Below are positions 1 through 64,000 of a DNA stretch of 64,000 bases, in pieces. Origin of the DNA: Paludibacteraceae bacterium (GTDB lineage: Bacteria > Bacteroidota > Bacteroidia > Bacteroidales > Paludibacteraceae); the NCBI GenBank assembly GCA_016295035.1, contig JAEDLW010000001.1, forward strand, positions 2,149-66,148. The letters run 5' to 3'. Both the position numbers and the translations under genes were made by a program. The notes beneath the pieces are model-generated. The model was not told the DNA's origin. It saw nothing but the letters and a program-made list of their open reading frames with translations, and made no database searches. How positions within the stretch are numbered: position 1 is the stretch's first letter; every line of letters begins with the position of its first letter.

Positions 1-573
1 GATTTCGAGGCGCGTTTTGGCAGCTTCGCCGGGTGTAACATGATAGACAACGGACGTGACGATATACTTGCCTTTTAGTTCGTGCTTAAAAGCGCTATCA
101 CGATAACCAAAACGGCATTCTTCATTCGTAAAGACTCGCTCTTCCAGTGTCTGAATATCAATGGTATGGACACGAATAATCACGTCTTTCGCTTCAACGC
201 CATATGCACCCACGTTCTGCACTGCCGAGGCCCCTACTTCACCAGGGATGAGACTGAGTTTCTCCATTCCGGAATAACCCATGTCAGTTAATTGGGCAAT
301 GAGGTCATCAAGACGAAGCCCATTCTGCGCCTCCACAGTTTCATCATCGATAAAACGTGCACGCGCCATTCCCGAATGCAGAATGATGCCATCGAAATCC
401 TTGGTAAATAACAAATTAGATCCTTGACCAATATGGAGTATTTGCTCATTTCTATTGGCTTGGAGCACATCTCGCAACTCGTCCAAAGAGTAGTACTCAA
501 TGAAACGTTTGGCCTTGACATCGATGCCGAACGTGTTGTACGGCAGGAGTGATATATTGTTTAAATCTCGCAT
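1..573 (-). CDS. murB: UDP-N-acetylenolpyruvoylglucosamine reductase MurB, N-terminal part; the gene runs off the left edge
   Basis: It is absent from the ORF track because no stop lies in the window. Hand translation of the minus strand from the ATG (cat at 571-573) gives MRDLNNISLLPYNTFGIDVKAKRFIEYYSLDELRDVL..GQGSNLLF..IPGEVGASAVQNVGAYGVE, which is typical of the MurB FAD-binding half. The start overlaps the nadE stop by 13 nt. Confidence 0.85.
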   Translation of the reverse strand, partial: MRDLNNISLLPYNTFGIDVKAKRFIEYYSLDELRDVLQANRNEQILHIGQGSNLLFTKDFDGIILHSGMARARFIDDETVEAQNGLRLDDLIAQLTDMGYSGMEKLSLIPGEVGASAVQNVGAYGVEAKDVIIRVHTIDIQTLEERVFTNEECRFGYRDSAFKHELKGKYIVTSVVYHVTPGEAAKTRLEI

Positions 574-2483
574 ACGTCAGAAGGCATTCTAAGGTCTCCA
601 CGTGGTGAAAGTCCAACGGGCACAACTTTTGGTCCATCGGGCATGCAGGAGCGTTTAAATTGTTGCGTAAAGAATCTGTGCATGAAGACATTGAGCCACT
701 TAACGATTTCATCTTCAGTGAATTGGTCCTCAAAAGCGAGTGTAGCCATATATGCGATTTTCTCACGTGTAAAACCGTATCTGAGGAAGTAATACATGAA
801 GAAATCATGCAGCTCGTATGGGCCAATCTTATTTTCTGTCTTCTGAGTAATCTGGCCGTTATCATCTGTAGGCAGTAGTTCCGGTGAAACCGGCGTGTCC
901 ACAATGTCAAGCAAGATGCGTCTCGTTCCCTCGTCGAACAGGTTTTCTGCCGCATAACGGACCATGAAACGCACAAGTGTCTTCGGAATGCCGGCATTGA
1001 TGCCATACATAGACATCTGGTCGCCACTATAGGTGCACCAACCAAGAGCCAATTCACTCATGTCACCTGTACCGAGAACAAGGCCGTTGTATTTGTTTGC
1101 CATATCCATAAGAACTAACGTACGTATGCGCGCTTGCGCGTTCTCATACGTAATATCATGCGTTTCGAGGTCGTGGCCGATGTCGTGCAAGTGTTGCGTC
1201 GCCATCTCGCGGATTGGTATTTCGTGGATAGTAATGCCCAAGTGTTCCATAAGGTCCAACGCATTCTGATAAGTACGATCGGATGTGCCGAAGCCAGGCA
1301 TCGTAACACCAAGAATCTGGGAACGGTCGTAACCAAGTTGGTCGGCTGCCTGAACAGCGACAAGAAGGGCTAAGGTTGAATCTAGACCTCCACTCACGCC
1401 AAGCACAATGGTCTCTGCATGGGTATGTTCCCAGCGACGTGCAAGGGCCGAAGTCTGGATAGATAGCACATCCTCAGCATAGGTATCAGCTTCATTCATT
1501 GTCGGCAAGAAAGGCGTTGTAGAGAACTTACGGTGAGAAGCTTCGGCATATTCTGGATCACCTTCAAACGGCACCACAGGAATCTGACGATAATAGCCAT
1601 GCTGATCCTTTGTGAAGTTCGTATTTCGCTCTCTATCAATGCGTAAGCGCTCAATATCTATCTCGGAGATAATCATACTACTCTCCCTACAGAAACGTTC
1701 GCCCTGCTCCAACAAATCGCCATTTTCGCAGATATAGGTCGAGCCGGAAAATACCACGTCAGTAGTGGATTCGCCTACTCCGGAACTGGTATACACATAA
1801 CCACAATGCACACGTGCGGATTGTTGCTCAATCATCTGACGGCGATAAGCATGCTTGCCCGTGACGCAGTTTGAACTTGACAGGTTGAAGATGAGTTCGG
1901 CACCTTGGATAGCCAATTGCGTTGAAGGAGGTAACGGACTCCAAAGGTCTTCGCAGATCTCTATACCAAAGGTATAGTTCCGCGTGACAAATAGTAAATC
2001 TACACCAAAAGGCACTTGTCCGCACCATAGTTCGATAGTAGGGATACGCGGTTTTCCGTCATGCATACGGATAGAGCGACCACTAGTGAACCAACGTTTC
2101 TCATAAAATTCGCCTGTGTTCGGCAGATTGATTTTAGGCACCACCCCCATAACTTCGCCATCCGTCATGACGAAAGAGCAATTGAAGAGATTGTTATCCA
2201 CTTTCAGAGGCGCACCGACTAAGACGATAATGTGTTTCTCGCGTGTAAAGTCACAAATCTGCTCCAAAGCAGTCAAAGCATCCTGTTGGAGTTGGCGCGT
2301 GAAGAAAAGGTCTGCACAGGTGTAGCCGGTAACAGTCAATTCGGGGAAACAGATAACCTCAACACCTTCTTCCACAGCTTCAGCTATCTGTTCCTTCACT
2401 TGCTTGACGTTGAATGCACAATCGGCGACACGTACTGTCGGAACGGCCGCTGCAACTCTGACAAATCCAAAATTAGTCTTCAT
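561..2483 (-). CDS. nadE: Glutamine-dependent NAD+ synthetase (N-terminal CN-hydrolase domain plus C-terminal NAD synthase domain)
   Basis: The track ORF is 561..2552. I trimmed the start to MKTNFGFVRVAAAVP (ATG at 2483), because a TAATTTTG -7 box lies at 2522-2529 inside the longer ORF. The SGGLDS PP-loop motif (GVSGGLDST) and a nitrilase-like N-terminal domain are present. Confidence 0.92.
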   Translation of the reverse strand: MKTNFGFVRVAAAVPTVRVADCAFNVKQVKEQIAEAVEEGVEVICFPELTVTGYTCADLFFTRQLQQDALTALEQICDFTREKHIIVLVGAPLKVDNNLFNCSFVMTDGEVMGVVPKINLPNTGEFYEKRWFTSGRSIRMHDGKPRIPTIELWCGQVPFGVDLLFVTRNYTFGIEICEDLWSPLPPSTQLAIQGAELIFNLSSSNCVTGKHAYRRQMIEQQSARVHCGYVYTSSGVGESTTDVVFSGSTYICENGDLLEQGERFCRESSMIISEIDIERLRIDRERNTNFTKDQHGYYRQIPVVPFEGDPEYAEASHRKFSTTPFLPTMNEADTYAEDVLSIQTSALARRWEHTHAETIVLGVSGGLDSTLALLVAVQAADQLGYDRSQILGVTMPGFGTSDRTYQNALDLMEHLGITIHEIPIREMATQHLHDIGHDLETHDITYENAQARIRTLVLMDMANKYNGLVLGTGDMSELALGWCTYSGDQMSMYGINAGIPKTLVRFMVRYAAENLFDEGTRRILLDIVDTPVSPELLPTDDNGQITQKTENKIGPYELHDFFMYYFLRYGFTREKIAYMATLAFEDQFTEDEIVKWLNVFMHRFFTQQFKRSCMPDGPKVVPVGLSPRGDLRMPSDVCEI

Positions 2484-2521
2484 ATTATGAAATTTTAAGC
2501 ACGTTACTACAAAAAAGCGTA

Positions 2522-2529
2522 CAAAATTA
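2522..2529 (-). promoter_or_regulatory. Bacteroidetes-type -7 box (TAATTTTG) upstream of nadE
   Basis: The minus strand reads gtgTAATTTTGtacgc, 39 nt upstream of the ATG at 2483. Confidence 0.45.
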
Positions 2530-2602
2530 CACAAAAAATCGCATACTTGCAAATTTTTTGCATTTTTTTGTCGAAAAATTTGTACATATGAATAAAAAGC
2601 AG

Positions 2603-2610
2603 TACTTTTG
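2603..2610 (+). promoter_or_regulatory. -7 box TACTTTTG of the tRNA-Glu promoter
   Basis: AAAGCAGTACTTTTGCAGCCGC lies 17 nt before the tRNA 5' end, with TTTG 20 nt upstream as a -33 element. The same module occurs at the ffs, tRNA-Ala and 38987 promoters. Confidence 0.6.
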
Positions 2611-2626
2611 CAGCCGCTTTTGAAAA

Positions 2627-2699
2627 GGTGCTATCGTCTAGTGGCCTAGGACAACGGCCTCTCACGCCGTAAACCCCGGTTCGAGTCCGGGTAGCACTA
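2627..2699 (+). tRNA. tRNA-Glu (anticodon CUC)
   Basis: Cloverleaf read by hand: acceptor GGTGCTA/TAGCACT with a G1-U72 wobble, D arm TCGTCTAGTGGCCTAGGAC as in tRNA-Glu, and anticodon stem ACGGC/GCCGT. The anticodon loop is CT-CTC-AC and the T arm is CCCGG-TTCGAGT-CCGGG. No CCA is encoded. Confidence 0.85.
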
Positions 2700-2703
2700 C
2701 AAG

Positions 2704-2736
2704 GTGACTTATTCAGATTGAATAGGTCACTTTTTT
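2704..2736 (+). terminator. Rho-independent terminator after tRNA-Glu
   Basis: A 12-bp stem GTGACTTATTCA/TGAATAGGTCAC is followed by TTTTTT. Confidence 0.75.
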
Positions 2737-2769
2737 AAACTACATCAGGCAACTGTACAACTAAATGTA

Positions 2770-3378
2770 ATGTATTACAAAGCCGGCGACATAACATTAG
2801 ACAGCACATCCCATCGCGTGACACGTGACGGGAAAACGATAAGCCTGACACCGCTGGAATTCGCTTTATTAGAGTTCCTTATGCGGCATCCTAATCGTTT
2901 GTGCGCGCGTGCGGAAATCATAGATAAGGTGTGGGGCGCACAGTTTCACTACGACACTGGCACGATGGATGTACACCTCAATGCCTTACGTCGCAAGTTA
3001 GGATGTACGCGCAATCGGCCTATTGAGACCATCCGTGGCGTTGGATTGATTTTGCACACAGAAGAGCCTTGCCCGTATACACTACCCATTCAAACATTTA
3101 TTACAGAGTGGCTACAAAGCCATTTAGGCGACTTCGAAAGTAAAGGTCTTGTGCCACGTATGCACCTTGACCCATTCGTGAGCGAGATAACAATGTCGCC
3201 TGACGAACTACGAACGATGTTAGATGGTATTCTCGCCGCATTGCTTCCTTCTGCTAAGCCGGGCACAATTAAAATTTCATCGCATTTAAGCCTGAATTCA
3301 TTCTCCCTTACACTAGCTATTAACGGTACTATCAACGAACTCCGCATTCCAATATGCGGGGATTTAAAGATCTCTTAA
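2770..3378 (+). CDS. Stand-alone OmpR/PhoB-type winged-helix DNA-binding protein with no receiver domain and an uncharacterised C-terminal ~100 aa
   Basis: The N-terminus starts directly with the Trans_reg_C pattern (LDSTSHRVTRDGKTISLTPLEFALLEFLMRHPNRLCARAEIIDKVWG...DVHLNALRRKL...IETIRGVGLIL). Only about 30 nt lie upstream after the tRNA terminator, leaving no room for a receiver domain. Confidence 0.7.
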   Translation: MYYKAGDITLDSTSHRVTRDGKTISLTPLEFALLEFLMRHPNRLCARAEIIDKVWGAQFHYDTGTMDVHLNALRRKLGCTRNRPIETIRGVGLILHTEEPCPYTLPIQTFITEWLQSHLGDFESKGLVPRMHLDPFVSEITMSPDELRTMLDGILAALLPSAKPGTIKISSHLSLNSFSLTLAINGTINELRIPICGDLKIS

Positions 3379-3434
3379 TATTCTAAAATGACCGATGTGA
3401 ACGACCGAGACGATATCTCTACTCGCGTCTTTTG

Positions 3435-3508
3435 TGGAGTATAGCGGACTCGAACCGCTCACCTCAACACTGCCAGTGTTGCGCTCTAGCCAGATGAGCT
3501 AATACCCC
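3435..3508 (-). tRNA. tRNA-Ala (anticodon GGC)
   Basis: The reverse complement is GGGGTATTAGCTCATCTGGCTAGAGCGCAACACTGGCAGTGTTGAGGTGAGCGGTTCGAGTCCGCTATACTCCA. It has the G3-U70 Ala identity pair and the anticodon loop CT-GGC-AG. Confidence 0.9.
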
Positions 3509-3520
3509 GAGCATCCTTTG

Positions 3521-3593
3521 TGGAGTATAGGGGACTCGAACCCCTTACCTTAACATTGCGAACGTTACGCTCTACCAGATGAGCTAATACCCC
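3521..3593 (-). tRNA. tRNA-Ala (anticodon CGC)
   Basis: The reverse complement is GGGGTATTAGCTCATCTGGTAGAGCGTAACGTTCGCAATGTTAAGGTAAGGGGTTCGAGTCCCCTATACTCCA. It has the G3-U70 pair and the anticodon loop TT-CGC-AA. Confidence 0.9.
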
Positions 3594-3669
3594 CGGAACA
3601 TCCTTCCAATTTCGAAAGGAACTGCCTCCGCCTAGGATGGTATAAATCATTCCAACGGATTTTCCGCTG

Positions 3670-3677
3670 CAAAAGTA
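3670..3677 (-). promoter_or_regulatory. -7 box TACTTTTG of the tRNA-Ala pair promoter
   Basis: The minus strand reads TTTGCGTATTCCAAATAATTGTAGTACTTTTGCAGCGG, nearly identical to the ffs promoter at 46021-46060. Confidence 0.6.
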
Positions 3678-3740
3678 CTACAATTATTTGGAATACGCAA
3701 ACATTTTTGCAAAGAAAAAGCATGCGTACACCAAATATTG

Positions 3741-4868
3741 TTAGTCCAAACACTTGTCTAATGCCTCAATGATGGCGTTTTTGTCCATCTTTTGTCCGAT
3801 GAATACGAGCTTTTGCATTCTGTCTCCATACTCTTCGTCCCAGTCGCGACGCAAAATTGGATCATGTTGTAAAGCTGCATTGAGTTCGTCCTTTGGCATA
3901 GTTGCATAGAACTGGCCACATTGTTTGACGCCAATCTGCTTGCCGGCTTGTTCCAATAAGTAGCACATGTCATATTCATCCGAGAAATAACACATACCCT
4001 TGCAGCGAATAACCGACTTCGGCCAATGGCGCGCCACAAACTCATCAAACAGACCCAGATTAAATGGACGACGGCGATAATAAACAAATGTGTCTATTCC
4101 GTATTCATACGCTTCACCTTCATCCTCATCTTCAACATCACCCTCAACGCCCTCAATCCATGCCGCACTGCCTGCAACAGCATCAAAACTGAACAGATGC
4201 GTGTGCAATATTTTGTCAAACGGCACATCGCAATAGTCGCAATTGACAATCTCAGCATGAGGCTGAATAGCACGAATAATGGCGCGAATATGCTCGATTT
4301 CATCGGGAGACACCTCACTCGCTTTATTCAGCAAAATAAGGTTGCAAAACTCAATTTGTTGGATTACAAGCGATGCCAAATCCTCCTCGTTGGTGAACTC
4401 TTTCTTCGCTTTTTCACCTAAATCACCGAATTCATCGCGCAAACGGAGTGCATCCACTACTGTCACGATATTGTCCAAAACAGGCATCGGATCCTCCGTA
4501 AACGGCACCATCTTAGAGTACGAACAAATCGTCTGGGCAATAGGAGCCGGCTCACATATACCGCTGGCCTCAATAACAATATAATCGAACTTGCGTGCTA
4601 CACACAGGTCATGCAATTGCTCAACCAAATCCATCTTCAGAGTGCAACAGATACAGCCGTTCGTCAATGACAGCAAATTAGAATCATTCTGGTTCACTAC
4701 TCCGCCCTTTTGAATCAAGTCAGCATCGATATTCACTTCGCCTATGTCATTGACTATCACCGCGAAACGAATACCTTCAGTGTTCGCTAAAATGCGATTG
4801 AGAAGTGTCGTCTTACCACTGCCCAGATAACCCGTGAGCAGCAAAACCGGGATATTATTTACCTGCAT
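3741..4868 (-). CDS. COG0523/CobW-family G3E GTPase (putative metal chaperone)
   Basis: It has the P-loop GYLGSGKTTLLNRIL, the CxCC metal motif GCICCTL and an acidic stretch EGVEGDVEDEDEGE. I chose the start at MQVNNIPVLLLTG (ATG at 4868), which overlaps the upstream gene stop (4855) by 14 nt. Confidence 0.85.
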   Translation of the reverse strand: MQVNNIPVLLLTGYLGSGKTTLLNRILANTEGIRFAVIVNDIGEVNIDADLIQKGGVVNQNDSNLLSLTNGCICCTLKMDLVEQLHDLCVARKFDYIVIEASGICEPAPIAQTICSYSKMVPFTEDPMPVLDNIVTVVDALRLRDEFGDLGEKAKKEFTNEEDLASLVIQQIEFCNLILLNKASEVSPDEIEHIRAIIRAIQPHAEIVNCDYCDVPFDKILHTHLFSFDAVAGSAAWIEGVEGDVEDEDEGEAYEYGIDTFVYYRRRPFNLGLFDEFVARHWPKSVIRCKGMCYFSDEYDMCYLLEQAGKQIGVKQCGQFYATMPKDELNAALQHDPILRRDWDEEYGDRMQKLVFIGQKMDKNAIIEALDKCLD

Positions 4869-7800
4869 ATTGGACATACAATGGATAATACTTATCAAAT
4901 AATTCTGTTTGTTTATAGCGCTCTACATTTTGCAGCACGTAGCCCAAAACTGCACGGTGATGACCAAGCGTCGACTGCATCGCATTACGTGTCTGCTTAT
5001 CGGCTTGTGCGCCCCATGCAAGATATTCCACATCTGTCGAAGCTACAGCATCCATAATATGATTTGCTTTCTCTATATCTTCCTGAGTACCAAGCATATA
5101 GTAGAACGATGCCATCGTAGCTGATGTATAATCATAAGGCACATTGCATTGCGGCAACATCTCTTCCGCATAATCCAACACTTCGCGACATTGATCGCGT
5201 TTGCCTTCACGCAATAACGCTTCAGCCAACTCCATAAACATCATACGATGTGTACGACACATGCGCATAAGATTCTCATCAATGTAGATACCAGGTTTGT
5301 TGAGGTTGCCGTATTTGAACTTATGCATCATATTCTCGTACATCTTCTCGGTATTAACGCGCGGTTGTCCGTCACGGCTGCGAGTCGGAGTCACACGATA
5401 TGCCAGACCCGTAAGCTCAAAATACGGTTCTAGACCCAGATAATAGTCATTTCCTACCGTCACAGCAAAGTATATCGGACGCTCCCAATTATTATGAGCA
5501 TTCTGCGACAACATCTCAAGAACCATCATCTCAGAACGGGTATAACGACGGGCCTGCTTTACAGGGATCTGTTCACCGTTCAAACCTTCAATATATAACT
5601 GATTAGTAGGAATATAGTTATCGCCATCTTTCTTCGTGCGAGGGTCTTCTGAACGCAGAAAATCAAATGCTTTCTTCACATCCAAAGGCTGATTCAAGCG
5701 ATTATCCACCCACACCACTTCATTCTTGCCGGGCATATAATCTTTATACTCCCACGAAATAGGCAACGCTGTCGATTCGTAATAAGGACGTTTCATCTGC
5801 CCAATATACCAATCTGTCTGCAAATAAGACAGGTTGCAAACACGCAAATCCGTTCCTACTTCTTCAACTTCCTGATTATACCAAAGTGGGAAGGTATCGT
5901 TATCACCATTAGAGAAAATTATACCGTCCTTCTCGCAAGATTTCAGGTAATTAGCGCCAAAGTCACGACATGAATAACGCTGCGAACGATCATGGTCATC
6001 CCAGTTCTGCGAAGCCATTTGTGCAGGCACTAAAAGAGCCACAACACTTACTACACATGCGATAGCCACTTTCGCCTTCTCGCTCTTCATCGCCTTGTTG
6101 ATCCAGCTTGCCAATGCAATCACGCCCATACCAATCCAAATGCAGAACGCATAGAAACTTCCCGCATACGCGTAGTCACGTTCGCGCGGTTGATAAGGTG
6201 TCTGGTTCAAGTAAACAACAATAGCAAGACCGGTAAGGAAGAACAGCAGGAATGTCACAGTAAAGCTTCGCCAGCCCGAATGAACTGTCTTTTCACCCTC
6301 TTTGCGACGAACTGAAACTTGCCATATAACTCCCAGTATACCAAGCAGTAAGGGCAACATATAGTACACATTATGACCCTTATTTTCCTTCAGTTCACGA
6401 GGAAGAGCATCTTGGTCGCCAAGCATCGCGTTGTCAATAAACGGAATACCCGTAATCCAGTTTCCTTTGGTGATATCGCCATAACTCTGCAAGTCGTTTT
6501 GACGGCCTGAGAAGTTCCACATGAAATAGCGCCAATACATGAAATTAACCTGATAACGGAAGAAGAAACGAAGGTTCTCACCAAACGTCGGGCAGTAATC
6601 CGTCTTTTGTTGGCCACAATACTCATAGCGCACACGACGACCTTTGATATTGGCCCATTGTTTATAACCCTGAATATGGTTCGGTTGGCCTGAATACATA
6701 CGAGGGAACAACATCTTGAACTCGCTCATATACTCATACGACGTCTTATATCCCGTCATAGTATAACGGTCTTTGCCGCCTTCCTCTTTCGGTGCCGGAG
6801 CATACTGCGCATGACCTTGTTTTTCCACAGGAATACACATATTGCCCTGCACTTTCAGTTTCACAGGCGCATTATATGTCTGGCCGTACAGCAACGGACA
6901 ATCGCCATATTGCTCACGGTTTAGATAATACTTCAAACTGAACACATTATCCGGAGAGTTTTGGTCCATCGGAGTGTCAGCATTGGAGCGAATCACAAGC
7001 ACCGCATAACTTGAGTAGCCCACAATAATCATCGTAACCATCAAAAGACCGGTATTCAGCCAGCGCCACAAGTTTTTACCCTTACCTTCTGCATATTCAG
7101 CTTTCGCACGTTGAAGCGTATAAATCAAACCCCAAATAAGCAAACCGCCTAGCAGTACAAGACAAACCGCCAATCCCGTATTAAACGGACATCCGAATAC
7201 ATTCACAAACAGCAATTCAAACCAGCCGATAAGGGTCGGTATTCCCGGAATTATACCGTATAGAACTACCGCCAAAATCACTACACTGATAAGGAACGCG
7301 TATATCGCACCTTTCCACGAGAACTGGTAGCGACGGAAGTAATAAACCATCACAATCGCCGGAATTGTCAGCAAGTTCAGCAAGTGAACACCAATACTCA
7401 AACCCATCAAATAAGCTATCAGTATCAGCCAACGGTCACTTCCTTCTTCGTCTGCCTGCTCGTCCCATTTCAGTATTAGCCAGAACACGACTGCAGTAAA
7501 CAATGACGAGGACGCATAAACCTCACCCTCAACCGCCGAAAACCAGAATGTGTCCGAAAATGTATAGGCCAAAGCACCTACTGCACCAGCTCCTAAAATG
7601 GCAATATCTTGCCATAAAGAACTCGTATTTTCTTCCGATTTCACCGGTACTTTTGAACGCAACTTACGAGCCAAAGCGGTTATCGTCCAGAACAAGAACA
7701 AAATCGTAAACGCACTCGCCAAGGCTGACAAAGCATTCACACACATCGCCACATGACTCGAATCACTCGCAAACAGCGAGAAAAAATGACCCATCAACAT

Positions 7801-7971
7801 GAAAAACGGCGCTCCGGGCGGATGACCTACATCTAACTTGTGTGCACTCGCAATAAACTCACCGCAGTCCCAAAAACTTGCGGTCGGCTCAATCGTCAAC
7901 AGATATGTGGTAGCGGCTATCGCAAAAACAAGCCAACCACAAATCATGTCCCATAACTTAAAATTCTTCAT
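4855..7971 (-). CDS. DUF2723 / TMEM260-like polytopic membrane protein (GT-C-like glycosyltransferase fold) with a large C-terminal soluble region
   Basis: The 1038-aa protein has the N-terminal motif TIEPTASFWDCGEFIASAHKLDVGHPPGAPFF, characteristic of Bacteroidetes DUF2723 proteins, and many TM segments. Confidence 0.75.
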   Translation of the reverse strand: MKNFKLWDMICGWLVFAIAATTYLLTIEPTASFWDCGEFIASAHKLDVGHPPGAPFFMLMGHFFSLFASDSSHVAMCVNALSALASAFTILFLFWTITALARKLRSKVPVKSEENTSSLWQDIAILGAGAVGALAYTFSDTFWFSAVEGEVYASSSLFTAVVFWLILKWDEQADEEGSDRWLILIAYLMGLSIGVHLLNLLTIPAIVMVYYFRRYQFSWKGAIYAFLISVVILAVVLYGIIPGIPTLIGWFELLFVNVFGCPFNTGLAVCLVLLGGLLIWGLIYTLQRAKAEYAEGKGKNLWRWLNTGLLMVTMIIVGYSSYAVLVIRSNADTPMDQNSPDNVFSLKYYLNREQYGDCPLLYGQTYNAPVKLKVQGNMCIPVEKQGHAQYAPAPKEEGGKDRYTMTGYKTSYEYMSEFKMLFPRMYSGQPNHIQGYKQWANIKGRRVRYEYCGQQKTDYCPTFGENLRFFFRYQVNFMYWRYFMWNFSGRQNDLQSYGDITKGNWITGIPFIDNAMLGDQDALPRELKENKGHNVYYMLPLLLGILGVIWQVSVRRKEGEKTVHSGWRSFTVTFLLFFLTGLAIVVYLNQTPYQPRERDYAYAGSFYAFCIWIGMGVIALASWINKAMKSEKAKVAIACVVSVVALLVPAQMASQNWDDHDRSQRYSCRDFGANYLKSCEKDGIIFSNGDNDTFPLWYNQEVEEVGTDLRVCNLSYLQTDWYIGQMKRPYYESTALPISWEYKDYMPGKNEVVWVDNRLNQPLDVKKAFDFLRSEDPRTKKDGDNYIPTNQLYIEGLNGEQIPVKQARRYTRSEMMVLEMLSQNAHNNWERPIYFAVTVGNDYYLGLEPYFELTGLAYRVTPTRSRDGQPRVNTEKMYENMMHKFKYGNLNKPGIYIDENLMRMCRTHRMMFMELAEALLREGKRDQCREVLDYAEEMLPQCNVPYDYTSATMASFYYMLGTQEDIEKANHIMDAVASTDVEYLAWGAQADKQTRNAMQSTLGHHRAVLGYVLQNVERYKQTELFDKYYPLYVQYAGK

Positions 7972-8122
7972 TTATCTACGTTTTTTGCCTAATTTACAAA
8001 AATAGCGTGCAAAATTACAACATATATTTTATATATGCAAATTCCTCACATAAAAAATATGCAAAAATACGCATTTCTGTACAAAAATGATAACAAAACT
8101 TGCGCACGTGCGAGAAATTTTA

Positions 8123-8130
8123 TAATTTTG
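8123..8130 (+). promoter_or_regulatory. -7 box TAATTTTG upstream of the polysaccharide locus
   Basis: tatAATTTTGcgcgc lies 36 nt before the ATG at 8166. The 10-bp palindrome CGCACGTGCG lies just upstream at 8103-8112. Confidence 0.5.
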
Positions 8131-8165
8131 CGCGCTTTTTTGGATATTATTGTTAACAACATAAA

Positions 8166-9461
8166 ATGGAACTCAAAAACAGAACTATTGCGGTTATCGG
8201 CCTTGGATATGTCGGCCTGCCGCTCGCCATTGAATATGGCAAAAAGTATCGTGTCATCGGATTTGACATCTTCAAAGCACGCGTCGAAGAACTCGATAGA
8301 GGCGAAGACCATACGCTCGAAGCAGATCTCGTCGGAATGAAACAAGCGCGTGAACTCTTCAAATCAACCGGTAAAATCGGACTTTCTTTCACCTCTAACC
8401 CGGAAGAACTCAAACAGGTCAATACCTACATCGTTACAGTCCCTACTCCAATTGACCGTTTTAACAATCCCGACCTCACTCCGCTAATCAAAGCAAGCGA
8501 GACCATCGGAAAAACACTCAACAAAGGAGACATCGTCATCTATGAGTCTACCGTTTACCCGGGCTGCACAGAAGAAGACTGCGTACCTGTACTCGAGAAA
8601 AATAGCGGACTCAAATTCAACAAAGACTTCTTCTGCGGATATAGCCCGGAACGTATCAATCCCGGCGATAAAGTCAATACACTCACTAAAATCAAAAAAA
8701 TCACTTCAGGTTCAACGCCGGAGATAGCCGATATCGTCGATGCACTATACAACTCCATCCTCGAAAACGGCACACACCGCGCACCAAACATGAAAGTAGC
8801 TGAAGCCGCTAAAGCCGTTGAAAACAGCCAACGAGACGTCAACATATCATTTATGAACGAACTCGCACTCATCTGCGACCGCGTAGGAATAGACACCAAC
8901 GACGTCATCGAAGCCGCCGGAACCAAGTGGAACTTCCTCAAATATCGTCCAGGACTCGTTGGAGGGCACTGTATCTCCGTTGATCCGTACTACCTCGCAC
9001 ACAAAGCAAAATCGCTTGGTTACGACCCGAAAGTCATCCTCTCAGGACGTGCAGTCAATAACTCTATCGCAAATTTCATTGCGCATAAAGTACTCAAACT
9101 AATGATTGCTAAAGACCATAAGATTAAGGATGCCAACATCCTCATCTTAGGCGTCACATTTAAAGAAAACTGTCCCGATTGCCGCAACACCAAAGTCGTA
9201 GATATCGCTACCGAGCTTGAGGAATTCGGCTGTAATGTGGACATCTACGACCCGTGGGCTTCTGCAGAAGTCGTAAAACACGAATACGGCAAAGAACTTA
9301 TTCCGGCTATTGACCCAAACAAAAATTATGGCGCTGTCATCGCCTGCGTGAGCCACAACCAATTCAAGTCCTTCGACTTCGCCAAGTACCACAACCAAGG
9401 TGCCGTCATCTTCGACGTCAAAAATTTCGTCGATCGAAACCTCGTAGATAGCCGCCTATAA
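8166..9461 (+). CDS. UDP-N-acetyl-hexosamine 6-dehydrogenase (TviB/WbpO/CapL-like nucleotide-sugar dehydrogenase)
   Basis: It has IAVIGLGYVGLPLAIEYGKKYRVIGFDI..RVEELDRGEDHTLE and the catalytic-region motif GLVGGHCISVDPYY. Confidence 0.8.
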   Translation: MELKNRTIAVIGLGYVGLPLAIEYGKKYRVIGFDIFKARVEELDRGEDHTLEADLVGMKQARELFKSTGKIGLSFTSNPEELKQVNTYIVTVPTPIDRFNNPDLTPLIKASETIGKTLNKGDIVIYESTVYPGCTEEDCVPVLEKNSGLKFNKDFFCGYSPERINPGDKVNTLTKIKKITSGSTPEIADIVDALYNSILENGTHRAPNMKVAEAAKAVENSQRDVNISFMNELALICDRVGIDTNDVIEAAGTKWNFLKYRPGLVGGHCISVDPYYLAHKAKSLGYDPKVILSGRAVNNSIANFIAHKVLKLMIAKDHKIKDANILILGVTFKENCPDCRNTKVVDIATELEEFGCNVDIYDPWASAEVVKHEYGKELIPAIDPNKNYGAVIACVSHNQFKSFDFAKYHNQGAVIFDVKNFVDRNLVDSRL

Positions 9462-9485
9462 CCAGTCACGTACCCGCTAACAAAG

Positions 9486-9526
9486 GGTGATTATAAGGTG
9501 ATTAAAGGGTGATTAAAAGGTGATTA
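9486..9526. repeat. Four direct copies of GGTGATTA spaced exactly 11 bp apart
   Basis: Copies lie at 9486-9493, 9497-9504, 9508-9515 and 9519-9526, in the 98-bp spacer between the two dehydrogenase genes. Confidence 0.9.
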
Positions 9527-9559
9527 ACCCGTAACATACTAGAAAACAACCAGTTACTT

Positions 9560-10801
9560 ATGATGAATATTGCAGTCGCAGGAACAGGATACGTTGGATT
9601 ATCCATAGCCACTTTGCTGGCGCAGCACAACCGCGTTACGGCCGTTGACATTATCCCAGACAAAGTGGATATGATCAATCGCCGACAATCGCCTATTCAA
9701 GACGAATATATTGAGAAATACCTTGCCGAGAAAGAACTAAATCTCAAGGCAACTCTCGACGCTAACGAAGCCTACAAAAACGCGGACTTTGTGGTTATTG
9801 CTGCTCCAACAAACTATGACAGCCAGAAAAACTACTTCGACACATCCGCTGTCGAAACGGTTATCAAGCTCGTCATGGAAATAAACCCAAAGGCTATCAT
9901 GGTGATAAAATCGACTATTCCTGTCGGTTTTACCGATACTATTCGCCATAAGACCGGAAGCAAAAACATCATCTTCTCCCCAGAATTTCTGCGCGAATCA
10001 AAAGCATTATACGACAATCTCTACCCTTCGCGCATCATTGTCGGCTTTAATCAACAAGACGAACACCTCAAACAAGCCGCAGAGACATTCGCTAAACTCC
10101 TGCAAGAAGGCGCTATCAAAACCGATATACCCACTCTCTTTATGGGATCAACTGAAGCGGAAGCCGTTAAACTCTTCGCCAATACATATCTCGCTCTGCG
10201 CGTCAGCTACTTCAACGAACTGGATACCTACGCAGAGATGAAAAGTCTTGATACCAAGCAGATTATAGAAGGCGTCTGTCTCGATCCGCGTATCGGCTCG
10301 CATTATAATAACCCGTCATTCGGATATGGTGGATATTGCTTGCCCAAAGACACGAAACAACTTCTCGCCAACTATCAAGATGTGCCGGAAAACCTCATCG
10401 AAGCAATCGTTGAGAGTAATCGCACTCGTAAAGACTTTATCGCTGACCGCGTACTTGCTAAAGCTGGTTATTACGCATATAGCGAAGAAAATAGCTGGGA
10501 TGCCAAACAGGAAAAAACCGTAACTATCGGCGTTTATCGCTTGACCATGAAATCCAATAGCGACAATTTCCGACAATCGTCTATCCAAGGCATCATGAAA
10601 CGAGTCAAGGCTAAAGGCGCTAAAGTCATTATCTACGAACCAACACTCGAAGACGGTACGACTTTCTTCGGCTCCCTCGTAGTAAACGACCTCAACAAGT
10701 TCAAAGCACTATCCAATGCCATCATCGCTAACCGCTACAACGAAGATTTGGAAGACGTGCAGGAAAAAATATATACTCGAGATATTTTTAAACGAGACTG
10801 A
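9560..10801 (+). CDS. ugd: UDP-glucose 6-dehydrogenase
   Basis: It has [24 protein letters not shown], the catalytic motif [11 protein letters not shown], and a length and architecture typical of Ugd/HasB. Confidence 0.88.
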
Positions 10802-10802
10802 A

Positions 10803-11519
10803 ATGATTACAACAGCAGTTATAATGGCGGCAGGAATGGGTACAAGATTCGGAAAAATGACCGACCAACAGCCCAAAGGATTTGTGCTCTTCAAGAACAA
10901 GCCGATGATTCTGCGTTCCATTGACACGCTTATCGCATGTGGCATCAAGCGCATTATTATCGGAACAGGCTATCATAAAGAAGCATACGAAGAATTGTGC
11001 AAAAAGTACCCACAAATCGAGTGCGTCTATAGTCCAAAATACGCCGAAACAAACAGCATGTACACCTTATACAACTGCCGCGAAGCTATCGGAAACGACA
11101 ATTTCCTTTTGTTGGAATCAGATTTGGTCTTTGACCAAGAAGCAATATCATCACTCCTGCGATGTGAGTTTGATTCAGCAATGTTGATTACTTCTGTAAG
11201 AAAATTTCAGGACCAGTACTACGTGGAAATGAACGACAAGCAGGAATTGGTCCGTTGTTCAACCAATAAGGCAGAACTTAATCCTTCTGGAGAATTGGTA
11301 GGAATACATAAAATTAGTAATACCTTCTATCAATTGATGGTTAACGATTATGCTGCCAAAATAGAAAAATATCCAAAGCTTGGCTATGAATATGAACTTT
11401 TAGACATTTCGCAACACAAGTTGCCGCTAAATGTACTGAAAAACGATGCTTGTGTGTGGTACGAGATTGATGATATTGAGGACCTAAACTACGCTCAAGA
11501 GCACATTAAAATGGACTAA
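10803..11519 (+). CDS. LicC/PntC-like nucleotidyltransferase (candidate AEP or phosphoalcohol cytidylyltransferase)
   Basis: I trimmed the track ORF 10716.. to MITTAVIMAAGMGTRFG (ATG at 10803, 2 nt after the ugd stop). It has the G-rich NTP-binding loop AAGMGTRF of the LicC/MobA-like NTP-transferase fold and directly precedes aepX. Confidence 0.75.
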   Translation: MITTAVIMAAGMGTRFGKMTDQQPKGFVLFKNKPMILRSIDTLIACGIKRIIIGTGYHKEAYEELCKKYPQIECVYSPKYAETNSMYTLYNCREAIGNDNFLLLESDLVFDQEAISSLLRCEFDSAMLITSVRKFQDQYYVEMNDKQELVRCSTNKAELNPSGELVGIHKISNTFYQLMVNDYAAKIEKYPKLGYEYELLDISQHKLPLNVLKNDACVWYEIDDIEDLNYAQEHIKMD

Positions 11520-11532
11520 AAAACAAAATAAT

Positions 11533-12843
11533 ATGGCAAAAACAGTTTATCTCGGCATGATTGCCGACATTATGCATCCGGGACTGATTAACATCATCAC
11601 AGAAGGTGCAAAGTACGGAAACGTTATGATTGGCTTGTTTACAGACAAGGCCATTGCTACGCACAAACGCTTGCCTTATCTAAGCTATGAGCAACGAAAA
11701 AATGTGGTAGAACACATCAACGGCGTGAGCGAAGTTGTACCACAAGACGATTGGAGTTATGTTCCAAATCTTAAAAAGTATAAGCCGGATTATATCATTC
11801 ACGGCGATGATTGGAAAGAAGGACCGGATAAATATATTCGCGAGGAAGTATTCGCTTTAATGAAACAACAAGGTGGTGAAGTGATTGAAATTCCATATAC
11901 ACAAGGAATAACATCTTCTGGACTTGCGAAAGAACTGGAATCGCTTGGCACGACACCACAAGCAAGATTGAAATCCTTGCGCAGATTAATCAGCGCAAAA
12001 CCCATTGTACGGATCTTGGAATCTCATTGCGGCTTAACAGGTTTGATTGTTGAACACACTAGCATAGAAGTAGATAATGTGCATAAAGAGTTTGATGGCA
12101 TGTGGTCAAGCTCACTTACCGATTCCACCTCAAAAGGAAAACCCGATATCGAAGCTGTTGATTTAACTACGCGCCTTCACGATTTAAATGATACCCTGGA
12201 GGTAACCACAAAACCAATCATCTATGACGGAGATACAGGAGGAAAAACTGAGCACTTTGCTTTCACTGTTCGCACGCTTGAGCGCTTAGGAATTTCCGCT
12301 ATTATTATCGAAGATAAAGTAGGTCTCAAACAAAATTCTTTGTTCGGTACTGATGCGGTTCAAACACAAGATACAATTGAAAACTTCTGCCATAAAATTC
12401 AAGTCGGAAAAACATCCCAAGTCACAAATGACTTTATGATAATTGCTCGAATCGAATCCTTAATTGCCGGAAAACCAGTGGATGATGCTTTGGAACGTGC
12501 TTTCGCTTACGTTGAAGCAGGTGCTGATGGAGTAATGATTCACTCAAAAAACAAAGACGGAATGGATGTTAAAGAGTTCTGTACACGCTTCAGAATGAAA
12601 GATGCGCACACTCCAATCGTAGTCGTTCCAACTACCTACAACCAATACACGGAAGAAGAACTGGCGACTTGGGGCGTAAACATAGTAATTTATGCCAATC
12701 ATATGTTGCGTAGTGCATATCCGGCCATGGTTCATTGCGCAGAGTCCATTTTAAAACATAGTCGGAGTCTTGAGGCATCAAATGAATATTGTATGCCAAT
12801 CAAAGAAATTCTGAATCTTATTCCGGGAACAAAACAAAAATAA
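11533..12843 (+). CDS. aepX: Phosphoenolpyruvate mutase with a fused N-terminal cytidylyltransferase-like (TagD-fold) domain
   Basis: The N-terminus is TVYLGMIADIMHPGLINII..IIHGDDW, a CTP_transf_like fold with HPGL in place of HxGH. The C-terminal ~290 aa is the isocitrate-lyase/PEP-mutase fold (GMWSSSLTDSTSKGKPDIE, IIEDK). Confidence 0.85.
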   Translation: MAKTVYLGMIADIMHPGLINIITEGAKYGNVMIGLFTDKAIATHKRLPYLSYEQRKNVVEHINGVSEVVPQDDWSYVPNLKKYKPDYIIHGDDWKEGPDKYIREEVFALMKQQGGEVIEIPYTQGITSSGLAKELESLGTTPQARLKSLRRLISAKPIVRILESHCGLTGLIVEHTSIEVDNVHKEFDGMWSSSLTDSTSKGKPDIEAVDLTTRLHDLNDTLEVTTKPIIYDGDTGGKTEHFAFTVRTLERLGISAIIIEDKVGLKQNSLFGTDAVQTQDTIENFCHKIQVGKTSQVTNDFMIIARIESLIAGKPVDDALERAFAYVEAGADGVMIHSKNKDGMDVKEFCTRFRMKDAHTPIVVVPTTYNQYTEEELATWGVNIVIYANHMLRSAYPAMVHCAESILKHSRSLEASNEYCMPIKEILNLIPGTKQK

Positions 12844-12844
12844 C

Positions 12845-13972
12845 ATGATACGACCAAGTTTTTTCATTGATACGCTTGTAGCACAAGGCATTCAGTTCTT
12901 TGCAGGAGTACCGGATTCTCTGCTGAAGAATTTATGTGCCTACATTACCGATAGCATCGAACCAAAGCACAACATTATTGCCGCAAACGAAGGGGGTGCA
13001 GTCGCATTGGCTGCAGGATATCACCTCGCTACTGGCAAAATAGGAATGGTATACATGCAAAATTCTGGGGAAGGCAACACCATCAATCCTTTAGCCTCAT
13101 TAACGGATAAGGATGTATACAACATCCCGCTTTTACTAGTTATCGGATGGCGCGGCAAACCGGGCATACACGATGAACCACAACATGTCAAACAAGGCAA
13201 AGTCACACTACCACTACTGGAAACAATGGGAATTCCATATGCTGTACTGGATAAAGAAGAAACTTCGGCACAGGAACAAATTCTAAAAGCTATTGAATAC
13301 ATTAAGGCAACCAATGAAGCCTATGCAATAGTGATCGAAAAAGACACCTTTGACACGTATAAACTGCCTTCCGCAGTCCCGACATTACCTTTGAGCCGCG
13401 AAGAGGCCATACAACAAGTAGCTGGAAGAATTGGTAAAAAAGATGTTATCGTTAGCACAACAGGAATGATTTCACGAGAATTGTTCGAATATCGTGCAGG
13501 AAAGAATGAAGGACACGAACGGGATTTTTTAACCGTTGGTTCAATGGGACACGCTTCACAGATTGCATTAGGCATCGCATTAGAACAGCCACAAAGACAT
13601 GTTTGGTGCTTTGACGGAGATGGTGCCACCATTATGCATATGGGTAATATGGCTATTGTCGGTACACAAGCTCCTAAAAACTACATTCATGTCATTTTCA
13701 ACAATGGAGCACATGATTCGGTCGGAGGTCAACCAACTGTAGGCCTACAAATAGACCTTCCTCAACTTGCTACTGCGATGAAATATAAAACAGTACTAAA
13801 CGCATCTACTAAAGAAGAACTGAATGCAGCTTTGCAACAATTACAAACGGCCGAATTACCTGCTTTGTTGCAAATCTGCGTGCGCAAAGGTAACCGCGCT
13901 GATCTTGGTAGACCGACTACCACTCCACAACAAAATAAACAAGCATTTATGAACTTCCTTAAACAACAATAA
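12845..13972 (+). CDS. aepY: Phosphonopyruvate decarboxylase (TPP-dependent)
   Basis: It has FFAGVPDSLLKNLCAYI and the TPP motif DGDGATIMHMGN...NNGAHDS. It sits between aepX and the AEP transaminase. Confidence 0.88.
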   Translation: MIRPSFFIDTLVAQGIQFFAGVPDSLLKNLCAYITDSIEPKHNIIAANEGGAVALAAGYHLATGKIGMVYMQNSGEGNTINPLASLTDKDVYNIPLLLVIGWRGKPGIHDEPQHVKQGKVTLPLLETMGIPYAVLDKEETSAQEQILKAIEYIKATNEAYAIVIEKDTFDTYKLPSAVPTLPLSREEAIQQVAGRIGKKDVIVSTTGMISRELFEYRAGKNEGHERDFLTVGSMGHASQIALGIALEQPQRHVWCFDGDGATIMHMGNMAIVGTQAPKNYIHVIFNNGAHDSVGGQPTVGLQIDLPQLATAMKYKTVLNASTKEELNAALQQLQTAELPALLQICVRKGNRADLGRPTTTPQQNKQAFMNFLKQQ

Positions 13973-13973
13973 T

Positions 13974-15098
13974 ATGGAACAGATGCATATCAAACGTAAC
14001 ATTTTGCTCAATCCTGGACCCGCAACAACGACTGATACTGTCAAATTAGCTCAGGTCGTTCCCGATATCTGTCCGCGAGAAAAAGAATTTGCTGGACTAA
14101 TGAAAGGATTACGAAACGATCTATTAAAATTGGCACATGCCAATCCAAACGAATACACATCCGTTCTATTTTGCGGCTCAGGTACCATCAATATGGATAT
14201 CTGTCTAAACTCACTATTGCCGGAAGGTAAACAAATTCTAGTGGTTAACAATGGTGCCTACTCGACACGTGCTGTTGAAGTATGTAATGCATATCATTTA
14301 CCACATATTGATCTCAAATCATCTGTATTTGAACGTCCTGATTTGGCAAAAGTTGAACAGACGCTTAAAGAAAACCCTGATATCGCCATTGTCTACACAA
14401 CACACCACGAAACTGGAACGGGCTTGCTCAATCCGATTCGAGAGATTGGTGCTTTGGCTCACAAGTATGATGCCATATTCGTCACAGATACGACTTCATC
14501 ACTTGGAATGATTCCTGTAGATGTTGAAAAAGACAATATTGATTTCTGCTTTGCATCTGCACAAAAAGGCATCATGGCCATGGCTGGTCTATCATTTGTA
14601 ATAGGTCGTGAGCAAATTATCCGTGCATCAAAGAATTACCCTACCCGTTCGTATTACTGCAATCTATTTCTACAATACGACTACTTTGAGAAAACAGGAG
14701 AAATGCACTTCACACCACCCGTACAGACAATATATGCAACTATTCAGGCTCTAAAAGAGTTTTTTGAGGAAGGAGAGGATGCCAAATTCGCTCGGCATCA
14801 CAGAGCATACGAAGCAATTCATGACGGAATTGACAAACTGGGTCTGAAAACAGTAATAGATAGAAATATTGAATCCGGTTTAGTTGTATCAGTCCAGTAT
14901 CCGGATGATCCAAACTGGAGTTTTGAGAAAGTACATGACTATTGCTACGAAAAAGGATTTACCATTTATCCGGGAAAAATTAGTACATCGGATACTTTCC
15001 GCCTGTGCGCATTGGGAGCAATAGATGAGCAAGACATTAAGGATTTCTTTGTGGTATTCCGTGAAGCGTTGAATAAATTTGAAATAAAGCACAAATAA
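13974..15098 (+). CDS. aepZ: 2-aminoethylphosphonate:pyruvate aminotransferase
   Basis: It has LLNPGPATTTDTVK, the class-V aminotransferase pattern and the PLP lysine region FASAQKG. It completes the aepXYZ trio. Confidence 0.85.
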   Translation: MEQMHIKRNILLNPGPATTTDTVKLAQVVPDICPREKEFAGLMKGLRNDLLKLAHANPNEYTSVLFCGSGTINMDICLNSLLPEGKQILVVNNGAYSTRAVEVCNAYHLPHIDLKSSVFERPDLAKVEQTLKENPDIAIVYTTHHETGTGLLNPIREIGALAHKYDAIFVTDTTSSLGMIPVDVEKDNIDFCFASAQKGIMAMAGLSFVIGREQIIRASKNYPTRSYYCNLFLQYDYFEKTGEMHFTPPVQTIYATIQALKEFFEEGEDAKFARHHRAYEAIHDGIDKLGLKTVIDRNIESGLVVSVQYPDDPNWSFEKVHDYCYEKGFTIYPGKISTSDTFRLCALGAIDEQDIKDFFVVFREALNKFEIKHK

Positions 15099-16540
15099 TG
15101 CCCGATACGCTGAAGAAACAGACTATAACTGGAGTCTTTTGGAGTGGCCTCGAAAGATTCTCAGTACAAGGAGTAACTTTTTTAGTACAACTTGTTCTGG
15201 CTCGTCTATTGACTCCTAATGAATACGGATTAATCGGGATGTTAGTTGTTTTTCTTCAGATCGGTCAAGTGTTTATAGATAGTGGTTTTGCCAATGCTCT
15301 TATTCAAAAGAAAGAATGCACACCAGCAGATTTCGCTACTGTATTTTACTATAATCTACTATTATCGCTTGCCATTTACGCTATTCTTTTCTTTACCGCG
15401 CCATTTATAGCCTCATTTTACGATCAAGATATTCTTATACCCTTGTTAAGGCTGTTATCACTAACATTGATAATCAATGCATTAGCTATAGTCCAGAAAA
15501 CCATTCTTATTAAGCGAGTCGATTTTAGGACACAAACTAAAGTATCACTATTTAGTGCAATCTTATCAGGCATTATAGGTATATCATTAGCATCTAAATC
15601 ATTCGGAGTGTGGGCATTATGCTGGCAACAAATTAGCTTTAGCTTTTTACAACTATTTTTATACACTTTATATGTTCATTGGTTACCTAATTCAAAATTC
15701 AGCAAAGAATCGTTTATCCAATTATTTAATTTTGGTTCTAAACTATTAATCTCTAGCTTAATTAGCGTAATCTACAAAAATTTATACTCGGTTGTTATAG
15801 GAAAAAAATTCACAGCAGCAGAATTAGGTTATTATACTCGAGCCGAGCAATTTGCAATGTTTCCTTCCAATAACCTAGGTAACATTATTGCTCGAGTTGC
15901 CTTTCCTATTTTTAGTAAAATTCAAGATGACACCCCCAAACTATGTACTGCCTATCGTAGAATCATACAATACTCATCGTACATTATATTTCCTTTGATG
16001 TGTGGCTTGATAGCAATTGCTGAGCCTTTGATAACTGTATTACTCACAGAAAAATGGTTAGGCATCGTACCACTTTTACAGATTTTATGCATCGATTGGA
16101 TGTTGGATCATCTTAGTATAATAAATCTTAATCTTTTGTATGTTAAAGGACGATCTGATTGGGCATTGCGTTTAGAGATAATAAAAAAAATTATAGCTAT
16201 TATTATTTTAATCGCTACAATTCCGTTTGGATTAACGATAATGTGCTGGGGGAGAGTGTTATATTCTATTATTGCTACCATCATCAATACTCATTATACT
16301 CGTATCCTCATCAATCTTAATTTTTTCCAGCAGATGATAGATATCATACCATATTTGATTGGAGCACTAGTCATGGCCGCTATTGTTTATGGAGTAAATT
16401 TACTTATATCTACATCCATTTCCCAAGTCATTATTGGGATGCTGATAGGAGTAATTACTTATGCGATTATCACTTTCATTTGCTATAAAGGAATACGAAC
16501 GCGCTTGATTTGTTACATAAAAAACAGAAAAAGAGAATAA
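15098..16540 (+). CDS. wzx: Wzx-type polysaccharide flippase (MOP superfamily)
   Basis: The 480-aa protein has many TM helices and the N-terminal motif VQLVLARLLTPNEYGLIGM typical of RfbX/Wzx. TAATG stop/start overlap with aepZ. Confidence 0.8.
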   Translation: MPDTLKKQTITGVFWSGLERFSVQGVTFLVQLVLARLLTPNEYGLIGMLVVFLQIGQVFIDSGFANALIQKKECTPADFATVFYYNLLLSLAIYAILFFTAPFIASFYDQDILIPLLRLLSLTLIINALAIVQKTILIKRVDFRTQTKVSLFSAILSGIIGISLASKSFGVWALCWQQISFSFLQLFLYTLYVHWLPNSKFSKESFIQLFNFGSKLLISSLISVIYKNLYSVVIGKKFTAAELGYYTRAEQFAMFPSNNLGNIIARVAFPIFSKIQDDTPKLCTAYRRIIQYSSYIIFPLMCGLIAIAEPLITVLLTEKWLGIVPLLQILCIDWMLDHLSIINLNLLYVKGRSDWALRLEIIKKIIAIIILIATIPFGLTIMCWGRVLYSIIATIINTHYTRILINLNFFQQMIDIIPYLIGALVMAAIVYGVNLLISTSISQVIIGMLIGVITYAIITFICYKGIRTRLICYIKNRKRE

Positions 16541-17830
16541 GTGGATTTTTTTACTAAACATATAATAATCCCATTTTGGAAAACACGATTTGGACAAATA
16601 CTTCACCAATTGATTGATTGGTGCAAAATTACTTATTATATTTACTTCTTAAAACCGAAAATAGAAAAGCGAATTGCTAAGCAAGATAAATTAAGTATCG
16701 TGTTTTTTGTGATTAATATTTCTATGTGGAAAGCAGACAGCATTGTAAAGGAGTTATTAAGTAATCCACATTACGATATCCATATCGTTAGTTTTCTATA
16801 TCCGCAATTTACTATTGAGCGCAGAAAAGAGATGCAAAAACAGATGGAAGAATTCTTTACAAAAAAGAACTATCCGTACATTAACAGCTATGATTTTAGC
16901 ACCAATACCTATTTCGACATTCGCACTTTACATCCGGATATCATTTTTTATAATCAACCATATAATTTAGGCTATTCCGGATATCAATTACAGCATTTTT
17001 GGAAAACATCGCTTTTTGCATATATACCATATTGTTTAAATATTGAGAAAAATGATGTTTTTTACGATACTTTATATATCAATGTATGTAAATATGTTTT
17101 CCTTCCAACGCAATTGGATTTATCTCTAGTGCAATCCAAGACAAAAACAAAGGCATATAATTGTAAAGTCGTTGGCAATTTATTCTACGATGAATTAAAA
17201 GAAGCACAGCATTCTGATCATAATGTTTGGAAAGATAATACTCGAAAACACATCATTTGGGCTCCCCATCATTCTATTTTGCCGAATGACGAATTACAAT
17301 ATTCTACATTTCTTAGGTATGCCAATTATATGTTATATTTGGCTGATAAATATAAAGATGTTGTTGAGTTTGCATTCAAGCCGCATCCTGCACTCAAAGA
17401 TAAGCTTTATCAATCGCCGGATTGGGGGTATGAGCGGACTAATCAATATTATACGAAATGGGCAAACATGTCCAATACATTTATAGCAGACGGATCCTAT
17501 GTAAATTTATTTGTGCAATCGGATGCTATGATACATGACTGTTCAACCTTTAGTTGTGAATACCTATACACCAACAAACCTGTCCTGTTTTTACTAAAGG
17601 AAACTAATAGTACACCCTTAACTGAGTTAGGCGCTTCTTGTCTGAACATGCACTACCATGCATATCAAGAAAATGAAATAGAAGAATTTATAAATAATGT
17701 CATATCCGGAATTGATGTTCTGAAGAAACAACGACACTATTTTGTAGAACATAATCTTACAAAATTTGACGACACATCAACAACATCAAATATTATCCAG
17801 GAACTGAATAATCTGTTTATATCACAATGA
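16541..17830 (+). CDS. CDP-glycerol glycerophosphotransferase-family (TagB/TagF-like) protein
   Basis: It has a GTG start. Motifs IIWAPHHS, FKPHP and SDAMIHDCSTFSCEYLYTNKPV align by eye with the Glyphos_transf patterns (yAPTwR / HP / DvLITDYSS..fDf...kP). Confidence 0.65.
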   Translation: MDFFTKHIIIPFWKTRFGQILHQLIDWCKITYYIYFLKPKIEKRIAKQDKLSIVFFVINISMWKADSIVKELLSNPHYDIHIVSFLYPQFTIERRKEMQKQMEEFFTKKNYPYINSYDFSTNTYFDIRTLHPDIIFYNQPYNLGYSGYQLQHFWKTSLFAYIPYCLNIEKNDVFYDTLYINVCKYVFLPTQLDLSLVQSKTKTKAYNCKVVGNLFYDELKEAQHSDHNVWKDNTRKHIIWAPHHSILPNDELQYSTFLRYANYMLYLADKYKDVVEFAFKPHPALKDKLYQSPDWGYERTNQYYTKWANMSNTFIADGSYVNLFVQSDAMIHDCSTFSCEYLYTNKPVLFLLKETNSTPLTELGASCLNMHYHAYQENEIEEFINNVISGIDVLKKQRHYFVEHNLTKFDDTSTTSNIIQELNNLFISQ

Positions 17831-19023
17831 GAACCATCCTATTTTTACATCATATCTCCAGCATAGGCGGCGGAAGTTTTTGCTTACTTAACATACTCCG
17901 CGAAATAGACCGCAGTTTATTTCGCCCGATTGTGCTACTGAAAGAACCAGGTCCGTTAACAAACGAGTTAAGCCAATTGGGAATAACTTTTTACTTCTTG
18001 AGTGATATGACTGTTGTTCCATATAATCAATCTATTTTAAAATTCAACACGCTCATATCTTATATTGGCATCCGCAGGTCATTGCGCTCCTTTAGTGCAT
18101 TCCTATCCAAGCACCAGGACATAGATATTGTGTACTTAAACAACATGATGCTAACTCCATATCTTAGAATAGCCAAACAGCATCATAAAAAAACATTAAT
18201 TCATATTAGAGAACATTGGCCGCTGGATGAACACACTTTACAACTACGCAGAATACAAAATACAATATATCAGCATGCAGATCAAGTCGTTGCCATCAAT
18301 AAATATAGTGCTTCTCTGTGCCACAACATAGATAATCGTCAAATACATATTATCTACGACTGGATTGATTTCAGTGAGCGGTATAAAAGCTTGCCTTTGC
18401 ATGATATCCTTAAAGAAGATACATTTGGACTTAAAGTCTTTTTGTATACTGGAGGGACAAGTAGGATTAAGGGGAGTTTGCAAATATTAAGGACTTTTCA
18501 TAGCATCAAAAGGGATAATTATAGATTAATCATATTGGGTGATAATTTTAACATTTCAACTATAGGCTTACGCGGAAAACTAAAGTTATTTTTGCATAGA
18601 ATAGGCTATAACACATATCAATACAGGCTCAGGAGCATCATAGACTCTGATTCTCGTATTTTTATCATTCCCGCGACATATAAGATCCAACATCTATTGC
18701 AACAAGTAGATTGCGTATTAAGTTATTTTACTATACCCCATGCTAATTTGATATTGGCAGAGTCCATTATTAACAATACCATATGCATAGCTTCCAAGAA
18801 CGAAGAAGCATTAGAATATTCAGACAATGGGAAATTAGCCCTATTATTCACAGCAAACGATATGATGGATTTTCGCAATACTATCTTATCGTTTGAATCT
18901 AAGTCAAAAGATTTAAAAGACAGACTACAACACGAATCGTTTAAAATAAAATGTTTATTTGATAAAAAAAATAACGTTAATAAGCTTAACGCACTACTCA
19001 AAAGTTTATCATCAGAATGTTAG
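17827..19023 (+). CDS. Glycosyltransferase, GT4/GT1-like (GT-B fold)
   Basis: The 398-aa protein starts RTILFLHHISSIGGGSF and has a GT-B-like C-terminal half. It overlaps the upstream gene by 4 nt. The call rests on context and weak motifs. Confidence 0.6.
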   Translation: MRTILFLHHISSIGGGSFCLLNILREIDRSLFRPIVLLKEPGPLTNELSQLGITFYFLSDMTVVPYNQSILKFNTLISYIGIRRSLRSFSAFLSKHQDIDIVYLNNMMLTPYLRIAKQHHKKTLIHIREHWPLDEHTLQLRRIQNTIYQHADQVVAINKYSASLCHNIDNRQIHIIYDWIDFSERYKSLPLHDILKEDTFGLKVFLYTGGTSRIKGSLQILRTFHSIKRDNYRLIILGDNFNISTIGLRGKLKLFLHRIGYNTYQYRLRSIIDSDSRIFIIPATYKIQHLLQQVDCVLSYFTIPHANLILAESIINNTICIASKNEEALEYSDNGKLALLFTANDMMDFRNTILSFESKSKDLKDRLQHESFKIKCLFDKKNNVNKLNALLKSLSSEC

Positions 19024-19035
19024 AAAAATATTAAA

Positions 19036-20142
19036 ATGAACGTAGTAATCATTATTAGTATATTAGCTCTTCTATTGTCCATTCTCCAATCAGTAGGAGT
19101 ATTTCGTAAAGGACTGATGTTAGGTTTTGTGCTCACTACCTTTCTGTTAATAATTCATTTTAACTTTGGTAATGATTATGCGACCTATTACGAATGGTTT
19201 TTAGATGTACTTAACTCCCATTACTCTTTTTCAGAGCTTTTCGAGCCAAACACATTTCTAAAAGACCCAGGATGGTTTGTTTTATACTGGCTTTTTGCAT
19301 TAATCTTTGGAAAAGGGGGCTTCTTCGTTATGGTTGCTATTATTTCAATCATTGAAGGAGTTATATATTATAAAATCATACGCAAATACGTACCGGAAAA
19401 GTGGTATTGGCTAGCAATGTTTATATATCTATTCCAAACGTGTTTATATCCTCTCACATTCTCAATGATGCGCCAAGCATTAGTTTTGGCACTCATTCTT
19501 ATTATCTACGGAAACGTTAGAGAGAGAAAACATATAGCACAGAGCATTATATTGTTGGTTATAAGCTTCTTCATCCATAAATCATCCATATTCTTTATAC
19601 CATTTTTATTTATCAATTACCTCCCTCTTAAATATGGCAAAAATATATCCATTACGTTAATCATCTTCCTTTTGACCTTTTTATTTCTAAATCGTATAAC
19701 GCATCGTGTACTTGATTACATTATGCAGATACCTTTCTTTGTTAATTATGGTTCGATATATGGCAATGCTAACGTTACCATTACTTTTGGTTTGGGATAT
19801 TTTTTAAGGCTAATAATGTTTGGCGTACTTTTATACTACCTTAGAACAAAAGAAACAGAGGATAAATATAGAGATTATGTATTGTTAGCGGCTTTTAGTA
19901 TCATTATCCTTCCATTTGAAACAATTATACCTCTAATCACGCGCGTAAACTACTATTTTCAAGTGTTTTATATTATAGCCATCCCATTAGCATATGATAA
20001 TATCAAAAACACCCTTTTAAGAAACGGATTGTTATTATTTTTTATTATATTCGAAATTTATAGTTATTCGCTGTTCTGTGCCCCCTCATCTATTTTTTAC
20101 GAGGGTTACCAACATTTCCATACTATATTCAGTACTATTTAA
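19036..20142 (+). CDS. wzy: EpsG-family polysaccharide polymerase (Wzy-like)
   Basis: The 368-aa protein has about 10 or more TM helices and the FGNDYATYYEWF motif typical of EpsG. It lies in the AT-rich core of the locus. Confidence 0.65.
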   Translation: MNVVIIISILALLLSILQSVGVFRKGLMLGFVLTTFLLIIHFNFGNDYATYYEWFLDVLNSHYSFSELFEPNTFLKDPGWFVLYWLFALIFGKGGFFVMVAIISIIEGVIYYKIIRKYVPEKWYWLAMFIYLFQTCLYPLTFSMMRQALVLALILIIYGNVRERKHIAQSIILLVISFFIHKSSIFFIPFLFINYLPLKYGKNISITLIIFLLTFLFLNRITHRVLDYIMQIPFFVNYGSIYGNANVTITFGLGYFLRLIMFGVLLYYLRTKETEDKYRDYVLLAAFSIIILPFETIIPLITRVNYYFQVFYIIAIPLAYDNIKNTLLRNGLLLFFIIFEIYSYSLFCAPSSIFYEGYQHFHTIFSTI

Positions 20143-20156
20143 TAAAAAACAAGTCT

Positions 20157-21383
20157 ATGCAAATATTATACGTATCAACAAGTTGCTCTCAACGCCTTGC
20201 CAACAAGCTTTTTGAAGAAACGCACAGAGATCCTGGATTTCAAATAGTTAAGTTTACCCGACTACTTCTTGAGGGATTCTGCCATAATAGTGCCTGTGTG
20301 GAATCATTGTGTGGTATTTCTGCTAGGACAAAACGTTTTTTCTGGAAAGAACCTAACGAAGTTATTAACAATGTCAAGTATCAATATATTCCTTTTGTCA
20401 ATTTAATATTTATTCGGCAACTTTGTGTGCAAATAGGAGCATTTTTCAAGACTATAAGTTGGATTTTTCGCACTAGGAAACATGCTCAAAATAGAATAAT
20501 TATTCATGATGTTCTAGCCAACTCCGCCTGTTCCGGCTCGAAATTAGCAGCTGACATCTGGAATGTGCCAACTTGTGCACTCGTTACCGATATGCCGGGT
20601 TTGAGCGCGATAGAAAAAGCTCAAAACAAAAAGGGGTATTATAATCATTTCCTTCATACCAGAACTAAGCAAATTCTAAGAAGGATTAATTCATATTCTT
20701 CTTACATTCTACTCACCGAACAAATGAATTCCGTAATCAACACCAATCATCGCCCATTTGTTATAATGGAAGGACTAGTTGATACTTCTGCGCAATTAGC
20801 GCCATCTACAATAGCCAAAACGTTTCCTCGTGTTATCCTCTATGCGGGCGCATTGGTCGAACAATATGGAGTAAAGGCAATGGTTGATGCTGTATTGCAA
20901 TCTTCTCACACAGATATTGAACTTCACCTATATGGTGATGACAAAGATAGTGGCTTTGCCAACTACATTCGTTCTTGTGCGGCGCAAGATAAGCGCATCG
21001 TATATAAAGGGGTTGCTAAAAATGAAGATATCGTTAAAGCGGAAATATCCGCGTCCTTACTCGTCAATCCAAGATTTACAAATCAAGAAATCACTAGGTA
21101 TTCGTTCCCTTCCAAGAATATGGAGTATATGGTATCTGGAACTCCGCTGTTAACAACTTGCCTGCCTGGTATGCCTGTAGAATATAATGAATATGTATAT
21201 CTATTTGACAACGAGACGGCTGAAGGATATGCAAAAAAAATCGACGAAATTATGAATTTAAGTCCTGAAGACTTGCAATGTAAAGGAAAGGCCGCAAAAG
21301 AATTTGTTTTGAAAGAAAAAAATCACATTAAGCAAGCTCAAAAAATAATAACAATGTTAAAAACTATTGTTCATGACAAGTAA
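20157..21383 (+). CDS. Glycosyltransferase family 4 (GT-B)
   Basis: The C-terminal region reads RYSFPSKNMEYMVSGTPLLTT, resembling the GT4 E-x7-E region. Confidence 0.65.
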   Translation: MQILYVSTSCSQRLANKLFEETHRDPGFQIVKFTRLLLEGFCHNSACVESLCGISARTKRFFWKEPNEVINNVKYQYIPFVNLIFIRQLCVQIGAFFKTISWIFRTRKHAQNRIIIHDVLANSACSGSKLAADIWNVPTCALVTDMPGLSAIEKAQNKKGYYNHFLHTRTKQILRRINSYSSYILLTEQMNSVINTNHRPFVIMEGLVDTSAQLAPSTIAKTFPRVILYAGALVEQYGVKAMVDAVLQSSHTDIELHLYGDDKDSGFANYIRSCAAQDKRIVYKGVAKNEDIVKAEISASLLVNPRFTNQEITRYSFPSKNMEYMVSGTPLLTTCLPGMPVEYNEYVYLFDNETAEGYAKKIDEIMNLSPEDLQCKGKAAKEFVLKEKNHIKQAQKIITMLKTIVHDK

Positions 21384-22389
21384 CATTCGATTTCTTAGTA
21401 TTATCATTCCTTGCTATAATGTAGCGGATTACCTATTGGGAACCATTGATAGTCTTCGCAACTTAAAAGATGCTGAAGATTGTGAGTTTATATTCATAAA
21501 TGATGGATCCACAGATAACACATTCAAAATCATCAAAGATTATGCAAAAACAGATAATCGCGTTCTGGTTATAAATCAAAAGAACGCCGGAGTGTCCGCA
21601 GCTCGTAATGCCGCAATTCGAATTGCCAATGGCAAATATATATTACCATTGGATGGAGATGACAGATTGACATTACAAGCTATTTCTGTAATAAAAAACA
21701 GCATCCTAGATGCGGATATGTTAATTTGTCCTGTTCAAATAGTTACAGCTGATAAAACAATTGACACATCACTTCCATTTCCTGAAGCGGAATACACGCC
21801 CTACACACTTTTCAAAGCTTGCCATACTTTCCCAACAGCTCCCAAATTAGTTTACAAAACTTCTATTCTAAAAACATATGACATCAAATTTAACGAGACC
21901 ATCCATTCTGGCGAAGTTTTAACTTTTTCACTCAATTTCCTCAAATATTGCAGTACCATCTATGTCTCGCATAAATCATTTTATCAATATGTTATGCGCG
22001 AAACCAGTGCTATACATGCGCCAAATTTTAGCAAAGATTTAACCGTATTGGAGATTATTGATGCCATTTGTCAAAACACCAATAACGCTATTATAAATCT
22101 TCCTTCGTTCTGGGCAACGCTCTTTAAAATGTGTGCCTCGTTTACCTATAATAAATACGCTAAATTAGGACTTATGGATGGTTCAACTCTCAAAATTATT
22201 AATGGTGTGCTAAAACACAAAACATTTAGGAAATGTATACAAAAACTAGCATTTTCTTTTGGGCAATATAATTTTGACCGTCTCTTGGCTATTTATATCT
22301 TCACTACAGGTTTATGGGGTTACAAATTGTTGGCATGGTATTTTTCATTAAAAAATAATCAAAAATATTCAGAAAATTTGCATATATAA
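21373..22389 (+). CDS. Glycosyltransferase family 2
   Basis: It has LSIIIPCYNVADYL..FIFINDGSTDNT..LPLDGDD (the DxD motif). I used the ATG at 21373; the track start at 21367 is TTG. Confidence 0.8.
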   Translation: MTSNIRFLSIIIPCYNVADYLLGTIDSLRNLKDAEDCEFIFINDGSTDNTFKIIKDYAKTDNRVLVINQKNAGVSAARNAAIRIANGKYILPLDGDDRLTLQAISVIKNSILDADMLICPVQIVTADKTIDTSLPFPEAEYTPYTLFKACHTFPTAPKLVYKTSILKTYDIKFNETIHSGEVLTFSLNFLKYCSTIYVSHKSFYQYVMRETSAIHAPNFSKDLTVLEIIDAICQNTNNAIINLPSFWATLFKMCASFTYNKYAKLGLMDGSTLKIINGVLKHKTFRKCIQKLAFSFGQYNFDRLLAIYIFTTGLWGYKLLAWYFSLKNNQKYSENLHI

Positions 22390-22428
22390 AAAAAAAGAAG
22401 TAATTTTGCGCGTTATTTGATAAACGTG

Positions 22429-23058
22429 ATGAAACAACTCATTATTATAGGTGCTGGAGGCATGGGGCGTACCTTATATGACCTGGCTCGAGAAAGTATA
22501 GGTTTTGATGTAGATTTCATTATAAAAGGGTTTATTGACGACAATACCTTGGCTTTAAATGGATATGAAAACTATCCTCCCATTATAGGAACAATTAATG
22601 ATTACCAGCCTTCAATTGACGAAGTCTTTATTTGTTCTATTGGTGGAGCAGCGCGTCGTAAATGTATAGAAAAGATCGTTTCCAAAGGAGGTTCTTTTCT
22701 GACTATGATCCATAAGACTGCGCGTATTGGAACTAATGTTGTTATTGGAGCAGGATCTATTGTAGGTGCCTTTACTGCCATTGGAGCTGATGCAAAAATT
22801 GGTAGATTTAATCTCATTCAATCACAAACCATTATTGGACACGACAGTAAAATAGGAGATTGGAATCGTATCGACACACATGTAACATTGGTTGGAGGTA
22901 CCATCGTTGAAGACGAAACAGATATCCATACAGCAGCAGTGATTGGTCACAATGTTACAATTGAAAGCAACTCTCGCGTAGCAGCTTGCAGTTTTGTAAT
23001 ACGTCGTGTCAAATCTGGTACAACCGTAATGGGAAACCCAGCCAAACGGCTGATGTAA
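22429..23058 (+). CDS. NeuD/PglD-family left-handed beta-helix sugar N-acyl/acetyltransferase
   Basis: It has the N-terminal Rossmann-like motif LIIIGAGGMGR followed by hexapeptide repeats (IGTNVVIGAGSIVGAFTAIGADAKIG...). Confidence 0.75.
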   Translation: MKQLIIIGAGGMGRTLYDLARESIGFDVDFIIKGFIDDNTLALNGYENYPPIIGTINDYQPSIDEVFICSIGGAARRKCIEKIVSKGGSFLTMIHKTARIGTNVVIGAGSIVGAFTAIGADAKIGRFNLIQSQTIIGHDSKIGDWNRIDTHVTLVGGTIVEDETDIHTAAVIGHNVTIESNSRVAACSFVIRRVKSGTTVMGNPAKRLM

Positions 23059-23089
23059 AAGAATAAAAGCTAAATGATTAGATAAATTT

Positions 23090-23317
23090 ATGGATATACA
23101 AAATTTTATTCAAAACTTTGCTGAGCAGTTCGATGAGCTGAATACCGAACTGACTCCAGAAACGCGCTTCCGTGAAGTGGAAGGCTGGACATCATTGGTT
23201 GCTTTACTCGTTATCACAATGATTGATGATGAATATGGAGTAGTATTGCCTCCTGAAGAAATGCGTAAGACCCAAACTATTCAAGAACTTTTTGACTTGA
23301 CTCAAAGCAAACTTTGA
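23090..23317 (+). CDS. Acyl carrier protein (PP-binding)
   Basis: The 75-aa acidic protein has a candidate phosphopantetheine Ser in EGWTSLVAL. Confidence 0.65.
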   Translation: MDIQNFIQNFAEQFDELNTELTPETRFREVEGWTSLVALLVITMIDDEYGVVLPPEEMRKTQTIQELFDLTQSKL

Positions 23318-23326
23318 TCATTTGTT

Positions 23327-24070
23327 ATGTACAATCCATTTTCACTCTTAGGTAAGACCATTTTAGTCACAGGAGCCTCTTCCGGTATCGGACGGGCGAC
23401 AGCAATAGAGTGCTCTCGAATGGGAGCACGTTGCGTCATTACTGGTCGTAATATGCAGAGATTACAACAGACTTGTCATGCTCTTGAGGGGAATGGACAT
23501 ATACTAATTATAGCGGATTTGTCAAAACAAGACGAAATTGATACTTTGGTGGAATCCATTCCGAACATTGATGGATTAGTAAATAATGCCGGCATTGGTT
23601 TACAAAAACCTATTTCATATATTAAACAAGAAGATCTTGAAAATGTATTTCAAGTTAATACATTCGCCCCTATTCTTTTAACGAAGGCGCTATTACGCAA
23701 AAAAAAGATTAAAAAGAACGGATCTATTGTATTTACTTCCTCAATTTCAGCTTTCGAAAGTAATTTTGGGCGCGCAGTATATGGTGCCTCCAAATCAGCT
23801 ATAATGGCTTATATGCATTACTGCGCACGCGAATTAGCTGGAAAACCTATACGCGCGAATGCCGTTCATCCTGCAATGACAGAAACTCCACTAATTTATT
23901 CTGGCACCTTAACCGAAGAAGATCGACAACGCGACATGATGCAATACCCTCTTAAAAGGTATGCTAAACCAGAAGAAATAGCATATGCCATTATCTATTT
24001 ATTATCTGATGCATCTTCCTGGACAACAGGTACATCTTTGATTGTAGATGGTGGATTGTCGCTTTTGTAA
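23327..24070 (+). CDS. SDR-family oxidoreductase (FabG-like)
   Basis: It has TGASSGIGRA and the catalytic motif YGASKSA. Confidence 0.85.
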   Translation: MYNPFSLLGKTILVTGASSGIGRATAIECSRMGARCVITGRNMQRLQQTCHALEGNGHILIIADLSKQDEIDTLVESIPNIDGLVNNAGIGLQKPISYIKQEDLENVFQVNTFAPILLTKALLRKKKIKKNGSIVFTSSISAFESNFGRAVYGASKSAIMAYMHYCARELAGKPIRANAVHPAMTETPLIYSGTLTEEDRQRDMMQYPLKRYAKPEEIAYAIIYLLSDASSWTTGTSLIVDGGLSLL

Positions 24071-24099
24071 GTATTGAGTTTTAAATTAAATTAAAATAT

Positions 24100-24825
24100 A
24101 TGTTACAAGGTAAAGTCGCATTGATTACTGGAGCAGGCGCAGGTATCGGAAAGGCAGCAACCCAACTTTTTGCTCAAAATGGGGCTATCGTTTATGCGGT
24201 GGACATCAAAGGTCTCGATTGGATTACAGACTCTGGTTTTCAAAAGACAATTATTCCTATTGAACTTAATATATGCGATTTCCATGCCGTTAAAGAAGCC
24301 GTACTAAGAATCAAAAAAGAACAAGGAAAAATTGATATTCTCGCCAATATTGCCGGCCTCATCTCATATGAGTTTATGAGCATGATTGATTTTGACAAGT
24401 TCCGTATGATGCTTGAAGTTAATGTCGTTGCACTTATTTACCTCATGCAACTTACCAGCAGATTGATGGCGCGTCAACATAGTGGTTCTATTATTAATAT
24501 GGCCAGCATGGTAGGAGCAAAAGGTGCTAAAGGGCAATTATCATATTCTGCAAGTAAAGGGGCTGTTATTGCTGCTACGAAATCCGCAGCCAAAGAACTG
24601 GCAGAGCATGCTATTCGAGTAAACGCTATCGCTCCTGGTATGGTTGGATCGGACCGTTTTAAAGCTGTCCTGGCTGAAAAATTTGCTCAAAAAATCAACG
24701 ATATTCCTTTTGGTCGCTTAGCAGAGCCGGAAGAAATTGCACAACTTTGTCTCTTCCTTGCCTCGGATGCATCAATGTATATCACAGGCCAAGTAATTGG
24801 TATAGATGGCGGAATAATCATGTAG
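24100..24825 (+). CDS. SDR-family oxidoreductase (3-oxoacyl-ACP reductase-like)
   Basis: It has TGAGAGIGKA, YSASKGA and NAIAPG. Confidence 0.85.
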   Translation: MLQGKVALITGAGAGIGKAATQLFAQNGAIVYAVDIKGLDWITDSGFQKTIIPIELNICDFHAVKEAVLRIKKEQGKIDILANIAGLISYEFMSMIDFDKFRMMLEVNVVALIYLMQLTSRLMARQHSGSIINMASMVGAKGAKGQLSYSASKGAVIAATKSAAKELAEHAIRVNAIAPGMVGSDRFKAVLAEKFAQKINDIPFGRLAEPEEIAQLCLFLASDASMYITGQVIGIDGGIIM

Positions 24826-24828
24826 TAC

Positions 24829-26181
24829 ATGTTACTAAATCTTGACCACATTGCCCAAAAACGCCTTGCTGCCATTGACAATGACGGCAAACAGGTAACA
24901 TACGTTGAGATCCTTCGGTTGGCAGATGATATCACAACTCAAGTCACTGAACGCGCCCTATGTTTTATGATGGTAGACAATAACGTGGAGTCACTTTCTT
25001 GGGTGATGGCTTCGCTAATCAGCAAAAGACTTGTTCCACTCATTCTCAACGCCAAAACAGACGAAACACTATACAACAATCTTCTGCAGACCTACCGACC
25101 AAAATATATTTGGAAAGCTGGTACGCTGCAACGCACAGACTACCCGATTGTGCCTTTACACCCTAACCTTAGCCACCTCTTACCAACATCCGGTTCCACC
25201 GGTAGTCCAAAACTTATTCGTCATAAGTACGAAAATATTGAAGCTGCAGGACTGAATATCTCTACCTTCTTTGAACTGAAAGAAACAGACCGTCCTTTGA
25301 TGGTGCTTCCGTTGTACTATACAATGGGCTTGTCAATGGTTTTCAGTCACCTACGCGTTGGAGCAACAGTGCTTATTACCAACCGGAACATGACCGATGC
25401 AACTTTCTGGAAGTTCATCAAAGATGAGCATGCCACGTCCTTTACTGGAGTGCCCTACTCTTTCCAAATTCTTAATCTAATGCGGTTCTTCCGCATGGAT
25501 TTACCAGATTTGGAATTACTCACACAAGGCGGCGGAAAGATGCCGCATGACTTGAATGTAGAGTTTGCCACATACTGCCGCGATCACAATAAACGCTGGA
25601 TTGCCACTTATGGACAATCTGAATGTACTGCACGTATGGCGTACCTTCCTGCAAAATGGGCACTCGATAAAGTTGGCAGTATTGGAATTGCAGTTCCCAA
25701 TGGCGAGTTATCCCTTATTGACGAAAATGGGACCCCCATCAACACACCACACACTGAAGGCGAAATGTGCTATCGCGGCAAGAACGTGACGATGGGTTAC
25801 GCTTTTTGCCTTAAAGACCTCACTAAAGGTGATGAACGAAACGGCTTCATTCGTACTGGAGATTTGGCATATTTCGATGAAGATAAGTGCTATTACATTG
25901 TAGGCAGATTGGGACGCTTCATTAAACTCTTCGGAATGCGTGTCGGATTGGATGAATGCGAACAGATTATTGCCAACGACTGCCAAACAGAGTGCGCCTG
26001 TGTAGGTACAGACGAAAAGATGGTAGTGTATCTCACCGACGCAACTAAGCAACAAGCCGTAAAAGAAGCCCTTGTCGAAAAAACACACATTGTCGCCACA
26101 TCTTTTGAGATACGTCTCATTGACACTATACCAAAAAACGAAGCCGGCAAGAAATTATATAGCAAATTGGAAAATAAATAA
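24829..26181 (+). CDS. AMP-dependent synthetase/ligase (acyl-ACP or acyl-CoA ligase)
   Basis: It has the adenylation motifs LLPTSGSTGSPKLIRH, TYGQSE, IRTGDLAYFDEDKCYYIVGR and the C-terminal PKNEAGKK. Confidence 0.85.
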   Translation: MLLNLDHIAQKRLAAIDNDGKQVTYVEILRLADDITTQVTERALCFMMVDNNVESLSWVMASLISKRLVPLILNAKTDETLYNNLLQTYRPKYIWKAGTLQRTDYPIVPLHPNLSHLLPTSGSTGSPKLIRHKYENIEAAGLNISTFFELKETDRPLMVLPLYYTMGLSMVFSHLRVGATVLITNRNMTDATFWKFIKDEHATSFTGVPYSFQILNLMRFFRMDLPDLELLTQGGGKMPHDLNVEFATYCRDHNKRWIATYGQSECTARMAYLPAKWALDKVGSIGIAVPNGELSLIDENGTPINTPHTEGEMCYRGKNVTMGYAFCLKDLTKGDERNGFIRTGDLAYFDEDKCYYIVGRLGRFIKLFGMRVGLDECEQIIANDCQTECACVGTDEKMVVYLTDATKQQAVKEALVEKTHIVATSFEIRLIDTIPKNEAGKKLYSKLENK

Positions 26182-26186
26182 TTGTT

Positions 26187-26426
26187 ATGAACAACTTAGA
26201 TAAATACAATGACATTTTTGCACAAGTTTTTGGTGCAAAAGTAGAAGAATTAGGTGACTGCTACAGCAAAGAAAACGTGTCTGCATGGGATTCAGTACAT
26301 CAACTCAATATCATTTCTCTTATGGAAGAAATTTTTGATTTGATGCTTGACCCCGAAGATATTATGGCTTGCACCAGCTACAATGCCGGTAAAGAAATCC
26401 TCGCCAAAAACGGCATTGAATTATAA
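26187..26426 (+). CDS. Acyl carrier protein (second copy)
   Basis: The 79-aa protein has a Ser in VSAWDSVHQLNIISLMEE (the DS motif). Confidence 0.7.
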   Translation: MNNLDKYNDIFAQVFGAKVEELGDCYSKENVSAWDSVHQLNIISLMEEIFDLMLDPEDIMACTSYNAGKEILAKNGIEL

Positions 26427-26440
26427 ATATTAATTGGTTT

Positions 26441-27502
26441 ATGTCTCGTTGGAATATAAAAAACGTACGACTTGCAGGTGTCAGTGCATGTGTACCTAAG
26501 GAAATCGTCCGCACAGAAGATTTTACATTCTTCAATCAGGAAGAAGCAGAGGTGTTTAATAATACAGTCGGTATTATTGAACGTCGTCTTGGTCCAAGTT
26601 CACTATGTGCGTCAGACCTTTGCAAAGAAGCCGCTGAAAAATTAATAGTAGAACTCGGATGGGAAAAAGATACTATTGATGTATTGGTATTTGAGTCTGT
26701 AACCGGCGATTATAAGACTCCACCTACATCATGCATTTTGCAAGATCGGTTGGGATTATCCGAAAATTGTTTTTGTGTAGATATTCCTATGGGGTGTTGC
26801 GGATGTATGTATGCAATCAATATTGCTGCCAATATGCTTACTACTGGAGATGTACACCGAGCACTTCTACTCATTGGTGATACCGCAATGCGAATGGGCT
26901 CTATGCAAGATAAAAGTCGGGTTCCCCTATTTGGAGATAGCGGAACTGCCATTGCACTAGAATACGATACAACTGCAGAGCCCATACTTATTGATTTCCA
27001 TACTCAAGGCAGTGGTTTCAAAGCGCTTATGACACCTCATGGAGGGTATCGGCATCCTATTACACAGGATTCTTTCATTCAAGAGGATTTTGGTAATGGA
27101 ATCATTCGCGCGCCTAAAGACGCACTCATTGATGGTATGGCTGTTTTCACATTTGCTATTAGTAAACCGGCTAGAACCGTTGCCAACTTACTAACTGAGT
27201 TCGAAATAGATAAGGATAATGATATTGATTATTATTTAATTCATCAAGCGAACAAACTTATAGTTGACAGAATGGTCAAAAAACTTAAATTACCAGTAGA
27301 TAAAGTGCCATACAATTTGGAACAGTTCGGCAATACTGGTCCTGCAAGTATTCCACTTCTTATGGTGACCCGTTTGCGTGAAAAAATGCGACAAAAAAAA
27401 CCAATCCGGCTACTTGGTTCCACGTTCGGTCTTGGTCTCAGTTGGGGAACTATGCTACTAACAACCAGCAATGTTGTTATTCCAGAATTAATTGAAATAT
27501 AA
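26441..27502 (+). CDS. 3-oxoacyl-ACP synthase III (FabH-like KAS III)
   Basis: The Cys-His-Asn triad is in context: MGCCGCMYAI, YLIHQANKLI and FGNTGPASIPL. Confidence 0.85.
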   Translation: MSRWNIKNVRLAGVSACVPKEIVRTEDFTFFNQEEAEVFNNTVGIIERRLGPSSLCASDLCKEAAEKLIVELGWEKDTIDVLVFESVTGDYKTPPTSCILQDRLGLSENCFCVDIPMGCCGCMYAINIAANMLTTGDVHRALLLIGDTAMRMGSMQDKSRVPLFGDSGTAIALEYDTTAEPILIDFHTQGSGFKALMTPHGGYRHPITQDSFIQEDFGNGIIRAPKDALIDGMAVFTFAISKPARTVANLLTEFEIDKDNDIDYYLIHQANKLIVDRMVKKLKLPVDKVPYNLEQFGNTGPASIPLLMVTRLREKMRQKKPIRLLGSTFGLGLSWGTMLLTTSNVVIPELIEI

Positions 27503-27515
27503 AAACTTTGAATAT

Positions 27516-28565
27516 ATGTCCATTTTTAAAGACAAAACATTATTGATTACCGGCGGTACAGGTAGTTTTGGAAATGCAGTCTTAAAACGCTTTCTTGATA
27601 CTGACATCAAAGAAATCCGCATCTTTTCACGCGACGAAAAGAAACAGGATGATATGAGGCATGAATATCAAGCAAAGTATCCGAAAGTAGCTCACAAAAT
27701 CAAATTTTACATCGGAGACGTGCGTTCGCTGGAATCATGCCGTAGTGCGATGCCGGGCGTAGATTATATCTTCCATGCAGCCGCTCTCAAGCAAGTTCCT
27801 TCCTGTGAATTCTTCCCTATGGAAGCGGTTCGCACAAACGTTATCGGAACCGACAACGTACTCACTGCTGCTATTGAACATCAAGTAAAATGCGTAATAT
27901 GCCTCTCTACTGACAAAGCGGCATATCCAATCAATGCGATGGGCATCACAAAGGCCATTGAAGAAAAAGTTGCTGTTGCCAAAAGTCGATATAGTGGTAA
28001 TACACGTATCTGCTGTACGCGCTACGGCAACGTAATGTGCTCACGTGGATCTGTTATTCCCTTATGGATTGACCAAATCCGCCAAGGTAATCCTATTACC
28101 ATCACTGAACCAAAGATGACACGTTTCATTATGTCCCTTGACGAAGCCGTGGATTTGGTACTTTTCGCTTTTGAACACGGACAAAACGGAGATATTCTAG
28201 TTCAAAAAGCACCCGCTTGTACCATTCAAACACAAGCAGAGGCTGTATGCAAGTTGTTCGGAGGAAAGAATGAGGATATTAAAGTTATCGGCATACGCCA
28301 CGGGGAAAAAATGTACGAAACGCTTCTCACCAAAGAAGAATGCGCAAAAGCCGAAGACATGGGAGATTTTTACCGTGTTCCAGCTGACAATCGCGATTTA
28401 AATTACGACAAATTCTTCATTGAGGGTGACACGAAACGTGTAACGATTGACGAATTCAACAGTAACAACACATATCGTTTGAATCTTGAGGAAACAAAAG
28501 CAAAGATTGCTACACTCGAATACATCCAAAACGAGTTGAATGGTATAGAGAATATCGCTAAATAA
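27516..28565 (+). CDS. fnlA: UDP-GlcNAc 4,6-dehydratase/5-epimerase (CapE/FnlA type)
   Basis: It has KTLLITGGTGSFGNAVLKRFLDTDIKEIRIFSRDEKKQDDMR, very close to the CapE/FnlA N-terminus. I used the ATG at 27516; the track start at 27492 is TTG, inside the KAS III stop region. Confidence 0.85.
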   Translation: MSIFKDKTLLITGGTGSFGNAVLKRFLDTDIKEIRIFSRDEKKQDDMRHEYQAKYPKVAHKIKFYIGDVRSLESCRSAMPGVDYIFHAAALKQVPSCEFFPMEAVRTNVIGTDNVLTAAIEHQVKCVICLSTDKAAYPINAMGITKAIEEKVAVAKSRYSGNTRICCTRYGNVMCSRGSVIPLWIDQIRQGNPITITEPKMTRFIMSLDEAVDLVLFAFEHGQNGDILVQKAPACTIQTQAEAVCKLFGGKNEDIKVIGIRHGEKMYETLLTKEECAKAEDMGDFYRVPADNRDLNYDKFFIEGDTKRVTIDEFNSNNTYRLNLEETKAKIATLEYIQNELNGIENIAK

Positions 28566-28575
28566 TCGTCGATCT

Positions 28576-29784
28576 ATGAAAATACTGGTTACAGGAGCAA
28601 AGGGGTTTGTGGGACAGAACCTATGTGCCGAACTCAAAAACATTCGCGACGGGAAAGCCCGCTGTTATGGAAACTTGACGGTTTCGGAAATCATGGAGTA
28701 TGACCTTGACAGCACACAAGAAGACCTTGACGCCTTCTGCAAAAAAGCGGATTTTGTGTTCAACTTGGCTGGTGTGAATCGCCCAAAAGAACAATCTGAG
28801 TTCATACAGGGAAATTTTGGATTTGCGAGTACTCTTCTTTCCACATTAAAGAAATTTCACAACACATGTCCTGTAATGCTCTCATCTTCCCAGCAAGCTT
28901 CATTGAGCGGACGTTTCGGTAATAGTGAATACGGTAAAAGCAAACTGGCTGGTGAAGAACTGTTTTTTGAGTATGCACGCCAGACTGGAGCAAAAGTACT
29001 TGTGTATCGTTTCCCCAACCTCTTTGGCAAATGGAGCAAACCTAATTACAACTCGGCGGTAGCCACTTTCTGCAATAATATCGCTAACGATTTGCCCATT
29101 CAGGTAAACGATCCTACTACTGAACTGGAATTACTCTACATAGATGACCTCATAGAGGAAATGATTCATGCACTCAAAGGGGAAGAACACCATTGTGAAT
29201 TCCTCGGTATTGACACTATTCTTTCTCCTAACGGCAGATATTGTGCAGCTCCTTTGACACACAAAGTTACACTCGGAGAAATAGTCACACTTTTGCATCA
29301 GTTCCACAACCAGCCCCAATCGCTTGTCATTCCAGAAATTCCTAATCACTCTTTTGCAAAGAAGTTGTACTCCATGTATCTCAGTTATCTGCCAAAGGAA
29401 AAAGTAGCCTTCCCCCTGAAAATGAATATTGACGAACGAGGCTCATTTACCGAACTGCTCAAAACAGATAATTGCGGACAGGTAAGCATCAATATCTCCA
29501 AACCTGGCATAACGAAAGGTCAACATTGGCACCACTCAAAATGGGAGTTTTTTATGGTGGTAAGCGGCCATGGTCTTATTCAAATGCGAAACCTCAATGA
29601 TCCACATGCGGAAATCCTTGAGTTTGAAGTATGCGGAGAACATATACAGGCGGTACACATGCTTCCTGGATATACACATAACATCATCAATCTGTCTCAA
29701 ACAAACAATTTAGTAACAGTAATGTGGGCGAACGAACAATTTGACCCCACTCATCCAGATACATATTTCGAACCAGTAAAATAA
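28576..29784 (+). CDS. fnlB: CapF/FnlB-type reductase (SDR domain plus C-terminal cupin)
   Basis: It has MKILVTGAKGFVGQNL, and a cupin-like C-terminus (GITKGQHWHHSKWEFFMVVSG). It sits between the fnlA and fnlC homologues. Confidence 0.8.
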   Translation: MKILVTGAKGFVGQNLCAELKNIRDGKARCYGNLTVSEIMEYDLDSTQEDLDAFCKKADFVFNLAGVNRPKEQSEFIQGNFGFASTLLSTLKKFHNTCPVMLSSSQQASLSGRFGNSEYGKSKLAGEELFFEYARQTGAKVLVYRFPNLFGKWSKPNYNSAVATFCNNIANDLPIQVNDPTTELELLYIDDLIEEMIHALKGEEHHCEFLGIDTILSPNGRYCAAPLTHKVTLGEIVTLLHQFHNQPQSLVIPEIPNHSFAKKLYSMYLSYLPKEKVAFPLKMNIDERGSFTELLKTDNCGQVSINISKPGITKGQHWHHSKWEFFMVVSGHGLIQMRNLNDPHAEILEFEVCGEHIQAVHMLPGYTHNIINLSQTNNLVTVMWANEQFDPTHPDTYFEPVK

Positions 29785-29790
29785 ACTTAT

Positions 29791-30948
29791 ATGGCATCTT
29801 TCAAAAACAATGGTAAACTGAAATTGCTAATTATAGTAGGCACACGCCCGGAAATAATCCGTTTAGCTGCTGTAATCAACAAATGTCGACAGTATTTCGA
29901 CACCCTTTTAGTGCATACTGGGCAGAATTACGACTATAACTTAAATGGTATTTTCTTCCGTGACCTTGGCTTGTTAGACCCAGATGTTTATATGAATGCC
30001 GTGGGAAACGACCTTGGCGAGACAATGGGCAATATCATCGCAAAGAGTTATCAACTAATGGTGGATATTCAACCAGAAGCTGTACTCGTTTTGGGAGATA
30101 CAAACTCATGCTTGTCTGTTATAGGTGCCAAACGACTCCATATTCCTATTTTCCATATGGAAGCTGGAAACCGTTGCAAGGACGAATGTCTGCCCGAGGA
30201 AACAAACAGACGTATTGTGGATATTATCTCCGACGTTAACTTAGCTTACAGCGAACATGCTCGTCGCTATTTAGCCGATTGCGGACTGCCTAAGGAGCGT
30301 ACATACGTTACAGGCTCTCCAATGGCCGAAGTTCTGCATGCGAACCTACCACAAATTGAAGCATCAGACATTCATAAACGCCTCGGTTTGCAAAAAGGCA
30401 AATATATTCTTCTTAGTGCACACCGTGAGGAGAATATAGATACAGAAAAAAATTTTCTGTCACTTTTTAACGCCATTAATTCTATGGCTGAAAAATACGA
30501 CATGCCTATTCTATATAGCTGTCATCCTAGATCGCGTAAGCGTCTTGAGGCAAGCGGTTTCCAGTTAGACAAGCGTGTCATACAGCATGAACCACTTGGA
30601 TTCCACGACTATAACTGTCTGCAAATGAACGCTTTTGCAGTCGTGTCCGATAGTGGTACTCTTCCTGAAGAAAGTAGTTTCTTCACGTCGATCGGGCACC
30701 CATTCCCTGCCATATGCATTCGCACATCCACAGAACGACCGGAAGCATTAGACAAAGCATGCTTCTTTATTGCGGGAATTGACGAGCAATCACTTTTACA
30801 AGCCGTTGATTGCGCAGTTGAGATGAATAATAATGCAGACCTCGGTTCACCGGTACCCGACTACACGGATGAGAATGTTTCTACTAAAGTTGTTAAAATA
30901 ATACAGAGTTATACCGGTATTGTCAATAAAATGGTTTGGAGAAAATGA
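29791..30948 (+). CDS. fnlC: UDP-N-acetylglucosamine 2-epimerase, non-hydrolysing (CapG/FnlC type)
   Basis: It has LLIIVGTRPEIIRLA..HTGQNYDY..GDTNS..HMEAGNRC, the epimerase_2 signature. Confidence 0.85.
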   Translation: MASFKNNGKLKLLIIVGTRPEIIRLAAVINKCRQYFDTLLVHTGQNYDYNLNGIFFRDLGLLDPDVYMNAVGNDLGETMGNIIAKSYQLMVDIQPEAVLVLGDTNSCLSVIGAKRLHIPIFHMEAGNRCKDECLPEETNRRIVDIISDVNLAYSEHARRYLADCGLPKERTYVTGSPMAEVLHANLPQIEASDIHKRLGLQKGKYILLSAHREENIDTEKNFLSLFNAINSMAEKYDMPILYSCHPRSRKRLEASGFQLDKRVIQHEPLGFHDYNCLQMNAFAVVSDSGTLPEESSFFTSIGHPFPAICIRTSTERPEALDKACFFIAGIDEQSLLQAVDCAVEMNNNADLGSPVPDYTDENVSTKVVKIIQSYTGIVNKMVWRK

Positions 30949-31358
30949 GTCTTCGCAGCAAACTTTGGACTATCTTAACGAATGCTTATCCCGAATTCTT
31001 GCGCAGATGGTATAAAATGGATTTAGGGAAAGGTGTTCGTATTGCACATAAAGCGCATTTGGACAAAAGTATCAATCCTAAAGGTATTCACATTGGAGAT
31101 CGTAGTTGGATACTAAATGGTGCTTTTGTAATGGCACACGATCACTGTCGTGCACTACGTACAGACACATATATTGGTCACGATTGTGTGGTTGGCATTA
31201 ATGCAATTATTATGCCCGGTGTGCATATAGGAGACGAAGTCGTCATAGGAAGCGGAGCTATTGTTACCAAAGATATACCTTCTAATAGTATAGCTGTCGG
31301 GAATCCAGCCAAAATAATCAAAACGAATATTCATGTCTATAATGGACAATTAAAATAA
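30945..31358 (+). CDS. Hexapeptide-repeat O-acetyltransferase (WbbJ/WcaF-like)
   Basis: It has LbH repeats ([37 protein letters not shown]). ATGA overlap with the fnlC stop. Confidence 0.75.
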
Positions 31359-31966
31359 TGTACAAACATTGCCTCAAACGCATATTTGACTTCACTATTG
31401 CTCTTGTTGCAATACTTTGCCTTAGTCCACTTTTCATTATAGTGTACATTTGTTTGTGTTGGACAAACAAAGGTGCAGGCGTGTTTTTTACGCAAGAGAG
31501 ACCCGGAAAAGATGAAAAAATATTCCGTGTTGTTAAGTTTAAATCCATGACGGATGAAAAAGATGAAAACGGAAATTTGCTTCCGGATGCACAACGGCTA
31601 ACAGCTATCGGCAAATTTATCCGAAAAACCTCTATTGATGAACTGCCACAATTGTTCAACGTCCTTAAGGGAGACATGGCTCTTATTGGGCCACGTCCGC
31701 TATTAGTTAAATACTTACCTTTATACTCCCCAGAACAACATCGGCGTCATGAAGTACGACCTGGTATCACAGGCTGGGCACAAGTAAACGGACGAAATGC
31801 CATAACACATACCAAAAAATTCGAGTACGATGTGTGGTATGTGGACCATTTAACATTCACATTAGACCTGAAAATAATATTCATGACTATTCATAATGTG
31901 TTGCACCGTAAAGACATTTCTCACGAAGGAGTTGCCACGGCGGAACCATTCAATGGTCGTAACTAA
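31358..31966 (+). CDS. Small monotopic undecaprenyl-phosphate sugar-phosphate transferase (PglC/WcfS-like initiating PGT)
   Basis: The 202-aa protein has [22 protein letters not shown] and the motif [21 protein letters not shown] of the bacterial sugar transferase family. Confidence 0.85.
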
Positions 31967-31976
31967 AAACTACGGT

Positions 31977-33221
31977 ATGAATAAACGAATTTATTTGTGC
32001 CTCGCGCACATGAGTGGAAACGAACAGAAGTATATCCAAGAAGCCTTTGATACCAACTGGGTGGTTCCATTGGGACCAAATGTCAATGGTTTTGAAGATG
32101 ATCTCAAGCGCTTTGTCGGTCAGGATAAGCAAGTAGTTGCCTTGTCTTCCGGTACAGCCGCTATTCATCTCGCGCTCATTGCATGTGGCGTGCAAGCTGG
32201 TGATGAAGTCATCTGCCAATCATTTACGTTTTGTGCCTCATCTAATCCGGTAGCTTATTTGGGGGCCACACCGATATTTGTAGACTCAGAGCCGGATTCT
32301 TGGAACATGAATCCTGTCCTTCTTGAAAGAGCTATCATTGATCGGAAAACTAAAACAGGAAACTACCCAAAGGCTATTATACCAGTAGCACTATACGGCA
32401 TGCCATATCTCATTGAGGAAATCATGGCGATTGCAAATAAATATAATATCCCTGTTATCGAAGATGCAGCAGAAGGTATGGGGTCGCGATGGGACGGACA
32501 AGTATTAGGCACATTCGGTGAATTCGGCATTTTATCCTTTAATGGTAATAAAATGATTACAACCTCAGGCGGAGGAGCACTGATTTGCAAAGACACTGAG
32601 GACAAACAAAAAATCATGTGGTACGCCACACAAGCACGCGAAGCATACCCATACTACCAGCACGAGGCTATCGGTTATAACTACCGTTTATCGAATATCT
32701 GCGCAGGTATAGGTCGCGGGCAGATGACTGTGTTGAATGCACATATTAACCATCATAAGCATATTGCGCAACTATACCGCGAAGCGTTTGCAAACATTGA
32801 AGGTATCACTTTCCATGACGCCCCATCTACAAAACACGACCCAAATTTCTGGCTAAACACCATCACACTGGACGAAAACCTCCATATTAAAGGCGAAGAA
32901 AATGCATATGCAGAGGCTATTCAAGGTGCAGTAGGCGGTGCTGCTGGCGTTGTACATGGTGGAGGTAGTATTCACACAAGTTGTGAGCCAAACCGTAATG
33001 TCGAAGCAATGCGACTCTTTCTTGATTCAGCCGGAATAGAGAGTCGCCCTCTTTGGAAGCCTATGCACAAACAACCAGTATATGCATCAAGTCCTGCATA
33101 TATAGACGGCACTGCAGAATCAATTTTCCATAAAGGACTTTGTTTGCCTTCCGGACCCATGGTTACAGACGAAGATGTAGCATACATAATCGCTAAAATC
33201 CGAGAAGCAATAAAAGGGTAA
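31977..33221 (+). CDS. DegT/DnrJ/EryC1-family sugar aminotransferase (WcfR/PglE-like)
   Basis: I trimmed the start to MNKRIYLCLAHMSGNEQKYIQEAFDTNWV. The PLP lysine region is LSFNGNKMITT. It is adjacent to the PGT, as in AATGal/bacillosamine-type pathways. Confidence 0.8.
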   Translation: MNKRIYLCLAHMSGNEQKYIQEAFDTNWVVPLGPNVNGFEDDLKRFVGQDKQVVALSSGTAAIHLALIACGVQAGDEVICQSFTFCASSNPVAYLGATPIFVDSEPDSWNMNPVLLERAIIDRKTKTGNYPKAIIPVALYGMPYLIEEIMAIANKYNIPVIEDAAEGMGSRWDGQVLGTFGEFGILSFNGNKMITTSGGGALICKDTEDKQKIMWYATQAREAYPYYQHEAIGYNYRLSNICAGIGRGQMTVLNAHINHHKHIAQLYREAFANIEGITFHDAPSTKHDPNFWLNTITLDENLHIKGEENAYAEAIQGAVGGAAGVVHGGGSIHTSCEPNRNVEAMRLFLDSAGIESRPLWKPMHKQPVYASSPAYIDGTAESIFHKGLCLPSGPMVTDEDVAYIIAKIREAIKG

Positions 33222-33242
33222 ACAACTATAATATAACTCATT

Positions 33243-34193
33243 ATGGCATTTTTTGGACTATTCGGAAAAGATAAAAAAGAGACATTGGATAAAGGTCTCG
33301 AAAAATCAAAAGAAAGCGTGCTTAGCAAGATTAGCCACGCCATTGCCGGGAAATCAACCGTAGATGACGATGTGCTTGATAACTTAGAGGAAGCACTCAT
33401 CACCTCTGACGTAGGAGTTGAAACAACGCTGAAGATCATTGAGCGTATTCAAGAACGCGTCAAACGGGATAAATATATTGGAATAACCGAATTCAACGCA
33501 CTTTTAGTCGATGAAGTGGCTGATATGTTGTCCGAGCATGATACTGATATTCGCGATTTCACCGAGCCTTTACCAGCAAAACCGTACGTGATAATGGTTG
33601 TAGGAGTCAATGGTGTAGGAAAAACTACAACTATCGGTAAGTTAGCATACCAATACAAAAAAGCGGGCAAAAAAGTCTACCTCGGTGCAGCGGATACTTT
33701 CAGAGCAGCGGCAGTAGAGCAATTATGTATATGGGGTGAACGTGTAGGAGTGCCGGTTATTAAGCAACAACAAGGCTCTGATCCTGCTTCTGTAGCATAT
33801 GACACGATTGCTAGCGCAAAAGCCAACGATGCCGATGTCGTGCTCATCGATACTGCGGGGCGTCTGCACAACAAAATAAATCTCATGAATGAGTTGACTA
33901 AAATTAAGTCTGTCATGCAGAAAGTCGTACCCGATGCACCGCACGATATTATGTTGGTTTTGGACGGTTCCACAGGACAAAATGCTTTTGAACAAGCCAA
34001 ACAATTCACACGTGCTACACAAGTTACCAGTCTCGCCATCACCAAACTTGATGGAACCGCCAAAGGTGGCGTGGTCATCGGAATTAGTGATCAATTCAAA
34101 ATTCCTGTTCATTATATTGGTTTGGGCGAAAAAATGGAAGACCTACAGGCCTTCCATAAAGAAGAATTCGTTAAGTCGCTTTTAGGCGTCTAA
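33243..34193 (+). CDS. ftsY: Signal recognition particle receptor FtsY
   Basis: It has GVNGVGKTTTIGKLA, DTAGRLHN, TKLDGTAKGG, the SRP54-type GTPase motifs. Confidence 0.93.
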   Translation: MAFFGLFGKDKKETLDKGLEKSKESVLSKISHAIAGKSTVDDDVLDNLEEALITSDVGVETTLKIIERIQERVKRDKYIGITEFNALLVDEVADMLSEHDTDIRDFTEPLPAKPYVIMVVGVNGVGKTTTIGKLAYQYKKAGKKVYLGAADTFRAAAVEQLCIWGERVGVPVIKQQQGSDPASVAYDTIASAKANDADVVLIDTAGRLHNKINLMNELTKIKSVMQKVVPDAPHDIMLVLDGSTGQNAFEQAKQFTRATQVTSLAITKLDGTAKGGVVIGISDQFKIPVHYIGLGEKMEDLQAFHKEEFVKSLLGV

Positions 34194-34209
34194 CCTACTC
34201 GACTCAAGT

Positions 34210-35358
34210 TTAGCGTCTGGTTGAAACACCACCGCCACCACGGCTACTTCCACCGCCTGAATAACTGCTTCCACCTCCGGAAGAGTAAGAACCACGGCTG
34301 CTGCTTCCAGATGAATAAGTGCTCGCTGAGCGAGTACTGCTACCACTGCTATGGTACGACGATTGACCACCAGAGGATGAATAACGAGGAGAAGAAGATA
34401 CGCTGCTCGAACTGCTACGAGTTGTAGATGCACCATTATAACTGCTGCGCGTTGAAGCACCGGAGGACGAATAACTACTTCTCGTCGAGGCTCCGGAAGA
34501 CGTATAACTGCTCCGCGTTGATGAAGCCGATTGTGAACTGCGGGCTGAAGATGCTGTCGATGTCGATGAAGTGCCATGTTGTGCAGGAACGGCCGCAGAA
34601 GTACGAGATGATGATCGTCTCGGTGACTCCAACTGGCGTGCATTTACTACACCTACATTACGTTTGTCAAACGAACTCTCTGCATGCGATGTCGCGTACT
34701 CGCGACGACTTACACCCTCCGCCATTCGGTGAGAAGACGGACGAGCTTCTTTTGCATAATGGAAACTGCAGCCATAGTGATGATGATGAAAATCATAGCA
34801 GTGGTGGTAGTAAGCATGATAACCTATGCATGAATAAGGTCTCCACCAACCCGGCCAGTAATCCCAATACCAAGGAGAGTGCCAGCAAGTCCAATAAGGT
34901 GCCCAGAACCAATCATAAATAACCGGTCTGTAAATGTATACAGGTTCAATTACATAGTTAGCGCCATAGATATACTCATCACCAATTATTTGTACCGAGA
35001 CGTTGTTGGCCTCATCTTTCTCAACATAAATACTTGCCACATCTTGGTAAATGTCCTTAGCCAAAACAGCTTGAAGCACAATCAAGTGCTTGTTGCCGCT
35101 TGTCGTTTCTATCACACGAATATAATCAACATCACCATCACCATTGAGATCCAAATTTACCAAAGCCTGGTCGGGGTCGTTTAACTTTCTCTCAAAGTCC
35201 TCTAAGTCCTTCGCCTCGCCAAAGAGTTTGGCTACAACTTTGAGGTCGAGGTTTGCTGAGATGTCACTGTTGGTGGCTGTAACGGTAATCGTTTCGTCAG
35301 CCCATGCTATAGCGCTGCTAATCAGCAGGATAGCGAAAAGATAAGTTAAACGTTTCAT
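34210..35358 (-). CDS. Secreted hypothetical protein with a Ca-binding-like loop, a Trp/Tyr/His/Cys-rich segment and a ~150-aa Ser/Arg/Gly/Tyr low-complexity tail
   Basis: I used the ATG at 35358 (MKRLTYLFAILLISSAIAWA signal peptide); the track start at 35364 is GTG. It contains DLNGDGDVDY, WFWAPYWTCWHSPWYWDYWPGWW, HAYYHHCYDFHHHHYGC and the tail SSGASTRSSY...GGGSSRGGGG. Confidence 0.6.
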   Translation of the reverse strand: MKRLTYLFAILLISSAIAWADETITVTATNSDISANLDLKVVAKLFGEAKDLEDFERKLNDPDQALVNLDLNGDGDVDYIRVIETTSGNKHLIVLQAVLAKDIYQDVASIYVEKDEANNVSVQIIGDEYIYGANYVIEPVYIYRPVIYDWFWAPYWTCWHSPWYWDYWPGWWRPYSCIGYHAYYHHCYDFHHHHYGCSFHYAKEARPSSHRMAEGVSRREYATSHAESSFDKRNVGVVNARQLESPRRSSSRTSAAVPAQHGTSSTSTASSARSSQSASSTRSSYTSSGASTRSSYSSSGASTRSSYNGASTTRSSSSSVSSSPRYSSSGGQSSYHSSGSSTRSASTYSSGSSSRGSYSSGGGSSYSGGGSSRGGGGVSTRR

Positions 35359-35360
35359 AG

Positions 35361-36614
35361 TCACACAAGATTTAAATTGTGATGCATTTTCTCCTTCTTG
35401 GTCTGCATGTATCGCAGGTTATAGGGGTTTGGAGTAACCTCTATGCTCACATTCTCTACAATTTCTATGCCATAACTCTCCAAACCAACTCTTTTTACAG
35501 GATTGTTTGTCATCAGACGTAGTTTGCGAGCACCTAATTCGCGCAGTATGTGCGCACCTACTCCATAATCTCTTTCATCAGGGCGAAAACCCAAATGTAC
35601 ATTAGCTTCCACCGTATCTTCACCTTGTTCTTGCAACTTATACGCGCGAATTTTGTTCATTAGGCCTATTCCACGACCTTCTTGATTCATATAAACAATC
35701 ACGCCTTTGCCCTCTTTATCAATTTTACGCATAGCTTCATGCAACTGTTCGCCGCACTCACAACGACGTGAACCAAACACATCACCTGTCATACAACTGC
35801 TATGAACACGGCAAAGAACAGCCTCATCCTCTTTCCACTCACCTTTTACTAAGGCTACATGTTCCAAACCATTAGTCAAATCCTTGAACGGAGTCAATTG
35901 GAACTCACCATATTCTGTTGGAAGGAATACCGTATCACCACGTTCTACAAGTACATGTTCCTCAAAACGCTCGATTTCATCGACATTTTCACCTGATTTT
36001 TTAAACTTCTCACCCTTACTTAATCGATACGCTATGAGGTCCTTGATTGATATCAGTTTTAGGCCATACTCTTGCGCTACTTTTTCCAACTGAGGCAAAC
36101 GGGCCATCGTGCCATCCTGATTCATGATTTCTATCAGCGCGGCGGCTGGTGTCAGTCCCGACAAACGACATAAATCTATAGCGGCCTCGGTATGTCCTGC
36201 ACGCTGAAGCACGCCATGATTTTTGGCATAAAGCGGATTAATATGTCCTGGTCTACCAAAGGTAGAAGGTGTCGATTTAGGGTCCGCCAAGGCACGAATG
36301 GTCGCAGCGCGGTCGGCTGCTGAAACACCAGTCGTACAGCCTTCCAGTTTATCTACCGTCACAGTGAAAGGAGTTCCCAACATCGACGTGTTATTCGCCA
36401 CCTGGTGCATCAAATCAAGCTCTGCACAACGGCTTTCCGTTATCGGAGCGCATAATACACCACGTCCATGCTGCAGCATAAAATTTACCTTCTCAGGAGT
36501 AATTTTCTCTGCCGCTATTATAAAATCGCCTTCATTCTCGCGGTCTTCGTCGTCTACAACAATCACGAACTCACCCGATTTGAAATCGACTAATGCTTCT
36601 TCAATTTTGTCCAT
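35361..36614 (-). CDS. ribBA: Bifunctional 3,4-dihydroxy-2-butanone-4-phosphate synthase / GTP cyclohydrolase II
   Basis: It has [16 protein letters not shown] and the GCH-II zinc motif [19 protein letters not shown] chose the start at MDKIEEAL (36614); the longer track ORF starts at 36659. Confidence 0.9.
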
Positions 36615-38071
36615 TTTGCTATAACTTTCACTTTTATTCTTTCGTAAACTTTTGCCCATACTTCTGGGTTAAACATACCGGAATCTGTTGCAGCCTTATA
36701 GGTAAGGAATCCGCCTATTGGCAATAAGGCAAACGAACTCAACCACATCCCGGTCCATACAGGCCAAAAGGCTTCGCGAGCCATCTTATAACCGGTATTG
36801 TCGATGATGTAGTATATGATAAACATAATCACCGAAATAACTACCGGAGCACCTAAACCACCTTTGCGAATAATTGCTCCCAAAGGGGCACCGATAAAGA
36901 AAAATATCAGACACGCAAACGCCAACGTGAACTTGCGATGCAGTTCTATCTCATGTTTCCGAATATATCGCTTGTAATCATCCAAAAGCATCGCGTTATA
37001 TTTAATCTGATCCTCCTGAATGCGCACTTTGTCCAGCATAGAGTTAATCATCGCACGTTTTTGGCGGTCAGTCATATGAGCATAAAGGGAATCTACATCA
37101 TACTCTATCCGTTCCTCCTTGGTCACAGGATGCAGTATGCGACCATTCTGATTCTCACGGCCAAAATAACTTTTCTCCACCAGTTTCTCGCTTTGTTGAC
37201 GACTCTTGCTTTGTGCTACAACTTGCACACTATCCACAGATCTAATCAACTGCACCACATTCTTCGACACATGCTGATCTTGCAAAATAGACTCATCATA
37301 GCGGTTCAGTTCCGTGTTGAAATCTTTCAGGATCTGCTTGCGATTAAAGGTCTCGCGGCGATACGGAATATTCTTCTGTGTGGCCGTCGCTTTCTGCTGC
37401 TTCTGATCCAAGTTCTCAAAGGATTCACCACTGTATAACGTCAGTAACAAGTGCTGTTTGTCCTTCGTAATCTGTATCAAACCTGAGTCGGCAACAATTA
37501 CCGTAGCATTCTTAAAGCCATCCGAAAAATCATATAACATCAAGCCGTACAGCATACCGGTTTTGTTATTCTTTTGGCGCACATAAACGTTAGTTCCACC
37601 TATTCCATCGTAGAATTCGCCCACAGGAATATCCAATTCCGGAGACTTCTGACGAAGCGAGAAAATCAACGCCCATAACTTCGTCTGCGATTTCGGAAGC
37701 ACATTATTGGAAAAGAAGAATGCGCCAACACTCACTATCGCTATCGCAATTGCTAACGGCTGCATGATGCGAAATAACGATATCCCAGCGGCTTTCATCG
37801 CCGTCAACTCAAACTTCTCACCTAAATTACCGAAAGAAATTAGAGAAGCAAGAAGTATCGCCAATGGTAAGGCCAATGGCACAACAGAAGCCGTCGCATA
37901 GATAAAGAACTCCGCCAGCACAGAGATCTCCACACCTTTACCGACCAAGTCCTTCACATGCATCCACACAAACTGCATAAGCAGAATGAAGATAGCGATG
38001 AAAAACGTCGCCATAAACAACCCAAGAAAATTCTTGAGCAAATAAATATCTAATTTCTTAACTCCCCTCAA
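36590..38071 (-). CDS. LptF/LptG-family (YjgP/YjgQ) permease
   Basis: The 493-aa protein has the N-terminal motif [20 protein letters not shown] and TM clusters at both ends around a periplasmic insert. The start appears to be TTG. Confidence 0.8.
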
Positions 38072-38110
38072 TTTGCAACTATCAAGTGTCTACTATATAT
38101 AATCTAATCA

Positions 38111-38593
38111 TTATCCAAGCAGGTCCTCCGAGAAGAAACCAACAGGCATCAGATCAGCAGCATTCTCAAAGATAAATATCTCCTTTTCACCGTACAAAAT
38201 CACCTTCATCGGTTTGCCGTAACGATGCTCTGTTTCTATCATTACTTGTCGGCATGCTCCGCATGGAGCACCGGGCATTTCCGTGAAATGTCCACCCGTG
38301 AAGCATGCAATACAAAGCGTATTCACCGGCACTTCAGGATAATTGGCGCCTGCAGCAAACAGCGTCGTACGTTCTGCGCACAAACCACTGGGATATGCTG
38401 CGTTCTCTTGGTTCGCACCGCGAATAATCACGCCATTATCTAACTTCGCTGCCGCACCCACATGGAATTTTGAATACGGACAGTACGAGTTCTCTGTTTG
38501 GTGTTTGGCAATCTCTACCAACTCTTTTTCCTCTGCTGTCAGTTCGTCAAACGCACAAACTTTTACCTTTGTTTTAATCTCAATGTTTTTCAT
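38111..38593 (-). CDS. cdd: Cytidine deaminase
   Basis: It has the zinc motifs CAERTTLF and PCGACRQ and is 160 aa long. Confidence 0.92.
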   Translation of the reverse strand: MKNIEIKTKVKVCAFDELTAEEKELVEIAKHQTENSYCPYSKFHVGAAAKLDNGVIIRGANQENAAYPSGLCAERTTLFAAGANYPEVPVNTLCIACFTGGHFTEMPGAPCGACRQVMIETEHRYGKPMKVILYGEKEIFIFENAADLMPVGFFSEDLLG

Positions 38594-38704
38594 ATTTTAG
38601 GTATTTTTAAATGTTATAATCTCAATGTTTTTAATATTTTTAGGTATTTTTAAATGTTATAATATCAATGTTTTCAATATTTTTAGGTATTTTTAAATGT
38701 TAAT
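38579..38704. repeat. Three tandem copies of a 41-43 bp unit spanning the cdd start codon and upstream region
   Basis: The copies are 38579-38620, 38621-38663 and 38664-38704, with unit ctcaatgttttt(c/a)atattttt aggtatttttaaatgttataat. Only copy 1 carries the ATG; the equivalent triplet in copies 2 and 3 is ATT. Confidence 0.9.
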
Positions 38705-38833
38705 TTCTACTTCAAAATCGTTAACTCCAATGTTCTATGCAAAATATTGCATACTACGACGCCGCAAAATTACTACAAATATCTGACATAGACAAAAAAA
38801 TTGGCAAAAAAATAGAATTTATTATATTTTTTA

Positions 38834-38943
38834 GGCGGATTGTTTGGATATACCCCGGGCTACGCGAACATAAGTTCGGGGGAATTGCGTAGTGCTTGGT
38901 AGAAGTACGGAGCAAGGCAGATGTCCGAAAGTACTACTTTTTT
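38834..38943 (+). ncRNA. Candidate small RNA (~110 nt) with possible pseudoknot and an intrinsic terminator; identity unknown
   Basis: CCCCG (38853-57) can pair with CGGGG (38877-81), interleaved with CTACGC (38860-65) pairing GCGTAG (38887-92). A 3' hairpin GTACGG (38905-10) with CCG..GTAC (38925-34) is followed by TTTTTT (38938-43). Only a weak TATATTTT box lies upstream. There is no ORF. Confidence 0.3.
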
Positions 38944-38986
38944 CGACAAATTTATCATTTTTCTTGCATATATCCCAAAATTGTCG

Positions 38987-38994
38987 TACCTTTG
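38987..38994 (+). promoter_or_regulatory. -7 box TACCTTTG in a stable-RNA-like promoter module
   Basis: cTTGCatatatcccaaaattgtcgTACCTTTGCAGCC shares GTAC(C/T)TTTGCAGCC with the tRNA-Glu, tRNA-Ala and ffs promoters. Confidence 0.55.
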
Positions 38995-38999
38995 CAGCC

Positions 39000-39272
39000 T
39001 GAAAGGTATTTATGCCATCATTCGTCAGATCTTAGACGTTAAATGGGATGACATATAGTATTACAAGCATTACTATTATTTCGCGTTCGAAAAGAAAAAA
39101 GCCTAGGAAACTGATTTCTCTACGAAACGGGTAAATGCTTCACGAATGCACCTAAAATAGGACATTCCTATACAACTCAATAAGGTTCACTTTGGTGTGG
39201 ACTCTCTATGGGTTGTAGACGGAGGTTCTTCCTAGGCTCCTTCGTGAACGCGAATAGAGGTTCACACTTTTT
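39000..39272 (+). ncRNA. Candidate ~270-nt structured RNA: either a stand-alone ncRNA or a riboswitch-like leader of the downstream GT2 gene
   Basis: There is no ORF longer than about 30 aa. Long-range helices are CGCGTTC (39082-88) with GAACGCG (39246-52), and GCCTAGGAA (39101-09) with TTCCTAGGC (39229-37). The terminator hairpin GTGAAC (39244-49) with GTTCAC (39260-65) plus TTTTT shares GAAC with the closing helix. Confidence 0.4.
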
Positions 39273-39287
39273 ATGTACTCGTTGTCG

Positions 39288-39319
39288 GATTGATAGTTAT
39301 GCATAAACAACTATCAATC
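39288..39319. promoter_or_regulatory. Perfect 11-bp inverted repeat abutting the GT2 start codon
   Basis: GATTGATAGTT (39288-98) pairs with AACTATCAATC (39309-19) across a 10-nt spacer. The ATG is at 39321. Confidence 0.6.
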
Positions 39320-39320
39320 T

Positions 39321-40322
39321 ATGAAAAAATTATCGTATTCAGTTGTCATTAGGACTCTTGGAAACACTGGGCTTAAGTATAAGGCCTTGTTGGATTCTAT
39401 TGCCAATCAAACAATTCAACCGGAAGAAATTATAGTTGCAATTCCAAATGGTTACGAATTAGATTATTCATATGGTAATGAGCACATTGTACGTTGCAAA
39501 AAAGGCATGACTACACAACGTGCAGAAGGAATCTTAACTGCAAAATCTGATTATATCCTCGTGGTGGACGATGATGTGGAATTTGAAGCAACTATGGTAG
39601 AAGAATTGTATAAATATATGATTGCCAATAATCTCAATTGTTGCTTGCCTATGGAAGGAATTGATACTAATCAGGATAGTAACACAATGGACTTGAGATA
39701 CCCCTTCCTAACCCGACTACGGAACGGATTTACAGGACAAATGTTTACAAGTCGCAGAAAATCGAAATATTTGGATGTATTGACATTAGCCGCGGGGCAT
39801 AAGGTGTATATAAATAGTAATAATTTAGATACTTGTTACCTATGTACAACGGCTTGCTTTCAGTGTTTCTTTATTGAAACAAAATTGGCAAAGGCGGCTC
39901 ATTATGAGGAGGAAACTTGGCTTGAAGAAGGTTCTTATACATCATATTCAAGTTATGATGAACCTGTATTCTTTAGTAAGCTAAATAAAATAGGCCTTCG
40001 GATGGCTTATGCGTTACGTATTCGTTATAAGCATTTAGACGCAGGAGCGGGGCATAGAACTCGGAGTAAATTGGAAGACAAATCTTTAAGATATTTTTCT
40101 ATGGCGCGCAATAGGACGGTTTATTGGTATAGATTCATCTATCGGTATCAAACTTCACGAATTAATAAGTTGAGAGCTTTGCTTTGGGGGGGGTATTCTT
40201 TTGTCAATTGGACTATATGGACCATGCTTATTAATTGTCATCCAAAATACTGCAAATCACTAAAGCATATGTTCCTAGGCTATAAAGAAGCTGTTTTACT
40301 AATACGCTCGACGAAAAATTAG
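39321..40322 (+). CDS. Glycosyltransferase family 2 (solitary, outside the main locus)
   Basis: It has YSVVIRTLGNTGLKYKALLDSIANQT and VVDDDVEF (a DxD-like motif). Confidence 0.7.
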   Translation: MKKLSYSVVIRTLGNTGLKYKALLDSIANQTIQPEEIIVAIPNGYELDYSYGNEHIVRCKKGMTTQRAEGILTAKSDYILVVDDDVEFEATMVEELYKYMIANNLNCCLPMEGIDTNQDSNTMDLRYPFLTRLRNGFTGQMFTSRRKSKYLDVLTLAAGHKVYINSNNLDTCYLCTTACFQCFFIETKLAKAAHYEEETWLEEGSYTSYSSYDEPVFFSKLNKIGLRMAYALRIRYKHLDAGAGHRTRSKLEDKSLRYFSMARNRTVYWYRFIYRYQTSRINKLRALLWGGYSFVNWTIWTMLINCHPKYCKSLKHMFLGYKEAVLLIRSTKN

Positions 40323-40443
40323 CGTGTGCTTTTTTACAATTTCCACATTTTCACATCCATGTGCGGGGCAGGGTAAAAACGCTCGCAGTAATCGTAATAT
40401 TGTATATTATGGCGAAAACTATAACTCATATTATTGCGTGAAA

Positions 40444-40472
40444 GTGCCCGGCTTTGTCCGAGCACATTTTTT
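40444..40472 (+). terminator. Rho-independent terminator downstream of the GT2 gene
   Basis: GTGCCCGG (40444-51) pairs with TCCGAGCAC (40457-65) with one mismatch, followed by ATTTTTT. Confidence 0.6.
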
Positions 40473-40577
40473 CTTTGTCTATTTCAGGCAAATTGAATTT
40501 GCCGCTAAAAAAAGTACAAATCATACAATTTATCGCAAAAATCATAAAAAATCCTTGCATTTCCCACAAAAATTTAT

Positions 40578-40585
40578 TATCTTTG
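40578..40585 (+). promoter_or_regulatory. -7 box TATCTTTG preceded by a TTGC -33-like element
   Basis: ccTTGCatttcccacaaaaatttatTATCTTTGcactc resembles the 38987 promoter (cTTGCAT..TCCCA.AAAATT). It fires into the repeat-rich spacer. Confidence 0.45.
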
Positions 40586-40614
40586 CACTCGATTTTAAAA
40601 CCAAAGCTCTATGA

Positions 40615-40671
40615 CACCAACCACAAAAAACCAATCACCAACCACAAAAAACCAATCACCAACCACAAAAA
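40615..40671. repeat. About 2.7 copies of the 21-bp unit CACCAACCACAAAAAACCAAT
   Basis: Full copies lie at 40615-35 and 40636-56, with a partial copy at 40657-71. The minus strand carries GGTGATT twice, 21 bp apart. Confidence 0.9.
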
Positions 40672-40672
40672 C

Positions 40673-40716
40673 ATAGGTGATTCATAGGATATTCATAGGT
40701 TATTCATAGGTGGTTC
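40673..40716. repeat. Four copies of the 11-bp unit ATAGGnnnTTC
   Basis: The sequence is ataggtgattc ataggatattc ataggttattc ataggtggttc. Looser ATTTATAGG copies follow to about 40770, and another GGTGATTA lies at 40795-40802. Confidence 0.85.
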
Positions 40717-40849
40717 TTAAAATATTTATAGGATGTTTTTAAGATATTTATAAGTAATTTATAGGTGGTCAGGCTGTTCATAGTGTAATCCTAAGGTGAT
40801 TAAAATATAAATTAATGGAAAAATATTTGCATAAATGCAAAAAAAGCTG

Positions 40850-40857
40850 TACCTTTG
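40850..40857 (+). promoter_or_regulatory. -7 box TACCTTTG upstream of the amidase-like gene
   Basis: agctgTACCTTTGcgcc lies 28 nt before the ATG at 40885. Confidence 0.5.
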
Positions 40858-40884
40858 CGCCGTAATTTGGAATAATGTGTATAT

Positions 40885-43113
40885 ATGATAAATCAAATGG
40901 GAAAAATGGGAATAAAAAAGATTGGGAGTATCATTGTTTTGTTACTGCTGGCAACCAGTGGCTACGCTGTTGATTTGCACGTACTTGCAGACTCCTTGGA
41001 TAACTGGGCAGACTTCAAACTCGGCTGCATACCTAAAGTGCGGGTGACCCAGCTCAAAACAAAAGACAAAGAGATTTGGCTCTACACAAACAAAACTCTC
41101 TCCTGCCTGTCTCTCAGCCCTGATGACATTTCCTCTTTGCGCGCGAAAGTGAGCCAATGGGTAACCGGCAAAGATACTGAGCATGTCACCATTTACTCCG
41201 ATGGATTCGAATTGGACGAACTGGTTACTGAGCGTTTTCGTTCGCGGCCAGAAGAGGAACACTACCCTATACCCAATCGCCGTGAATTAGGCTGTAATCT
41301 GAACGGACAGCATATCGCGCTATGGCCCAGTCACGGCATCTACTACAATCGCGATGAGGACCGATGGAAATTACAACGCGCAACAATGTGGTCCACCGTA
41401 GAAGATTTATATACTACATCGTACGCCGAACAAGTTAGCCAGATGCTTGAACGCGCTGGCGCTACCGTACATTGGCCGCGCGCACGATATGGCAAGGACG
41501 AAAAGGCTAGCGAAATCGGACCAAGTGGCTATCCGCGCTGGGCTGAAGGAGCAAGATATTGGCTTGAGTACATTGGCGTTTCAGATAGCATATGGAATCC
41601 AGTCACCGATAAATCCAATCCCGCGAAAGATAGTGTGCGCAACGATTATTTAGATGACTTGCGCTGCCGAGGACATTGGGTCAATTGGCTTAAAACAAAA
41701 GGCATACCGGTGACTTTATCCATTGCGCTTCATACCGATGGATACTCGCAAGTAGGTGATAGCCTGACAATTGGCACACTCGCCATCTACTCTATCAACG
41801 ACTACTACAAGATGCGTACGTTCCCGAATAAGCGCAGCCGCATTCTCAACCGCGACTTGGCAGACTACGTGCAAACACAAGTAGTCGAAGATATCCGCGC
41901 AACACATGACCCAAACTGGAAACGCCGCGAACTGCAGAATGCCGGATATGCCGAAGCACGTTATACCCAAGTACCAGCCGTTTTATTGGAAATACTGAGT
42001 CATAAACAATTTGCGGATATCCGTCTCGGTCTTGAACCACAGTTCCGGCACGATGTAGCACGGGCTATCTATAAAGGTATTGGCAGATGGATTCACTCGC
42101 AAGTAGGTACCGACTTCGTCGTTCAGCCGCTTAAAGTGCAGAAAATGTCGATTTCACCGGATATGGAACTGACTTGGATACCGACGATTGACCCTATTGA
42201 ACCGTCTGCAAAACCAACTTACTACCTCGTTGAACTGCGTGAGAATGGTGGCCCATGGTATACTGCTGAACGCACAACCAAAACACATTATAAACTACCT
42301 GCCAAACAAGGTGTGCGTTACGATGTGCGCGTAATAGCCGGAAACGACGGAGGAACAAGTGCCACAAGCGAGACATTAAGTGCTCATATTGGTAAACCGA
42401 ATAAACCTTCTGTACTTATCATCAATGCCTTCAACCTCACTTCTGGTCCGCGTTGGTGGGCTGAGAACCAAAAGGCTGGTATCGTTCCTAACTCATATAG
42501 CATTCCTGATGGAGAAGATGGTATTTATATCGGCCAACAATGGGAATTCAACCGCGCACTAGACTGGGTTAGCGACGACGACTGCGGATGGGGCATGTCT
42601 TATCGCGACCAAACCGGAACACGACAAGTCGGCAATACGCATGACTACCCTGTTCTGCACGGACACGCTTTACAAGAATTAGGTTATACTTTCATAAGCG
42701 TGAATAGCGAGGCTATCGACACTATAGATGCACGCTGGGACGCTTTGGATATCATTTTCGGCAAAGACACTATCATCTCTTTCCCCGAACTTACTCGTTG
42801 GCAAGGAAAAACGCTGGTTAGTGGCGCATTACTGGGCACTATTCCTAATGCAAGCAGAACTGGTCAAGTTCGTCTTAGGGATAAGAACTATCGCTTTGCG
42901 GTAACACCTAATCCACAATACCTCTGCGCCGAAAATGCAACCGGACAAGTCGCAAAAACCGATGAGTGCGTTCTTGCTCGCTTTGCTGATAGCGGCATAC
43001 CTGCTTGTATAAAAACAAATAACAGCGTTATCTGGAGTGTTCCGTTAGAGAGCTTTGAAGACTTCAGTAGCTTATATAAACAATCAATCCAAATCTTACT
43101 CAGGAGCAAATGA
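40885..43113 (+). CDS. Secreted Amidase_3-like (N-acetylmuramoyl-L-alanine amidase fold) domain protein with a large C-terminal extension
   Basis: It has the signal-like sequence MGIKKIGSIIVLLLLATSGYA, LSIALHTDGYS and VPAVLLEILSHKQFADIRLGLEPQFRHDVARAIYKGI, matching the Amidase_3 core pattern. The exact start is uncertain (M1, M5 or M8). Confidence 0.6.
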   Translation: MINQMGKMGIKKIGSIIVLLLLATSGYAVDLHVLADSLDNWADFKLGCIPKVRVTQLKTKDKEIWLYTNKTLSCLSLSPDDISSLRAKVSQWVTGKDTEHVTIYSDGFELDELVTERFRSRPEEEHYPIPNRRELGCNLNGQHIALWPSHGIYYNRDEDRWKLQRATMWSTVEDLYTTSYAEQVSQMLERAGATVHWPRARYGKDEKASEIGPSGYPRWAEGARYWLEYIGVSDSIWNPVTDKSNPAKDSVRNDYLDDLRCRGHWVNWLKTKGIPVTLSIALHTDGYSQVGDSLTIGTLAIYSINDYYKMRTFPNKRSRILNRDLADYVQTQVVEDIRATHDPNWKRRELQNAGYAEARYTQVPAVLLEILSHKQFADIRLGLEPQFRHDVARAIYKGIGRWIHSQVGTDFVVQPLKVQKMSISPDMELTWIPTIDPIEPSAKPTYYLVELRENGGPWYTAERTTKTHYKLPAKQGVRYDVRVIAGNDGGTSATSETLSAHIGKPNKPSVLIINAFNLTSGPRWWAENQKAGIVPNSYSIPDGEDGIYIGQQWEFNRALDWVSDDDCGWGMSYRDQTGTRQVGNTHDYPVLHGHALQELGYTFISVNSEAIDTIDARWDALDIIFGKDTIISFPELTRWQGKTLVSGALLGTIPNASRTGQVRLRDKNYRFAVTPNPQYLCAENATGQVAKTDECVLARFADSGIPACIKTNNSVIWSVPLESFEDFSSLYKQSIQILLRSK

Positions 43114-44534
43114 AAAAGAAGAACCTACCTCTATTAGAGCACATTGAAATAACCGGAATAGCTGCGGAAGGCAAAGCTTTAGCGCGTGTGGACGACGTCG
43201 TTGTTTTCGTTCCTTACTGCGTGCCGGGAGATATTGTGGATATTCAAGTGACAAAGAAAAAGCACTCCTTTATGGAAGGACGAGTCGTACGTCTTATTCA
43301 CCCTTCGGCTCAACGCTGCGAAGCTATGTGCAAGCACTATGGTATATGCGGCGGTTGTAAATGGCAGATCCTTCCTTACAAAGAACAACTACGTTGGAAA
43401 CAGCAACAGGTAACAGATAACTTGACTCGAATAGGAAAGTTACAACTTCCTCCGATTTCACCGATTCTCGGCAGCAAAAAAATATATGAATATCGCAACA
43501 AATTAGAGTTCACTTTTGCTGAGCATAAATGGCTGACAACAGAGCAAATGAGCGAATTAAAGGAAAATCCCAACAACGAAACCCTTCGCGAGCCGGCACT
43601 CGGTTTTCATATACCCAACTGCTTCGACAAAGTGCTGCAGATTGATGAGTGTCACCTGATGCCGAATATCCAAAACGAGATACGCAATGCCGTGCGTGAG
43701 TACGCCATGTCACGTGGAATAACGTTTTACAACGAACGTAGCCATGAGGGGCAACTACGCAATCTAATGATACGTAACAACCACCTCGGTGAACTAATGG
43801 TGGTTATCGTTTTTGCCGACAAAAAGACACCTATAGAAGGTCTTATGAACATGTTGCACGAGCATTTCCCGCAAATAGTCAGCCTAATGTATTGCCTCAA
43901 CGAGAAATTGAACGACACCATCGGCGATTTGCCCGTGCAGACATTCTACGGACAGGATTATATCCTGGAACAGATGGAAAACCTGCAGTTCAAAGTAGGA
44001 CCTAAATCCTTCTATCAAACCAATACCGAACAAGCTTACGAATTATATAAGGTAGCCCGCCATTTTGCCTTGGAAGGTGCGAAAAATAAACCGCTAATAT
44101 ATGATCTCTACACAGGAACCGGCACTATCGCTAATTTTGTAGCACCATATGCTAGCAAGGTTATCGGAATCGAATATGTTGAAGACGCTGTAGTAGATGC
44201 ACGTATTAATGCTCAGCTAAATCACCTCGACAATACCATATTTTTTGCAGGAGACATGAAAAATGTACTTTCTGCCGATTTCATCGAGCAAAATGGTCGA
44301 CCTGATGTCATTATCACAGACCCGCCAAGAGCTGGAATGCACGAAGATGTAGTCAATGTTATTTTGCATGCAGCACCAGAGCGAATCGTTTATGTGAGTT
44401 GCAATCCGGCTACGCAAGCTCGCGACTTGGCATTAATGGACAATCTGTACGAAATAAAAGCTGTTCAGCCGGTAGATATGTTCCCACAGACGCAACATGT
44501 AGAAAACGTCGTCTTATTAACACGTCGCCTATGA
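43110..44534 (+). CDS. rlmD: 23S rRNA (uracil-C5)-methyltransferase RlmD/RumA family
   Basis: It has a TRAM domain, the Fe-S cysteines CEAMCKHYGICGGCKWQ, the SAM motif DLYTGTGTI and the catalytic motif ITDPPRAG...SCNP. ATGA overlap with the upstream gene. Confidence 0.88.
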   Translation: MKKKNLPLLEHIEITGIAAEGKALARVDDVVVFVPYCVPGDIVDIQVTKKKHSFMEGRVVRLIHPSAQRCEAMCKHYGICGGCKWQILPYKEQLRWKQQQVTDNLTRIGKLQLPPISPILGSKKIYEYRNKLEFTFAEHKWLTTEQMSELKENPNNETLREPALGFHIPNCFDKVLQIDECHLMPNIQNEIRNAVREYAMSRGITFYNERSHEGQLRNLMIRNNHLGELMVVIVFADKKTPIEGLMNMLHEHFPQIVSLMYCLNEKLNDTIGDLPVQTFYGQDYILEQMENLQFKVGPKSFYQTNTEQAYELYKVARHFALEGAKNKPLIYDLYTGTGTIANFVAPYASKVIGIEYVEDAVVDARINAQLNHLDNTIFFAGDMKNVLSADFIEQNGRPDVIITDPPRAGMHEDVVNVILHAAPERIVYVSCNPATQARDLALMDNLYEIKAVQPVDMFPQTQHVENVVLLTRRL

Positions 44535-45916
44535 ACCTGCTATTTATCCTCTTAAATGTCTATTTTGTATCTTTTACCGACAAAATCGGTAGTACTTCGC
44601 CAGCACTCTCGCCTACTGCACTATCAATGCGCGAAGCACATAACATAGAAATAGACGACCTCGACTACCCCGTTTCTACTGATTACCTCAATGCTATACG
44701 AGCAACTGGCGCAACAGTACTTCACACCTCGCGTTGGTTCAACGGAGCAACGGTTGAAACGGACGATAGTACGGCAATACAAGCCATTCGCACTCTTACT
44801 TATGTTTCTTCGGCTACGATGACGCGGGATAAAACGATTCCTGCCGGTATCTCACAACGCAAGTTAGCGAAGCGGACCGTCGTTGGCGAACCGTCCTATT
44901 ACCAGCAACAGGCCATCTACAATCTTCATCCTTTGCACCAACTCGGTTATGAGGGGCAAGGCATTCGTATCGCCATCTGCGACAATGGTTTTTACAATGT
45001 GAACCATATAAAATGGGCAGATTCAGAACATTTCCTTGGACACTACGATTTAACTGATGACACCTATGATTTCTTCAGTTCCAGTGGTACTCACGGCGAG
45101 CATGTCCTTTCGTTTATTGCAGGTAACACCTCCACTTACCATGGCGCAGCAGTTAATGCGCACTACTACCTGATACGCTCTGAGGAGACTGATACCGAGA
45201 GCCCGAAAGAGTTGGATAATTTGGTGGCTGCGATGGAGAAAGCTGATAGCCTCGGTGCACATATCTTCACCGCCTCATTAGGTTATCAAGCTTTTGATAA
45301 TGCGCAATGGAGTTTGACTTATTCCCAACTTAACGGCAAAACGACGCGTGCATCTCGAGCGGCTACTATCGCATCCCGTAAAGGAATGTTCGTTTGCATC
45401 GCAATGGGCAATGAAGGGAATAAAGCCTGGCACTATCTATCAGCTCCGGCCGATGCAGATAGTATATGCGCCGTGGGGGCCATAACATATAATCGTGATG
45501 TAGCCTCATTCTCGTCACGCGGTCCAAGTGCCGACGGACGCGTCAAACCTGACGTGTGCGCTCTTGGCGAATATGCTTACTATGTCAAACCGGACGGCAT
45601 AAATATCGACGCAGGAAACGGCACTAGTTACGCTACGCCTTTGTTTGCCGGAATGGTTGCATGTCTTTGGTCTGCATTACCCAACCTCTCAAATATGGAA
45701 CTGCGTGACCTCATTATACAATCTGCAGACCACTACAACGACCCTGACGCCAATTTCGGCTATGGCATTCCGGATGCTATGAAAGCATACAAAACAGCTA
45801 CTAATCTGATAACAACTAACCAATACAATAGCCCGGCACGTAAGGTGTTGCGAGACGGAGCACTATGGCTTATCGTAGACGGAAAAGAATATAATGTACT
45901 CGGTATTAGACATTAA
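44531..45916 (+). CDS. S8-family (subtilisin-like) serine peptidase
   Basis: I trimmed the start to MNLLFILLNVYFVSFTDK (ATGA overlap with the rlmD stop). The catalytic residues appear as AICDNGF, SGTHGEHVLS and GNGTSYATPLFAG. Confidence 0.85.
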   Translation: MNLLFILLNVYFVSFTDKIGSTSPALSPTALSMREAHNIEIDDLDYPVSTDYLNAIRATGATVLHTSRWFNGATVETDDSTAIQAIRTLTYVSSATMTRDKTIPAGISQRKLAKRTVVGEPSYYQQQAIYNLHPLHQLGYEGQGIRIAICDNGFYNVNHIKWADSEHFLGHYDLTDDTYDFFSSSGTHGEHVLSFIAGNTSTYHGAAVNAHYYLIRSEETDTESPKELDNLVAAMEKADSLGAHIFTASLGYQAFDNAQWSLTYSQLNGKTTRASRAATIASRKGMFVCIAMGNEGNKAWHYLSAPADADSICAVGAITYNRDVASFSSRGPSADGRVKPDVCALGEYAYYVKPDGINIDAGNGTSYATPLFAGMVACLWSALPNLSNMELRDLIIQSADHYNDPDANFGYGIPDAMKAYKTATNLITTNQYNSPARKVLRDGALWLIVDGKEYNVLGIRH

Positions 45917-45918
45917 AA

Positions 45919-46018
45919 AAGGTAGGCTAACTACATCGCACCGCTACAACCTCCTACCCTTGCTTCGGTCAAGACCTGGGGGAATTTAGAGGGAGCTGGT
46001 CGTATAGCACCTACCTAA
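45919..46018 (-). ncRNA. ffs: Signal recognition particle RNA (4.5S, small bacterial type); ends approximate
   Basis: The minus strand reads AGGTAGGTGCTATACGACCAGCTCCCTCTAAATTCCCCCAGGTCTTGACCGAAGCAAGGGTAGGAGGTTGTAGCGGTGCGATGTAGTTAGCCTACCTTTTTT. CAGGUC-n6-GAAGCA matches the domain IV core of E. coli 4.5S RNA (CAGGUCCGGAAGGAAGCA), and GAUGUAG is also shared. The molecule is rod-like, with a strong promoter and a T-run. Confidence 0.75.
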
Positions 46019-46026
46019 ATCGGCTG

Positions 46027-46034
46027 CAAAAGTA
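46027..46034 (-). promoter_or_regulatory. -7 box TACTTTTG of the ffs promoter
   Basis: The minus strand reads GTATTCCAAATAAAAGCAGTACTTTTGCAGCCG. Confidence 0.6.
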
Positions 46035-46081
46035 CTGCTTTTATTTGGAATACACAAGTTTTTGGCAAAAAAAATAGCGTT

Positions 46082-47473
46082 TTGTTAGAAAATTTCATTA
46101 TATCACGCATTAAAGCGGAACTTCCGTTCGAGGCAAATGAAGAAAAAGGAGAACTTTTCACTCGCCTCGGTCGTTTTATGGTGAGCCCGGATCCACGCAA
46201 GTGTTTCGTGCTTAAAGGCTACGCAGGAACCGGTAAAACGAGCGTGGTCAGTGCCTTGGTGCGTGCATTAGAAAAACTACATATTAATACCGTCCTTTTA
46301 GCGCCGACTGGTCGTGCTGCAAAAGTACTATCCCGCTACTCCGGTTATCCAGCCTTCACAATTCATAAATGGATTTACAGGCAGGACTCGGCTGTTCAGG
46401 AGACATTTTCTGTGGCTGAAAATAAGAACCAAAACACCCTTTTCATCGTTGACGAAGCCAGTATGATTCCCGCTGTAAAGGATAACGAGAACTTCGGTTC
46501 CGGAAGCCTGCTTAATGACTTGGTGAGTTATGTCTATAATAGTCAAGGCTGCTCTTTGCTATTGTTGGGTGATGATGCTCAATTACCACCTGTGGGTAGT
46601 AGCGACAGCAAGGCGCTTGAACCGGACTTCCTTGCCGGCTATGGTTTGAGTGTTATGAGTTACAGCCTCACACAAGTAGCACGTCAAGCTCTTGATAGCG
46701 GCATTCTACGCAATGCCACCAAACTGCGTGAAAAGCTAAATTCTTCCGATTTTACCGTACAAATCTACCCTTGTGGAGACGTTAAAGAAATACATGGCAC
46801 AGAAGTTCAAGAACTCTTAGAACGCAGTTATCAAGAAGTAGGCGATGAAGAAACAATAATTCTTACGCGCACTAACAAGCGCACAAACCTTTACAACCAG
46901 GGCGTGCGCGCGAGAGTTTTCTGGAAAGAGGACCAAATAAGCAATGGTGACCGACTCATGGTCAGTAAGAATAACTATTTTTGGACCAAAGAATACGACC
47001 ACCTTCCTTTCCTAGCCAACGGCGACATCATGGAAATCACCCGTCTTCGTAATGAACGTGAACTGTACGGTTTCCACTTTGTTGATGCTTCCTTGCGATT
47101 AGTAGACTACAATTATGATGTGGACGCTATTCTGTGGATAGATACTCTCTTCACAGACTCACCGGATAAAAGTTATGCTCTCCAGCGAGAACTCTTCAGC
47201 AAAATAGCAGAAGACTATCCAGAGATACATAACAAAAAAGACCTCGTAAAACGCATTCGCGAGAACGAGTATTACAACGCACTACAGATACGCTTTGCGT
47301 ATGCTGTCACTTGTCACAAGGCACAAGGCGGTCAGTGGCGACGCGTCTTTATCGATCCCGGCACACCTAATCCTAACAATATCCTTACCCTCGACGACCA
47401 ACGCGATTATTTACGCTGGTACTATACTGCTCTCACGCGAGCAACCGAACAAATTTATATTATTCGGCAATAA
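46082..47473 (+). CDS. RecD/TraA-like superfamily 1 helicase (AAA_30 plus UvrD_C_2 architecture)
   Basis: It has Walker A GYAGTGKTSVVSAL, Walker B LFIVDEASMI, and the C-terminal motif AVTCHKAQGGQW. It appears to start at TTG; no in-frame ATG occurs before residue 33. Confidence 0.8.
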   Translation: MLENFIISRIKAELPFEANEEKGELFTRLGRFMVSPDPRKCFVLKGYAGTGKTSVVSALVRALEKLHINTVLLAPTGRAAKVLSRYSGYPAFTIHKWIYRQDSAVQETFSVAENKNQNTLFIVDEASMIPAVKDNENFGSGSLLNDLVSYVYNSQGCSLLLLGDDAQLPPVGSSDSKALEPDFLAGYGLSVMSYSLTQVARQALDSGILRNATKLREKLNSSDFTVQIYPCGDVKEIHGTEVQELLERSYQEVGDEETIILTRTNKRTNLYNQGVRARVFWKEDQISNGDRLMVSKNNYFWTKEYDHLPFLANGDIMEITRLRNERELYGFHFVDASLRLVDYNYDVDAILWIDTLFTDSPDKSYALQRELFSKIAEDYPEIHNKKDLVKRIRENEYYNALQIRFAYAVTCHKAQGGQWRRVFIDPGTPNPNNILTLDDQRDYLRWYYTALTRATEQIYIIRQ

Positions 47474-47521
47474 TTTATGTAAAAAATACACTTTTTATTT
47501 GTACAAATAAAATAATTTTTG

Positions 47522-47529
47522 TAACTTTG
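47522..47529 (+). promoter_or_regulatory. -7 box TAACTTTG upstream of the lipoprotein/OmpA pair
   Basis: ttgTAACTTTGccgcg lies 32 nt before the ATG at 47561. Confidence 0.5.
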
Positions 47530-47560
47530 CCGCGTTTTTGGTATAAATAATAATTTCTAT

Positions 47561-49444
47561 ATGAAAAAACAGTATTTACTCTATGCTCTCGCTCTATTTT
47601 TCGTAGTAGGCTCGATGAGCAGTTGTAAAGAGGACATCGACCTTGACAACCTCGATACACAAGCCGAGGTGGAGTTGGGCTTAGCTATCCCAATGGGTTC
47701 GATGACTGCCAATATAGGCAACTTCATCGGTAACGGCAAAGTAGATGGTATTTACGTCGGCGATGACAGGTTACTTTATTTCCGCGACACATTCGACATC
47801 AGCCGTAAGTTCCACGATGTAGACCTAAAATCAAAGATTACAGACTTTGGTCCGAAGCATTTCAATGTCCATGATAAACTCAATGAAATGGGCTATCTGG
47901 ATGCTTCCGGTAAGGTAAAAACGGACAAATTAGGAATCCCTATCACTTTAGACTTCCCATTCTGGTTAAAACTTAAGAACATCAATTCAAACATCTACGA
48001 CGAACGTTTGGATAGTGCCATGATTATCAACTCTTACTTCACGAGTAAGATAGGTCGTACCAATCTGCCTCTGCTTGAAAGCTGGGTGGACAAAGTAGAA
48101 ATTGAGCTTGGTCCGGAGTTCCATCGTCCTGAAGGCAAGATGGTTGAAGTATGCGGAGCAGGTCAGTTTGCGTATGATTCAAGAATACCTATCTCCATAG
48201 ACCAATTCGTTTTGGATCTTATGACCAAGCATGACGAGACCGATTGGAAGAAATATCCATACAACGTAAAAGACTCGTGCCAATTGCACATTAGATTCAC
48301 TTTCACTATCCCGGCTACGGAGACCTCACTCGTGATTCCTAGTAATGCTACTTACGACTACAATTTGAATGTGCAGTTCGTCAAGTACGAGGCTATCTGG
48401 GGATTCTTCCGTCCGTCAGCTGATATGCGGGACGAAAGCACTATTATCATTGAGGACGAGTGGGCAAAATGGCGTCACTTTAAGAAAGCAACCCTGCCAT
48501 TCCATGATCCTAAGGTGAACGTTATGATCGGTCATACTATTACCGGTGTGATGAACATACATGGTGAGTATCTATACGCAAAAAATACTGAGAAGAATGA
48601 CTCCATTTTTGCTTACTTTGACCCTGGAAGGACTCAAATTAAACGTCAAGAAAGTTTCTGGCGTCCCGGACAATTCTTGCCTCTCGATGCTCCAATTGGC
48701 GACAGTATCCACAATGAAGTGCTCTTCGACAAAGACACCTACCGCGGACAGATTGATAAAATGTTTTACAATCGTCCGGATGTCTTAGGTTATAAATTCT
48801 ATATCGACTTTGACTCTGTATCCACGCCGCAGATACGTATTCTGCCGGATACGCGTATCAAAGTAGCAGCGGACATCTGGGCACCATTTGCCTTCAACGA
48901 AGGTGTCGAAGCCAATTATGTGGATACCACTAAAAACGTGAATATCAGCAAGTACTCGCTTGACTCACTGGTCTCTGGCGTTGATGTCATTGATACGATT
49001 AAGACAAGCAATGTCAAACTCGTGCTACATGCCGAGAACCGCATTCCGCTATCTATTCGAGGTGTCGTTTACTTCTACGATGCAGATATGAATGTCGTAA
49101 TGGATCCGGAAGATCCAAGCAAGCCGCTGCGCATCTCGCAGATTGACACATTGATCTTCAACGCACCACAATACTCGTTCAACGCAGGAATATCTACAAT
49201 CTCAGAGCCTGGTGTGACTATTTACACCATGGATCTGCACAAGAAGCACTTCGATGCATTCACTAAGATTAAGAGCATCCGCTACTTCGTAGAATTGGAC
49301 GGCAAAGACTTACACGACGAGTATAAGACAGACCCGAACTTCTTGATTCGTCTTACTTCAGACGATCAGCTGAAGCTTAATATAGGTTTAGCTACGGATA
49401 TTGATGCCGTGCTTAACTTTAACAAAAAGGATAAAAAGAAATAA
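47561..49444 (+). CDS. Hypothetical lipoprotein (627 aa)
   Basis: It has the lipobox-type signal MKKQYLLYALALFFVVGSMSSC. I recognised no catalytic motif. It lies 16 nt upstream of the OmpA-family gene. Confidence 0.55.
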   Translation: MKKQYLLYALALFFVVGSMSSCKEDIDLDNLDTQAEVELGLAIPMGSMTANIGNFIGNGKVDGIYVGDDRLLYFRDTFDISRKFHDVDLKSKITDFGPKHFNVHDKLNEMGYLDASGKVKTDKLGIPITLDFPFWLKLKNINSNIYDERLDSAMIINSYFTSKIGRTNLPLLESWVDKVEIELGPEFHRPEGKMVEVCGAGQFAYDSRIPISIDQFVLDLMTKHDETDWKKYPYNVKDSCQLHIRFTFTIPATETSLVIPSNATYDYNLNVQFVKYEAIWGFFRPSADMRDESTIIIEDEWAKWRHFKKATLPFHDPKVNVMIGHTITGVMNIHGEYLYAKNTEKNDSIFAYFDPGRTQIKRQESFWRPGQFLPLDAPIGDSIHNEVLFDKDTYRGQIDKMFYNRPDVLGYKFYIDFDSVSTPQIRILPDTRIKVAADIWAPFAFNEGVEANYVDTTKNVNISKYSLDSLVSGVDVIDTIKTSNVKLVLHAENRIPLSIRGVVYFYDADMNVVMDPEDPSKPLRISQIDTLIFNAPQYSFNAGISTISEPGVTIYTMDLHKKHFDAFTKIKSIRYFVELDGKDLHDEYKTDPNFLIRLTSDDQLKLNIGLATDIDAVLNFNKKDKKK

Positions 49445-49460
49445 ATAGGAGAACACAACA

Positions 49461-52112
49461 ATGAAACAACTACGCCAAACATTACTAATCGTTCTCCTAT
49501 CCGCAACCTCTTTTGGTTACGCACAGGAAGTAAATACGCTATTCTTCCTTGAGAACGCACCTATGCGTCACATTGTCAACCCAGCTTTCCAGCCGGTAAG
49601 CAACGGTTATGTTAACTTCACGCCTCTGGGCTATATGAGCATCTGGGCAGGTAATAACTCGTTGACGATGCGTGACGTTATCTATAACTACAACGGAAAG
49701 ACTATCACCGCATTGCACCCCGAAGGTGGTGACCGCAATGCACTCTACGACGCCTTCCGTAAGGCTACGCTCATCAATAACCAAATGACGCTCAATATCC
49801 TTGGATTCGGCTTCCGACACAAGGAGAATGGCTATGTCAACATTAACATCACTGAGCGTATTGATGGAGGTGTTAGCCTACCGCGCGGCCTCTTCCAATT
49901 TGCACTCCAAGGCGGAATGAAAGATCTCAATGGCGTCAATACCGTCGACCTTACGCAACTTGGCATGCACGTCATGGCGTACACCGAGATTAGCGGTGGT
50001 TACTCATATAAGCTTAACGAGCACTGGACAGTCGGTGGTAAACTTAAGTTCTTACTTGGTCAAGCCTACGCTTCTATGTGGAACAAAAGCATTACAGCCG
50101 ATGCTTCTATTAAGGAGTGGCATGTAAGGGGAAACGGCCGCGTAGACATAGCTATGCCATTGGAAAAAGTTATGCCTGAGCGCGTTGACTACGATGCCTT
50201 TACAAAGATCAACTTCAACGAAGCGACCACAGGCATGGATATCATGGACTATATTAAGCCATCCGGTTATGGTGCAGCTATTGACATTGGTGCTACCTAC
50301 AAGCCGATTGAGCAAGTTCAGATCTCCTTCGCGTTGAATGACGTCGGTTTCATTTACTGGAACAGGGGAAAAACCTACAAGACCGCTATCGACACTACTT
50401 TCACCGGCGTGGGTAATTTTGAGTACGGACACTACATCGTAGACGACAAGTTCAGCGTGGATAGTCTCTGGAGTGATACGAAAACCTCGCTTATCAAATT
50501 CGCTAAGGGTATGCACTCCCAACCTGGTGAAGCTGGTTTTGCGCGCATGGTTAATATGCACCTCAATGTGGGTGTGGATGCTAACTTCCTGGATAACCTG
50601 CTTGGTGTAGGTGTCTTCAGTAAGACCACACTTTATAACAACCGCCTTTATGAAGAGTTGACCATCGGTGGTACGCTCCGTCCGTGTAACTGGTTCAATC
50701 TGGCTGTCAGCTATTCGCTTATCAATAATGGTAAGTATAGTAATATCGGTGCCGGTATGAGCTTCATGCCGTATGACGGCGTGAACATGACACTCGCTAT
50801 GGATTATATTCCGACCTCGTATGCGTACAAAGGCGATATACCTATTCCTTATCGCTCCAAAGGTATAAACCTTGCACTGGGATTCAGCATTGTATGGGGT
50901 ACGAACCACAAGAACAAAGATTCTGACTTAGATGGTATCTTTGACAAACTTGATGTTTGCCCGAATACACCGACTAACGTATCCGTTGACAAACTGGGGT
51001 GCCCGATTGATTCTGATGGTGACGGTGTGCCTGACTATATTGACAACTGCCCGAATACGCCGTCTGCAGCTTACGGACTGATTGATACGCTCGGCTGTCC
51101 GCTTGATACTGACTCCGACGGAGTATATGACTATCTTGATCTCTGCCCGAATACTGTTCCTGAGGCACGTAATTTCGTGGACGAACACGGTTGTACGCTT
51201 GATACCGATGGTGACGGTGTACCTGATTACATGGATAACTGTCCGAATACGCCTGTTGAAGCACGCGGTTATATAGACGAGCATGGTTGCGAACTTGATA
51301 CCGACTCTGACGGCGTTTATGACTACCTTGACAAATGTCCTGGCACGCCAATTGAAGCACGTGGCTTCGTTGATGAGAATGGTTGCGAACTTGACACCGA
51401 CGGTGATAGCGTTCCTGACTGGAAGGATAAGTGCCCGAATACACCGGTAGAAGCACGTGGTTATATCGATGAGTTTGGTTGCGAACTTGATTCCGATGGT
51501 GACGGAGTACCTGATTATAAGGACGAATGTCCGACGGTAGCCGGTCTCGATTACAATAAGGGTTGTCCGGAAGTGAAGAAAGAAATCCGTAACCTGCTCA
51601 AGAAGGCTATGCAAGGTATCCAGTTCGAAACGGGTAAAGCTGTTATCAAACCTGTTTCCTTCCCGCTGTTGAACCAAATTGCGCAACAGTTCATCGAGAA
51701 CACCAACTTCATTATTGAAGTACAGGGTCATACCGATAACGTAGGTAAGGAAGACTACAACCTCAAGCTCTCTGACGCACGTGCGAACAGTGTGATGAAC
51801 TACCTCGTTAAGCAAGGTGTTCCGCAAGAGCGCATCTCGGCCAAAGGTTATGGTATGTCTCGTCCGATAGAAGACAACAAGACCAAAGCAGGTCGTGCGA
51901 AGAACCGTCGCGTTGAGTTCGATATCACTTTCGAGGAAGTGAAGGTTGAAACCGAACTACAGTACTTCGATTCAGCTGCTTATCTCCGCCACGTACAAAA
52001 AATGGAGAAAATGAGAATGGATAGTTTGCGTCAAGACAGCCTCAAGAATGCGACTATTCAGAAACTAAACCAGCAAAAACAAGAGCTCAACCAGCTCCAA
52101 GAAACAAAATAG
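49461..52112 (+). CDS. Outer-membrane protein: N-terminal beta-barrel-like domain (PorP/SprF- or DUF5723-like), six thrombospondin type-3 Ca-binding repeats, C-terminal OmpA/MotB peptidoglycan-binding domain
   Basis: It has a signal peptide ending FGYAQE, the repeated DTDGDGVPDYxDxCPNTP, and the OmpA_C pattern IQFETGKAVI..GHTDNVG...NLKLSDARANSV...NRRVEF. Confidence 0.8.
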   Translation: MKQLRQTLLIVLLSATSFGYAQEVNTLFFLENAPMRHIVNPAFQPVSNGYVNFTPLGYMSIWAGNNSLTMRDVIYNYNGKTITALHPEGGDRNALYDAFRKATLINNQMTLNILGFGFRHKENGYVNINITERIDGGVSLPRGLFQFALQGGMKDLNGVNTVDLTQLGMHVMAYTEISGGYSYKLNEHWTVGGKLKFLLGQAYASMWNKSITADASIKEWHVRGNGRVDIAMPLEKVMPERVDYDAFTKINFNEATTGMDIMDYIKPSGYGAAIDIGATYKPIEQVQISFALNDVGFIYWNRGKTYKTAIDTTFTGVGNFEYGHYIVDDKFSVDSLWSDTKTSLIKFAKGMHSQPGEAGFARMVNMHLNVGVDANFLDNLLGVGVFSKTTLYNNRLYEELTIGGTLRPCNWFNLAVSYSLINNGKYSNIGAGMSFMPYDGVNMTLAMDYIPTSYAYKGDIPIPYRSKGINLALGFSIVWGTNHKNKDSDLDGIFDKLDVCPNTPTNVSVDKLGCPIDSDGDGVPDYIDNCPNTPSAAYGLIDTLGCPLDTDSDGVYDYLDLCPNTVPEARNFVDEHGCTLDTDGDGVPDYMDNCPNTPVEARGYIDEHGCELDTDSDGVYDYLDKCPGTPIEARGFVDENGCELDTDGDSVPDWKDKCPNTPVEARGYIDEFGCELDSDGDGVPDYKDECPTVAGLDYNKGCPEVKKEIRNLLKKAMQGIQFETGKAVIKPVSFPLLNQIAQQFIENTNFIIEVQGHTDNVGKEDYNLKLSDARANSVMNYLVKQGVPQERISAKGYGMSRPIEDNKTKAGRAKNRRVEFDITFEEVKVETELQYFDSAAYLRHVQKMEKMRMDSLRQDSLKNATIQKLNQQKQELNQLQETK

Positions 52113-52124
52113 ATTTTAATTATT

Positions 52125-52149
52125 CATTAATCATTAATCATTAATCATT
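52125..52149. repeat. About 3.6 copies of the heptamer CATTAAT (minus strand TGATTAA)
   Basis: cattaat cattaat cattaat cattg lies between the OmpA-family stop (52112) and the yebC start (52156). Confidence 0.85.
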
Positions 52150-52155
52150 GATAAT

Positions 52156-52875
52156 ATGGGACGCGCTTTTGAATACAGAAAAGCTACAAAACTGAAACGC
52201 TGGGGACATATGGCCCGCACGTTCACTAAACTGGGTAAAGAAATCACTATTGCTGCTCGCGAAGGCGGAGCTGATCCGGATTGTAACCCGCGCTTGCGTA
52301 TGCTTATTCAGCAATGCAAACGCGAGAACATGCCAAAAGACAATATCGATCGCGCCATCAAAAAGGCTACCGATAAGTCGTCTGAGGGCTACAAGGAAAT
52401 TAACTACGAAGGATACGGCCCACACGGCATCGCTATCTTTATCGAGACCGCGACAGATAACCACATGCGCACCGTGGCAAATATTCGCTCCTACTTCACA
52501 AAGCATGGAGGAAACCTCGGTACACAAGGTTGCTTGCAGTTCCTCTTTGACCGCAAAGCTTGCTTTACGGTTACAATGAAGGAAGGCATCGACCTTGACG
52601 AACTCGAACTCGAACTTATCGACTTCGGAGTTGAAGAACTCGATGTGGATGAGGAAGAGAACACGATTGTTATCTATTGCGATTTCGACCAATACTCTGG
52701 TATGCAGAAGTATCTTGAGGATAACGGTTTTGAAATTCAATCGTGCGAGTTCGTCCGCATCCCGAATGATACCAAACAACTCACCGATGAACAACGCGAG
52801 TCTGTTCAGAAACTCATCGATAAGATCGAAGAGGACGAGGACGTTCAAAACGTGTTCACCAATATCGCAGAGTAA
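52156..52875 (+). CDS. yebC: YebC/PmpR-family DNA-binding regulatory protein
   Basis: It has the family-typical N-terminus MGRAFEYRKATKLKRWGHMARTFTKLGKEITIAAREGGADPDCNPRLR. Confidence 0.9.
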   Translation: MGRAFEYRKATKLKRWGHMARTFTKLGKEITIAAREGGADPDCNPRLRMLIQQCKRENMPKDNIDRAIKKATDKSSEGYKEINYEGYGPHGIAIFIETATDNHMRTVANIRSYFTKHGGNLGTQGCLQFLFDRKACFTVTMKEGIDLDELELELIDFGVEELDVDEEENTIVIYCDFDQYSGMQKYLEDNGFEIQSCEFVRIPNDTKQLTDEQRESVQKLIDKIEEDEDVQNVFTNIAE

Positions 52876-52924
52876 TAAACGCGAAGCTATAAACGCCAAA
52901 GGCAATAAACGCGCAGTAATAAAC

Positions 52925-53542
52925 ATGAAATTAATAGCCGATTATTTCAAACTAACCGAACGTCAGGCTGAGCAATTCGCTCAGCTTGATGTTCTTTATC
53001 CCGAGTGGAACGCCAAGATCAACCTCATCTCACGCAAGGACATCGATAATCTCGAAGAACATCACCTACTCCACTCACTCGCTATTGCCAAAATCATTCA
53101 GTTCCAACCCGGAACAACTATCCTTGACGTCGGCACAGGAGGCGGTTTCCCGGGGATTCCGCTCGCTATCATGTTCCCTGAGTGCCAATTCACACTTATC
53201 GACTCTATCGGTAAGAAAATCCGCGTGGCGCAGGATATCGCTGAGCGCATAGGACTAACAAACGTCGAGTGCATCCAAGAGCGTGCTGAAGAAGAGAAAC
53301 GTCAATTCGATTTCGTCGTCTCTCGTGCCGTAATGCCACTACCCGATCTCGTTAAACTCGTCCGCAAGAACATACACCATCGCCACAAGAACGCCATGCC
53401 TAATGGCCTCATCGTACTCAAAGGTGGCGACCTTCAGGCTGAAACGCATCCTTTCCGCAACATCGTAGAACTCACCGACCTTCAGACCTTCTTTCCTACC
53501 GACTGGTTCAAAACCAAACAAGCCATCTACCTTCCACTCTAA
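52925..53542 (+). CDS. rsmG: 16S rRNA (guanine527-N7)-methyltransferase RsmG (GidB)
   Basis: I trimmed the track ORF 52595.. to MKLIADYFKLTERQAEQF (ATG at 52925, 205 aa). It has the SAM motif DVGTGGGFPGIPLAI. Confidence 0.88.
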   Translation: MKLIADYFKLTERQAEQFAQLDVLYPEWNAKINLISRKDIDNLEEHHLLHSLAIAKIIQFQPGTTILDVGTGGGFPGIPLAIMFPECQFTLIDSIGKKIRVAQDIAERIGLTNVECIQERAEEEKRQFDFVVSRAVMPLPDLVKLVRKNIHHRHKNAMPNGLIVLKGGDLQAETHPFRNIVELTDLQTFFPTDWFKTKQAIYLPL

Positions 53543-53580
53543 CCTACTTGAGTTCTTTTCTACTCTTCTCTTTTTCTTGT

Positions 53581-53844
53581 TTGCTCAGCATCCAACTCTT
53601 AATTGCTCAGCATCTAACTCTTATTTGCTCAGCTTCTAACTCTAATTTGCTCAGCATCCAACTCTTATTTACTCAGCTTCTAACTCTTATTTACTCAGCA
53701 TCTAACTCTTATTTGCTCAGCATCTAACTCTTGTTTACTCAGCATCTAACTCTAATTTACTCAGCTTCTAACTCTTATTTACTCAGCATCTAACTCTTAT
53801 TTGCTCAGCATCTAACTCTTATTTACTCAGCATCCAGTTCTGTT
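53581..53844. repeat. Twelve head-to-tail copies of a 22-bp unit (TTRCTCAGCWTCYAACTCTWAT)
   Basis: The units have exact 22-bp register from 53581 with no spacers. Variation is confined to a few positions (G/A at 3, A/T at 10, C/T at 13, and the unit end). Confidence 0.95.
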
Positions 53845-53943
53845 CCCGTTATTACTATGTGATTAGTATGTGGTTAGTATGTGATTAGTATGTGATTAGT
53901 ATGTGATTAGTATGTGATTACTATGTGGTTAGTATGTTACTAA
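53845..53943. repeat. About 8-9 copies of an 11-bp unit (TATGTGATTAG / TATGTGGTTAG)
   Basis: The units run in register from 53856 to 53943, with a degenerate copy before them. The array directly abuts the 22-bp array. Confidence 0.95.
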
Positions 53944-54001
53944 CCTTTTTGTAAGCCAAGGGAAGGCTAAGAGTAATAAAATTTTTATACCACTTTTATA
54001 C

Positions 54002-54033
54002 AAAAAAAGTCCTGCCGTGAAGCAGGACTTTTT
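54002..54033. terminator. Bidirectional rho-independent terminator between convergent rsmG and the WG-repeat gene
   Basis: The sequence is AAAAAAAGTCCTGC-cgtgaa-GCAGGACTTTTT: an 8-bp GC-rich stem flanked by an A-run and a T-run. Confidence 0.8.
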
Positions 54034-54054
54034 CATGTTTATCAACTTAGATGA

Positions 54055-55254
54055 TTAGTCTTGAATACGGTAGCCCCATTGGGTAGCCTTCATCATTTCC
54101 TTGAAGTCTACGCGTTTGCCATTCTTAACGGCTTTCTTAGCAGGAGCCCAATCTGCATCACCAAAGGAATTAGAATCGCTCTCTTTCCAAGAATAAACGA
54201 TAGCACCCTTCTCGTTGATGTATTTGTACTCTATGCCGGTAGGATCATACTTGGTAACCAAGCACAGACCTTGACGCCAAATGGTAGCAGGATATTCACC
54301 CGTAGCCAGAGTAAGCAAAGTCTTACCATTCTCGTCGATAGTTTCATAGTTTGCATCTTCTGTACGAGCAATCCATGCTTTACCATCACAGAAAGGACCA
54401 GCATCAGCGAATTGCAGAGCAATCTTAACCTTACCGTTCTTGTCGATATAGCCCCATTTGTCATTTGCACTAACAGCCATAAGGTCACCATCCGTGAAAC
54501 CGATACCATCCCAATCATCATAGATAGCTTGAACGATGATATTACCCTTGCAGTCCATCAAACCAACTTTACCAGATTGAGCATCTTGGAAACCAATACG
54601 CTCTCCACCTACGTTAGACAGACCTTTGGTACTTTGAAGTCCAACAGTGAATTCACCGCTCTTGTTGATAACGCCCATATTGTCGCCCAATACAACAACT
54701 GCGTAACCTTGATCGAAAGTGTATGCAAAATCATACATCGGAGCAATCTTGGTTTCACCATTTTTGTCGAGGTAACCCCACTTGCCATCAGCGGTTTGTT
54801 GTGCAGCAACTAAGCCGTCACCGCTCATATAACCGAGTTGTACATAAGCCGGTTGAATAACGATCTCGAAGTTCTTGTTCAGCATACCCCAGAGTTTACT
54901 GCTGGTAATGTAACGTACATGGTCATAGTAAAACCAATTAGCTATGCCATCAAAATCAGGAGCATTTTGGATGTTATTCTTCTCATCAATGAAATAGACA
55001 GAATTCTCGCTCACGCGAACGAGTGCGTAACCGCAGCTGAAGTTACAAGCAGACAGGTAGGTAGCAGGAATAGCAAAATTACCTTTCTCATCGATGTAGC
55101 CATAATAACACTTCTCAATACCTTGAGAGTCTTTGCTAACAGAGCATGCATACCAAAGCTTCGTTGTCGAAGTTTCAGGCGAGTGGTCGTTGTTGCAACC
55201 AATAAACATTGCAGCAACCATCATAAGTCCTGCAAAAAGAATAGTTTTTTTCAT
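54055..55254 (-). CDS. WG-repeat (KWG) containing lipoprotein
   Basis: It has the signal and lipobox MKKTILFAGLMMVAAMFIGC, and repeated GKWGYLDKNGETKIAPMYD / DKWGYIDKNGKVKIALQF units. Confidence 0.8.
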   Translation of the reverse strand: MKKTILFAGLMMVAAMFIGCNNDHSPETSTTKLWYACSVSKDSQGIEKCYYGYIDEKGNFAIPATYLSACNFSCGYALVRVSENSVYFIDEKNNIQNAPDFDGIANWFYYDHVRYITSSKLWGMLNKNFEIVIQPAYVQLGYMSGDGLVAAQQTADGKWGYLDKNGETKIAPMYDFAYTFDQGYAVVVLGDNMGVINKSGEFTVGLQSTKGLSNVGGERIGFQDAQSGKVGLMDCKGNIIVQAIYDDWDGIGFTDGDLMAVSANDKWGYIDKNGKVKIALQFADAGPFCDGKAWIARTEDANYETIDENGKTLLTLATGEYPATIWRQGLCLVTKYDPTGIEYKYINEKGAIVYSWKESDSNSFGDADWAPAKKAVKNGKRVDFKEMMKATQWGYRIQD

Positions 55255-55342
55255 TTGTTTTTTGTTTTAGTTATTAATAAATGTTGTATCAACATCCTCT
55301 AAACAGGAAGTCTTTTACACACACACAATTTCTAATTTGCCA

Positions 55343-55350
55343 CAAAAGTA
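55343..55350 (-). promoter_or_regulatory. -7 box TACTTTTG upstream of the WG-repeat gene
   Basis: The minus strand reads tataTACTTTTGtggc, about 90 nt upstream of the ATG at 55254. Confidence 0.4.
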
Positions 55351-55423
55351 TATAAATAATTTCATTCTTACAAATAAAATGAAGATTCTTTCGACTTTTT
55401 TTGCATATTTTATGATTTTTCAC

Positions 55424-55431
55424 TATCTTTG
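55424..55431 (+). promoter_or_regulatory. -7 box TATCTTTG upstream of the MBL-fold hydrolase gene
   Basis: cacTATCTTTGcaccc lies 20 nt before the ATG at 55451. Confidence 0.5.
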
Positions 55432-55450
55432 CACCCAAAATCGAACGAAT

Positions 55451-56023
55451 ATGCTGTATATCAAGACTTTTTATTGCAACCCATTCCGCGAGTGCACTTA
55501 TATTCTGACCTTATCGGAACCAAATGATCAACCCCAGCCATGTTTGATTATTGACCCGGGTATGTACGGAAGTAATGAAGAGAGCCGCATTCTCACTTTT
55601 TTGGGAGAGCATCGTCTTACGCCGTCCGCCATACTAATTACGCATGAGCATTTGGACCATGTATGCGGTTTAGATGTTATACTGAAGTCATATCCAGATA
55701 TTCCAAAATACGGTTATAACTACGAGCACGAAAATGAAAACACTCCGGTGACGATAGCCGGTTTCTCATTCCGGATGCTTTACACACCAGGGCATAAGGA
55801 AGATGCTGTTTGCTTCTATTTTGAGCAAGAAAATATACTTTTCTCCGGCGACACACTTTTCCAAGAAAGCATAGGCCGCACAGACTTGCCCGGTGGCGAT
55901 TATGTGACCCTACAAGCTTCTCTCCGCCGTCTTAGCCAACTGCCTGAAAAAACAGTAGTGTACCCGGGTCACGGATACACTACCACAATTGCGCACGAGA
56001 AAGCGCATAATCCTTATTTATAA
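55451..56023 (+). CDS. MBL-fold metallo-hydrolase (glyoxalase II-like)
   Basis: I trimmed the start to MLYIKTFYCNPF. It has the metal motif THEHLDH and downstream GHKED / GDTLF. The longer track ORF would start upstream of its own promoter box. Confidence 0.85.
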   Translation: MLYIKTFYCNPFRECTYILTLSEPNDQPQPCLIIDPGMYGSNEESRILTFLGEHRLTPSAILITHEHLDHVCGLDVILKSYPDIPKYGYNYEHENENTPVTIAGFSFRMLYTPGHKEDAVCFYFEQENILFSGDTLFQESIGRTDLPGGDYVTLQASLRRLSQLPEKTVVYPGHGYTTTIAHEKAHNPYL

Positions 56024-57306
56024 CGCAGAAATCCTATTCCTAAACGTTCAACAGCTGCGCGTTCAAGTTCTTCACGCATCGACGGATCGGCAATCGAGAT
56101 AAGCAGTTTTGCCCTCTCCATAATAGGTTTATTACGCAGATAAACAATACCGTGCTCGGTAACAATATACTGCGCTTGGAATCTTGTCGTCACTACACCT
56201 GCTCCGGGAGCGAGATGCGCAACAATCTTTGATTGTCCTTTACTCGTCATACTCGGTAGCGCAATAAAACACTTACCACCTTCACTAAGCGCGCTACCGT
56301 ACATGAAATCATGTTGCCCACCTACGCCGCTGATAATGGTATCACCAATGCTGTCGGCGCAAATCTGTCCTGTCAAATCGACTTCCACAGCAGAGTTAAT
56401 AGCCATGCAACGGGGGTTCTGACGGATAATCTGTGGGTCATTGGTCCATGCTACGTCGTATAACTCAATTTCTTTGTTGTAGTCCAAATAGTCATATAGA
56501 GCCTTAGAACCTAATACGAGACTTCCAACGCTCTTTCCGGGACGTATCTTCTTTAGGCTGTTGTCTATCACCCCACTCTGAATCAAAGGCAGTACGCCAT
56601 CAGTAATAGCTTCAGTATGCAAGCCAAGATGCTGATGATTCTTGAGTGCGTTAATGACTGCATTTGGTATGCCACCAACTCCAATTTGCAACGTAGCGCC
56701 ATCGGGTATCTCGTTTGCAATGAAGTTACCAATTCGCGTATCCACCTCGCTTGATAAAGGCGTTGGCACTTCAATCAGCGGTTCGTCCGCACGGCAGATA
56801 GCGTCCAGTTGAGAGATATGTATCTTAGCCGGTCCTTGCGTATGCGGCATGTACTTATTCATCTGCGCGATGCGCACGTGTGCACACTCTGCTGCGGAAT
56901 AGATAATATCTGCCGACATACCGAACGAGCAGTAGCCCTCCTCATCGGGCTCGGAAACGTGCATAAAAGCAACATCCACTTTGATTTGTCCACTACGGAA
57001 GAGGAATGGCACTTCGCCTAAGAACGCCGGTATCGTATCCGCTACACCTTCACGCATCGCACGACGCAGGTTATTTGGCACAAAGATAGACTGGGCCTTA
57101 AACGAATCCATCAATTCCCGTTTGGCGTAAGGTGCATCTTCGGGATGCACACCAAAGCCGGAAATCAATCGTACGTCACGCAACTCATTCGCACGAGCAG
57201 TTAAGGCGTGCAATAGCACCATCGGTATCGACGTCGAGCCTTGTACTACAATGGTGTCACCACTTCTCACGAGACCTACCGCCTCACTCGGACTGATAAT
57301 CTTCAT
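56014..57306 (-). CDS. Acetyl-CoA hydrolase/transferase-family CoA-transferase (4-hydroxybutyrate / succinyl-CoA:acetate CoA-transferase-like)
   Basis: The 430-aa protein has the N-terminus MKIISPSEAVGLVRSGDTIVVQGSTSIP and a GGQHDF-containing C-terminal half typical of the AcetylCoA_hydro/transf family. Confidence 0.75.
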   Translation of the reverse strand: MKIISPSEAVGLVRSGDTIVVQGSTSIPMVLLHALTARANELRDVRLISGFGVHPEDAPYAKRELMDSFKAQSIFVPNNLRRAMREGVADTIPAFLGEVPFLFRSGQIKVDVAFMHVSEPDEEGYCSFGMSADIIYSAAECAHVRIAQMNKYMPHTQGPAKIHISQLDAICRADEPLIEVPTPLSSEVDTRIGNFIANEIPDGATLQIGVGGIPNAVINALKNHQHLGLHTEAITDGVLPLIQSGVIDNSLKKIRPGKSVGSLVLGSKALYDYLDYNKEIELYDVAWTNDPQIIRQNPRCMAINSAVEVDLTGQICADSIGDTIISGVGGQHDFMYGSALSEGGKCFIALPSMTSKGQSKIVAHLAPGAGVVTTRFQAQYIVTEHGIVYLRNKPIMERAKLLISIADPSMREELERAAVERLGIGFLRYK

Positions 57307-58612
57307 TGAATTTCTTTAATCGTTTTTCTAATTCTGCAAACTGGTCATCACGCACAGCACTTGCGCATCCGCGCATACCTTCACGTTTGGCGCCAGTACT
57401 GGTCAATGAAATTGCCGATACACCATAGTAGATAAGTTTATTGAGCATTTTCTCACCCGTCCAGTCCTTGTAACCGAAGGTAAAGAAGAAACCATCGCCC
57501 ACCTCTTGGTCATCAGCATCTTTGTCATATACAATATGAAATCCGTTGCGGAGCATAATTTCCTTTATCTGATGTGCCTTGCGCGCATAAATAGAAGAGT
57601 TTTTGACAAACGGAATTTGTCCCTGACAGGCTCCTTTAAACATCGCCGCCATACCATATTGCACAGAGTGTGTGACGCCGGACGATAAACTATACAGGAC
57701 ATTATAGACAAGGTTGCGCATGAACTCTCCGTCGTTATCATAGCGTGCGGCCAATGCCGGATATTTGCGTTTAGCAAAGTACGGATTTACGGCCAATATA
57801 GCTCCGCGTTGTCCAGCATAAGAGAACATTTTAGAACACGAAATCATGTGTACTACGTTATTTGTGTATCGTCCTACAGAGGGCTGATACGGCGGCTCGT
57901 AAGGTGTGCCTCGATTTGGGTCACGGAAGTCCATATTAAAATAAGCGAGGTCTTCTATAACCATCACATTGTGCTTTGTTGCAAGTCGACCTATTATCTC
58001 CAGTTCTCGATCAGTAAGGCACATCCAACTCGGGTTATTAGGATTGGAGAAGAGCATGGCGGCTATCTTACCAGTTGCGAAGTGGCGCTCCAATTCATCC
58101 TCTAACGCTTCTCCTCGGAAATCGCCCACGTCAATAGAGTCCACATTCACGCCAATGACCTTACACTGCAGTTTTTGTACCGGGAAGCAAGGGTCGAGGA
58201 AGAGCACAGTATTTTTCTCATCATCCAACTGCGATATGGTGAGGTTAAGAGCAAAAGCACCTTGCATACTACCTACAGTTGGCACTATGCGCTCATCAGG
58301 AATATCTAGTCCAAGGAAAGCACGCACAAACTCCGAGCCCCAGTGCTTCAGTTCTGGAACACCGGTTATCAAGGGGTATTGTGAGCCGCAGCCGTGCAGC
58401 AACGCCTCGTGTTCAGCCCATATGCCTATTGTTTCGCTGGCGAGGCCCGGGTTGCCTAACTCCATGTGAATAAACTCCACGCCTGTAGCACGTTCTATGT
58501 CTTTGACTACGCCTACTAATTGGCGTATGGATGCCGAACCTAATTCGTGCGCGTTCCTCAATCCGAAGTCACGGCATGTGGCATCTACTATGTGTTTATT
58601 TAACGGAAACAT
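57284..58612 (-). CDS. Class I/II PLP-dependent aminotransferase
   Basis: The 442-aa protein has the PLP lysine context ISCSKMFSYAGQRG (SxSK) and NPNNPS. Confidence 0.8.
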   Translation of the reverse strand: MFPLNKHIVDATCRDFGLRNAHELGSASIRQLVGVVKDIERATGVEFIHMELGNPGLASETIGIWAEHEALLHGCGSQYPLITGVPELKHWGSEFVRAFLGLDIPDERIVPTVGSMQGAFALNLTISQLDDEKNTVLFLDPCFPVQKLQCKVIGVNVDSIDVGDFRGEALEDELERHFATGKIAAMLFSNPNNPSWMCLTDRELEIIGRLATKHNVMVIEDLAYFNMDFRDPNRGTPYEPPYQPSVGRYTNNVVHMISCSKMFSYAGQRGAILAVNPYFAKRKYPALAARYDNDGEFMRNLVYNVLYSLSSGVTHSVQYGMAAMFKGACQGQIPFVKNSSIYARKAHQIKEIMLRNGFHIVYDKDADDQEVGDGFFFTFGYKDWTGEKMLNKLIYYGVSAISLTSTGAKREGMRGCASAVRDDQFAELEKRLKKFNEDYQSE

Positions 58613-59174
58613 TATATCCTGCCTCTACGGCTGCTAAGTTACTATTCACTACGGCATCCCCTTTACGTGCAAAAACGCGTTGGATACCAGCTATCATCTT
58701 ATCATGGTCTATACCTAACATCGGAATTGCAGCTCCAAGTAGCACCATGTTAGCAGCCTGCGCAGGTGCGCCGACTTCTTTGGCAAGTGCCTCACAGTTG
58801 AGTAATACATGATTCTTATAGCCGCGTATGTGGCAGAGAACCTGCTCTATATCCGGATAGTTTGGTATATTGATTAGCGGCACCTCATTGGTCACTATCC
58901 AACCATCTGGTTTAAGGTATTGAACGTACCTAAGCGCTTCCATCGGCTCGAGAGAGATGATAATGTCTGCTCCCCCCTTAGCAATAAGGTCCGAGGCAAT
59001 CGGTTCATCACTGAGTCGGAGATTCGACTGTACGTCTCCTCCACGTTGTGACATACCGTGTACTTCGGCCTGCTTGAGGTATAGACCCTCATTAAGTGCC
59101 GCTTCACCAATCACTGTTGCGATGGAAAGGATACCTTGTCCTCCCACTCCCGCTAAGATTATATCCCGTTTCAT
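58596..59174 (-). CDS. iorB: Indolepyruvate:ferredoxin oxidoreductase, beta subunit
   Basis: It has MKRDIILAGVGGQGILS and a POR gamma-like fold of 192 aa. It overlaps the iorA stop by 4 nt. Confidence 0.85.
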   Translation of the reverse strand: MKRDIILAGVGGQGILSIATVIGEAALNEGLYLKQAEVHGMSQRGGDVQSNLRLSDEPIASDLIAKGGADIIISLEPMEALRYVQYLKPDGWIVTNEVPLINIPNYPDIEQVLCHIRGYKNHVLLNCEALAKEVGAPAQAANMVLLGAAIPMLGIDHDKMIAGIQRVFARKGDAVVNSNLAAVEAGYNVSVK

Positions 59175-60769
59175 TGCTTCGCTTGTTTAAGATGACGTTT
59201 CAAGGTTTGTATACATTCGCGACGGGCGATTACGACGCTCACGCCATTATAATCAATCTCCTCCCGCAGAGCTGCTTTTATCTCCTCCATATTCTTCGGC
59301 AGGGGCACAACAACACGTATATGTTGTTTATCTACGCCCAGTCCTTCACATATCTGCTCGAGTCTTCCTGTTCCGGCAGAATCCTGTCCGCCTGTCATAC
59401 CGGTGGTGAGATTATCACTTATGAGTACGAGTACGTTGGCATTACTATTCACACAGTCGAGCAGTCCTGTCATACCAGAGTGTGTGAAAGTAGAATCGCC
59501 TATGACAGCTATAGCAGGATGTTGTCCAGCATCAGCTGCACCTTTAGCCATCGTTACGGATGCTCCCATCTCTACACAAGCGTGTATGGCGTGGAAGGGT
59601 GAAAGTGCTCCAAGAGTGTAACAGCCTATATCGCCAAAGATACGTGAATTAGGATACTCACGAGCCACCTCATTGAGAGCAGTGTACATGTCACGGTGTC
59701 CGCATCCTTGGCACAATGCAGGCGGACGACCTACCACAATAGCATCCGGCTCATGAGTCGGCAACGGGTCAAGCCCTAAAGCAACGCGCACGCTATCGGG
59801 TGTTAGTTCTCCCATGCGAGGTAAGTCGCCTGTCAATCGGCCTCGAACATTCACGCTACTCGGCACCATGCCGCGTAACAGCTCTTCCACTACAGGTTGT
59901 CCCTCTTCTATCACCAATATCTCTTCCGCACCATCTGCCACCATTTGATTAATGAGCGCCTTAGGGAGAGGATACTGAGTGATTTTGAGAACGGAAGCCT
60001 TTTCACCTTTCAACATGAAACTTTCAAGCAAGTAGTTATAGCCAATTCCTGTTGTTACAATTGCCTTATTAGGGTTGCTTCCTTTAGTATAGACATTATT
60101 GCCTGCCTTTTCGCTCTCGCTAACAAAATCAGGCTGTGCAGCTATCAATTCGGCGTAGTTGCGCTTTGCGAATGCAGGCAGAAGGATAAACTGTTGCACG
60201 TCCTTCGGCACAGACATTTCGTTCTGTTTTCGCGGTTCTGCAGTCTCTACAACGGATCTACTATGTGCCATTCTGGTCGTTACGCGCAATAGTACAGGTG
60301 TGCGGAGTCGCTCACTCAAATCGAAGGCATAGCGAGTGAGATTGTAGGCCTCTTGTTGGTTACTAGGTTCAAGGCAGGGAATCATTGCAAACTTAGCATA
60401 GAAACGACTGTCTTGTTCATTTTGTGAACTGTGCATGCTCGGGTCGTCTGCCGCAAGTACTACCAGTCCACCATTCACACCTGTGATGGCGGCATTCATA
60501 AAAGCGTCTGCGCAGACATTCATACCTACATGTTTCATGCATACGAGTGCCCGTTTGCCCATGTAGCTCATGCCTAAAGCAGCCTCCATGGCGGTCTTTT
60601 CGTTGGTTGCCCACTTACAGAAAATACCCGTGGGCTGTTTAGATTCGAGTAATTGGATATACTCTGTGATTTCGGTGCTTGGAGTACCAGGATAGGCATA
60701 GACGCCGCTCAGTCCGGCATCAACGGCCGCTTGAGCAATGGCTTCATCTCCTAATAAAACTTTTTTCAT
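59171..60769 (-). CDS. iorA: Indolepyruvate:ferredoxin oxidoreductase, alpha subunit
   Basis: I trimmed the start to MKKVLLGDEAIAQAAVDAGL (ATG at 60769). It has the TPP motif GDSTFTHSG and the cysteine pair CQGCGH. Confidence 0.88.
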   Translation of the reverse strand: MKKVLLGDEAIAQAAVDAGLSGVYAYPGTPSTEITEYIQLLESKQPTGIFCKWATNEKTAMEAALGMSYMGKRALVCMKHVGMNVCADAFMNAAITGVNGGLVVLAADDPSMHSSQNEQDSRFYAKFAMIPCLEPSNQQEAYNLTRYAFDLSERLRTPVLLRVTTRMAHSRSVVETAEPRKQNEMSVPKDVQQFILLPAFAKRNYAELIAAQPDFVSESEKAGNNVYTKGSNPNKAIVTTGIGYNYLLESFMLKGEKASVLKITQYPLPKALINQMVADGAEEILVIEEGQPVVEELLRGMVPSSVNVRGRLTGDLPRMGELTPDSVRVALGLDPLPTHEPDAIVVGRPPALCQGCGHRDMYTALNEVAREYPNSRIFGDIGCYTLGALSPFHAIHACVEMGASVTMAKGAADAGQHPAIAVIGDSTFTHSGMTGLLDCVNSNANVLVLISDNLTTGMTGGQDSAGTGRLEQICEGLGVDKQHIRVVVPLPKNMEEIKAALREEIDYNGVSVVIARRECIQTLKRHLKQAKQ

Positions 60770-60807
60770 GGTATTTCTTCTTTTAACTTCATCTATTGAC
60801 TTTTGAA

Positions 60808-61758
60808 TTATTCCCAATGCCGCGTATTTTCACCTCTCAGGAATCGCTGCCAGCTTTGGGCGATATTGGACAAAACCATATGTCGCGCGTAGATGTGATC
60901 ATAGCGAGCAATAAGTTTGGCTTCTTGCACGCGCTGACGGAACGTATGCATCTTGCGTAGTAGCACATTTTTCGGTGCCGTTCGTTTGGGCAAACATTCG
61001 CGTCCTTGTTCAATCGATGTTTTTAGAGCCTCAGCTGTAAGGGCAACCTTCGGGTCGTAAAGCGGACATATTGTTTCCGGCACCCCGAAATCGTGCACAA
61101 GGAGGTAAGCATATAGTTTCCAAGCTTGTAGCAAGTGTAGCTTCCTCAAGTTCTTTTTCAGGTAAATAGTTAGCGCATCATAGCTCACCTCTTTCGGCTT
61201 CCCATTAGTCAGCAGCCTGGCTAAATCCTCCAACTGGCGCATCACAGCAGTGTTATGCGTCCAATGTTCCCAACTGTGCATAAAGACGTATAAGACGTTG
61301 AATTTCCACTCCGGTTCCCACCAGCTATCTTCTCCGTTGGTGTAGCGCACGCTATTTAGCAGGAGACCTTCGGTTTCTAATTGGCTGTATAGTCGTTGAT
61401 CTCGCGGGTGCATGAGAGACATGCTGACACGGTGCATCTCTATGGCCGTATTGAACGGTTTGTAGAACGTCAGGTTATAGTGCTTGTAGTACTCCTCCTC
61501 ACCATCAAACAATGCGGCCTCCGGAAAAGCTTCTCGCAATGCTGCTGCTCCTTTGTGGTAATCGGCATTACCAACAAAGATATCAATATCTCCCCAACTC
61601 CGCATATACGGTTGGTCATAAAGTCGAGCGAGACCGAATCCTTTCAAAAGCACAGGTTTAATACCCTGCGCCTCCAGTGCAGTTATTGCTTTTCTCATCA
61701 TGCCCAACATCACTTCTTGCCGCTGAGCATTTATGTAGTATTGGCCATTCGCTCTCAT
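60808..61758 (-). CDS. Uncharacterised nucleotidyltransferase-family protein (NTP_transf_5-like)
   Basis: It has GIKPVLLKGFGLARLYDQPYMRSWGDIDIFV, the pattern of the 'uncharacterised nucleotidyltransferase' family. Confidence 0.6.
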   Translation of the reverse strand: MRANGQYYINAQRQEVMLGMMRKAITALEAQGIKPVLLKGFGLARLYDQPYMRSWGDIDIFVGNADYHKGAAALREAFPEAALFDGEEEYYKHYNLTFYKPFNTAIEMHRVSMSLMHPRDQRLYSQLETEGLLLNSVRYTNGEDSWWEPEWKFNVLYVFMHSWEHWTHNTAVMRQLEDLARLLTNGKPKEVSYDALTIYLKKNLRKLHLLQAWKLYAYLLVHDFGVPETICPLYDPKVALTAEALKTSIEQGRECLPKRTAPKNVLLRKMHTFRQRVQEAKLIARYDHIYARHMVLSNIAQSWQRFLRGENTRHWE

Positions 61759-61778
61759 TATATTTATCTATGAGCGCA

Positions 61779-61786
61779 CAAAGATA
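61779..61786 (-). promoter_or_regulatory. -7 box TATCTTTG upstream of the NTP_transf_5/ior operon
   Basis: The minus strand reads agcagTATCTTTGtgcgc, 20 nt before the ATG at 61758. Confidence 0.5.
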
Positions 61787-61811
61787 CTGCTTTTTTTGCA
61801 TATGTGCAAAC

Positions 61812-61846
61812 AAAAAGTGCGGAATTGTAATTTTTCCGCACTTTTC
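61812..61846 (-). terminator. Rho-independent terminator after the MFS transporter gene
   Basis: AAAAGTGCGGAA pairs with TTCCGCACTTTT. On the minus strand it is followed by TTTTGTTTG. Confidence 0.75.
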
Positions 61847-61882
61847 TTGCGCTGGAATCAGCCGAAGCATGGATTGAGGGAT

Positions 61883-63142
61883 TTAGTCAATCTTGATATC
61901 TTTGTTCACATTCTTGCTGCCAAAGAGTGCATACCACAGAATATAAGCAACGCCGATAATCGGAACGATATAACTAATCAGACAGTTATGCGCTGCGACG
62001 ATACTCTGGATGTAAGGAAGGACACCACCTCCGACTACCATCATCATGAATATACCGCTGGCTTTAGCAGTGTATTTGCCGAGTCCTTCGGTCGCCATGT
62101 TGAAGATAGAAGTCCACATAACGGAAGTGCACAAACCGCAGAGCATGATCAGCAAGGCTGCAATAGGCATGAGTGCCATATCAAAAGCCCAGTTGGTGGG
62201 CAGCAATACTTGTATGCTGTCGCCTAAGAACATGGCTGCGACCATGAGCGCAATAGCGAGGGAGGCAACGCAGATAACCATCACTTTACTGCTTACTTTA
62301 CCGCCGATGAAGGAACCTATGGTGCGGCCGACGAGCATGAGGAGCCAGTAGAGACCAGCAACGAAACCGGCGGCGGCGAAACCTGCTGTAGGTTTGAGGT
62401 AGCTGATGAGTGTGGCAGGGATACCGACTTCGACACCGACATAGAAGAAGATGGCAATCACGCCGAGCGTGAGGTGGCGGAAAGACCACGGGCTGCGCTC
62501 GTAAGTGACTTGTTGTCCGGCTCCGGCCGGCTCGGCAATAGGAGTGATAAAGAGAATGAGGAAGATGAAGGCAAAGACTGCCATTGCGATATAGAGCACG
62601 ATATTGACATCGTCGATTTCTTTACCGGAGAGGCTTTGTCCGATGATAGCACCGACGAGCATTGGCGTCAACGCACCGGATAAGGAGTTGAGCGTACCGC
62701 CAATCATGTTCAGTTGGTTACCACGGTTACCACCGCCACCTAAGAGGTTGAGCATAGGATTTGTGACCGTATTGAGCATGCAGACGCAGAAGCCGCAGAG
62801 TAGCGCGCCGCAGAGATAGACAGCGAAGCTATCAAAGACGCCACTCATCCACTGAACGGCAATGCCGATAAATCCTAAGAAGATTGCAGCGAGCGCTGTT
62901 TTCTTGTATCCGTACTTGGATAAAATATTTCCCGCAGGGATACCCATAATGAGGTACGCGAGGAAATTAAAGAGGTTACCCAACATCCCCATACGCTCTG
63001 CCTGTGCGGGGTCTTCAAACGAAGCGCCCCAGATTTTACCAACAGGAGCAGCGAGGTTAGTAACAAAAGAGATCATCGCATAGAGGAACATCATAGCGAT
63101 GATAGTAATCACTGTTAATGATTTTGATTGCTTAGTACTCAT
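61883..63142 (-). CDS. Sugar MFS transporter (fucose/glucose-galactose permease-like FHS family)
   Basis: The 419-aa protein has 12 predicted TM helices and the motif GIPAGNILSKYGYKKTAL typical of FHS-type sugar:H+ symporters. Confidence 0.7.
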   Translation of the reverse strand: MSTKQSKSLTVITIIAMMFLYAMISFVTNLAAPVGKIWGASFEDPAQAERMGMLGNLFNFLAYLIMGIPAGNILSKYGYKKTALAAIFLGFIGIAVQWMSGVFDSFAVYLCGALLCGFCVCMLNTVTNPMLNLLGGGGNRGNQLNMIGGTLNSLSGALTPMLVGAIIGQSLSGKEIDDVNIVLYIAMAVFAFIFLILFITPIAEPAGAGQQVTYERSPWSFRHLTLGVIAIFFYVGVEVGIPATLISYLKPTAGFAAAGFVAGLYWLLMLVGRTIGSFIGGKVSSKVMVICVASLAIALMVAAMFLGDSIQVLLPTNWAFDMALMPIAALLIMLCGLCTSVMWTSIFNMATEGLGKYTAKASGIFMMMVVGGGVLPYIQSIVAAHNCLISYIVPIIGVAYILWYALFGSKNVNKDIKID

Positions 63143-63175
63143 AGTTTTATTATTTAATGTCTATATTATCTATCT

Positions 63176-64000
63176 CTATCCTGCCCAATTACTCCGATCC
63201 AAGGAGCGGTATGATATAGCCTCAAGCAGATGGTTTTTCTGGATATCATGCGCACCTTCTATGTCAGCAATGGTTCGCGCCACTTTTAAGATACGGTCGT
63301 ATGCACGGGCACTGAGACCCAGTTTAGTCATTGCAAACTCCAACATCTTATCACACTCAGCATCTAAAGCGCAATACTGACGCACCATCTTAGAGGTCAT
63401 CATCGCATTACAATGTACTAATTTGCTATGTTTGAACCGATCATTTTGAATAGCACGCGCTTTAAGAACTCGTTCGCGCATTTCTGCAGAACTTTCACCT
63501 GGCTGTGAGTCACGTAACTGTTCATATGGTACGGCCTCTATCTCACATTGAATATCTATTCTGTCCAGCAGCGGCCCGCTAATTTTACTCATATATCGGT
63601 GTATCTGCGCCGGTGTGCATGTGCAAGGATGTGCCGGGTTATTCTCCCCATAGTGTCCGCATGGGCAAGGGTTCATTGCTGCTACCAACATAAAGGAAGC
63701 AGGATAATCCACCGTGTCTTTTGCTCGAGAGACTGTGATGTGCCGATCTTCTAATGGTTGCCGCAAGACTTCCAAAACAGAGCGTTTATACTCTGGGAGT
63801 TCATCGAGAAAGAGCACTCCATTATGAGCTAAAGATATTTCCCCGGGATGCGGGTTAGAACCACCACCAACCAACGCAACATCGGTGATAGTATGATGCG
63901 GACTACGGAATGGACGTTGCACGATAAGCGAACCACTCGTACCTTTGCGTTTATTAGTTAGCCCCGCAACCGAGTGAATCTTGGTGGTCTCCAGTGCTTC
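63176..64000 (-). CDS. comM: YifB/ComM-family Mg-chelatase-like ATPase, C-terminal part; the gene continues past the right edge
   Basis: It has [49 protein letters not shown], the ComM signature. The reading frame stays open upstream of the track Met to position 64000. Confidence 0.88.

Follow-up and report, generated by a model that had tools for sequence, protein, structure and literature searches.

The TagF-like protein encoded by the last gene of a phosphonate operon in an uncultured rumen Bacteroidales is a candidate for the enzyme that transfers 2-aminoethylphosphonate (AEP) from CMP-AEP to a glycan repeat unit. We consider this to be the best reading of the locus and give it a probability of roughly 0.6. 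The operon (10803-17830 of the window, the window being the whole 64,000-nucleotide stretch analyzed) consists of six genes, all on the + strand and separated by gaps of -4 to +13 bp. It lies within what is predicted to be a Wzx/Wzy-type capsule or O-glycan locus having AEP on its repeat unit. Two dehydrogenase-family genes upstream of the phosphonate cassette are the start of the glycan locus. The source organism is a MAG, and its glycan is predicted from the genes. Pfam matches back the domains of the six genes, and the features are as follows.

8166-9461 and 9560-10801, + strand: two UDP-glucose/GDP-mannose dehydrogenase-family genes (Pfam PF03721/PF00984/PF03720)
10803-11519, + strand: PntC-type (LicC-fold) cytidylyltransferase, 238 aa (6pd1 match, Pfam NTP_transf_3)
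11533-12843, + strand: AepX, a Fom1-like cytidylyltransferase (CyTase) domain fused to PEP mutase (5x3d, 5unc, TIGR02320)
12845-13972, + strand: AepY, phosphonopyruvate decarboxylase, a TPP decarboxylase (TIGR03297)
13974-15098, + strand: AepZ, 2-aminoethylphosphonate aminotransferase, class-V (TIGR03301)
15098-16540, + strand: Wzx-type flippase (Pfam Polysacc_synt_3, E 2e-94)
16541-17830, + strand: TagF-like GT-B protein, 429 aa, GTG start (PF04464, predicted structure, neighbourhoods, tree)
17827-33221, + strand: remainder of the Wzx/Wzy glycan locus (Pfam)

By Pfam, the remainder encodes a GT4, an EpsG-type Wzy, a second GT4, a GT2, a PglD-like acetyltransferase and an acyl-carrier cassette, and it also contains FnlA/B/C-like genes, a hexapeptide transferase, a Bac_transf initiating transferase and a DegT aminotransferase. 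Pfam searches detected no further nucleotidyltransferase or phosphotransferase in 17827-33221, and neither a second cytidylyl donor pathway nor a second phosphotransferase in the window locus. This agrees with the first-pass annotation, which had called the TagF-like protein located after Wzx the only phosphotransferase-like enzyme of the locus.

AEP synthesis and the two nucleotidyltransferase folds

All three enzymes of the AEP pathway exceeded their NCBIfam equivalog cut-offs: the PEP mutase with TIGR02320 (407 bits, cut-off 320), the phosphonopyruvate decarboxylase with TIGR03297 (505 bits, cut-off 312) and AepZ with TIGR03301 (463 bits, cut-off 361). AepX matched PDB 5unc (E 2e-43); its PEP mutase part spans residues ~145-433, and the PEP mutase (Ppm) motif EDKxxxxxNS reads EDKVGLKQNS. 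Conversion of PEP to AEP via PEP mutase, phosphonopyruvate decarboxylase and AepZ, the aepX/aepY/aepZ pathway named in the first-pass annotation, is thus shown by strong homology. The two nucleotidyltransferase folds listed there were also recovered, one as a separate protein resembling 6pd1 and the other as a fused domain resembling 5x3d, each with its Pfam domain.

The separate 238-aa protein aligned over its full length with Treponema denticola PntC (6pd1, E 7e-39; the value for LicC, 1jyk, was E 5e-16). Its GxG(T/S)Rx8PK signature is intact (GMGTR...PK) and reads GMGTRFGKMTDQQPK. Its predicted reaction is the formation of CMP-AEP from CTP and AEP. In AepX, PF01467 and PF13714 are found in one ORF and the CyTase domain (residues ~4-135) aligned over residues 4-133 with the Fom1 CyTase (5x3d, E 3e-42), with HPGL at the position of the 5x3d HPGH and hence a departure from the HxGH motif. 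Sequencing or assembly error was rejected as the source of HPGL because all 120 of the 120 closest homologues of AepX have it.

HPGL is a clade trait of AEP-type fusions. The second His was absent from all 15 AEP-type fusions examined (14 loci among the TagF-like relatives plus L091), which read HPGL, HHGL or HPGI, whereas HxGH was kept in 22 of 22 hydroxyethylphosphonate (HEP)-type fusions, in which Fe-ADH replaces the transaminase. Among 73 cluster representatives of CyTase-Ppm fusions, 59 have HxGH, seven have HxG(L/I) and seven are otherwise degenerate. For 14 of the 15 AEP-type fusions a PntC-type gene could be located; 10 of 14 AEP loci contain it themselves, and for three of the other four it is elsewhere in the genome (67-68% identical). 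This strict covariation, in which the second His is missing with AepZ and present with Fe-ADH, supports the earlier suspicion that HPGL is degenerate. Because loss of the HxGH motif tracks AEP-type loci that have PntC, AEP activation in the window locus is probably carried out by PntC and the fused CyTase domain is probably catalytically impaired. The fused Fom1-like domain, whose motif has Leu where the second His would be, may be kept for another role, either structural or nucleotide-binding. The HEP-type relatives with HxGH are, judged by sequence, the true functional analogues of Fom1.

A rather unlikely alternative is that both nucleotidyltransferase modules are active: the HPGL domain would retain cytidylyltransferase activity on AEP or an intermediate, and PntC would be redundant or have a different substrate, perhaps as part of a second activation step. 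The AEP-locus fused domains are 72-82% identical between Bacteroidales and Smithellaceae and retain the first His, the Gly and the GI(T/N/D)SS motif; the domain is therefore under purifying selection and, as the remainder of it is highly conserved, may retain some activity. In the AEP-type genome G403 no PntC was found, and Rice et al. describe clusters having fused plus separate nucleotidyltransferases, neither of which is termed inactive (PMC6697681). However, the second His is missing precisely in the fusions that occur with AepZ, and all but one of these AEP-type fusions also have a PntC-type gene. Moreover, glycerol-3-phosphate and choline-phosphate cytidylyltransferases need both His residues of HxGH for catalysis. 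The PntC homologues, for their part, are proven AEP cytidylyltransferases (PMC6697681).

A TagF-like candidate for the transfer step

The window TagF-like protein scored 21.5 bits with PF04464, 0.6 bits under the cut-off of 22.1, and PF04464 was the sole Pfam match in 30 of 32 aligned relatives (best E 5e-14). Its AlphaFold model (pLDDT 89.8) was compared with known structures by two methods. Foldseek alone placed UDP-GlcNAc 2-epimerases first, whereas the Foldseek-independent VIA comparison placed Bcs3 (Z 22.1), TagF 3l7i (Z 21.5) and TarL 8va1 (Z 21.5) on top by a small margin, with the 2-epimerases near (Z 20-21). Sequence and profile searches of PDB chains with the TagF-like protein gave nothing meaningful and reached no solved chain, and the TagF/TarL residue mapping is accordingly based on motifs, spacing and a weak hhalign alignment of C-domain motifs.

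A long N-terminal helix spans residues 2-46. Residues H243, K280-P-H282-P, H332-D333 and R398 are invariant in the TagF-like family, H282 across all 85 members. The APxx, KPHP and HDCS motifs align with APTW, RPHP and SDLS of a canonical PF04464 subfamily, the KPHP His falling on the RPHP His (weak hhalign, E 0.02). In the canonical enzymes the C-domain His (TagF H584/TarL H433) contacts the donor phosphate, and H282 would be its counterpart by motif and spacing rather than by superposition. The catalytic base of those enzymes is an N-domain His, TagF H444 or TarL H300 (W299-H300) (PMC10901376). The 85 family members have no invariant His in residues 1-235; N-domain conservation falls on F55, W63, K64, D133, Q139, P140, P163 and Y164. 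The TagB/TagF-family identity first assigned to the protein stands as to fold and to PF04464 in its relatives, but it is weaker by the sequence of the protein itself, and the canonical N-domain catalytic His is absent. No positions separating the phosphonate/choline clade from the glycerol/ribitol clade passed the thresholds.

In the family tree, the window protein falls within a fully supported clade of 31 rows, of which 17 are Ppm-associated and two (L009 and L023) have a LicC-like gene, choline kinase and a BCCT transporter but no LicD. The other clade, of 54 rows, consists mostly of proteins adjoining TagD or TarI/J. A cytidylyltransferase-type gene is within a few kb of about 60 of the 85 family members, and the adjoining donor pathway is TagD, TarI/J, a LicC-choline kinase set or a phosphonate cassette. 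Each family member appears to use the cytidylyl-activated head group encoded beside it. Note that 11 of the 31 clade members were at first recorded as 'none', with no donor pathway inside the search distance. These included L009 and L023, where the choline set is present, and L016, where a LicC-aminotransferase fusion lies some 4.6 kb upstream; eight of the 31 lack a donor pathway within 10 kb.

A PEP mutase gene was found within 8 kb in 21 of 80 loci related to the TagF-like gene. In seven of these 21, Smithellaceae being represented among them, the TagF-like gene directly adjoins the final phosphonate or PntC gene (-46 to +18 bp), and in 32 of the 80 a Wzx gene of this cluster is 150 bp or less away. 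In the two relatives at 69% identity gene order is conserved, either for AepZ-Wzx-TagF-like or for the entire cassette. In an even sample of the order, 9 of 15 HEP loci have a gene of another, separate PF04464 subfamily immediately after CyTase-Ppm-Ppd-FeADH. We favor AEP transfer by the TagF-like enzyme because its family members adjoin local cytidylyl donor pathways, with the recurrence, abutment and synteny just described, and because these neighbourhoods extend over several lineages and two PF04464 subfamilies. Among 401 genomes sampled evenly across the order, that of the window itself was the only one with Ppm and this TagF-like subfamily at a single locus; in one other genome (G344) the two lie on separate contigs. 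AEP cassettes at other loci are accompanied by LicD, a CDP-alcohol phosphatidyltransferase or a sulfotransferase-like gene.

In the proposed mechanism, PntC would make CMP-AEP and the TagF-like GT-B enzyme would work on the cytoplasmic face of the membrane, where it would aid attack of a sugar hydroxyl of the undecaprenyl-PP-linked repeat unit on the phosphonyl phosphorus of CMP-AEP. CMP would leave and a sugar-O-P(O2)-CH2CH2NH3+ ester would remain, chemistry like that of TagF/TarL with CDP-glycerol or CDP-ribitol, and Wzx would afterwards flip the AEP-modified unit. No TagF-like enzyme is known to use a CMP-phosphonate as donor.

We think it unlikely that AEP is moved by another enzyme, either a LicD encoded elsewhere in the genome or an unrecognised transferase, and that the TagF-like protein uses another donor such as CDP-glycerol. 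The first-pass statement that no LicD-type transferase is visible is correct for the window, which contains none; however, a whole-genome search found one LicD gene on another contig (C2) of the same genome. LicD-like enzymes are the only transferases suggested for phosphonyl tailoring in Pnt clusters, although none has been demonstrated (PMC6697681). LicD is present in nine of the 80 TagF-like loci, six of them phosphonate loci and mostly of one subclade, and in L116 it lies right after the AEP cassette. The C2 LicD gene, however, belongs to a different glycan locus, in which it directly follows its own cytidylyltransferase-oxidoreductase fusion and an aminotransferase. The TagD-like domain of that fusion, a conceivable source of CDP-glycerol, scored 106 bits with TIGR01518, below the equivalog cut-off of 165, and no free-standing TagD or TarI was found in the genome. 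Moreover, in 15 of the 21 TagF-like loci that carry phosphonate genes LicD is absent within 10 kb, among them the locus of the syntenic 69% relative, and direct abutment on phosphonate genes likewise argues for the TagF-like gene. The combination in L009 and L023 of a TagF-like gene with LicC, choline kinase and a transporter, and with no LicD, suggests that the TagF-like family is a non-orthologous replacement of LicD.

It is highly improbable that the TagF-like protein is some other GT-B enzyme (a glycosyltransferase or epimerase-like protein) with AEP going to lipid or remaining free: the 2-epimerase scores (first in Foldseek, close to a tie in VIA), the absent N-domain His and the lipid-type operon with a CDP-alcohol phosphatidyltransferase in which the closest AepX homologues (86% identity) are found point that way, but PF04464 is the only Pfam family of the relatives, most family members are near a cytidylyltransferase-type gene, the C-domain motifs align with those of the canonical subfamily, and the window locus already has a true 2-epimerase and, by Pfam, no CDP-alcohol phosphatidyltransferase.

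The observations counted against AEP transfer by the TagF-like enzyme included the PF04464 shortfall, the empty sequence and profile searches of PDB chains, the lack of the N-domain His, the 2-epimerase scores, the C2 LicD, the nine loci with LicD, the sole co-locus genome among the 401, the 'none' clade members and the pairing of AEP cassettes elsewhere with other transferase types. A broader proposal is tentative, with somewhat less than an even chance of being right. The divergent TagF-like GT-B clade would be a previously unrecognised class of head-group transferases for Wzx/Wzy units that replaces LicD, uses CMP- or CDP-activated groups of zwitterionic or small polar character (AEP, 2-hydroxyethylphosphonate, phosphocholine, amino-alcohol phosphates), performs the last phosphonyl-tailoring step and does so without the TagF base His; the fused AEP-type CyTase would be a conserved pseudo-enzyme, its second His lost once PntC took over.

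Relation to known systems

Rice et al. 2019 wrote that the phosphonyl tailoring steps 'remain enigmatic' (PMC6697681), and our literature search found no paper tying TagF-like enzymes (PF04464) to phosphonates and nothing on CMP-AEP transfer beyond that work. The step from CMP-AEP to a surface glycan is thus an acknowledged gap for which the pairing of a phosphonate cassette with a TagF-like gene gives a concrete and assayable candidate. Knowledge of the transferase would allow genome-based prediction and engineering of phosphonate-decorated capsules. The HxGH/HxGL split gives a simple sequence rule for PEP mutase fusions: the HEP-type probably activate their own product, and the AEP-type probably rely on a separate PntC.

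AEP renders Bacteroides fragilis polysaccharide B zwitterionic, the property that underlies its T-cell-modulating activity. The locus for that capsule contains aepX, aepY and aepZ with a PF01467-Ppm fusion (PMC8942020). The window shares with it the three-gene route to AEP within a Bacteroidales capsule locus, and differs in coming from an uncultured rumen species and in its glycan gene set. Fom1 of Streptomyces wedmorensis (PDB 5X3D) has the CyTase-PEP mutase architecture of AepX; however, Fom1 has HPGH and cytidylylates 2-hydroxyethylphosphonate, whereas the window protein has HPGL, an AEP (transaminase) pathway and a separate PntC. The known PntC proteins nearest to the window protein are those of T. 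denticola (Tde1415, PDB 6PD1/6PD2) and Atopobium rimae; the window protein has the PntC signature and aligned over its full length with 6pd1, although Tde1415 is fused to an AEP transaminase and the window PntC is free-standing.

LicD phosphocholine transferases (PF04991) take a small zwitterionic head group from its cytidylyl donor and place it on a glycan, the role proposed for the TagF-like protein, and in other loci fill the same slot beside AEP cassettes, but their fold and family are unrelated to it. The polyol-phosphate transferases TagF, TarL and TagB (PF04464; PDB 3L7I, 8VA1) and the TagF-like domains of capsule polymerases (Bcs3, 8A0C) have the GT-B fold of the window protein. They also have in common with it an N-terminal amphipathic helix and C-domain motifs that include the K-x-H-P His, and the predicted chemistry is that of TagF/TarL, a hydroxyl attacking the phosphorus that adjoins CMP, which leaves. 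The window family lacks an invariant N-domain His and has three other invariant residues, H243, H332 and R398. The proposed donor is a CMP-phosphonate with a C-P bond rather than a CDP-polyol, and the window protein is probably a single-addition decorator of a Gram-negative Wzx/Wzy locus and no polymerase.

AEP synthesis and probable activation genes of the glycan locus

A single Wzx/Wzy-type glycan locus spans 8166-33221 on the + strand. Within it, the six genes of the 2-aminoethylphosphonate (AEP) stretch are tightly packed or overlapping, and the stretch has the boundaries given in the first-pass annotation:

10803-11519, + strand: LicC-fold NTP-transferase (PntC-type)
11533-12843, + strand: CTP_transf_like plus PEP_mutase fusion (AepX)
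12845-13972, + strand: TPP decarboxylase (AepY)
13974-15098, + strand: class-V aminotransferase (AepZ)
15098-16540, + strand: Wzx
16541-17830, + strand: 429-aa TagF-like protein with a weak Glyphos_transf match

The NCBIfam equivalog models for PEP mutase (Ppm), phosphonopyruvate decarboxylase (Ppd) and AEP aminotransferase were all matched well over their cut-offs, and the Ppm-specific EDKxxxxxNS motif was found in the window PEP mutase. These matches and the motif indicate that the established three-step route to AEP is encoded, and thus the aepX, aepY and aepZ assignments made earlier for 10803-17830 were borne out. The same annotation had described two nucleotidyltransferase folds, a separate LicC/PntC-like protein and a domain fused to the PEP mutase, and matches to 6pd1 and 5x3d, respectively, confirmed both. 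The free-standing transferase matched Treponema denticola PntC (6pd1) with E 7e-39 versus E 5e-16 for pneumococcal LicC, and it retains the GxG(T/S)Rx8PK signature. AEP is the preferred substrate of PntC (Rice et al., PMC6697681).

The N-terminal domain of the mutase aligned to 5x3d across 130 residues (E 3e-42), and in this alignment HPGL of the window domain, with Leu18 in place of the second histidine, occupies the position of HPGH. 5x3d is the cytidylyltransferase (CyTase) domain of Fom1, the substrate of which is 2-hydroxyethylphosphonate (HEP). The earlier suspicion that HPGL may be a degenerate HxGH motif was supported by the absence of the second histidine from all of the AEP-type fusions examined.

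The GC content of the Wzx-to-GT2 core including the TagF-like gene (15098-22389) is 33-37%, that of the AEP cassette is 41-42% and that of the flanks is 44-47%. AepX homologues reach 86% identity, and homologues of the TagF-like protein reach at most 69% outside its own species. A mosaic, serotype-specific core fits these contrasts.

State of the HxGH motif across CyTase-Ppm fusions

HPGL is common to 120 of the 120 closest AepX homologues. The motif was compared between fusions accompanied by AepZ and those accompanied by an iron alcohol dehydrogenase, using loci that had been collected for other purposes. When the fusion is followed by Ppd and AepZ, the second histidine is missing in every case (14 loci with relatives of the TagF-like protein plus locus L091), the motif being HPGL in Bacteroidales, HHGL in Smithellaceae and HPGI in L091. 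In the HEP route, where an iron alcohol dehydrogenase takes the place of AepZ after Ppd, HxGH is kept in 22 of 22 loci. A PntC gene lies inside 10 of the 14 AEP loci, a PntC 67-68% identical is found elsewhere in the genome for three of the remaining four, and L091 has PntC as a fusion with AepZ. Among 73 cluster representatives of CyTase-Ppm fusions the motif is HxGH in 59, HxG(L/I) in 7 and otherwise degenerate in 7.

Both HxGH histidines are catalytic in this superfamily, as established for the glycerol-3-phosphate and choline-phosphate cytidylyltransferases. The simplest reading of the sequences is that the HEP-type fusions would activate their own product, as does Fom1, whereas the AEP-type fusions would have ceded activation to PntC and retain an impaired domain. 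As the remainder of the AEP-type domain is highly conserved, it must still do something. Note that the loci are mutually related and hence the covariation of HxGH with AepZ may reflect merely two or three evolutionary events.

Other arrangements were also seen. Six loci (L002:5778-7787, L010, L012, L022, L025 and L026) encode 669-aa triple fusions of a LicC-like NTP-transferase, CyTase and PEP mutase, in which the CyTase keeps HSGH and has lost the C-terminal GISS-type motif (YSSDPKY instead). The triple-fusion genes are followed by Ppd, the iron alcohol dehydrogenase and directly thereafter a TagF-like gene, and several of these loci also contain LicD. At L102:9174-11835 tandem CyTase-Ppm paralogues (HPGH and HTGH) adjoin Ppd and a LicD-like gene, with neither AepZ nor the iron alcohol dehydrogenase detected.

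The TagF-like protein and its gene neighbourhoods

From sequence alone the Pfam PF04464 match of the TagF-like protein is marginal (21.5 bits, cut-off 22.1); no NCBIfam family was matched, and sequence and profile searches found no matching PDB chain. Its relatives of comparable length number more than 200, and PF04464 was the sole match in 30 of 32 aligned relatives. Its structural model (pLDDT 89.8) aligned best to Bcs3, TagF and TarL (Z 21.5-22.1), with UDP-GlcNAc 2-epimerases a close second. The C-domain motifs WAPHH, FKPHP and HDCS align with APTW, RPHP and SDLS of a canonical PF04464 subfamily and thus H282 probably corresponds to TarL H433 and TagF H584.

Pfam searches found no other cytidylyl donor pathway or phosphotransferase candidate in the window glycan locus, in keeping with the proposal that the TagF-like protein is its sole phosphotransferase candidate. 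The accompanying statement that no LicD is visible held for this locus but not genome-wide, as one LicD gene is present on another contig of the genome (C2). There it belongs to a second glycan locus, immediately downstream of an aminotransferase and a TagD-like-oxidoreductase fusion. This LicD could act in trans, or the C2 TagD-like fusion could feed CDP-glycerol to the TagF-like enzyme. LicD and a TagF-like gene do occur together in 9 of the best 80 loci; most of these belong to a single phosphonate subclade, in which their division of labour is ambiguous. The source genome (an uncultured rumen Bacteroidales; 1.47-Mb assembly, 92% estimated completeness) gave no IspD (PF01128) match over cut-off, and a genome search found no free-standing TagD or TarI. 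Alongside LicD and the TagD-like cytidylyltransferase, whose fusion partner is a GFO/IDH/MocA oxidoreductase, the C2 locus (L084:149-9315) encodes an FrhB-like Fe-S protein, a pyruvyl transferase, GT2, GT11, an acyltransferase and the aminotransferase, which is HisC/CobD-like. Its product is probably another cytidylyl-activated head group, an amino-alcohol or polyol phosphate.

Neighbourhoods were read at the 80 best of 413 TagF-like-related loci in species-representative genomes. In these 80 loci the family adjoins whichever cytidylyl donor pathway its locus has: TagD-like, TarI or fused TarI/J, a LicC-aminotransferase fusion or a phosphonate cassette (21 of the 80). The TagF-like start lies -46 to +18 bp from the last phosphonate or PntC gene in seven loci, including those of two Smithellaceae genomes from another phylum. 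A maximum-likelihood tree split the family with full support. The window protein falls within a 31-row clade having 17 phosphonate-associated rows (11 AEP and 6 HEP), and the other clade (54 rows) mostly adjoins TagD or TarI/J, with four phosphonate cases. Synteny with the window is seen for both of the nearest relatives (69% identity), and one has the full PntC-AepX-AepY-AepZ-Wzx-TagF-like order. In a 45% relative the glycan genes are retained without the AEP cassette, and a LicC-aminotransferase fusion lies at the end of the locus. The TagF-like/phosphonate pairing recurs across loci and is not specific to the window. Two other members of the 31-row clade lie in capsule loci (L009:3582-7620, of the cultured Barnesiella sp. 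WM24, and L023:4358-8342) with a LicC-like transferase, choline kinase and BCCT transporter and no LicD; the TagF-like protein is the sole head-group transferase candidate and these loci would decorate with phosphocholine without LicD.

Seen from the Ppm side, the pairing is by no means universal: AEP cassettes also accompany LicD, a CDP-alcohol phosphatidyltransferase (lipid-type operon) or a sulfotransferase-like gene. Among 401 evenly sampled genomes of the order, Ppm and this TagF-like subfamily shared a locus in the window's genome alone. In this sample a different PF04464 protein (48 bits) is encoded by the next gene in 9 of 15 HEP-type operons, which points the same way as an independent indication of phosphonate handling by TagF-like proteins. 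Phosphonate locus L117 contains a third PF04464 gene.

In those nine HEP-type operons (L092:13312-17670 and also L089, L090 and L093-L098), CyTase(HxGH)-Ppm, Ppd and the iron alcohol dehydrogenase precede two conserved genes, the first encoding a distinct 413-aa PF04464 protein and the second a ~1000-aa membrane protein with YidC-like (60KD_IMP) and sulfatase/LtaS-like domains; the pair constitutes an undescribed envelope module. The closest AepX homologues (86% identity, HPGL) lie in lipid-type operons (L107:7192-13568 and L108-L114) with a CDP-alcohol phosphatidyltransferase, an LPG_synthase_TM-NTP_transferase fusion, AepY and AepZ, which predicts phosphonolipids in other rumen Bacteroidales. 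The PntC-containing AEP cassette at L115:9001-14354 has neither a TagF-like nor a LicD gene within 9 kb; directly after it comes a Sulfotransfer_3-family gene, a possible further phosphonyl-transfer candidate.

Proposed transfer reaction and comparison with known systems

In the proposed reaction, a sugar hydroxyl would make a TagF-type in-line attack on CMP-AEP, releasing CMP and leaving an AEP monoester, the linkage type of Bacteroides fragilis polysaccharide B. The TagF-like enzyme would work on the lipid-linked repeat unit prior to flipping. The gene lies within 150 bp of Wzx in 32 of the best 80 loci; this frequent adjacency and a long N-terminal helix fit a site at the cytoplasmic membrane face.

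The AEP pathway, PntC, PF01467-Ppm fusions and multi-nucleotidyltransferase clusters have been described, with LicD-like enzymes named as likely transferases; both reports are silent on TagF-like enzymes and on whether HxGH is intact (PMC6697681, PMC8942020). A full-text search found no literature tying PF04464 or TagF to phosphonates, although most subscription journals lie outside its coverage and absence is unproven. In TagF and TarL the N-domain residues H444 and H300, respectively, serve as base (PMC10901376), whereas the window protein's family has no invariant histidine in that domain. Given this difference, the marginal sequence match and a firmer family context (PF04464, the structural model and the C-domain motifs), the TagF-like protein is classed as a divergent relative that probably functions like TagF, rather than a canonical member.

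Follow-up and report, generated by a model that had tools for sequence, protein, structure and literature searches.

A family of covarying RNA leaders, putatively attenuating transcription, ahead of unrelated accessory genes in rumen Bacteroidales

Among transcriptional riboswitches, the ZTP, fluoride and preQ1-I classes have expression platforms that share a pseudoknot strand, and the c-di-GMP-I, c-di-GMP-II and c-di-AMP ydaO riboswitches place one RNA class before many unrelated genes, including surface- and phage-related ones. Bacteroides capsule leaders, for their part, recruit UpxY via pause hairpins and ops-like DNA (PMC11685472). Here we describe a region ahead of a GT2 glycosyltransferase gene that, judged from its sequence and that of its relatives, belongs to a large family of ~200-nt structured leaders in rumen Bacteroidales (Table 1; positions are those of the window, the whole 64,000-nt stretch of DNA analysed). 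The best reading of the region is a conditional terminator, attenuator- or riboswitch-like, and we lean, by a modest measure, towards a cis-acting transcription-attenuation leader of an unrecorded family.

Table 1. Features of the leader and its cargo gene in the window
Feature	Position	Strand	Remarks
Bacteroidetes-type promoter	38961-38999	+	TTG 38964-66; -7 box TACCTTTG 38987-94; extended module GTACCTTTGCAGCC 38986-99
Optional 5′ module, small H-type pseudoknot	39023-39052	+	Layout shared by many loci (by eye)
18-nt hallmark AGCAUUACUAUUAUUUCG	39066-39083	+	Last 4 nt open P1
P1 5′ strand UUCGCGUUCG	39080-39089	+	Fold, cognate-strand test and covariation
P2 5′ strand AGCCUAGGAA	39100-39109	+	Fold and covariation
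P0 candidate partner CGAAACGGGUAAAUGCU	39123-39139	+	Complementary to the entire 18-mer
P4 arm	39159-39229	+	Long stem 39159-78 with 39210-29; MFE fold
Apical hairpin at P4 tip	GGUUCAC 39184-90 / GUGGAC(U)C ~39197-204	+	MFE fold
Terminator helix 5′ strand GUGUGGACUCUCUAU	39195-39209	+	First 7 nt are also the apical hairpin 3′ strand
P2 3′ strand UUCCUAGGCU	39229-39238	+	Pairs with 39100-09
Local hairpin of the earlier note, GUGAAC 39244-49 / GUUCAC 39260-65	39244-39265	+	Subtype-specific
P1 3′ strand UGAACGCGAA	39245-39254	+	Pairs with 39080-89
3′ tail AUAGAGGUUCACAC 39254-67 and U-run 39268-72	39254-39272	+	Terminator helix 3′ strand
Conserved hairpin GAUUGAUAGUU / AACUAUCAAUC	39288-39319	+	Ends 1 nt short of the start codon
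Cargo gene, GT2 glycosyltransferase, 333 aa	39321-40322	+	Follows the leader

The -33/-7 consensus is a known Bacteroides promoter pattern, and the region begins with a promoter of this type, in which a TTG stands 20 nt upstream of the -7 box TACCTTTG. An earlier note on this DNA, made from the sequence alone, had assigned it the module used by tRNA and SRP RNA genes, an assignment that holds: the window contains five copies of GTACYTTTGCAGCC where 0.03 would be expected, at 38986-38999 and upstream of the same kinds of gene (the tRNA at 2627, the tRNA pair ending at 3593 on the minus strand and the SRP RNA at 46023, also on the minus strand), where it abuts the SRP RNA 5′ end. By analogy with that end, the transcript would start near 38998-39002. 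The same note saw no credible reading frame in 38987-39320, and indeed none there exceeds 45 aa and none is conserved. Among 77 family members, 41 have a TAnnTTTG box no more than 150 nt upstream, and many copies of the leader sit behind a same-strand upstream gene without a promoter of their own. Ahead of the promoter, the stretch 38830-38946 is unconserved, and its z is -1.8.

The family is recognized by an 18-nt hallmark, which occurs once in the window. Eight leaders of GT2 orthologues, collected without using the hallmark, contain it exactly in seven cases (the exception is L006), and three further loci (L140-142) have a near variant. Searching rumen metagenomes with the hallmark yielded at least 120 loci, the majority of them genuine family members, so that the region recurs well beyond this strain, as the earlier note had required of its own reading; all relatives come from metagenomes or metagenome-assembled genomes (MAGs). 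In most members an ORF starts ~230-260 nt past the hallmark.

The predicted fold of positions 39000-39275 is multi-branched, with a free energy of -80.6 kcal/mol (z = -4.74). Two long-range helices had been drawn previously, with a call for covariation analysis; both are slightly longer than claimed (P1, 39080-89/39245-54; P2, 39100-09/39229-38) and are supported by many compensatory changes across 52-54 homologues. In P1, 81-83% of cells are paired and compensatory changes fall at six of nine pairs, the cognate strands forming a duplex of -16.4 kcal/mol versus -11.6 kcal/mol for non-cognate strands; in P2, 96.7% of cells are paired, eight of nine pairs show compensatory changes and several positions display all four Watson-Crick pair types. 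For the family as a whole (52-54 non-redundant homologues), 78.9-85.3% of cells are paired versus 68.6-74.8% after shuffling, none of 500 shuffles reaching as high, and the covariation score is 0.37 versus at most 0.15 with the partners slid. P1, P2 and the terminator helix described below all form more strongly between cognate strands than between non-cognate ones. Many G-U pairs, together with a score of 90 bits on the forward strand versus 13 bits on the reverse, fix the strand of the RNA. On these comparative patterns, the structured RNA itself is real.

Every member has an equivalent of the P4 stem and its apical hairpin. P4 aligns poorly between subtypes (50-59% of cells paired), and because MAFFT and covariance-model alignments fail there across subtypes, support for P3 and P4 is taken sequence by sequence. 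The 18-mer has a candidate partner of its own in CGAAACGGGUAAAUGCU, with which it would form a duplex, P0, of -10.2 kcal/mol (z = -3.2); family-wide, 90.9% of cells show a GAAAUAAUA motif paired with positions 9-17 of the 18-mer, a figure that drops to 39-66% on sliding, and most of the motif's variants are U-G wobbles. Since the 18-mer served to select the sequences, two-sided covariation is impossible for P0, and the evidence for the 18-mer pairings consists of conservation and wobble patterns. The candidate helix would be either knotted with P1 and P2 or an alternative to them. The interior of the leader changes rapidly in sequence and retains structure alone, the 18-mer apparently being paired internally, and many unpaired nucleotides are conserved.

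Nothing in Rfam 15 accounts for this RNA. At gathering thresholds, Rfam 15 (4227 models) finds the SRP RNA and three tRNAs only in the window; a permissive scan of 38500-39450 returned mir-310 and GP20-b only, at E ~3, and neither 16 diverse members nor L102 matched any Rfam family on the leader. The Rfam scan that had been proposed thus agrees with the first impression that no riboswitch class fits. The leader had no BLASTN match among GenBank phages or PLSDB plasmids, and a full-text literature search (with the 18-mer as DNA, as RNA and as reverse complement, and by topic) gave nothing relevant; the leader family is new in the sense that neither Rfam 15 nor the papers searched contain it. 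Viral contigs hold shorter relatives with no downstream ORF at the usual distance; full-length leaders were not found there, since searches of IMG/VR with the tail motif and a degenerate 18-mer gave zero or chance matches only.

These results bear on whether the RNA might act in trans. The promoter of tRNA and SRP grade, the terminator-like 3′ end and the ORF-less viral relatives would suit a stable sRNA of ~270 nt ending at the U-run, with the 18-mer as a seed or protein site and the downstream gene incidental. Against this, most full-length members have a same-strand ORF at a fixed distance, usually with a hairpin at its AUG, many copies are promoterless, the interior evolves fast under retained structure with the 18-mer apparently occupied internally, and no Rfam sRNA or 6S model matches; we consider a trans-acting RNA very unlikely. 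The 6S-like or other stable RNA that the earlier note had offered as its alternative falls away on similar grounds: no 6S model matches, the fold is multi-branched and, in most members, an ORF follows ~230-260 nt past the hallmark, whereas a 6S RNA is encoded by a free-standing gene of ~185 nt and folds into one long helix around a central bubble.

The 3′ end of the domain holds the putative switch. Its tail forms a long-range helix with the tip of P4 (39195-209/39254-67; 14 bp, -17.5 kcal/mol) that is followed directly by U5. This helix was left out of the covariance model; even so, 88% of its cells are paired and compensatory changes occur at 9 of 14 pairs. A TTTT lies past +165 in 82 of 86 members, at ~+172 to +224 and mostly at 185-207 (seven mis-parsed members corrected). 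A G+C-containing stem thus stands directly before a U-tract, as in intrinsic terminators; it is atypical because the stem closes over a ~45-nt loop. A scan for sigma-70 promoters and simple terminators, which is ill-suited to Bacteroidetes promoters, missed both hairpins and did not flag this terminator. Every one of the 52 members compared has a local hairpin (mean -10.4 kcal/mol) that ties up 4 nt or more (mean 10.5 nt) of the terminator 5′ strand; the terminator duplex itself is stronger, averaging -17.9 kcal/mol. At the level of sequence, the apical hairpin and the long-range terminator helix with its U-run are accordingly mutually exclusive in 52 of 52 members.

This geometry differs from the one first proposed, in which the closed fold excludes a local terminator hairpin, GTGAAC/GTTCAC plus TTTTT at 39268-72. 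That hairpin (6 bp, 10-nt loop, -7.4 kcal/mol) exists in the window copy and its subtype and does overlap P1, but it is unconserved in the family, where cognate strands barely exceed non-cognate ones (-4.5 vs -3.7 kcal/mol), and we reject it as the conserved terminator. Because the conserved partner of the tail is 39195-39209, exclusivity with P1 is limited to the local hairpin, whereas the conserved terminator competes with the apical hairpin. A second candidate, in which the U-run and following bases pair with the P1 3′ strand and tail, was weak (-10.6 vs -8.2 kcal/mol, the cognate beating 63% of non-cognates). Of the riboswitch or attenuator architecture that had been suggested, there is support for a structured cis leader that is driven by a promoter, contains no ORF and ends in a terminator-type platform; the switch as drawn finds no support.

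The genes behind the leaders make a specific link to GT2 function difficult to sustain. Homology between the window and other loci is limited to the leader and the GT2 gene (39059-40316), and the flanks differ between genomes. Across the family, the cargo comprises type II restriction-modification (R-M) operons, sulfatase-family transferases, GT2 enzymes, MBOAT and Acyl_transf_3 acyltransferases, BspA-like LRR proteins and lipoproteins, mutually unrelated genes of which different ones may follow the same leader subtype. HipA-like genes (L104, L135) were rejected as cargo; they sit behind truncated leader remnants and have a promoter of their own. The window leader is 95% identical to that of a sulfatase-family gene, and leaders 84-90% identical to it precede methyltransferases; the orthologues of its own GT2 gene have leaders only 68-70% identical, or no leader at all. 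The downstream genes therefore do not belong to one ligand-related pathway, as those of a metabolite riboswitch would, and are compatible only with a general signal. A GT2-specific riboswitch sensing, for example, a nucleotide sugar, with P1 and GUGAAC/GUUCAC as its exclusive states, finds some footing in the local hairpin of the window subtype; the covariation of the tail with 39195-209 instead, and the presence of this leader class, near-identical copies included, before R-M, sulfatase-family, MBOAT, acyltransferase and BspA genes, make it highly improbable. Because leaders precede so many unrelated accessory genes, the element is probably a shared switch and not one GT2's sugar sensor.

Leaders and cargoes have been reshuffled among loci, as have the 5′ modules (promoter, tRNA, pseudoknot, hairpin), and tRNA genes or truncated tRNA remnants adjoin several leader copies. 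Such shuffling, the adjoining tRNA sequences and the differing flanks would also be expected of a DNA-level element, in which recombination or integration sites mark a gene-cassette boundary and no functional RNA is made. The element nevertheless bears RNA signatures, namely G-U pairs specific to one strand, a U-run that is conserved, and three long-range helices with compensatory changes; no second copies or arrays occur in the window or beside other copies, and no recombinase is linked to the element in the loci inspected; the DNA-level explanation seems scarcely credible. As for the tRNA-Ala genes upstream, they look like sources of promoters, not like ligands, and inspection by eye found no obvious complementarity between them and the 18-mer.

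The leader is flanked by two smaller elements. The 5′ pseudoknot of the window pairs CGUC (39023-26) with GACG (39035-38) and the loop AUCUU (39029-33) with GGGAU (39045-49), followed by GAC (39050-52); by eye, loop and downstream partner co-vary between loci (CUCUCC/GGAGA, CUUGC/GCAAG), and the count of 9 of 77 members obtained with a regular expression is an under-count. The hairpin at the start codon is present in 55 of 77 members, whatever the cargo, with G-U and compensatory variants (GAUUGGUAG/CUACCAAU), and is missing where the cargo encodes a lipoprotein or a protein with a signal peptide; its role probably lies in translation or processing. This conserved hairpin, the restriction of inter-locus homology to leader plus cargo, the shuffling and the many copies behind a same-strand gene would all fit a constitutive, non-switching leader, a portable 5′ UTR module whose partial terminator insulates the cassette against transcription arriving from upstream and which sets mRNA processing, stability and translation. 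Yet a ~200-nt multi-helix fold with conserved unpaired nucleotides and competing helices exceeds the needs of insulation, and a strong promoter feeding an efficient terminator that is never relieved would be wasteful, so that we find a constitutive role rather doubtful.

Upstream of the domain, 76 of 77 relatives have a stable, covarying GC hairpin whose end lies 11-20 nt (mode 16) short of the 18-mer; the window copy is without it. The arrangement brings to mind factor-dependent processive antitermination, in which hairpin, AT-rich linker and 18-mer would recruit an elongation factor or RNA-binding antiterminator (a NusG paralogue like UpxY, RfaH or LoaP) and RNA polymerase would become terminator-resistant, the structured domain being a gate with no ligand sensing. 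The parallel with UpxY recruitment in Bacteroides capsule leaders (PMC11685472), a cargo of surface-modification and horizontally acquired genes like those of RfaH and UpxY regulons, and the conservation of the 18-mer at the sequence level speak for such a mechanism. On the other side, no leader-bearing unit was found to begin with a NusG paralogue gene (the first ORFs are cargo enzymes), and, with the hairpin 16 nt upstream of the 18-mer, a hairpin-dependent pause would come ahead of the 18-mer and leave it in the downstream duplex, not on the exposed non-template strand. Such a mechanism could moreover work with a simple terminator, yet an elaborate covarying fold is kept, and the window copy does without the hairpin. 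Antitermination is possible but, in our estimate, unlikely.

Under the favoured reading, a transcription-attenuation leader, transcription from near 39000 would produce a domain of ~205 nt (39066-39272), in which P1 and P2 would close the multi-helix fold. Once transcribed, the 3′ tail would pair with the P4 tip (39195-209 with 39254-67), and since this 14-bp helix lies directly before the U-run, we infer a role for it as an intrinsic terminator. Its formation would require displacement of the apical hairpin (39184-204), and an effector biasing this competition may set read-through into the cargo gene. Such an effector would recognize the conserved core, namely the 18-mer, its partner motifs and junction nucleotides; because the cargoes are mutually unrelated, it is probably a general cellular signal, for instance a signalling small molecule or a widely shared RNA-binding factor, and a substrate of GT2 is unlikely. 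The start-codon hairpin would probably add translational or processing control.

Some observations sit uneasily with an attenuator. The contiguous invariant 18-mer and the mixed gene set are atypical of metabolite riboswitches, a terminator stem over a ~45-nt loop is an unusual design, the alignment of P3 and P4 between subtypes is poor, and the window copy differs from 76 of 77 relatives in having no 5′ GC hairpin.

A conserved, covariation-supported structured domain in a 5′ UTR is also what would be expected of an aptamer. We entertain, as a tentative and not very likely proposal, that the family is a new ligand-sensing riboswitch class or a ribozyme-like, doubly pseudoknotted RNA through which a general signal (a second messenger, an envelope-stress or a phage cue) gates a mobile regulon of R-M and surface genes; such an RNA would be the counterpart of invertible-promoter and UpxY control in gut Bacteroides.

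If the attenuation reading is right, rumen Bacteroidales run dozens of unrelated accessory genes through one interchangeable ~200-nt RNA leader, and this abundant though uncultured group would have an RNA regulon that is new. The genes so controlled would include type II R-M systems and surface-remodelling enzymes, functions on which the outcome of phage attack and of surface variation depends. The terminator, with a stem made of a long-range pseudoknot, would be unusual in design, the family would offer a concrete orphan candidate for the discovery of a ligand or factor, and its natural variants with compensatory changes provide a ready mutational map.

Set against described RNAs, the 5′ module at 39023-52 has the layout of GP20-b (RF03003): GUC, loop, GRCG, UAAAA, loop complement and AAC/GAC. 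The match is weak (15.2 and 13.7 bits versus a gathering score of 36.2) and concerns this accessory module, not the main domain. The UpxY/opsX and RfaH/ops leaders (PMC11685472) are likewise 5′ leaders, those of Bacteroidales surface genes, in which a nascent hairpin precedes a conserved sequence and elongation or termination of accessory operons is controlled. Leaders of the opsX type are, however, short, with a NusG paralogue as the first gene of the operon, whereas here a ~200-nt pseudoknotted domain that includes a terminator of its own stands before a variety of single genes or short operons without a NusG paralogue. In leaders of that type a pause hairpin ends ~9-14 nt before the pause or ops site; the hairpin of this family, absent from the window copy, is separated from the 18-mer by 11-20 nt (mode 16) in 76 of 77 relatives. 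With T-box leaders the family shares a length of 200-300 nt, a conserved contiguous block engaged in alternative pairings by the terminator, and helix competition as the deciding step, but it matches no T-box model, has no specifier or T-box sequence and precedes genes that are not amino-acid related. The ZTP, fluoride and preQ1-I riboswitches offer a related plan in other respects, as covarying multi-helix 5′ leaders with long-range pairing, a built-in intrinsic terminator and exclusive helices that share a strand; there, however, the terminator is a distinct element with which the pseudoknot competes, whereas here the long-range helix and U-run would themselves be the terminator, the cargoes belong to no single pathway, the 18-mer is contiguous and invariant, and no Rfam model matches. 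Although it has no sequence or structure match to the c-di-GMP-I, c-di-GMP-II or c-di-AMP ydaO riboswitches, the family resembles these second-messenger classes in that one RNA class precedes many functionally unrelated genes, and for that reason it looks like a general-signal regulon.

The leader lies in the 727-nt gap between a cytidine-deaminase-like gene and a family-2 glycosyltransferase (GT2) gene. The promoter claimed for it in the earlier note is borne out: the window contains five copies of the module GTACYTTTGCAGCC (0.03 expected), upstream of tRNA genes, abutting the SRP RNA 5′ end and at the leader, where the module includes TACCTTTG, the Bacteroidetes −7 box, with TTG 20 nt upstream. 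Judged from the SRP RNA 5′ end, transcription would start near 38998-39002, and no ORF above 45 aa follows the promoter in the leader region, as the same note had held. The fifth module copy, with one mismatch and antisense within an ORF, may be fortuitous or may drive antisense transcription. A tandem repeat runs across the point where the cytidine-deaminase-like ORF is annotated to start and into neighbouring intergenic DNA. Just 5′ of the leader promoter, a stretch with many hairpins and interleaved complements (CCCCG/CGGGG and CUACGC/GCGUAG), conserved in none of the fetched loci, may be a terminator or insulator against upstream transcription. Beyond the GT2 stop, ~560 nt lack a convincing ORF and resemble the common promoter only in their last ~60 nt.

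Features in and around the leader, by window position
Feature	Position	Strand	Remark
Cytidine-deaminase-like gene	38111-38593	minus	
Tandem repeat	38570-38702		43-bp unit, 3.1 copies, 94% matching
Hairpin-rich stretch	38830-38946		T6 run at end; fold z only −1.8
Promoter module GTACYTTTGCAGCC	38986-38999		
TACCTTTG	38987-94		inside module
Pseudoknot module	39023-39052		
18-mer AGCAUUACUAUUAUUUCG	39066-83		just 5′ of P1
P1	39080-89/39245-54		long-range helix
P2	39100-09/39229-38		long-range helix
Both 18-mer partners	39123-39		predicted duplex −10.2 kcal/mol, z = −3.2
Terminator helix	39195-209/39254-67		GUGUGGACUCUCUAU with AUAGAGGUUCACAC; 14 bp, −17.5 kcal/mol
Local hairpin	39244-49/39260-65		−7.4 kcal/mol
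U5	39268-72		directly after terminator helix 3′ strand
AUG-proximal hairpin	39288-98/39309-19		
GT2 gene	39321-40322		333 aa; downstream of leader
Stretch without convincing ORF	40323-40884		
amidase_3/fn3 gene	40885-43113		
ORF	46082-47473		
Fifth module copy	46315-46328	minus	

In MAGs of rumen Paludibacteraceae and Bacteroidales, GT2 orthologues with 82-89% amino-acid identity have a homologous leader in the seven loci that cover the upstream region (L002-L006, L008, L009); it is absent from L007, whose GT2 is 75% identical. Homology to the window is limited to 39059-40316, the leader and its gene, with unrelated flanks on both sides. A pattern search with the hallmark 18-mer reached at least 120 metagenome loci; the matches listed are nearly all from rumen samples, with a minority of chance hits within coding sequence. 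Built on 52 non-redundant members, a covariance model gives the window copy 130.6 bits and finds exactly one copy per locus. The distant GT2 loci L140-142 (65% identity) carry the leader at 90 bits, with a slightly variant 18-mer; GT2-orthologue loci of 77%, 69% and 56% identity lack it. Since distant orthologues occur with or without it, the leader is a module separate from the GT2 gene. All its relatives are metagenomic; GenBank phages and PLSDB plasmids gave no match, and IMG/VR no full-length leader.

A shorter relative (L012 3555-3715 and L013/L040 792-971, minus strand; L025, L059, L090, L093, L116) has the 18-mer followed by CGCGUCCACC, ACUAAUUUC, CGAAAUAAU, and AAUGUUCAC plus a hairpin. 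The model gives this form 40-48 bits; neither the long-range terminator nor an ORF at the usual spacing is present. Two copies lie within IMG/VR viral contigs, and the L025 contig also carries a FopS-family Bacteroidetes sRNA (RF04319; 2380-2454, 63.4 bits, gathering score 56).

The predicted fold of RNA 39000-39275 (−80.6 kcal/mol, z = −4.74) contains both long-range helices described in the earlier note, each slightly longer than stated there. P1 and P2 vary in sequence between divergent leader subtypes and keep their complementarity. Covariation supports the structure in two alignments, MAFFT and covariance-model-fitted: 85.3% and 78.9% of cells in the combined structure are paired, where shuffles give 74.8% and 68.6% (none of 500 as high), and 208 and 366 cells are changed on both sides, where shuffles give 62 and 156. 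The covariation score is ~0.37, at most 0.15 with partners slid, and P2 alone has 96.7% of cells paired and compensatory changes in eight of nine pairs. In an alignment-free test, exchanging strands between members weakens the pairing (P1, −16.4 kcal/mol with a member's own strands versus −11.6 kcal/mol with foreign ones; P2, −18.3 versus −8.9 kcal/mol). Abundant G-U pairs, together with 90 bits forward versus 13 bits reverse, fix the RNA strand; that the element is a DNA-level recombination site is highly improbable.

The nearly invariant 18-mer is probably itself paired. A conserved GAAAUAAUA motif stands opposite positions 9-17 of the 18-mer in 90.9% of cells (39-66% slid), with mostly U-G wobbles as variants, and its GCAU faces a conserved AUGC beside the apical hairpin in 89%, pairings not open to two-sided covariation because the sequences were selected by the 18-mer. 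Such pairings would be either knotted with P1/P2 or alternative to them.

The 5′ side of the leaders is modular too. A TAnnTTTG box lies within 150 nt upstream in 41 of 77 members; in others the leader is preceded by a same-strand gene (DUF1016/YhcG-like or KilA-N-like), and in further ones by a tRNA-Ala gene or its truncated remnant. A covarying GC-rich hairpin ends 11-20 nt before the 18-mer in 76 of 77, and many carry a small H-type pseudoknot; promoter and pseudoknot are present in the window copy, the GC hairpin is not. The pseudoknot module (also, for example, L102 363-436, L002, L060, L079) reads CGUC, loop, GACG, UWAAA, loop complement, GAC, often directly after the upstream gene's stop codon, and by eye its loop and partner co-vary (CUCUCC/GGAGA, CUUGC/GCAAG). 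Same-strand tRNA-Ala lies directly upstream in L004 (2599-2673), L020, L050, L070, L091 and L136, and remnants in L006, L117 and L127; ARAGORN, run on L002-L009 only, found the L004 gene, the other loci being read by eye. At similar breakpoints, ~10 nt replace the tRNA middle in three loci, and L020 and L127 appear to be one locus with and without the tRNA deletion.

Downstream, most members have an ORF starting ~230-260 nt from the 18-mer, and a sequence-conserved hairpin with G-U and compensatory variants adjoins the AUG in 55 of 77; a free small RNA is an improbable reading. The downstream (cargo) genes are a mix of unrelated types: EcoRI-like methyltransferases (at least 28 loci), sulfatase-family membrane transferases (at least 15 + 5), MBOAT (at least 7), BspA-type LRR proteins (at least 6), acyltransferase-3 (at least 4), GINT1_N-like proteins, lipoproteins, and GT2 (8 loci, only one among the matches listed by the RNA-based scan). 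A GmrSD_N+HNH-type gene lies immediately 3′ of the methyltransferase in all three loci checked, and PADLOC calls MTase_II and REase_II on representatives; the pair is a type II R-M operon. Leaders and downstream genes have been shuffled against each other: the window leader is 95% identical to that of L091 (sulfatase-family gene downstream, tRNA upstream) and 84-90% to methyltransferase leaders, and only 68-70% to those of its own GT2 orthologues. With no pathway common to the regulated genes, the nucleotide-sugar ligand envisaged in the earlier note is very unlikely, and a GT2-specific switch scarcely credible; a general signal or common protein factor fits better as effector. That the leader is a constitutive insulating and processing element of mobile cassettes is a minor possibility. 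Truncated or rearranged leaders (L104, L135, L057, L020/L127) look like recombination scars: L104 and L135 keep the 18-mer and P1 5′ strand, after which come DNA without relation to the leader, a new promoter and a HipA_C-like gene, and in L020 and L127 the tail, the 3′ segment before the U-run, joins a 5′-truncated sulfatase-family ORF directly.

The covarying partner of the tail is not the P1 3′ strand but an internal segment located at the P4 arm's tip. This terminator helix, left out of the covariance model, is paired in 88% of cells with compensatory changes in 9 of 14 pairs, and own strands outperform those of other members (−17.9 versus −11.9 kcal/mol); TTTT follows position +165 in 82 of 86 members and keeps a conserved spacing, mostly 185-207 nt from the 18-mer start. 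The local hairpin that the earlier note took for the terminator does exist in the window, owing only to this subtype's chance combination of a P1 GUGAAC with an internal-strand GUGGAC, but finds no support as a conserved terminator (−4.5 versus −3.7 kcal/mol). Mutual exclusion stands with other partners: the apical hairpin (mean −10.4 kcal/mol) covers at least 4 nt (mean 10.5) of the terminator 5′ strand in 52 of 52 members, so apical hairpin and long-range terminator helix are the conserved exclusive pair. As P1 plus P2 is about as long as the P4 arm, the P4 tip could reach the tail with P1 and P2 still formed, giving a true pseudoknot.

The data show a large family of cis-acting structured 5′ leaders with a built-in intrinsic terminator of unusual construction. 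Conditional termination is the most economical mechanism, and we lean towards it as a generic attenuator model. The apical hairpin would form first; after P1 closure, the emerging tail would nucleate where the internal strand's 3′ half is single-stranded, displace the apical hairpin and complete the 14-bp stem before the U-run, an effector recognising the conserved core shifting the competition. Factor-dependent antitermination in the UpxY/opsX style (PMC11685472) is less probable, though the likeliest rival: the geometry of hairpin and 18-mer speaks against it, and whereas opsX-type units have a NusG paralogue as first gene, the units here lack one.

An Rfam 15 scan matched no family at gathering or permissive thresholds, in keeping with the earlier note, and the leader fails the membership tests for Rfam models, T-box and 6S, the last an alternative raised there. 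Likeness to Rfam GP20-b is faint and limited to the accessory 5′ pseudoknot (15.2 and 13.7 bits versus a gathering score of 36.2). Absence from Rfam 15 and the searchable literature is not proof that the family was never noted before; by those sources, three features appear new: a terminator made by a long-range helix to an internal arm tip, an invariant 18-mer seemingly bridging two internal motifs, and one leader class recombining freely with R-M and surface-modification genes. In its working, the leader resembles a transcriptional riboswitch or T-box-type attenuator.
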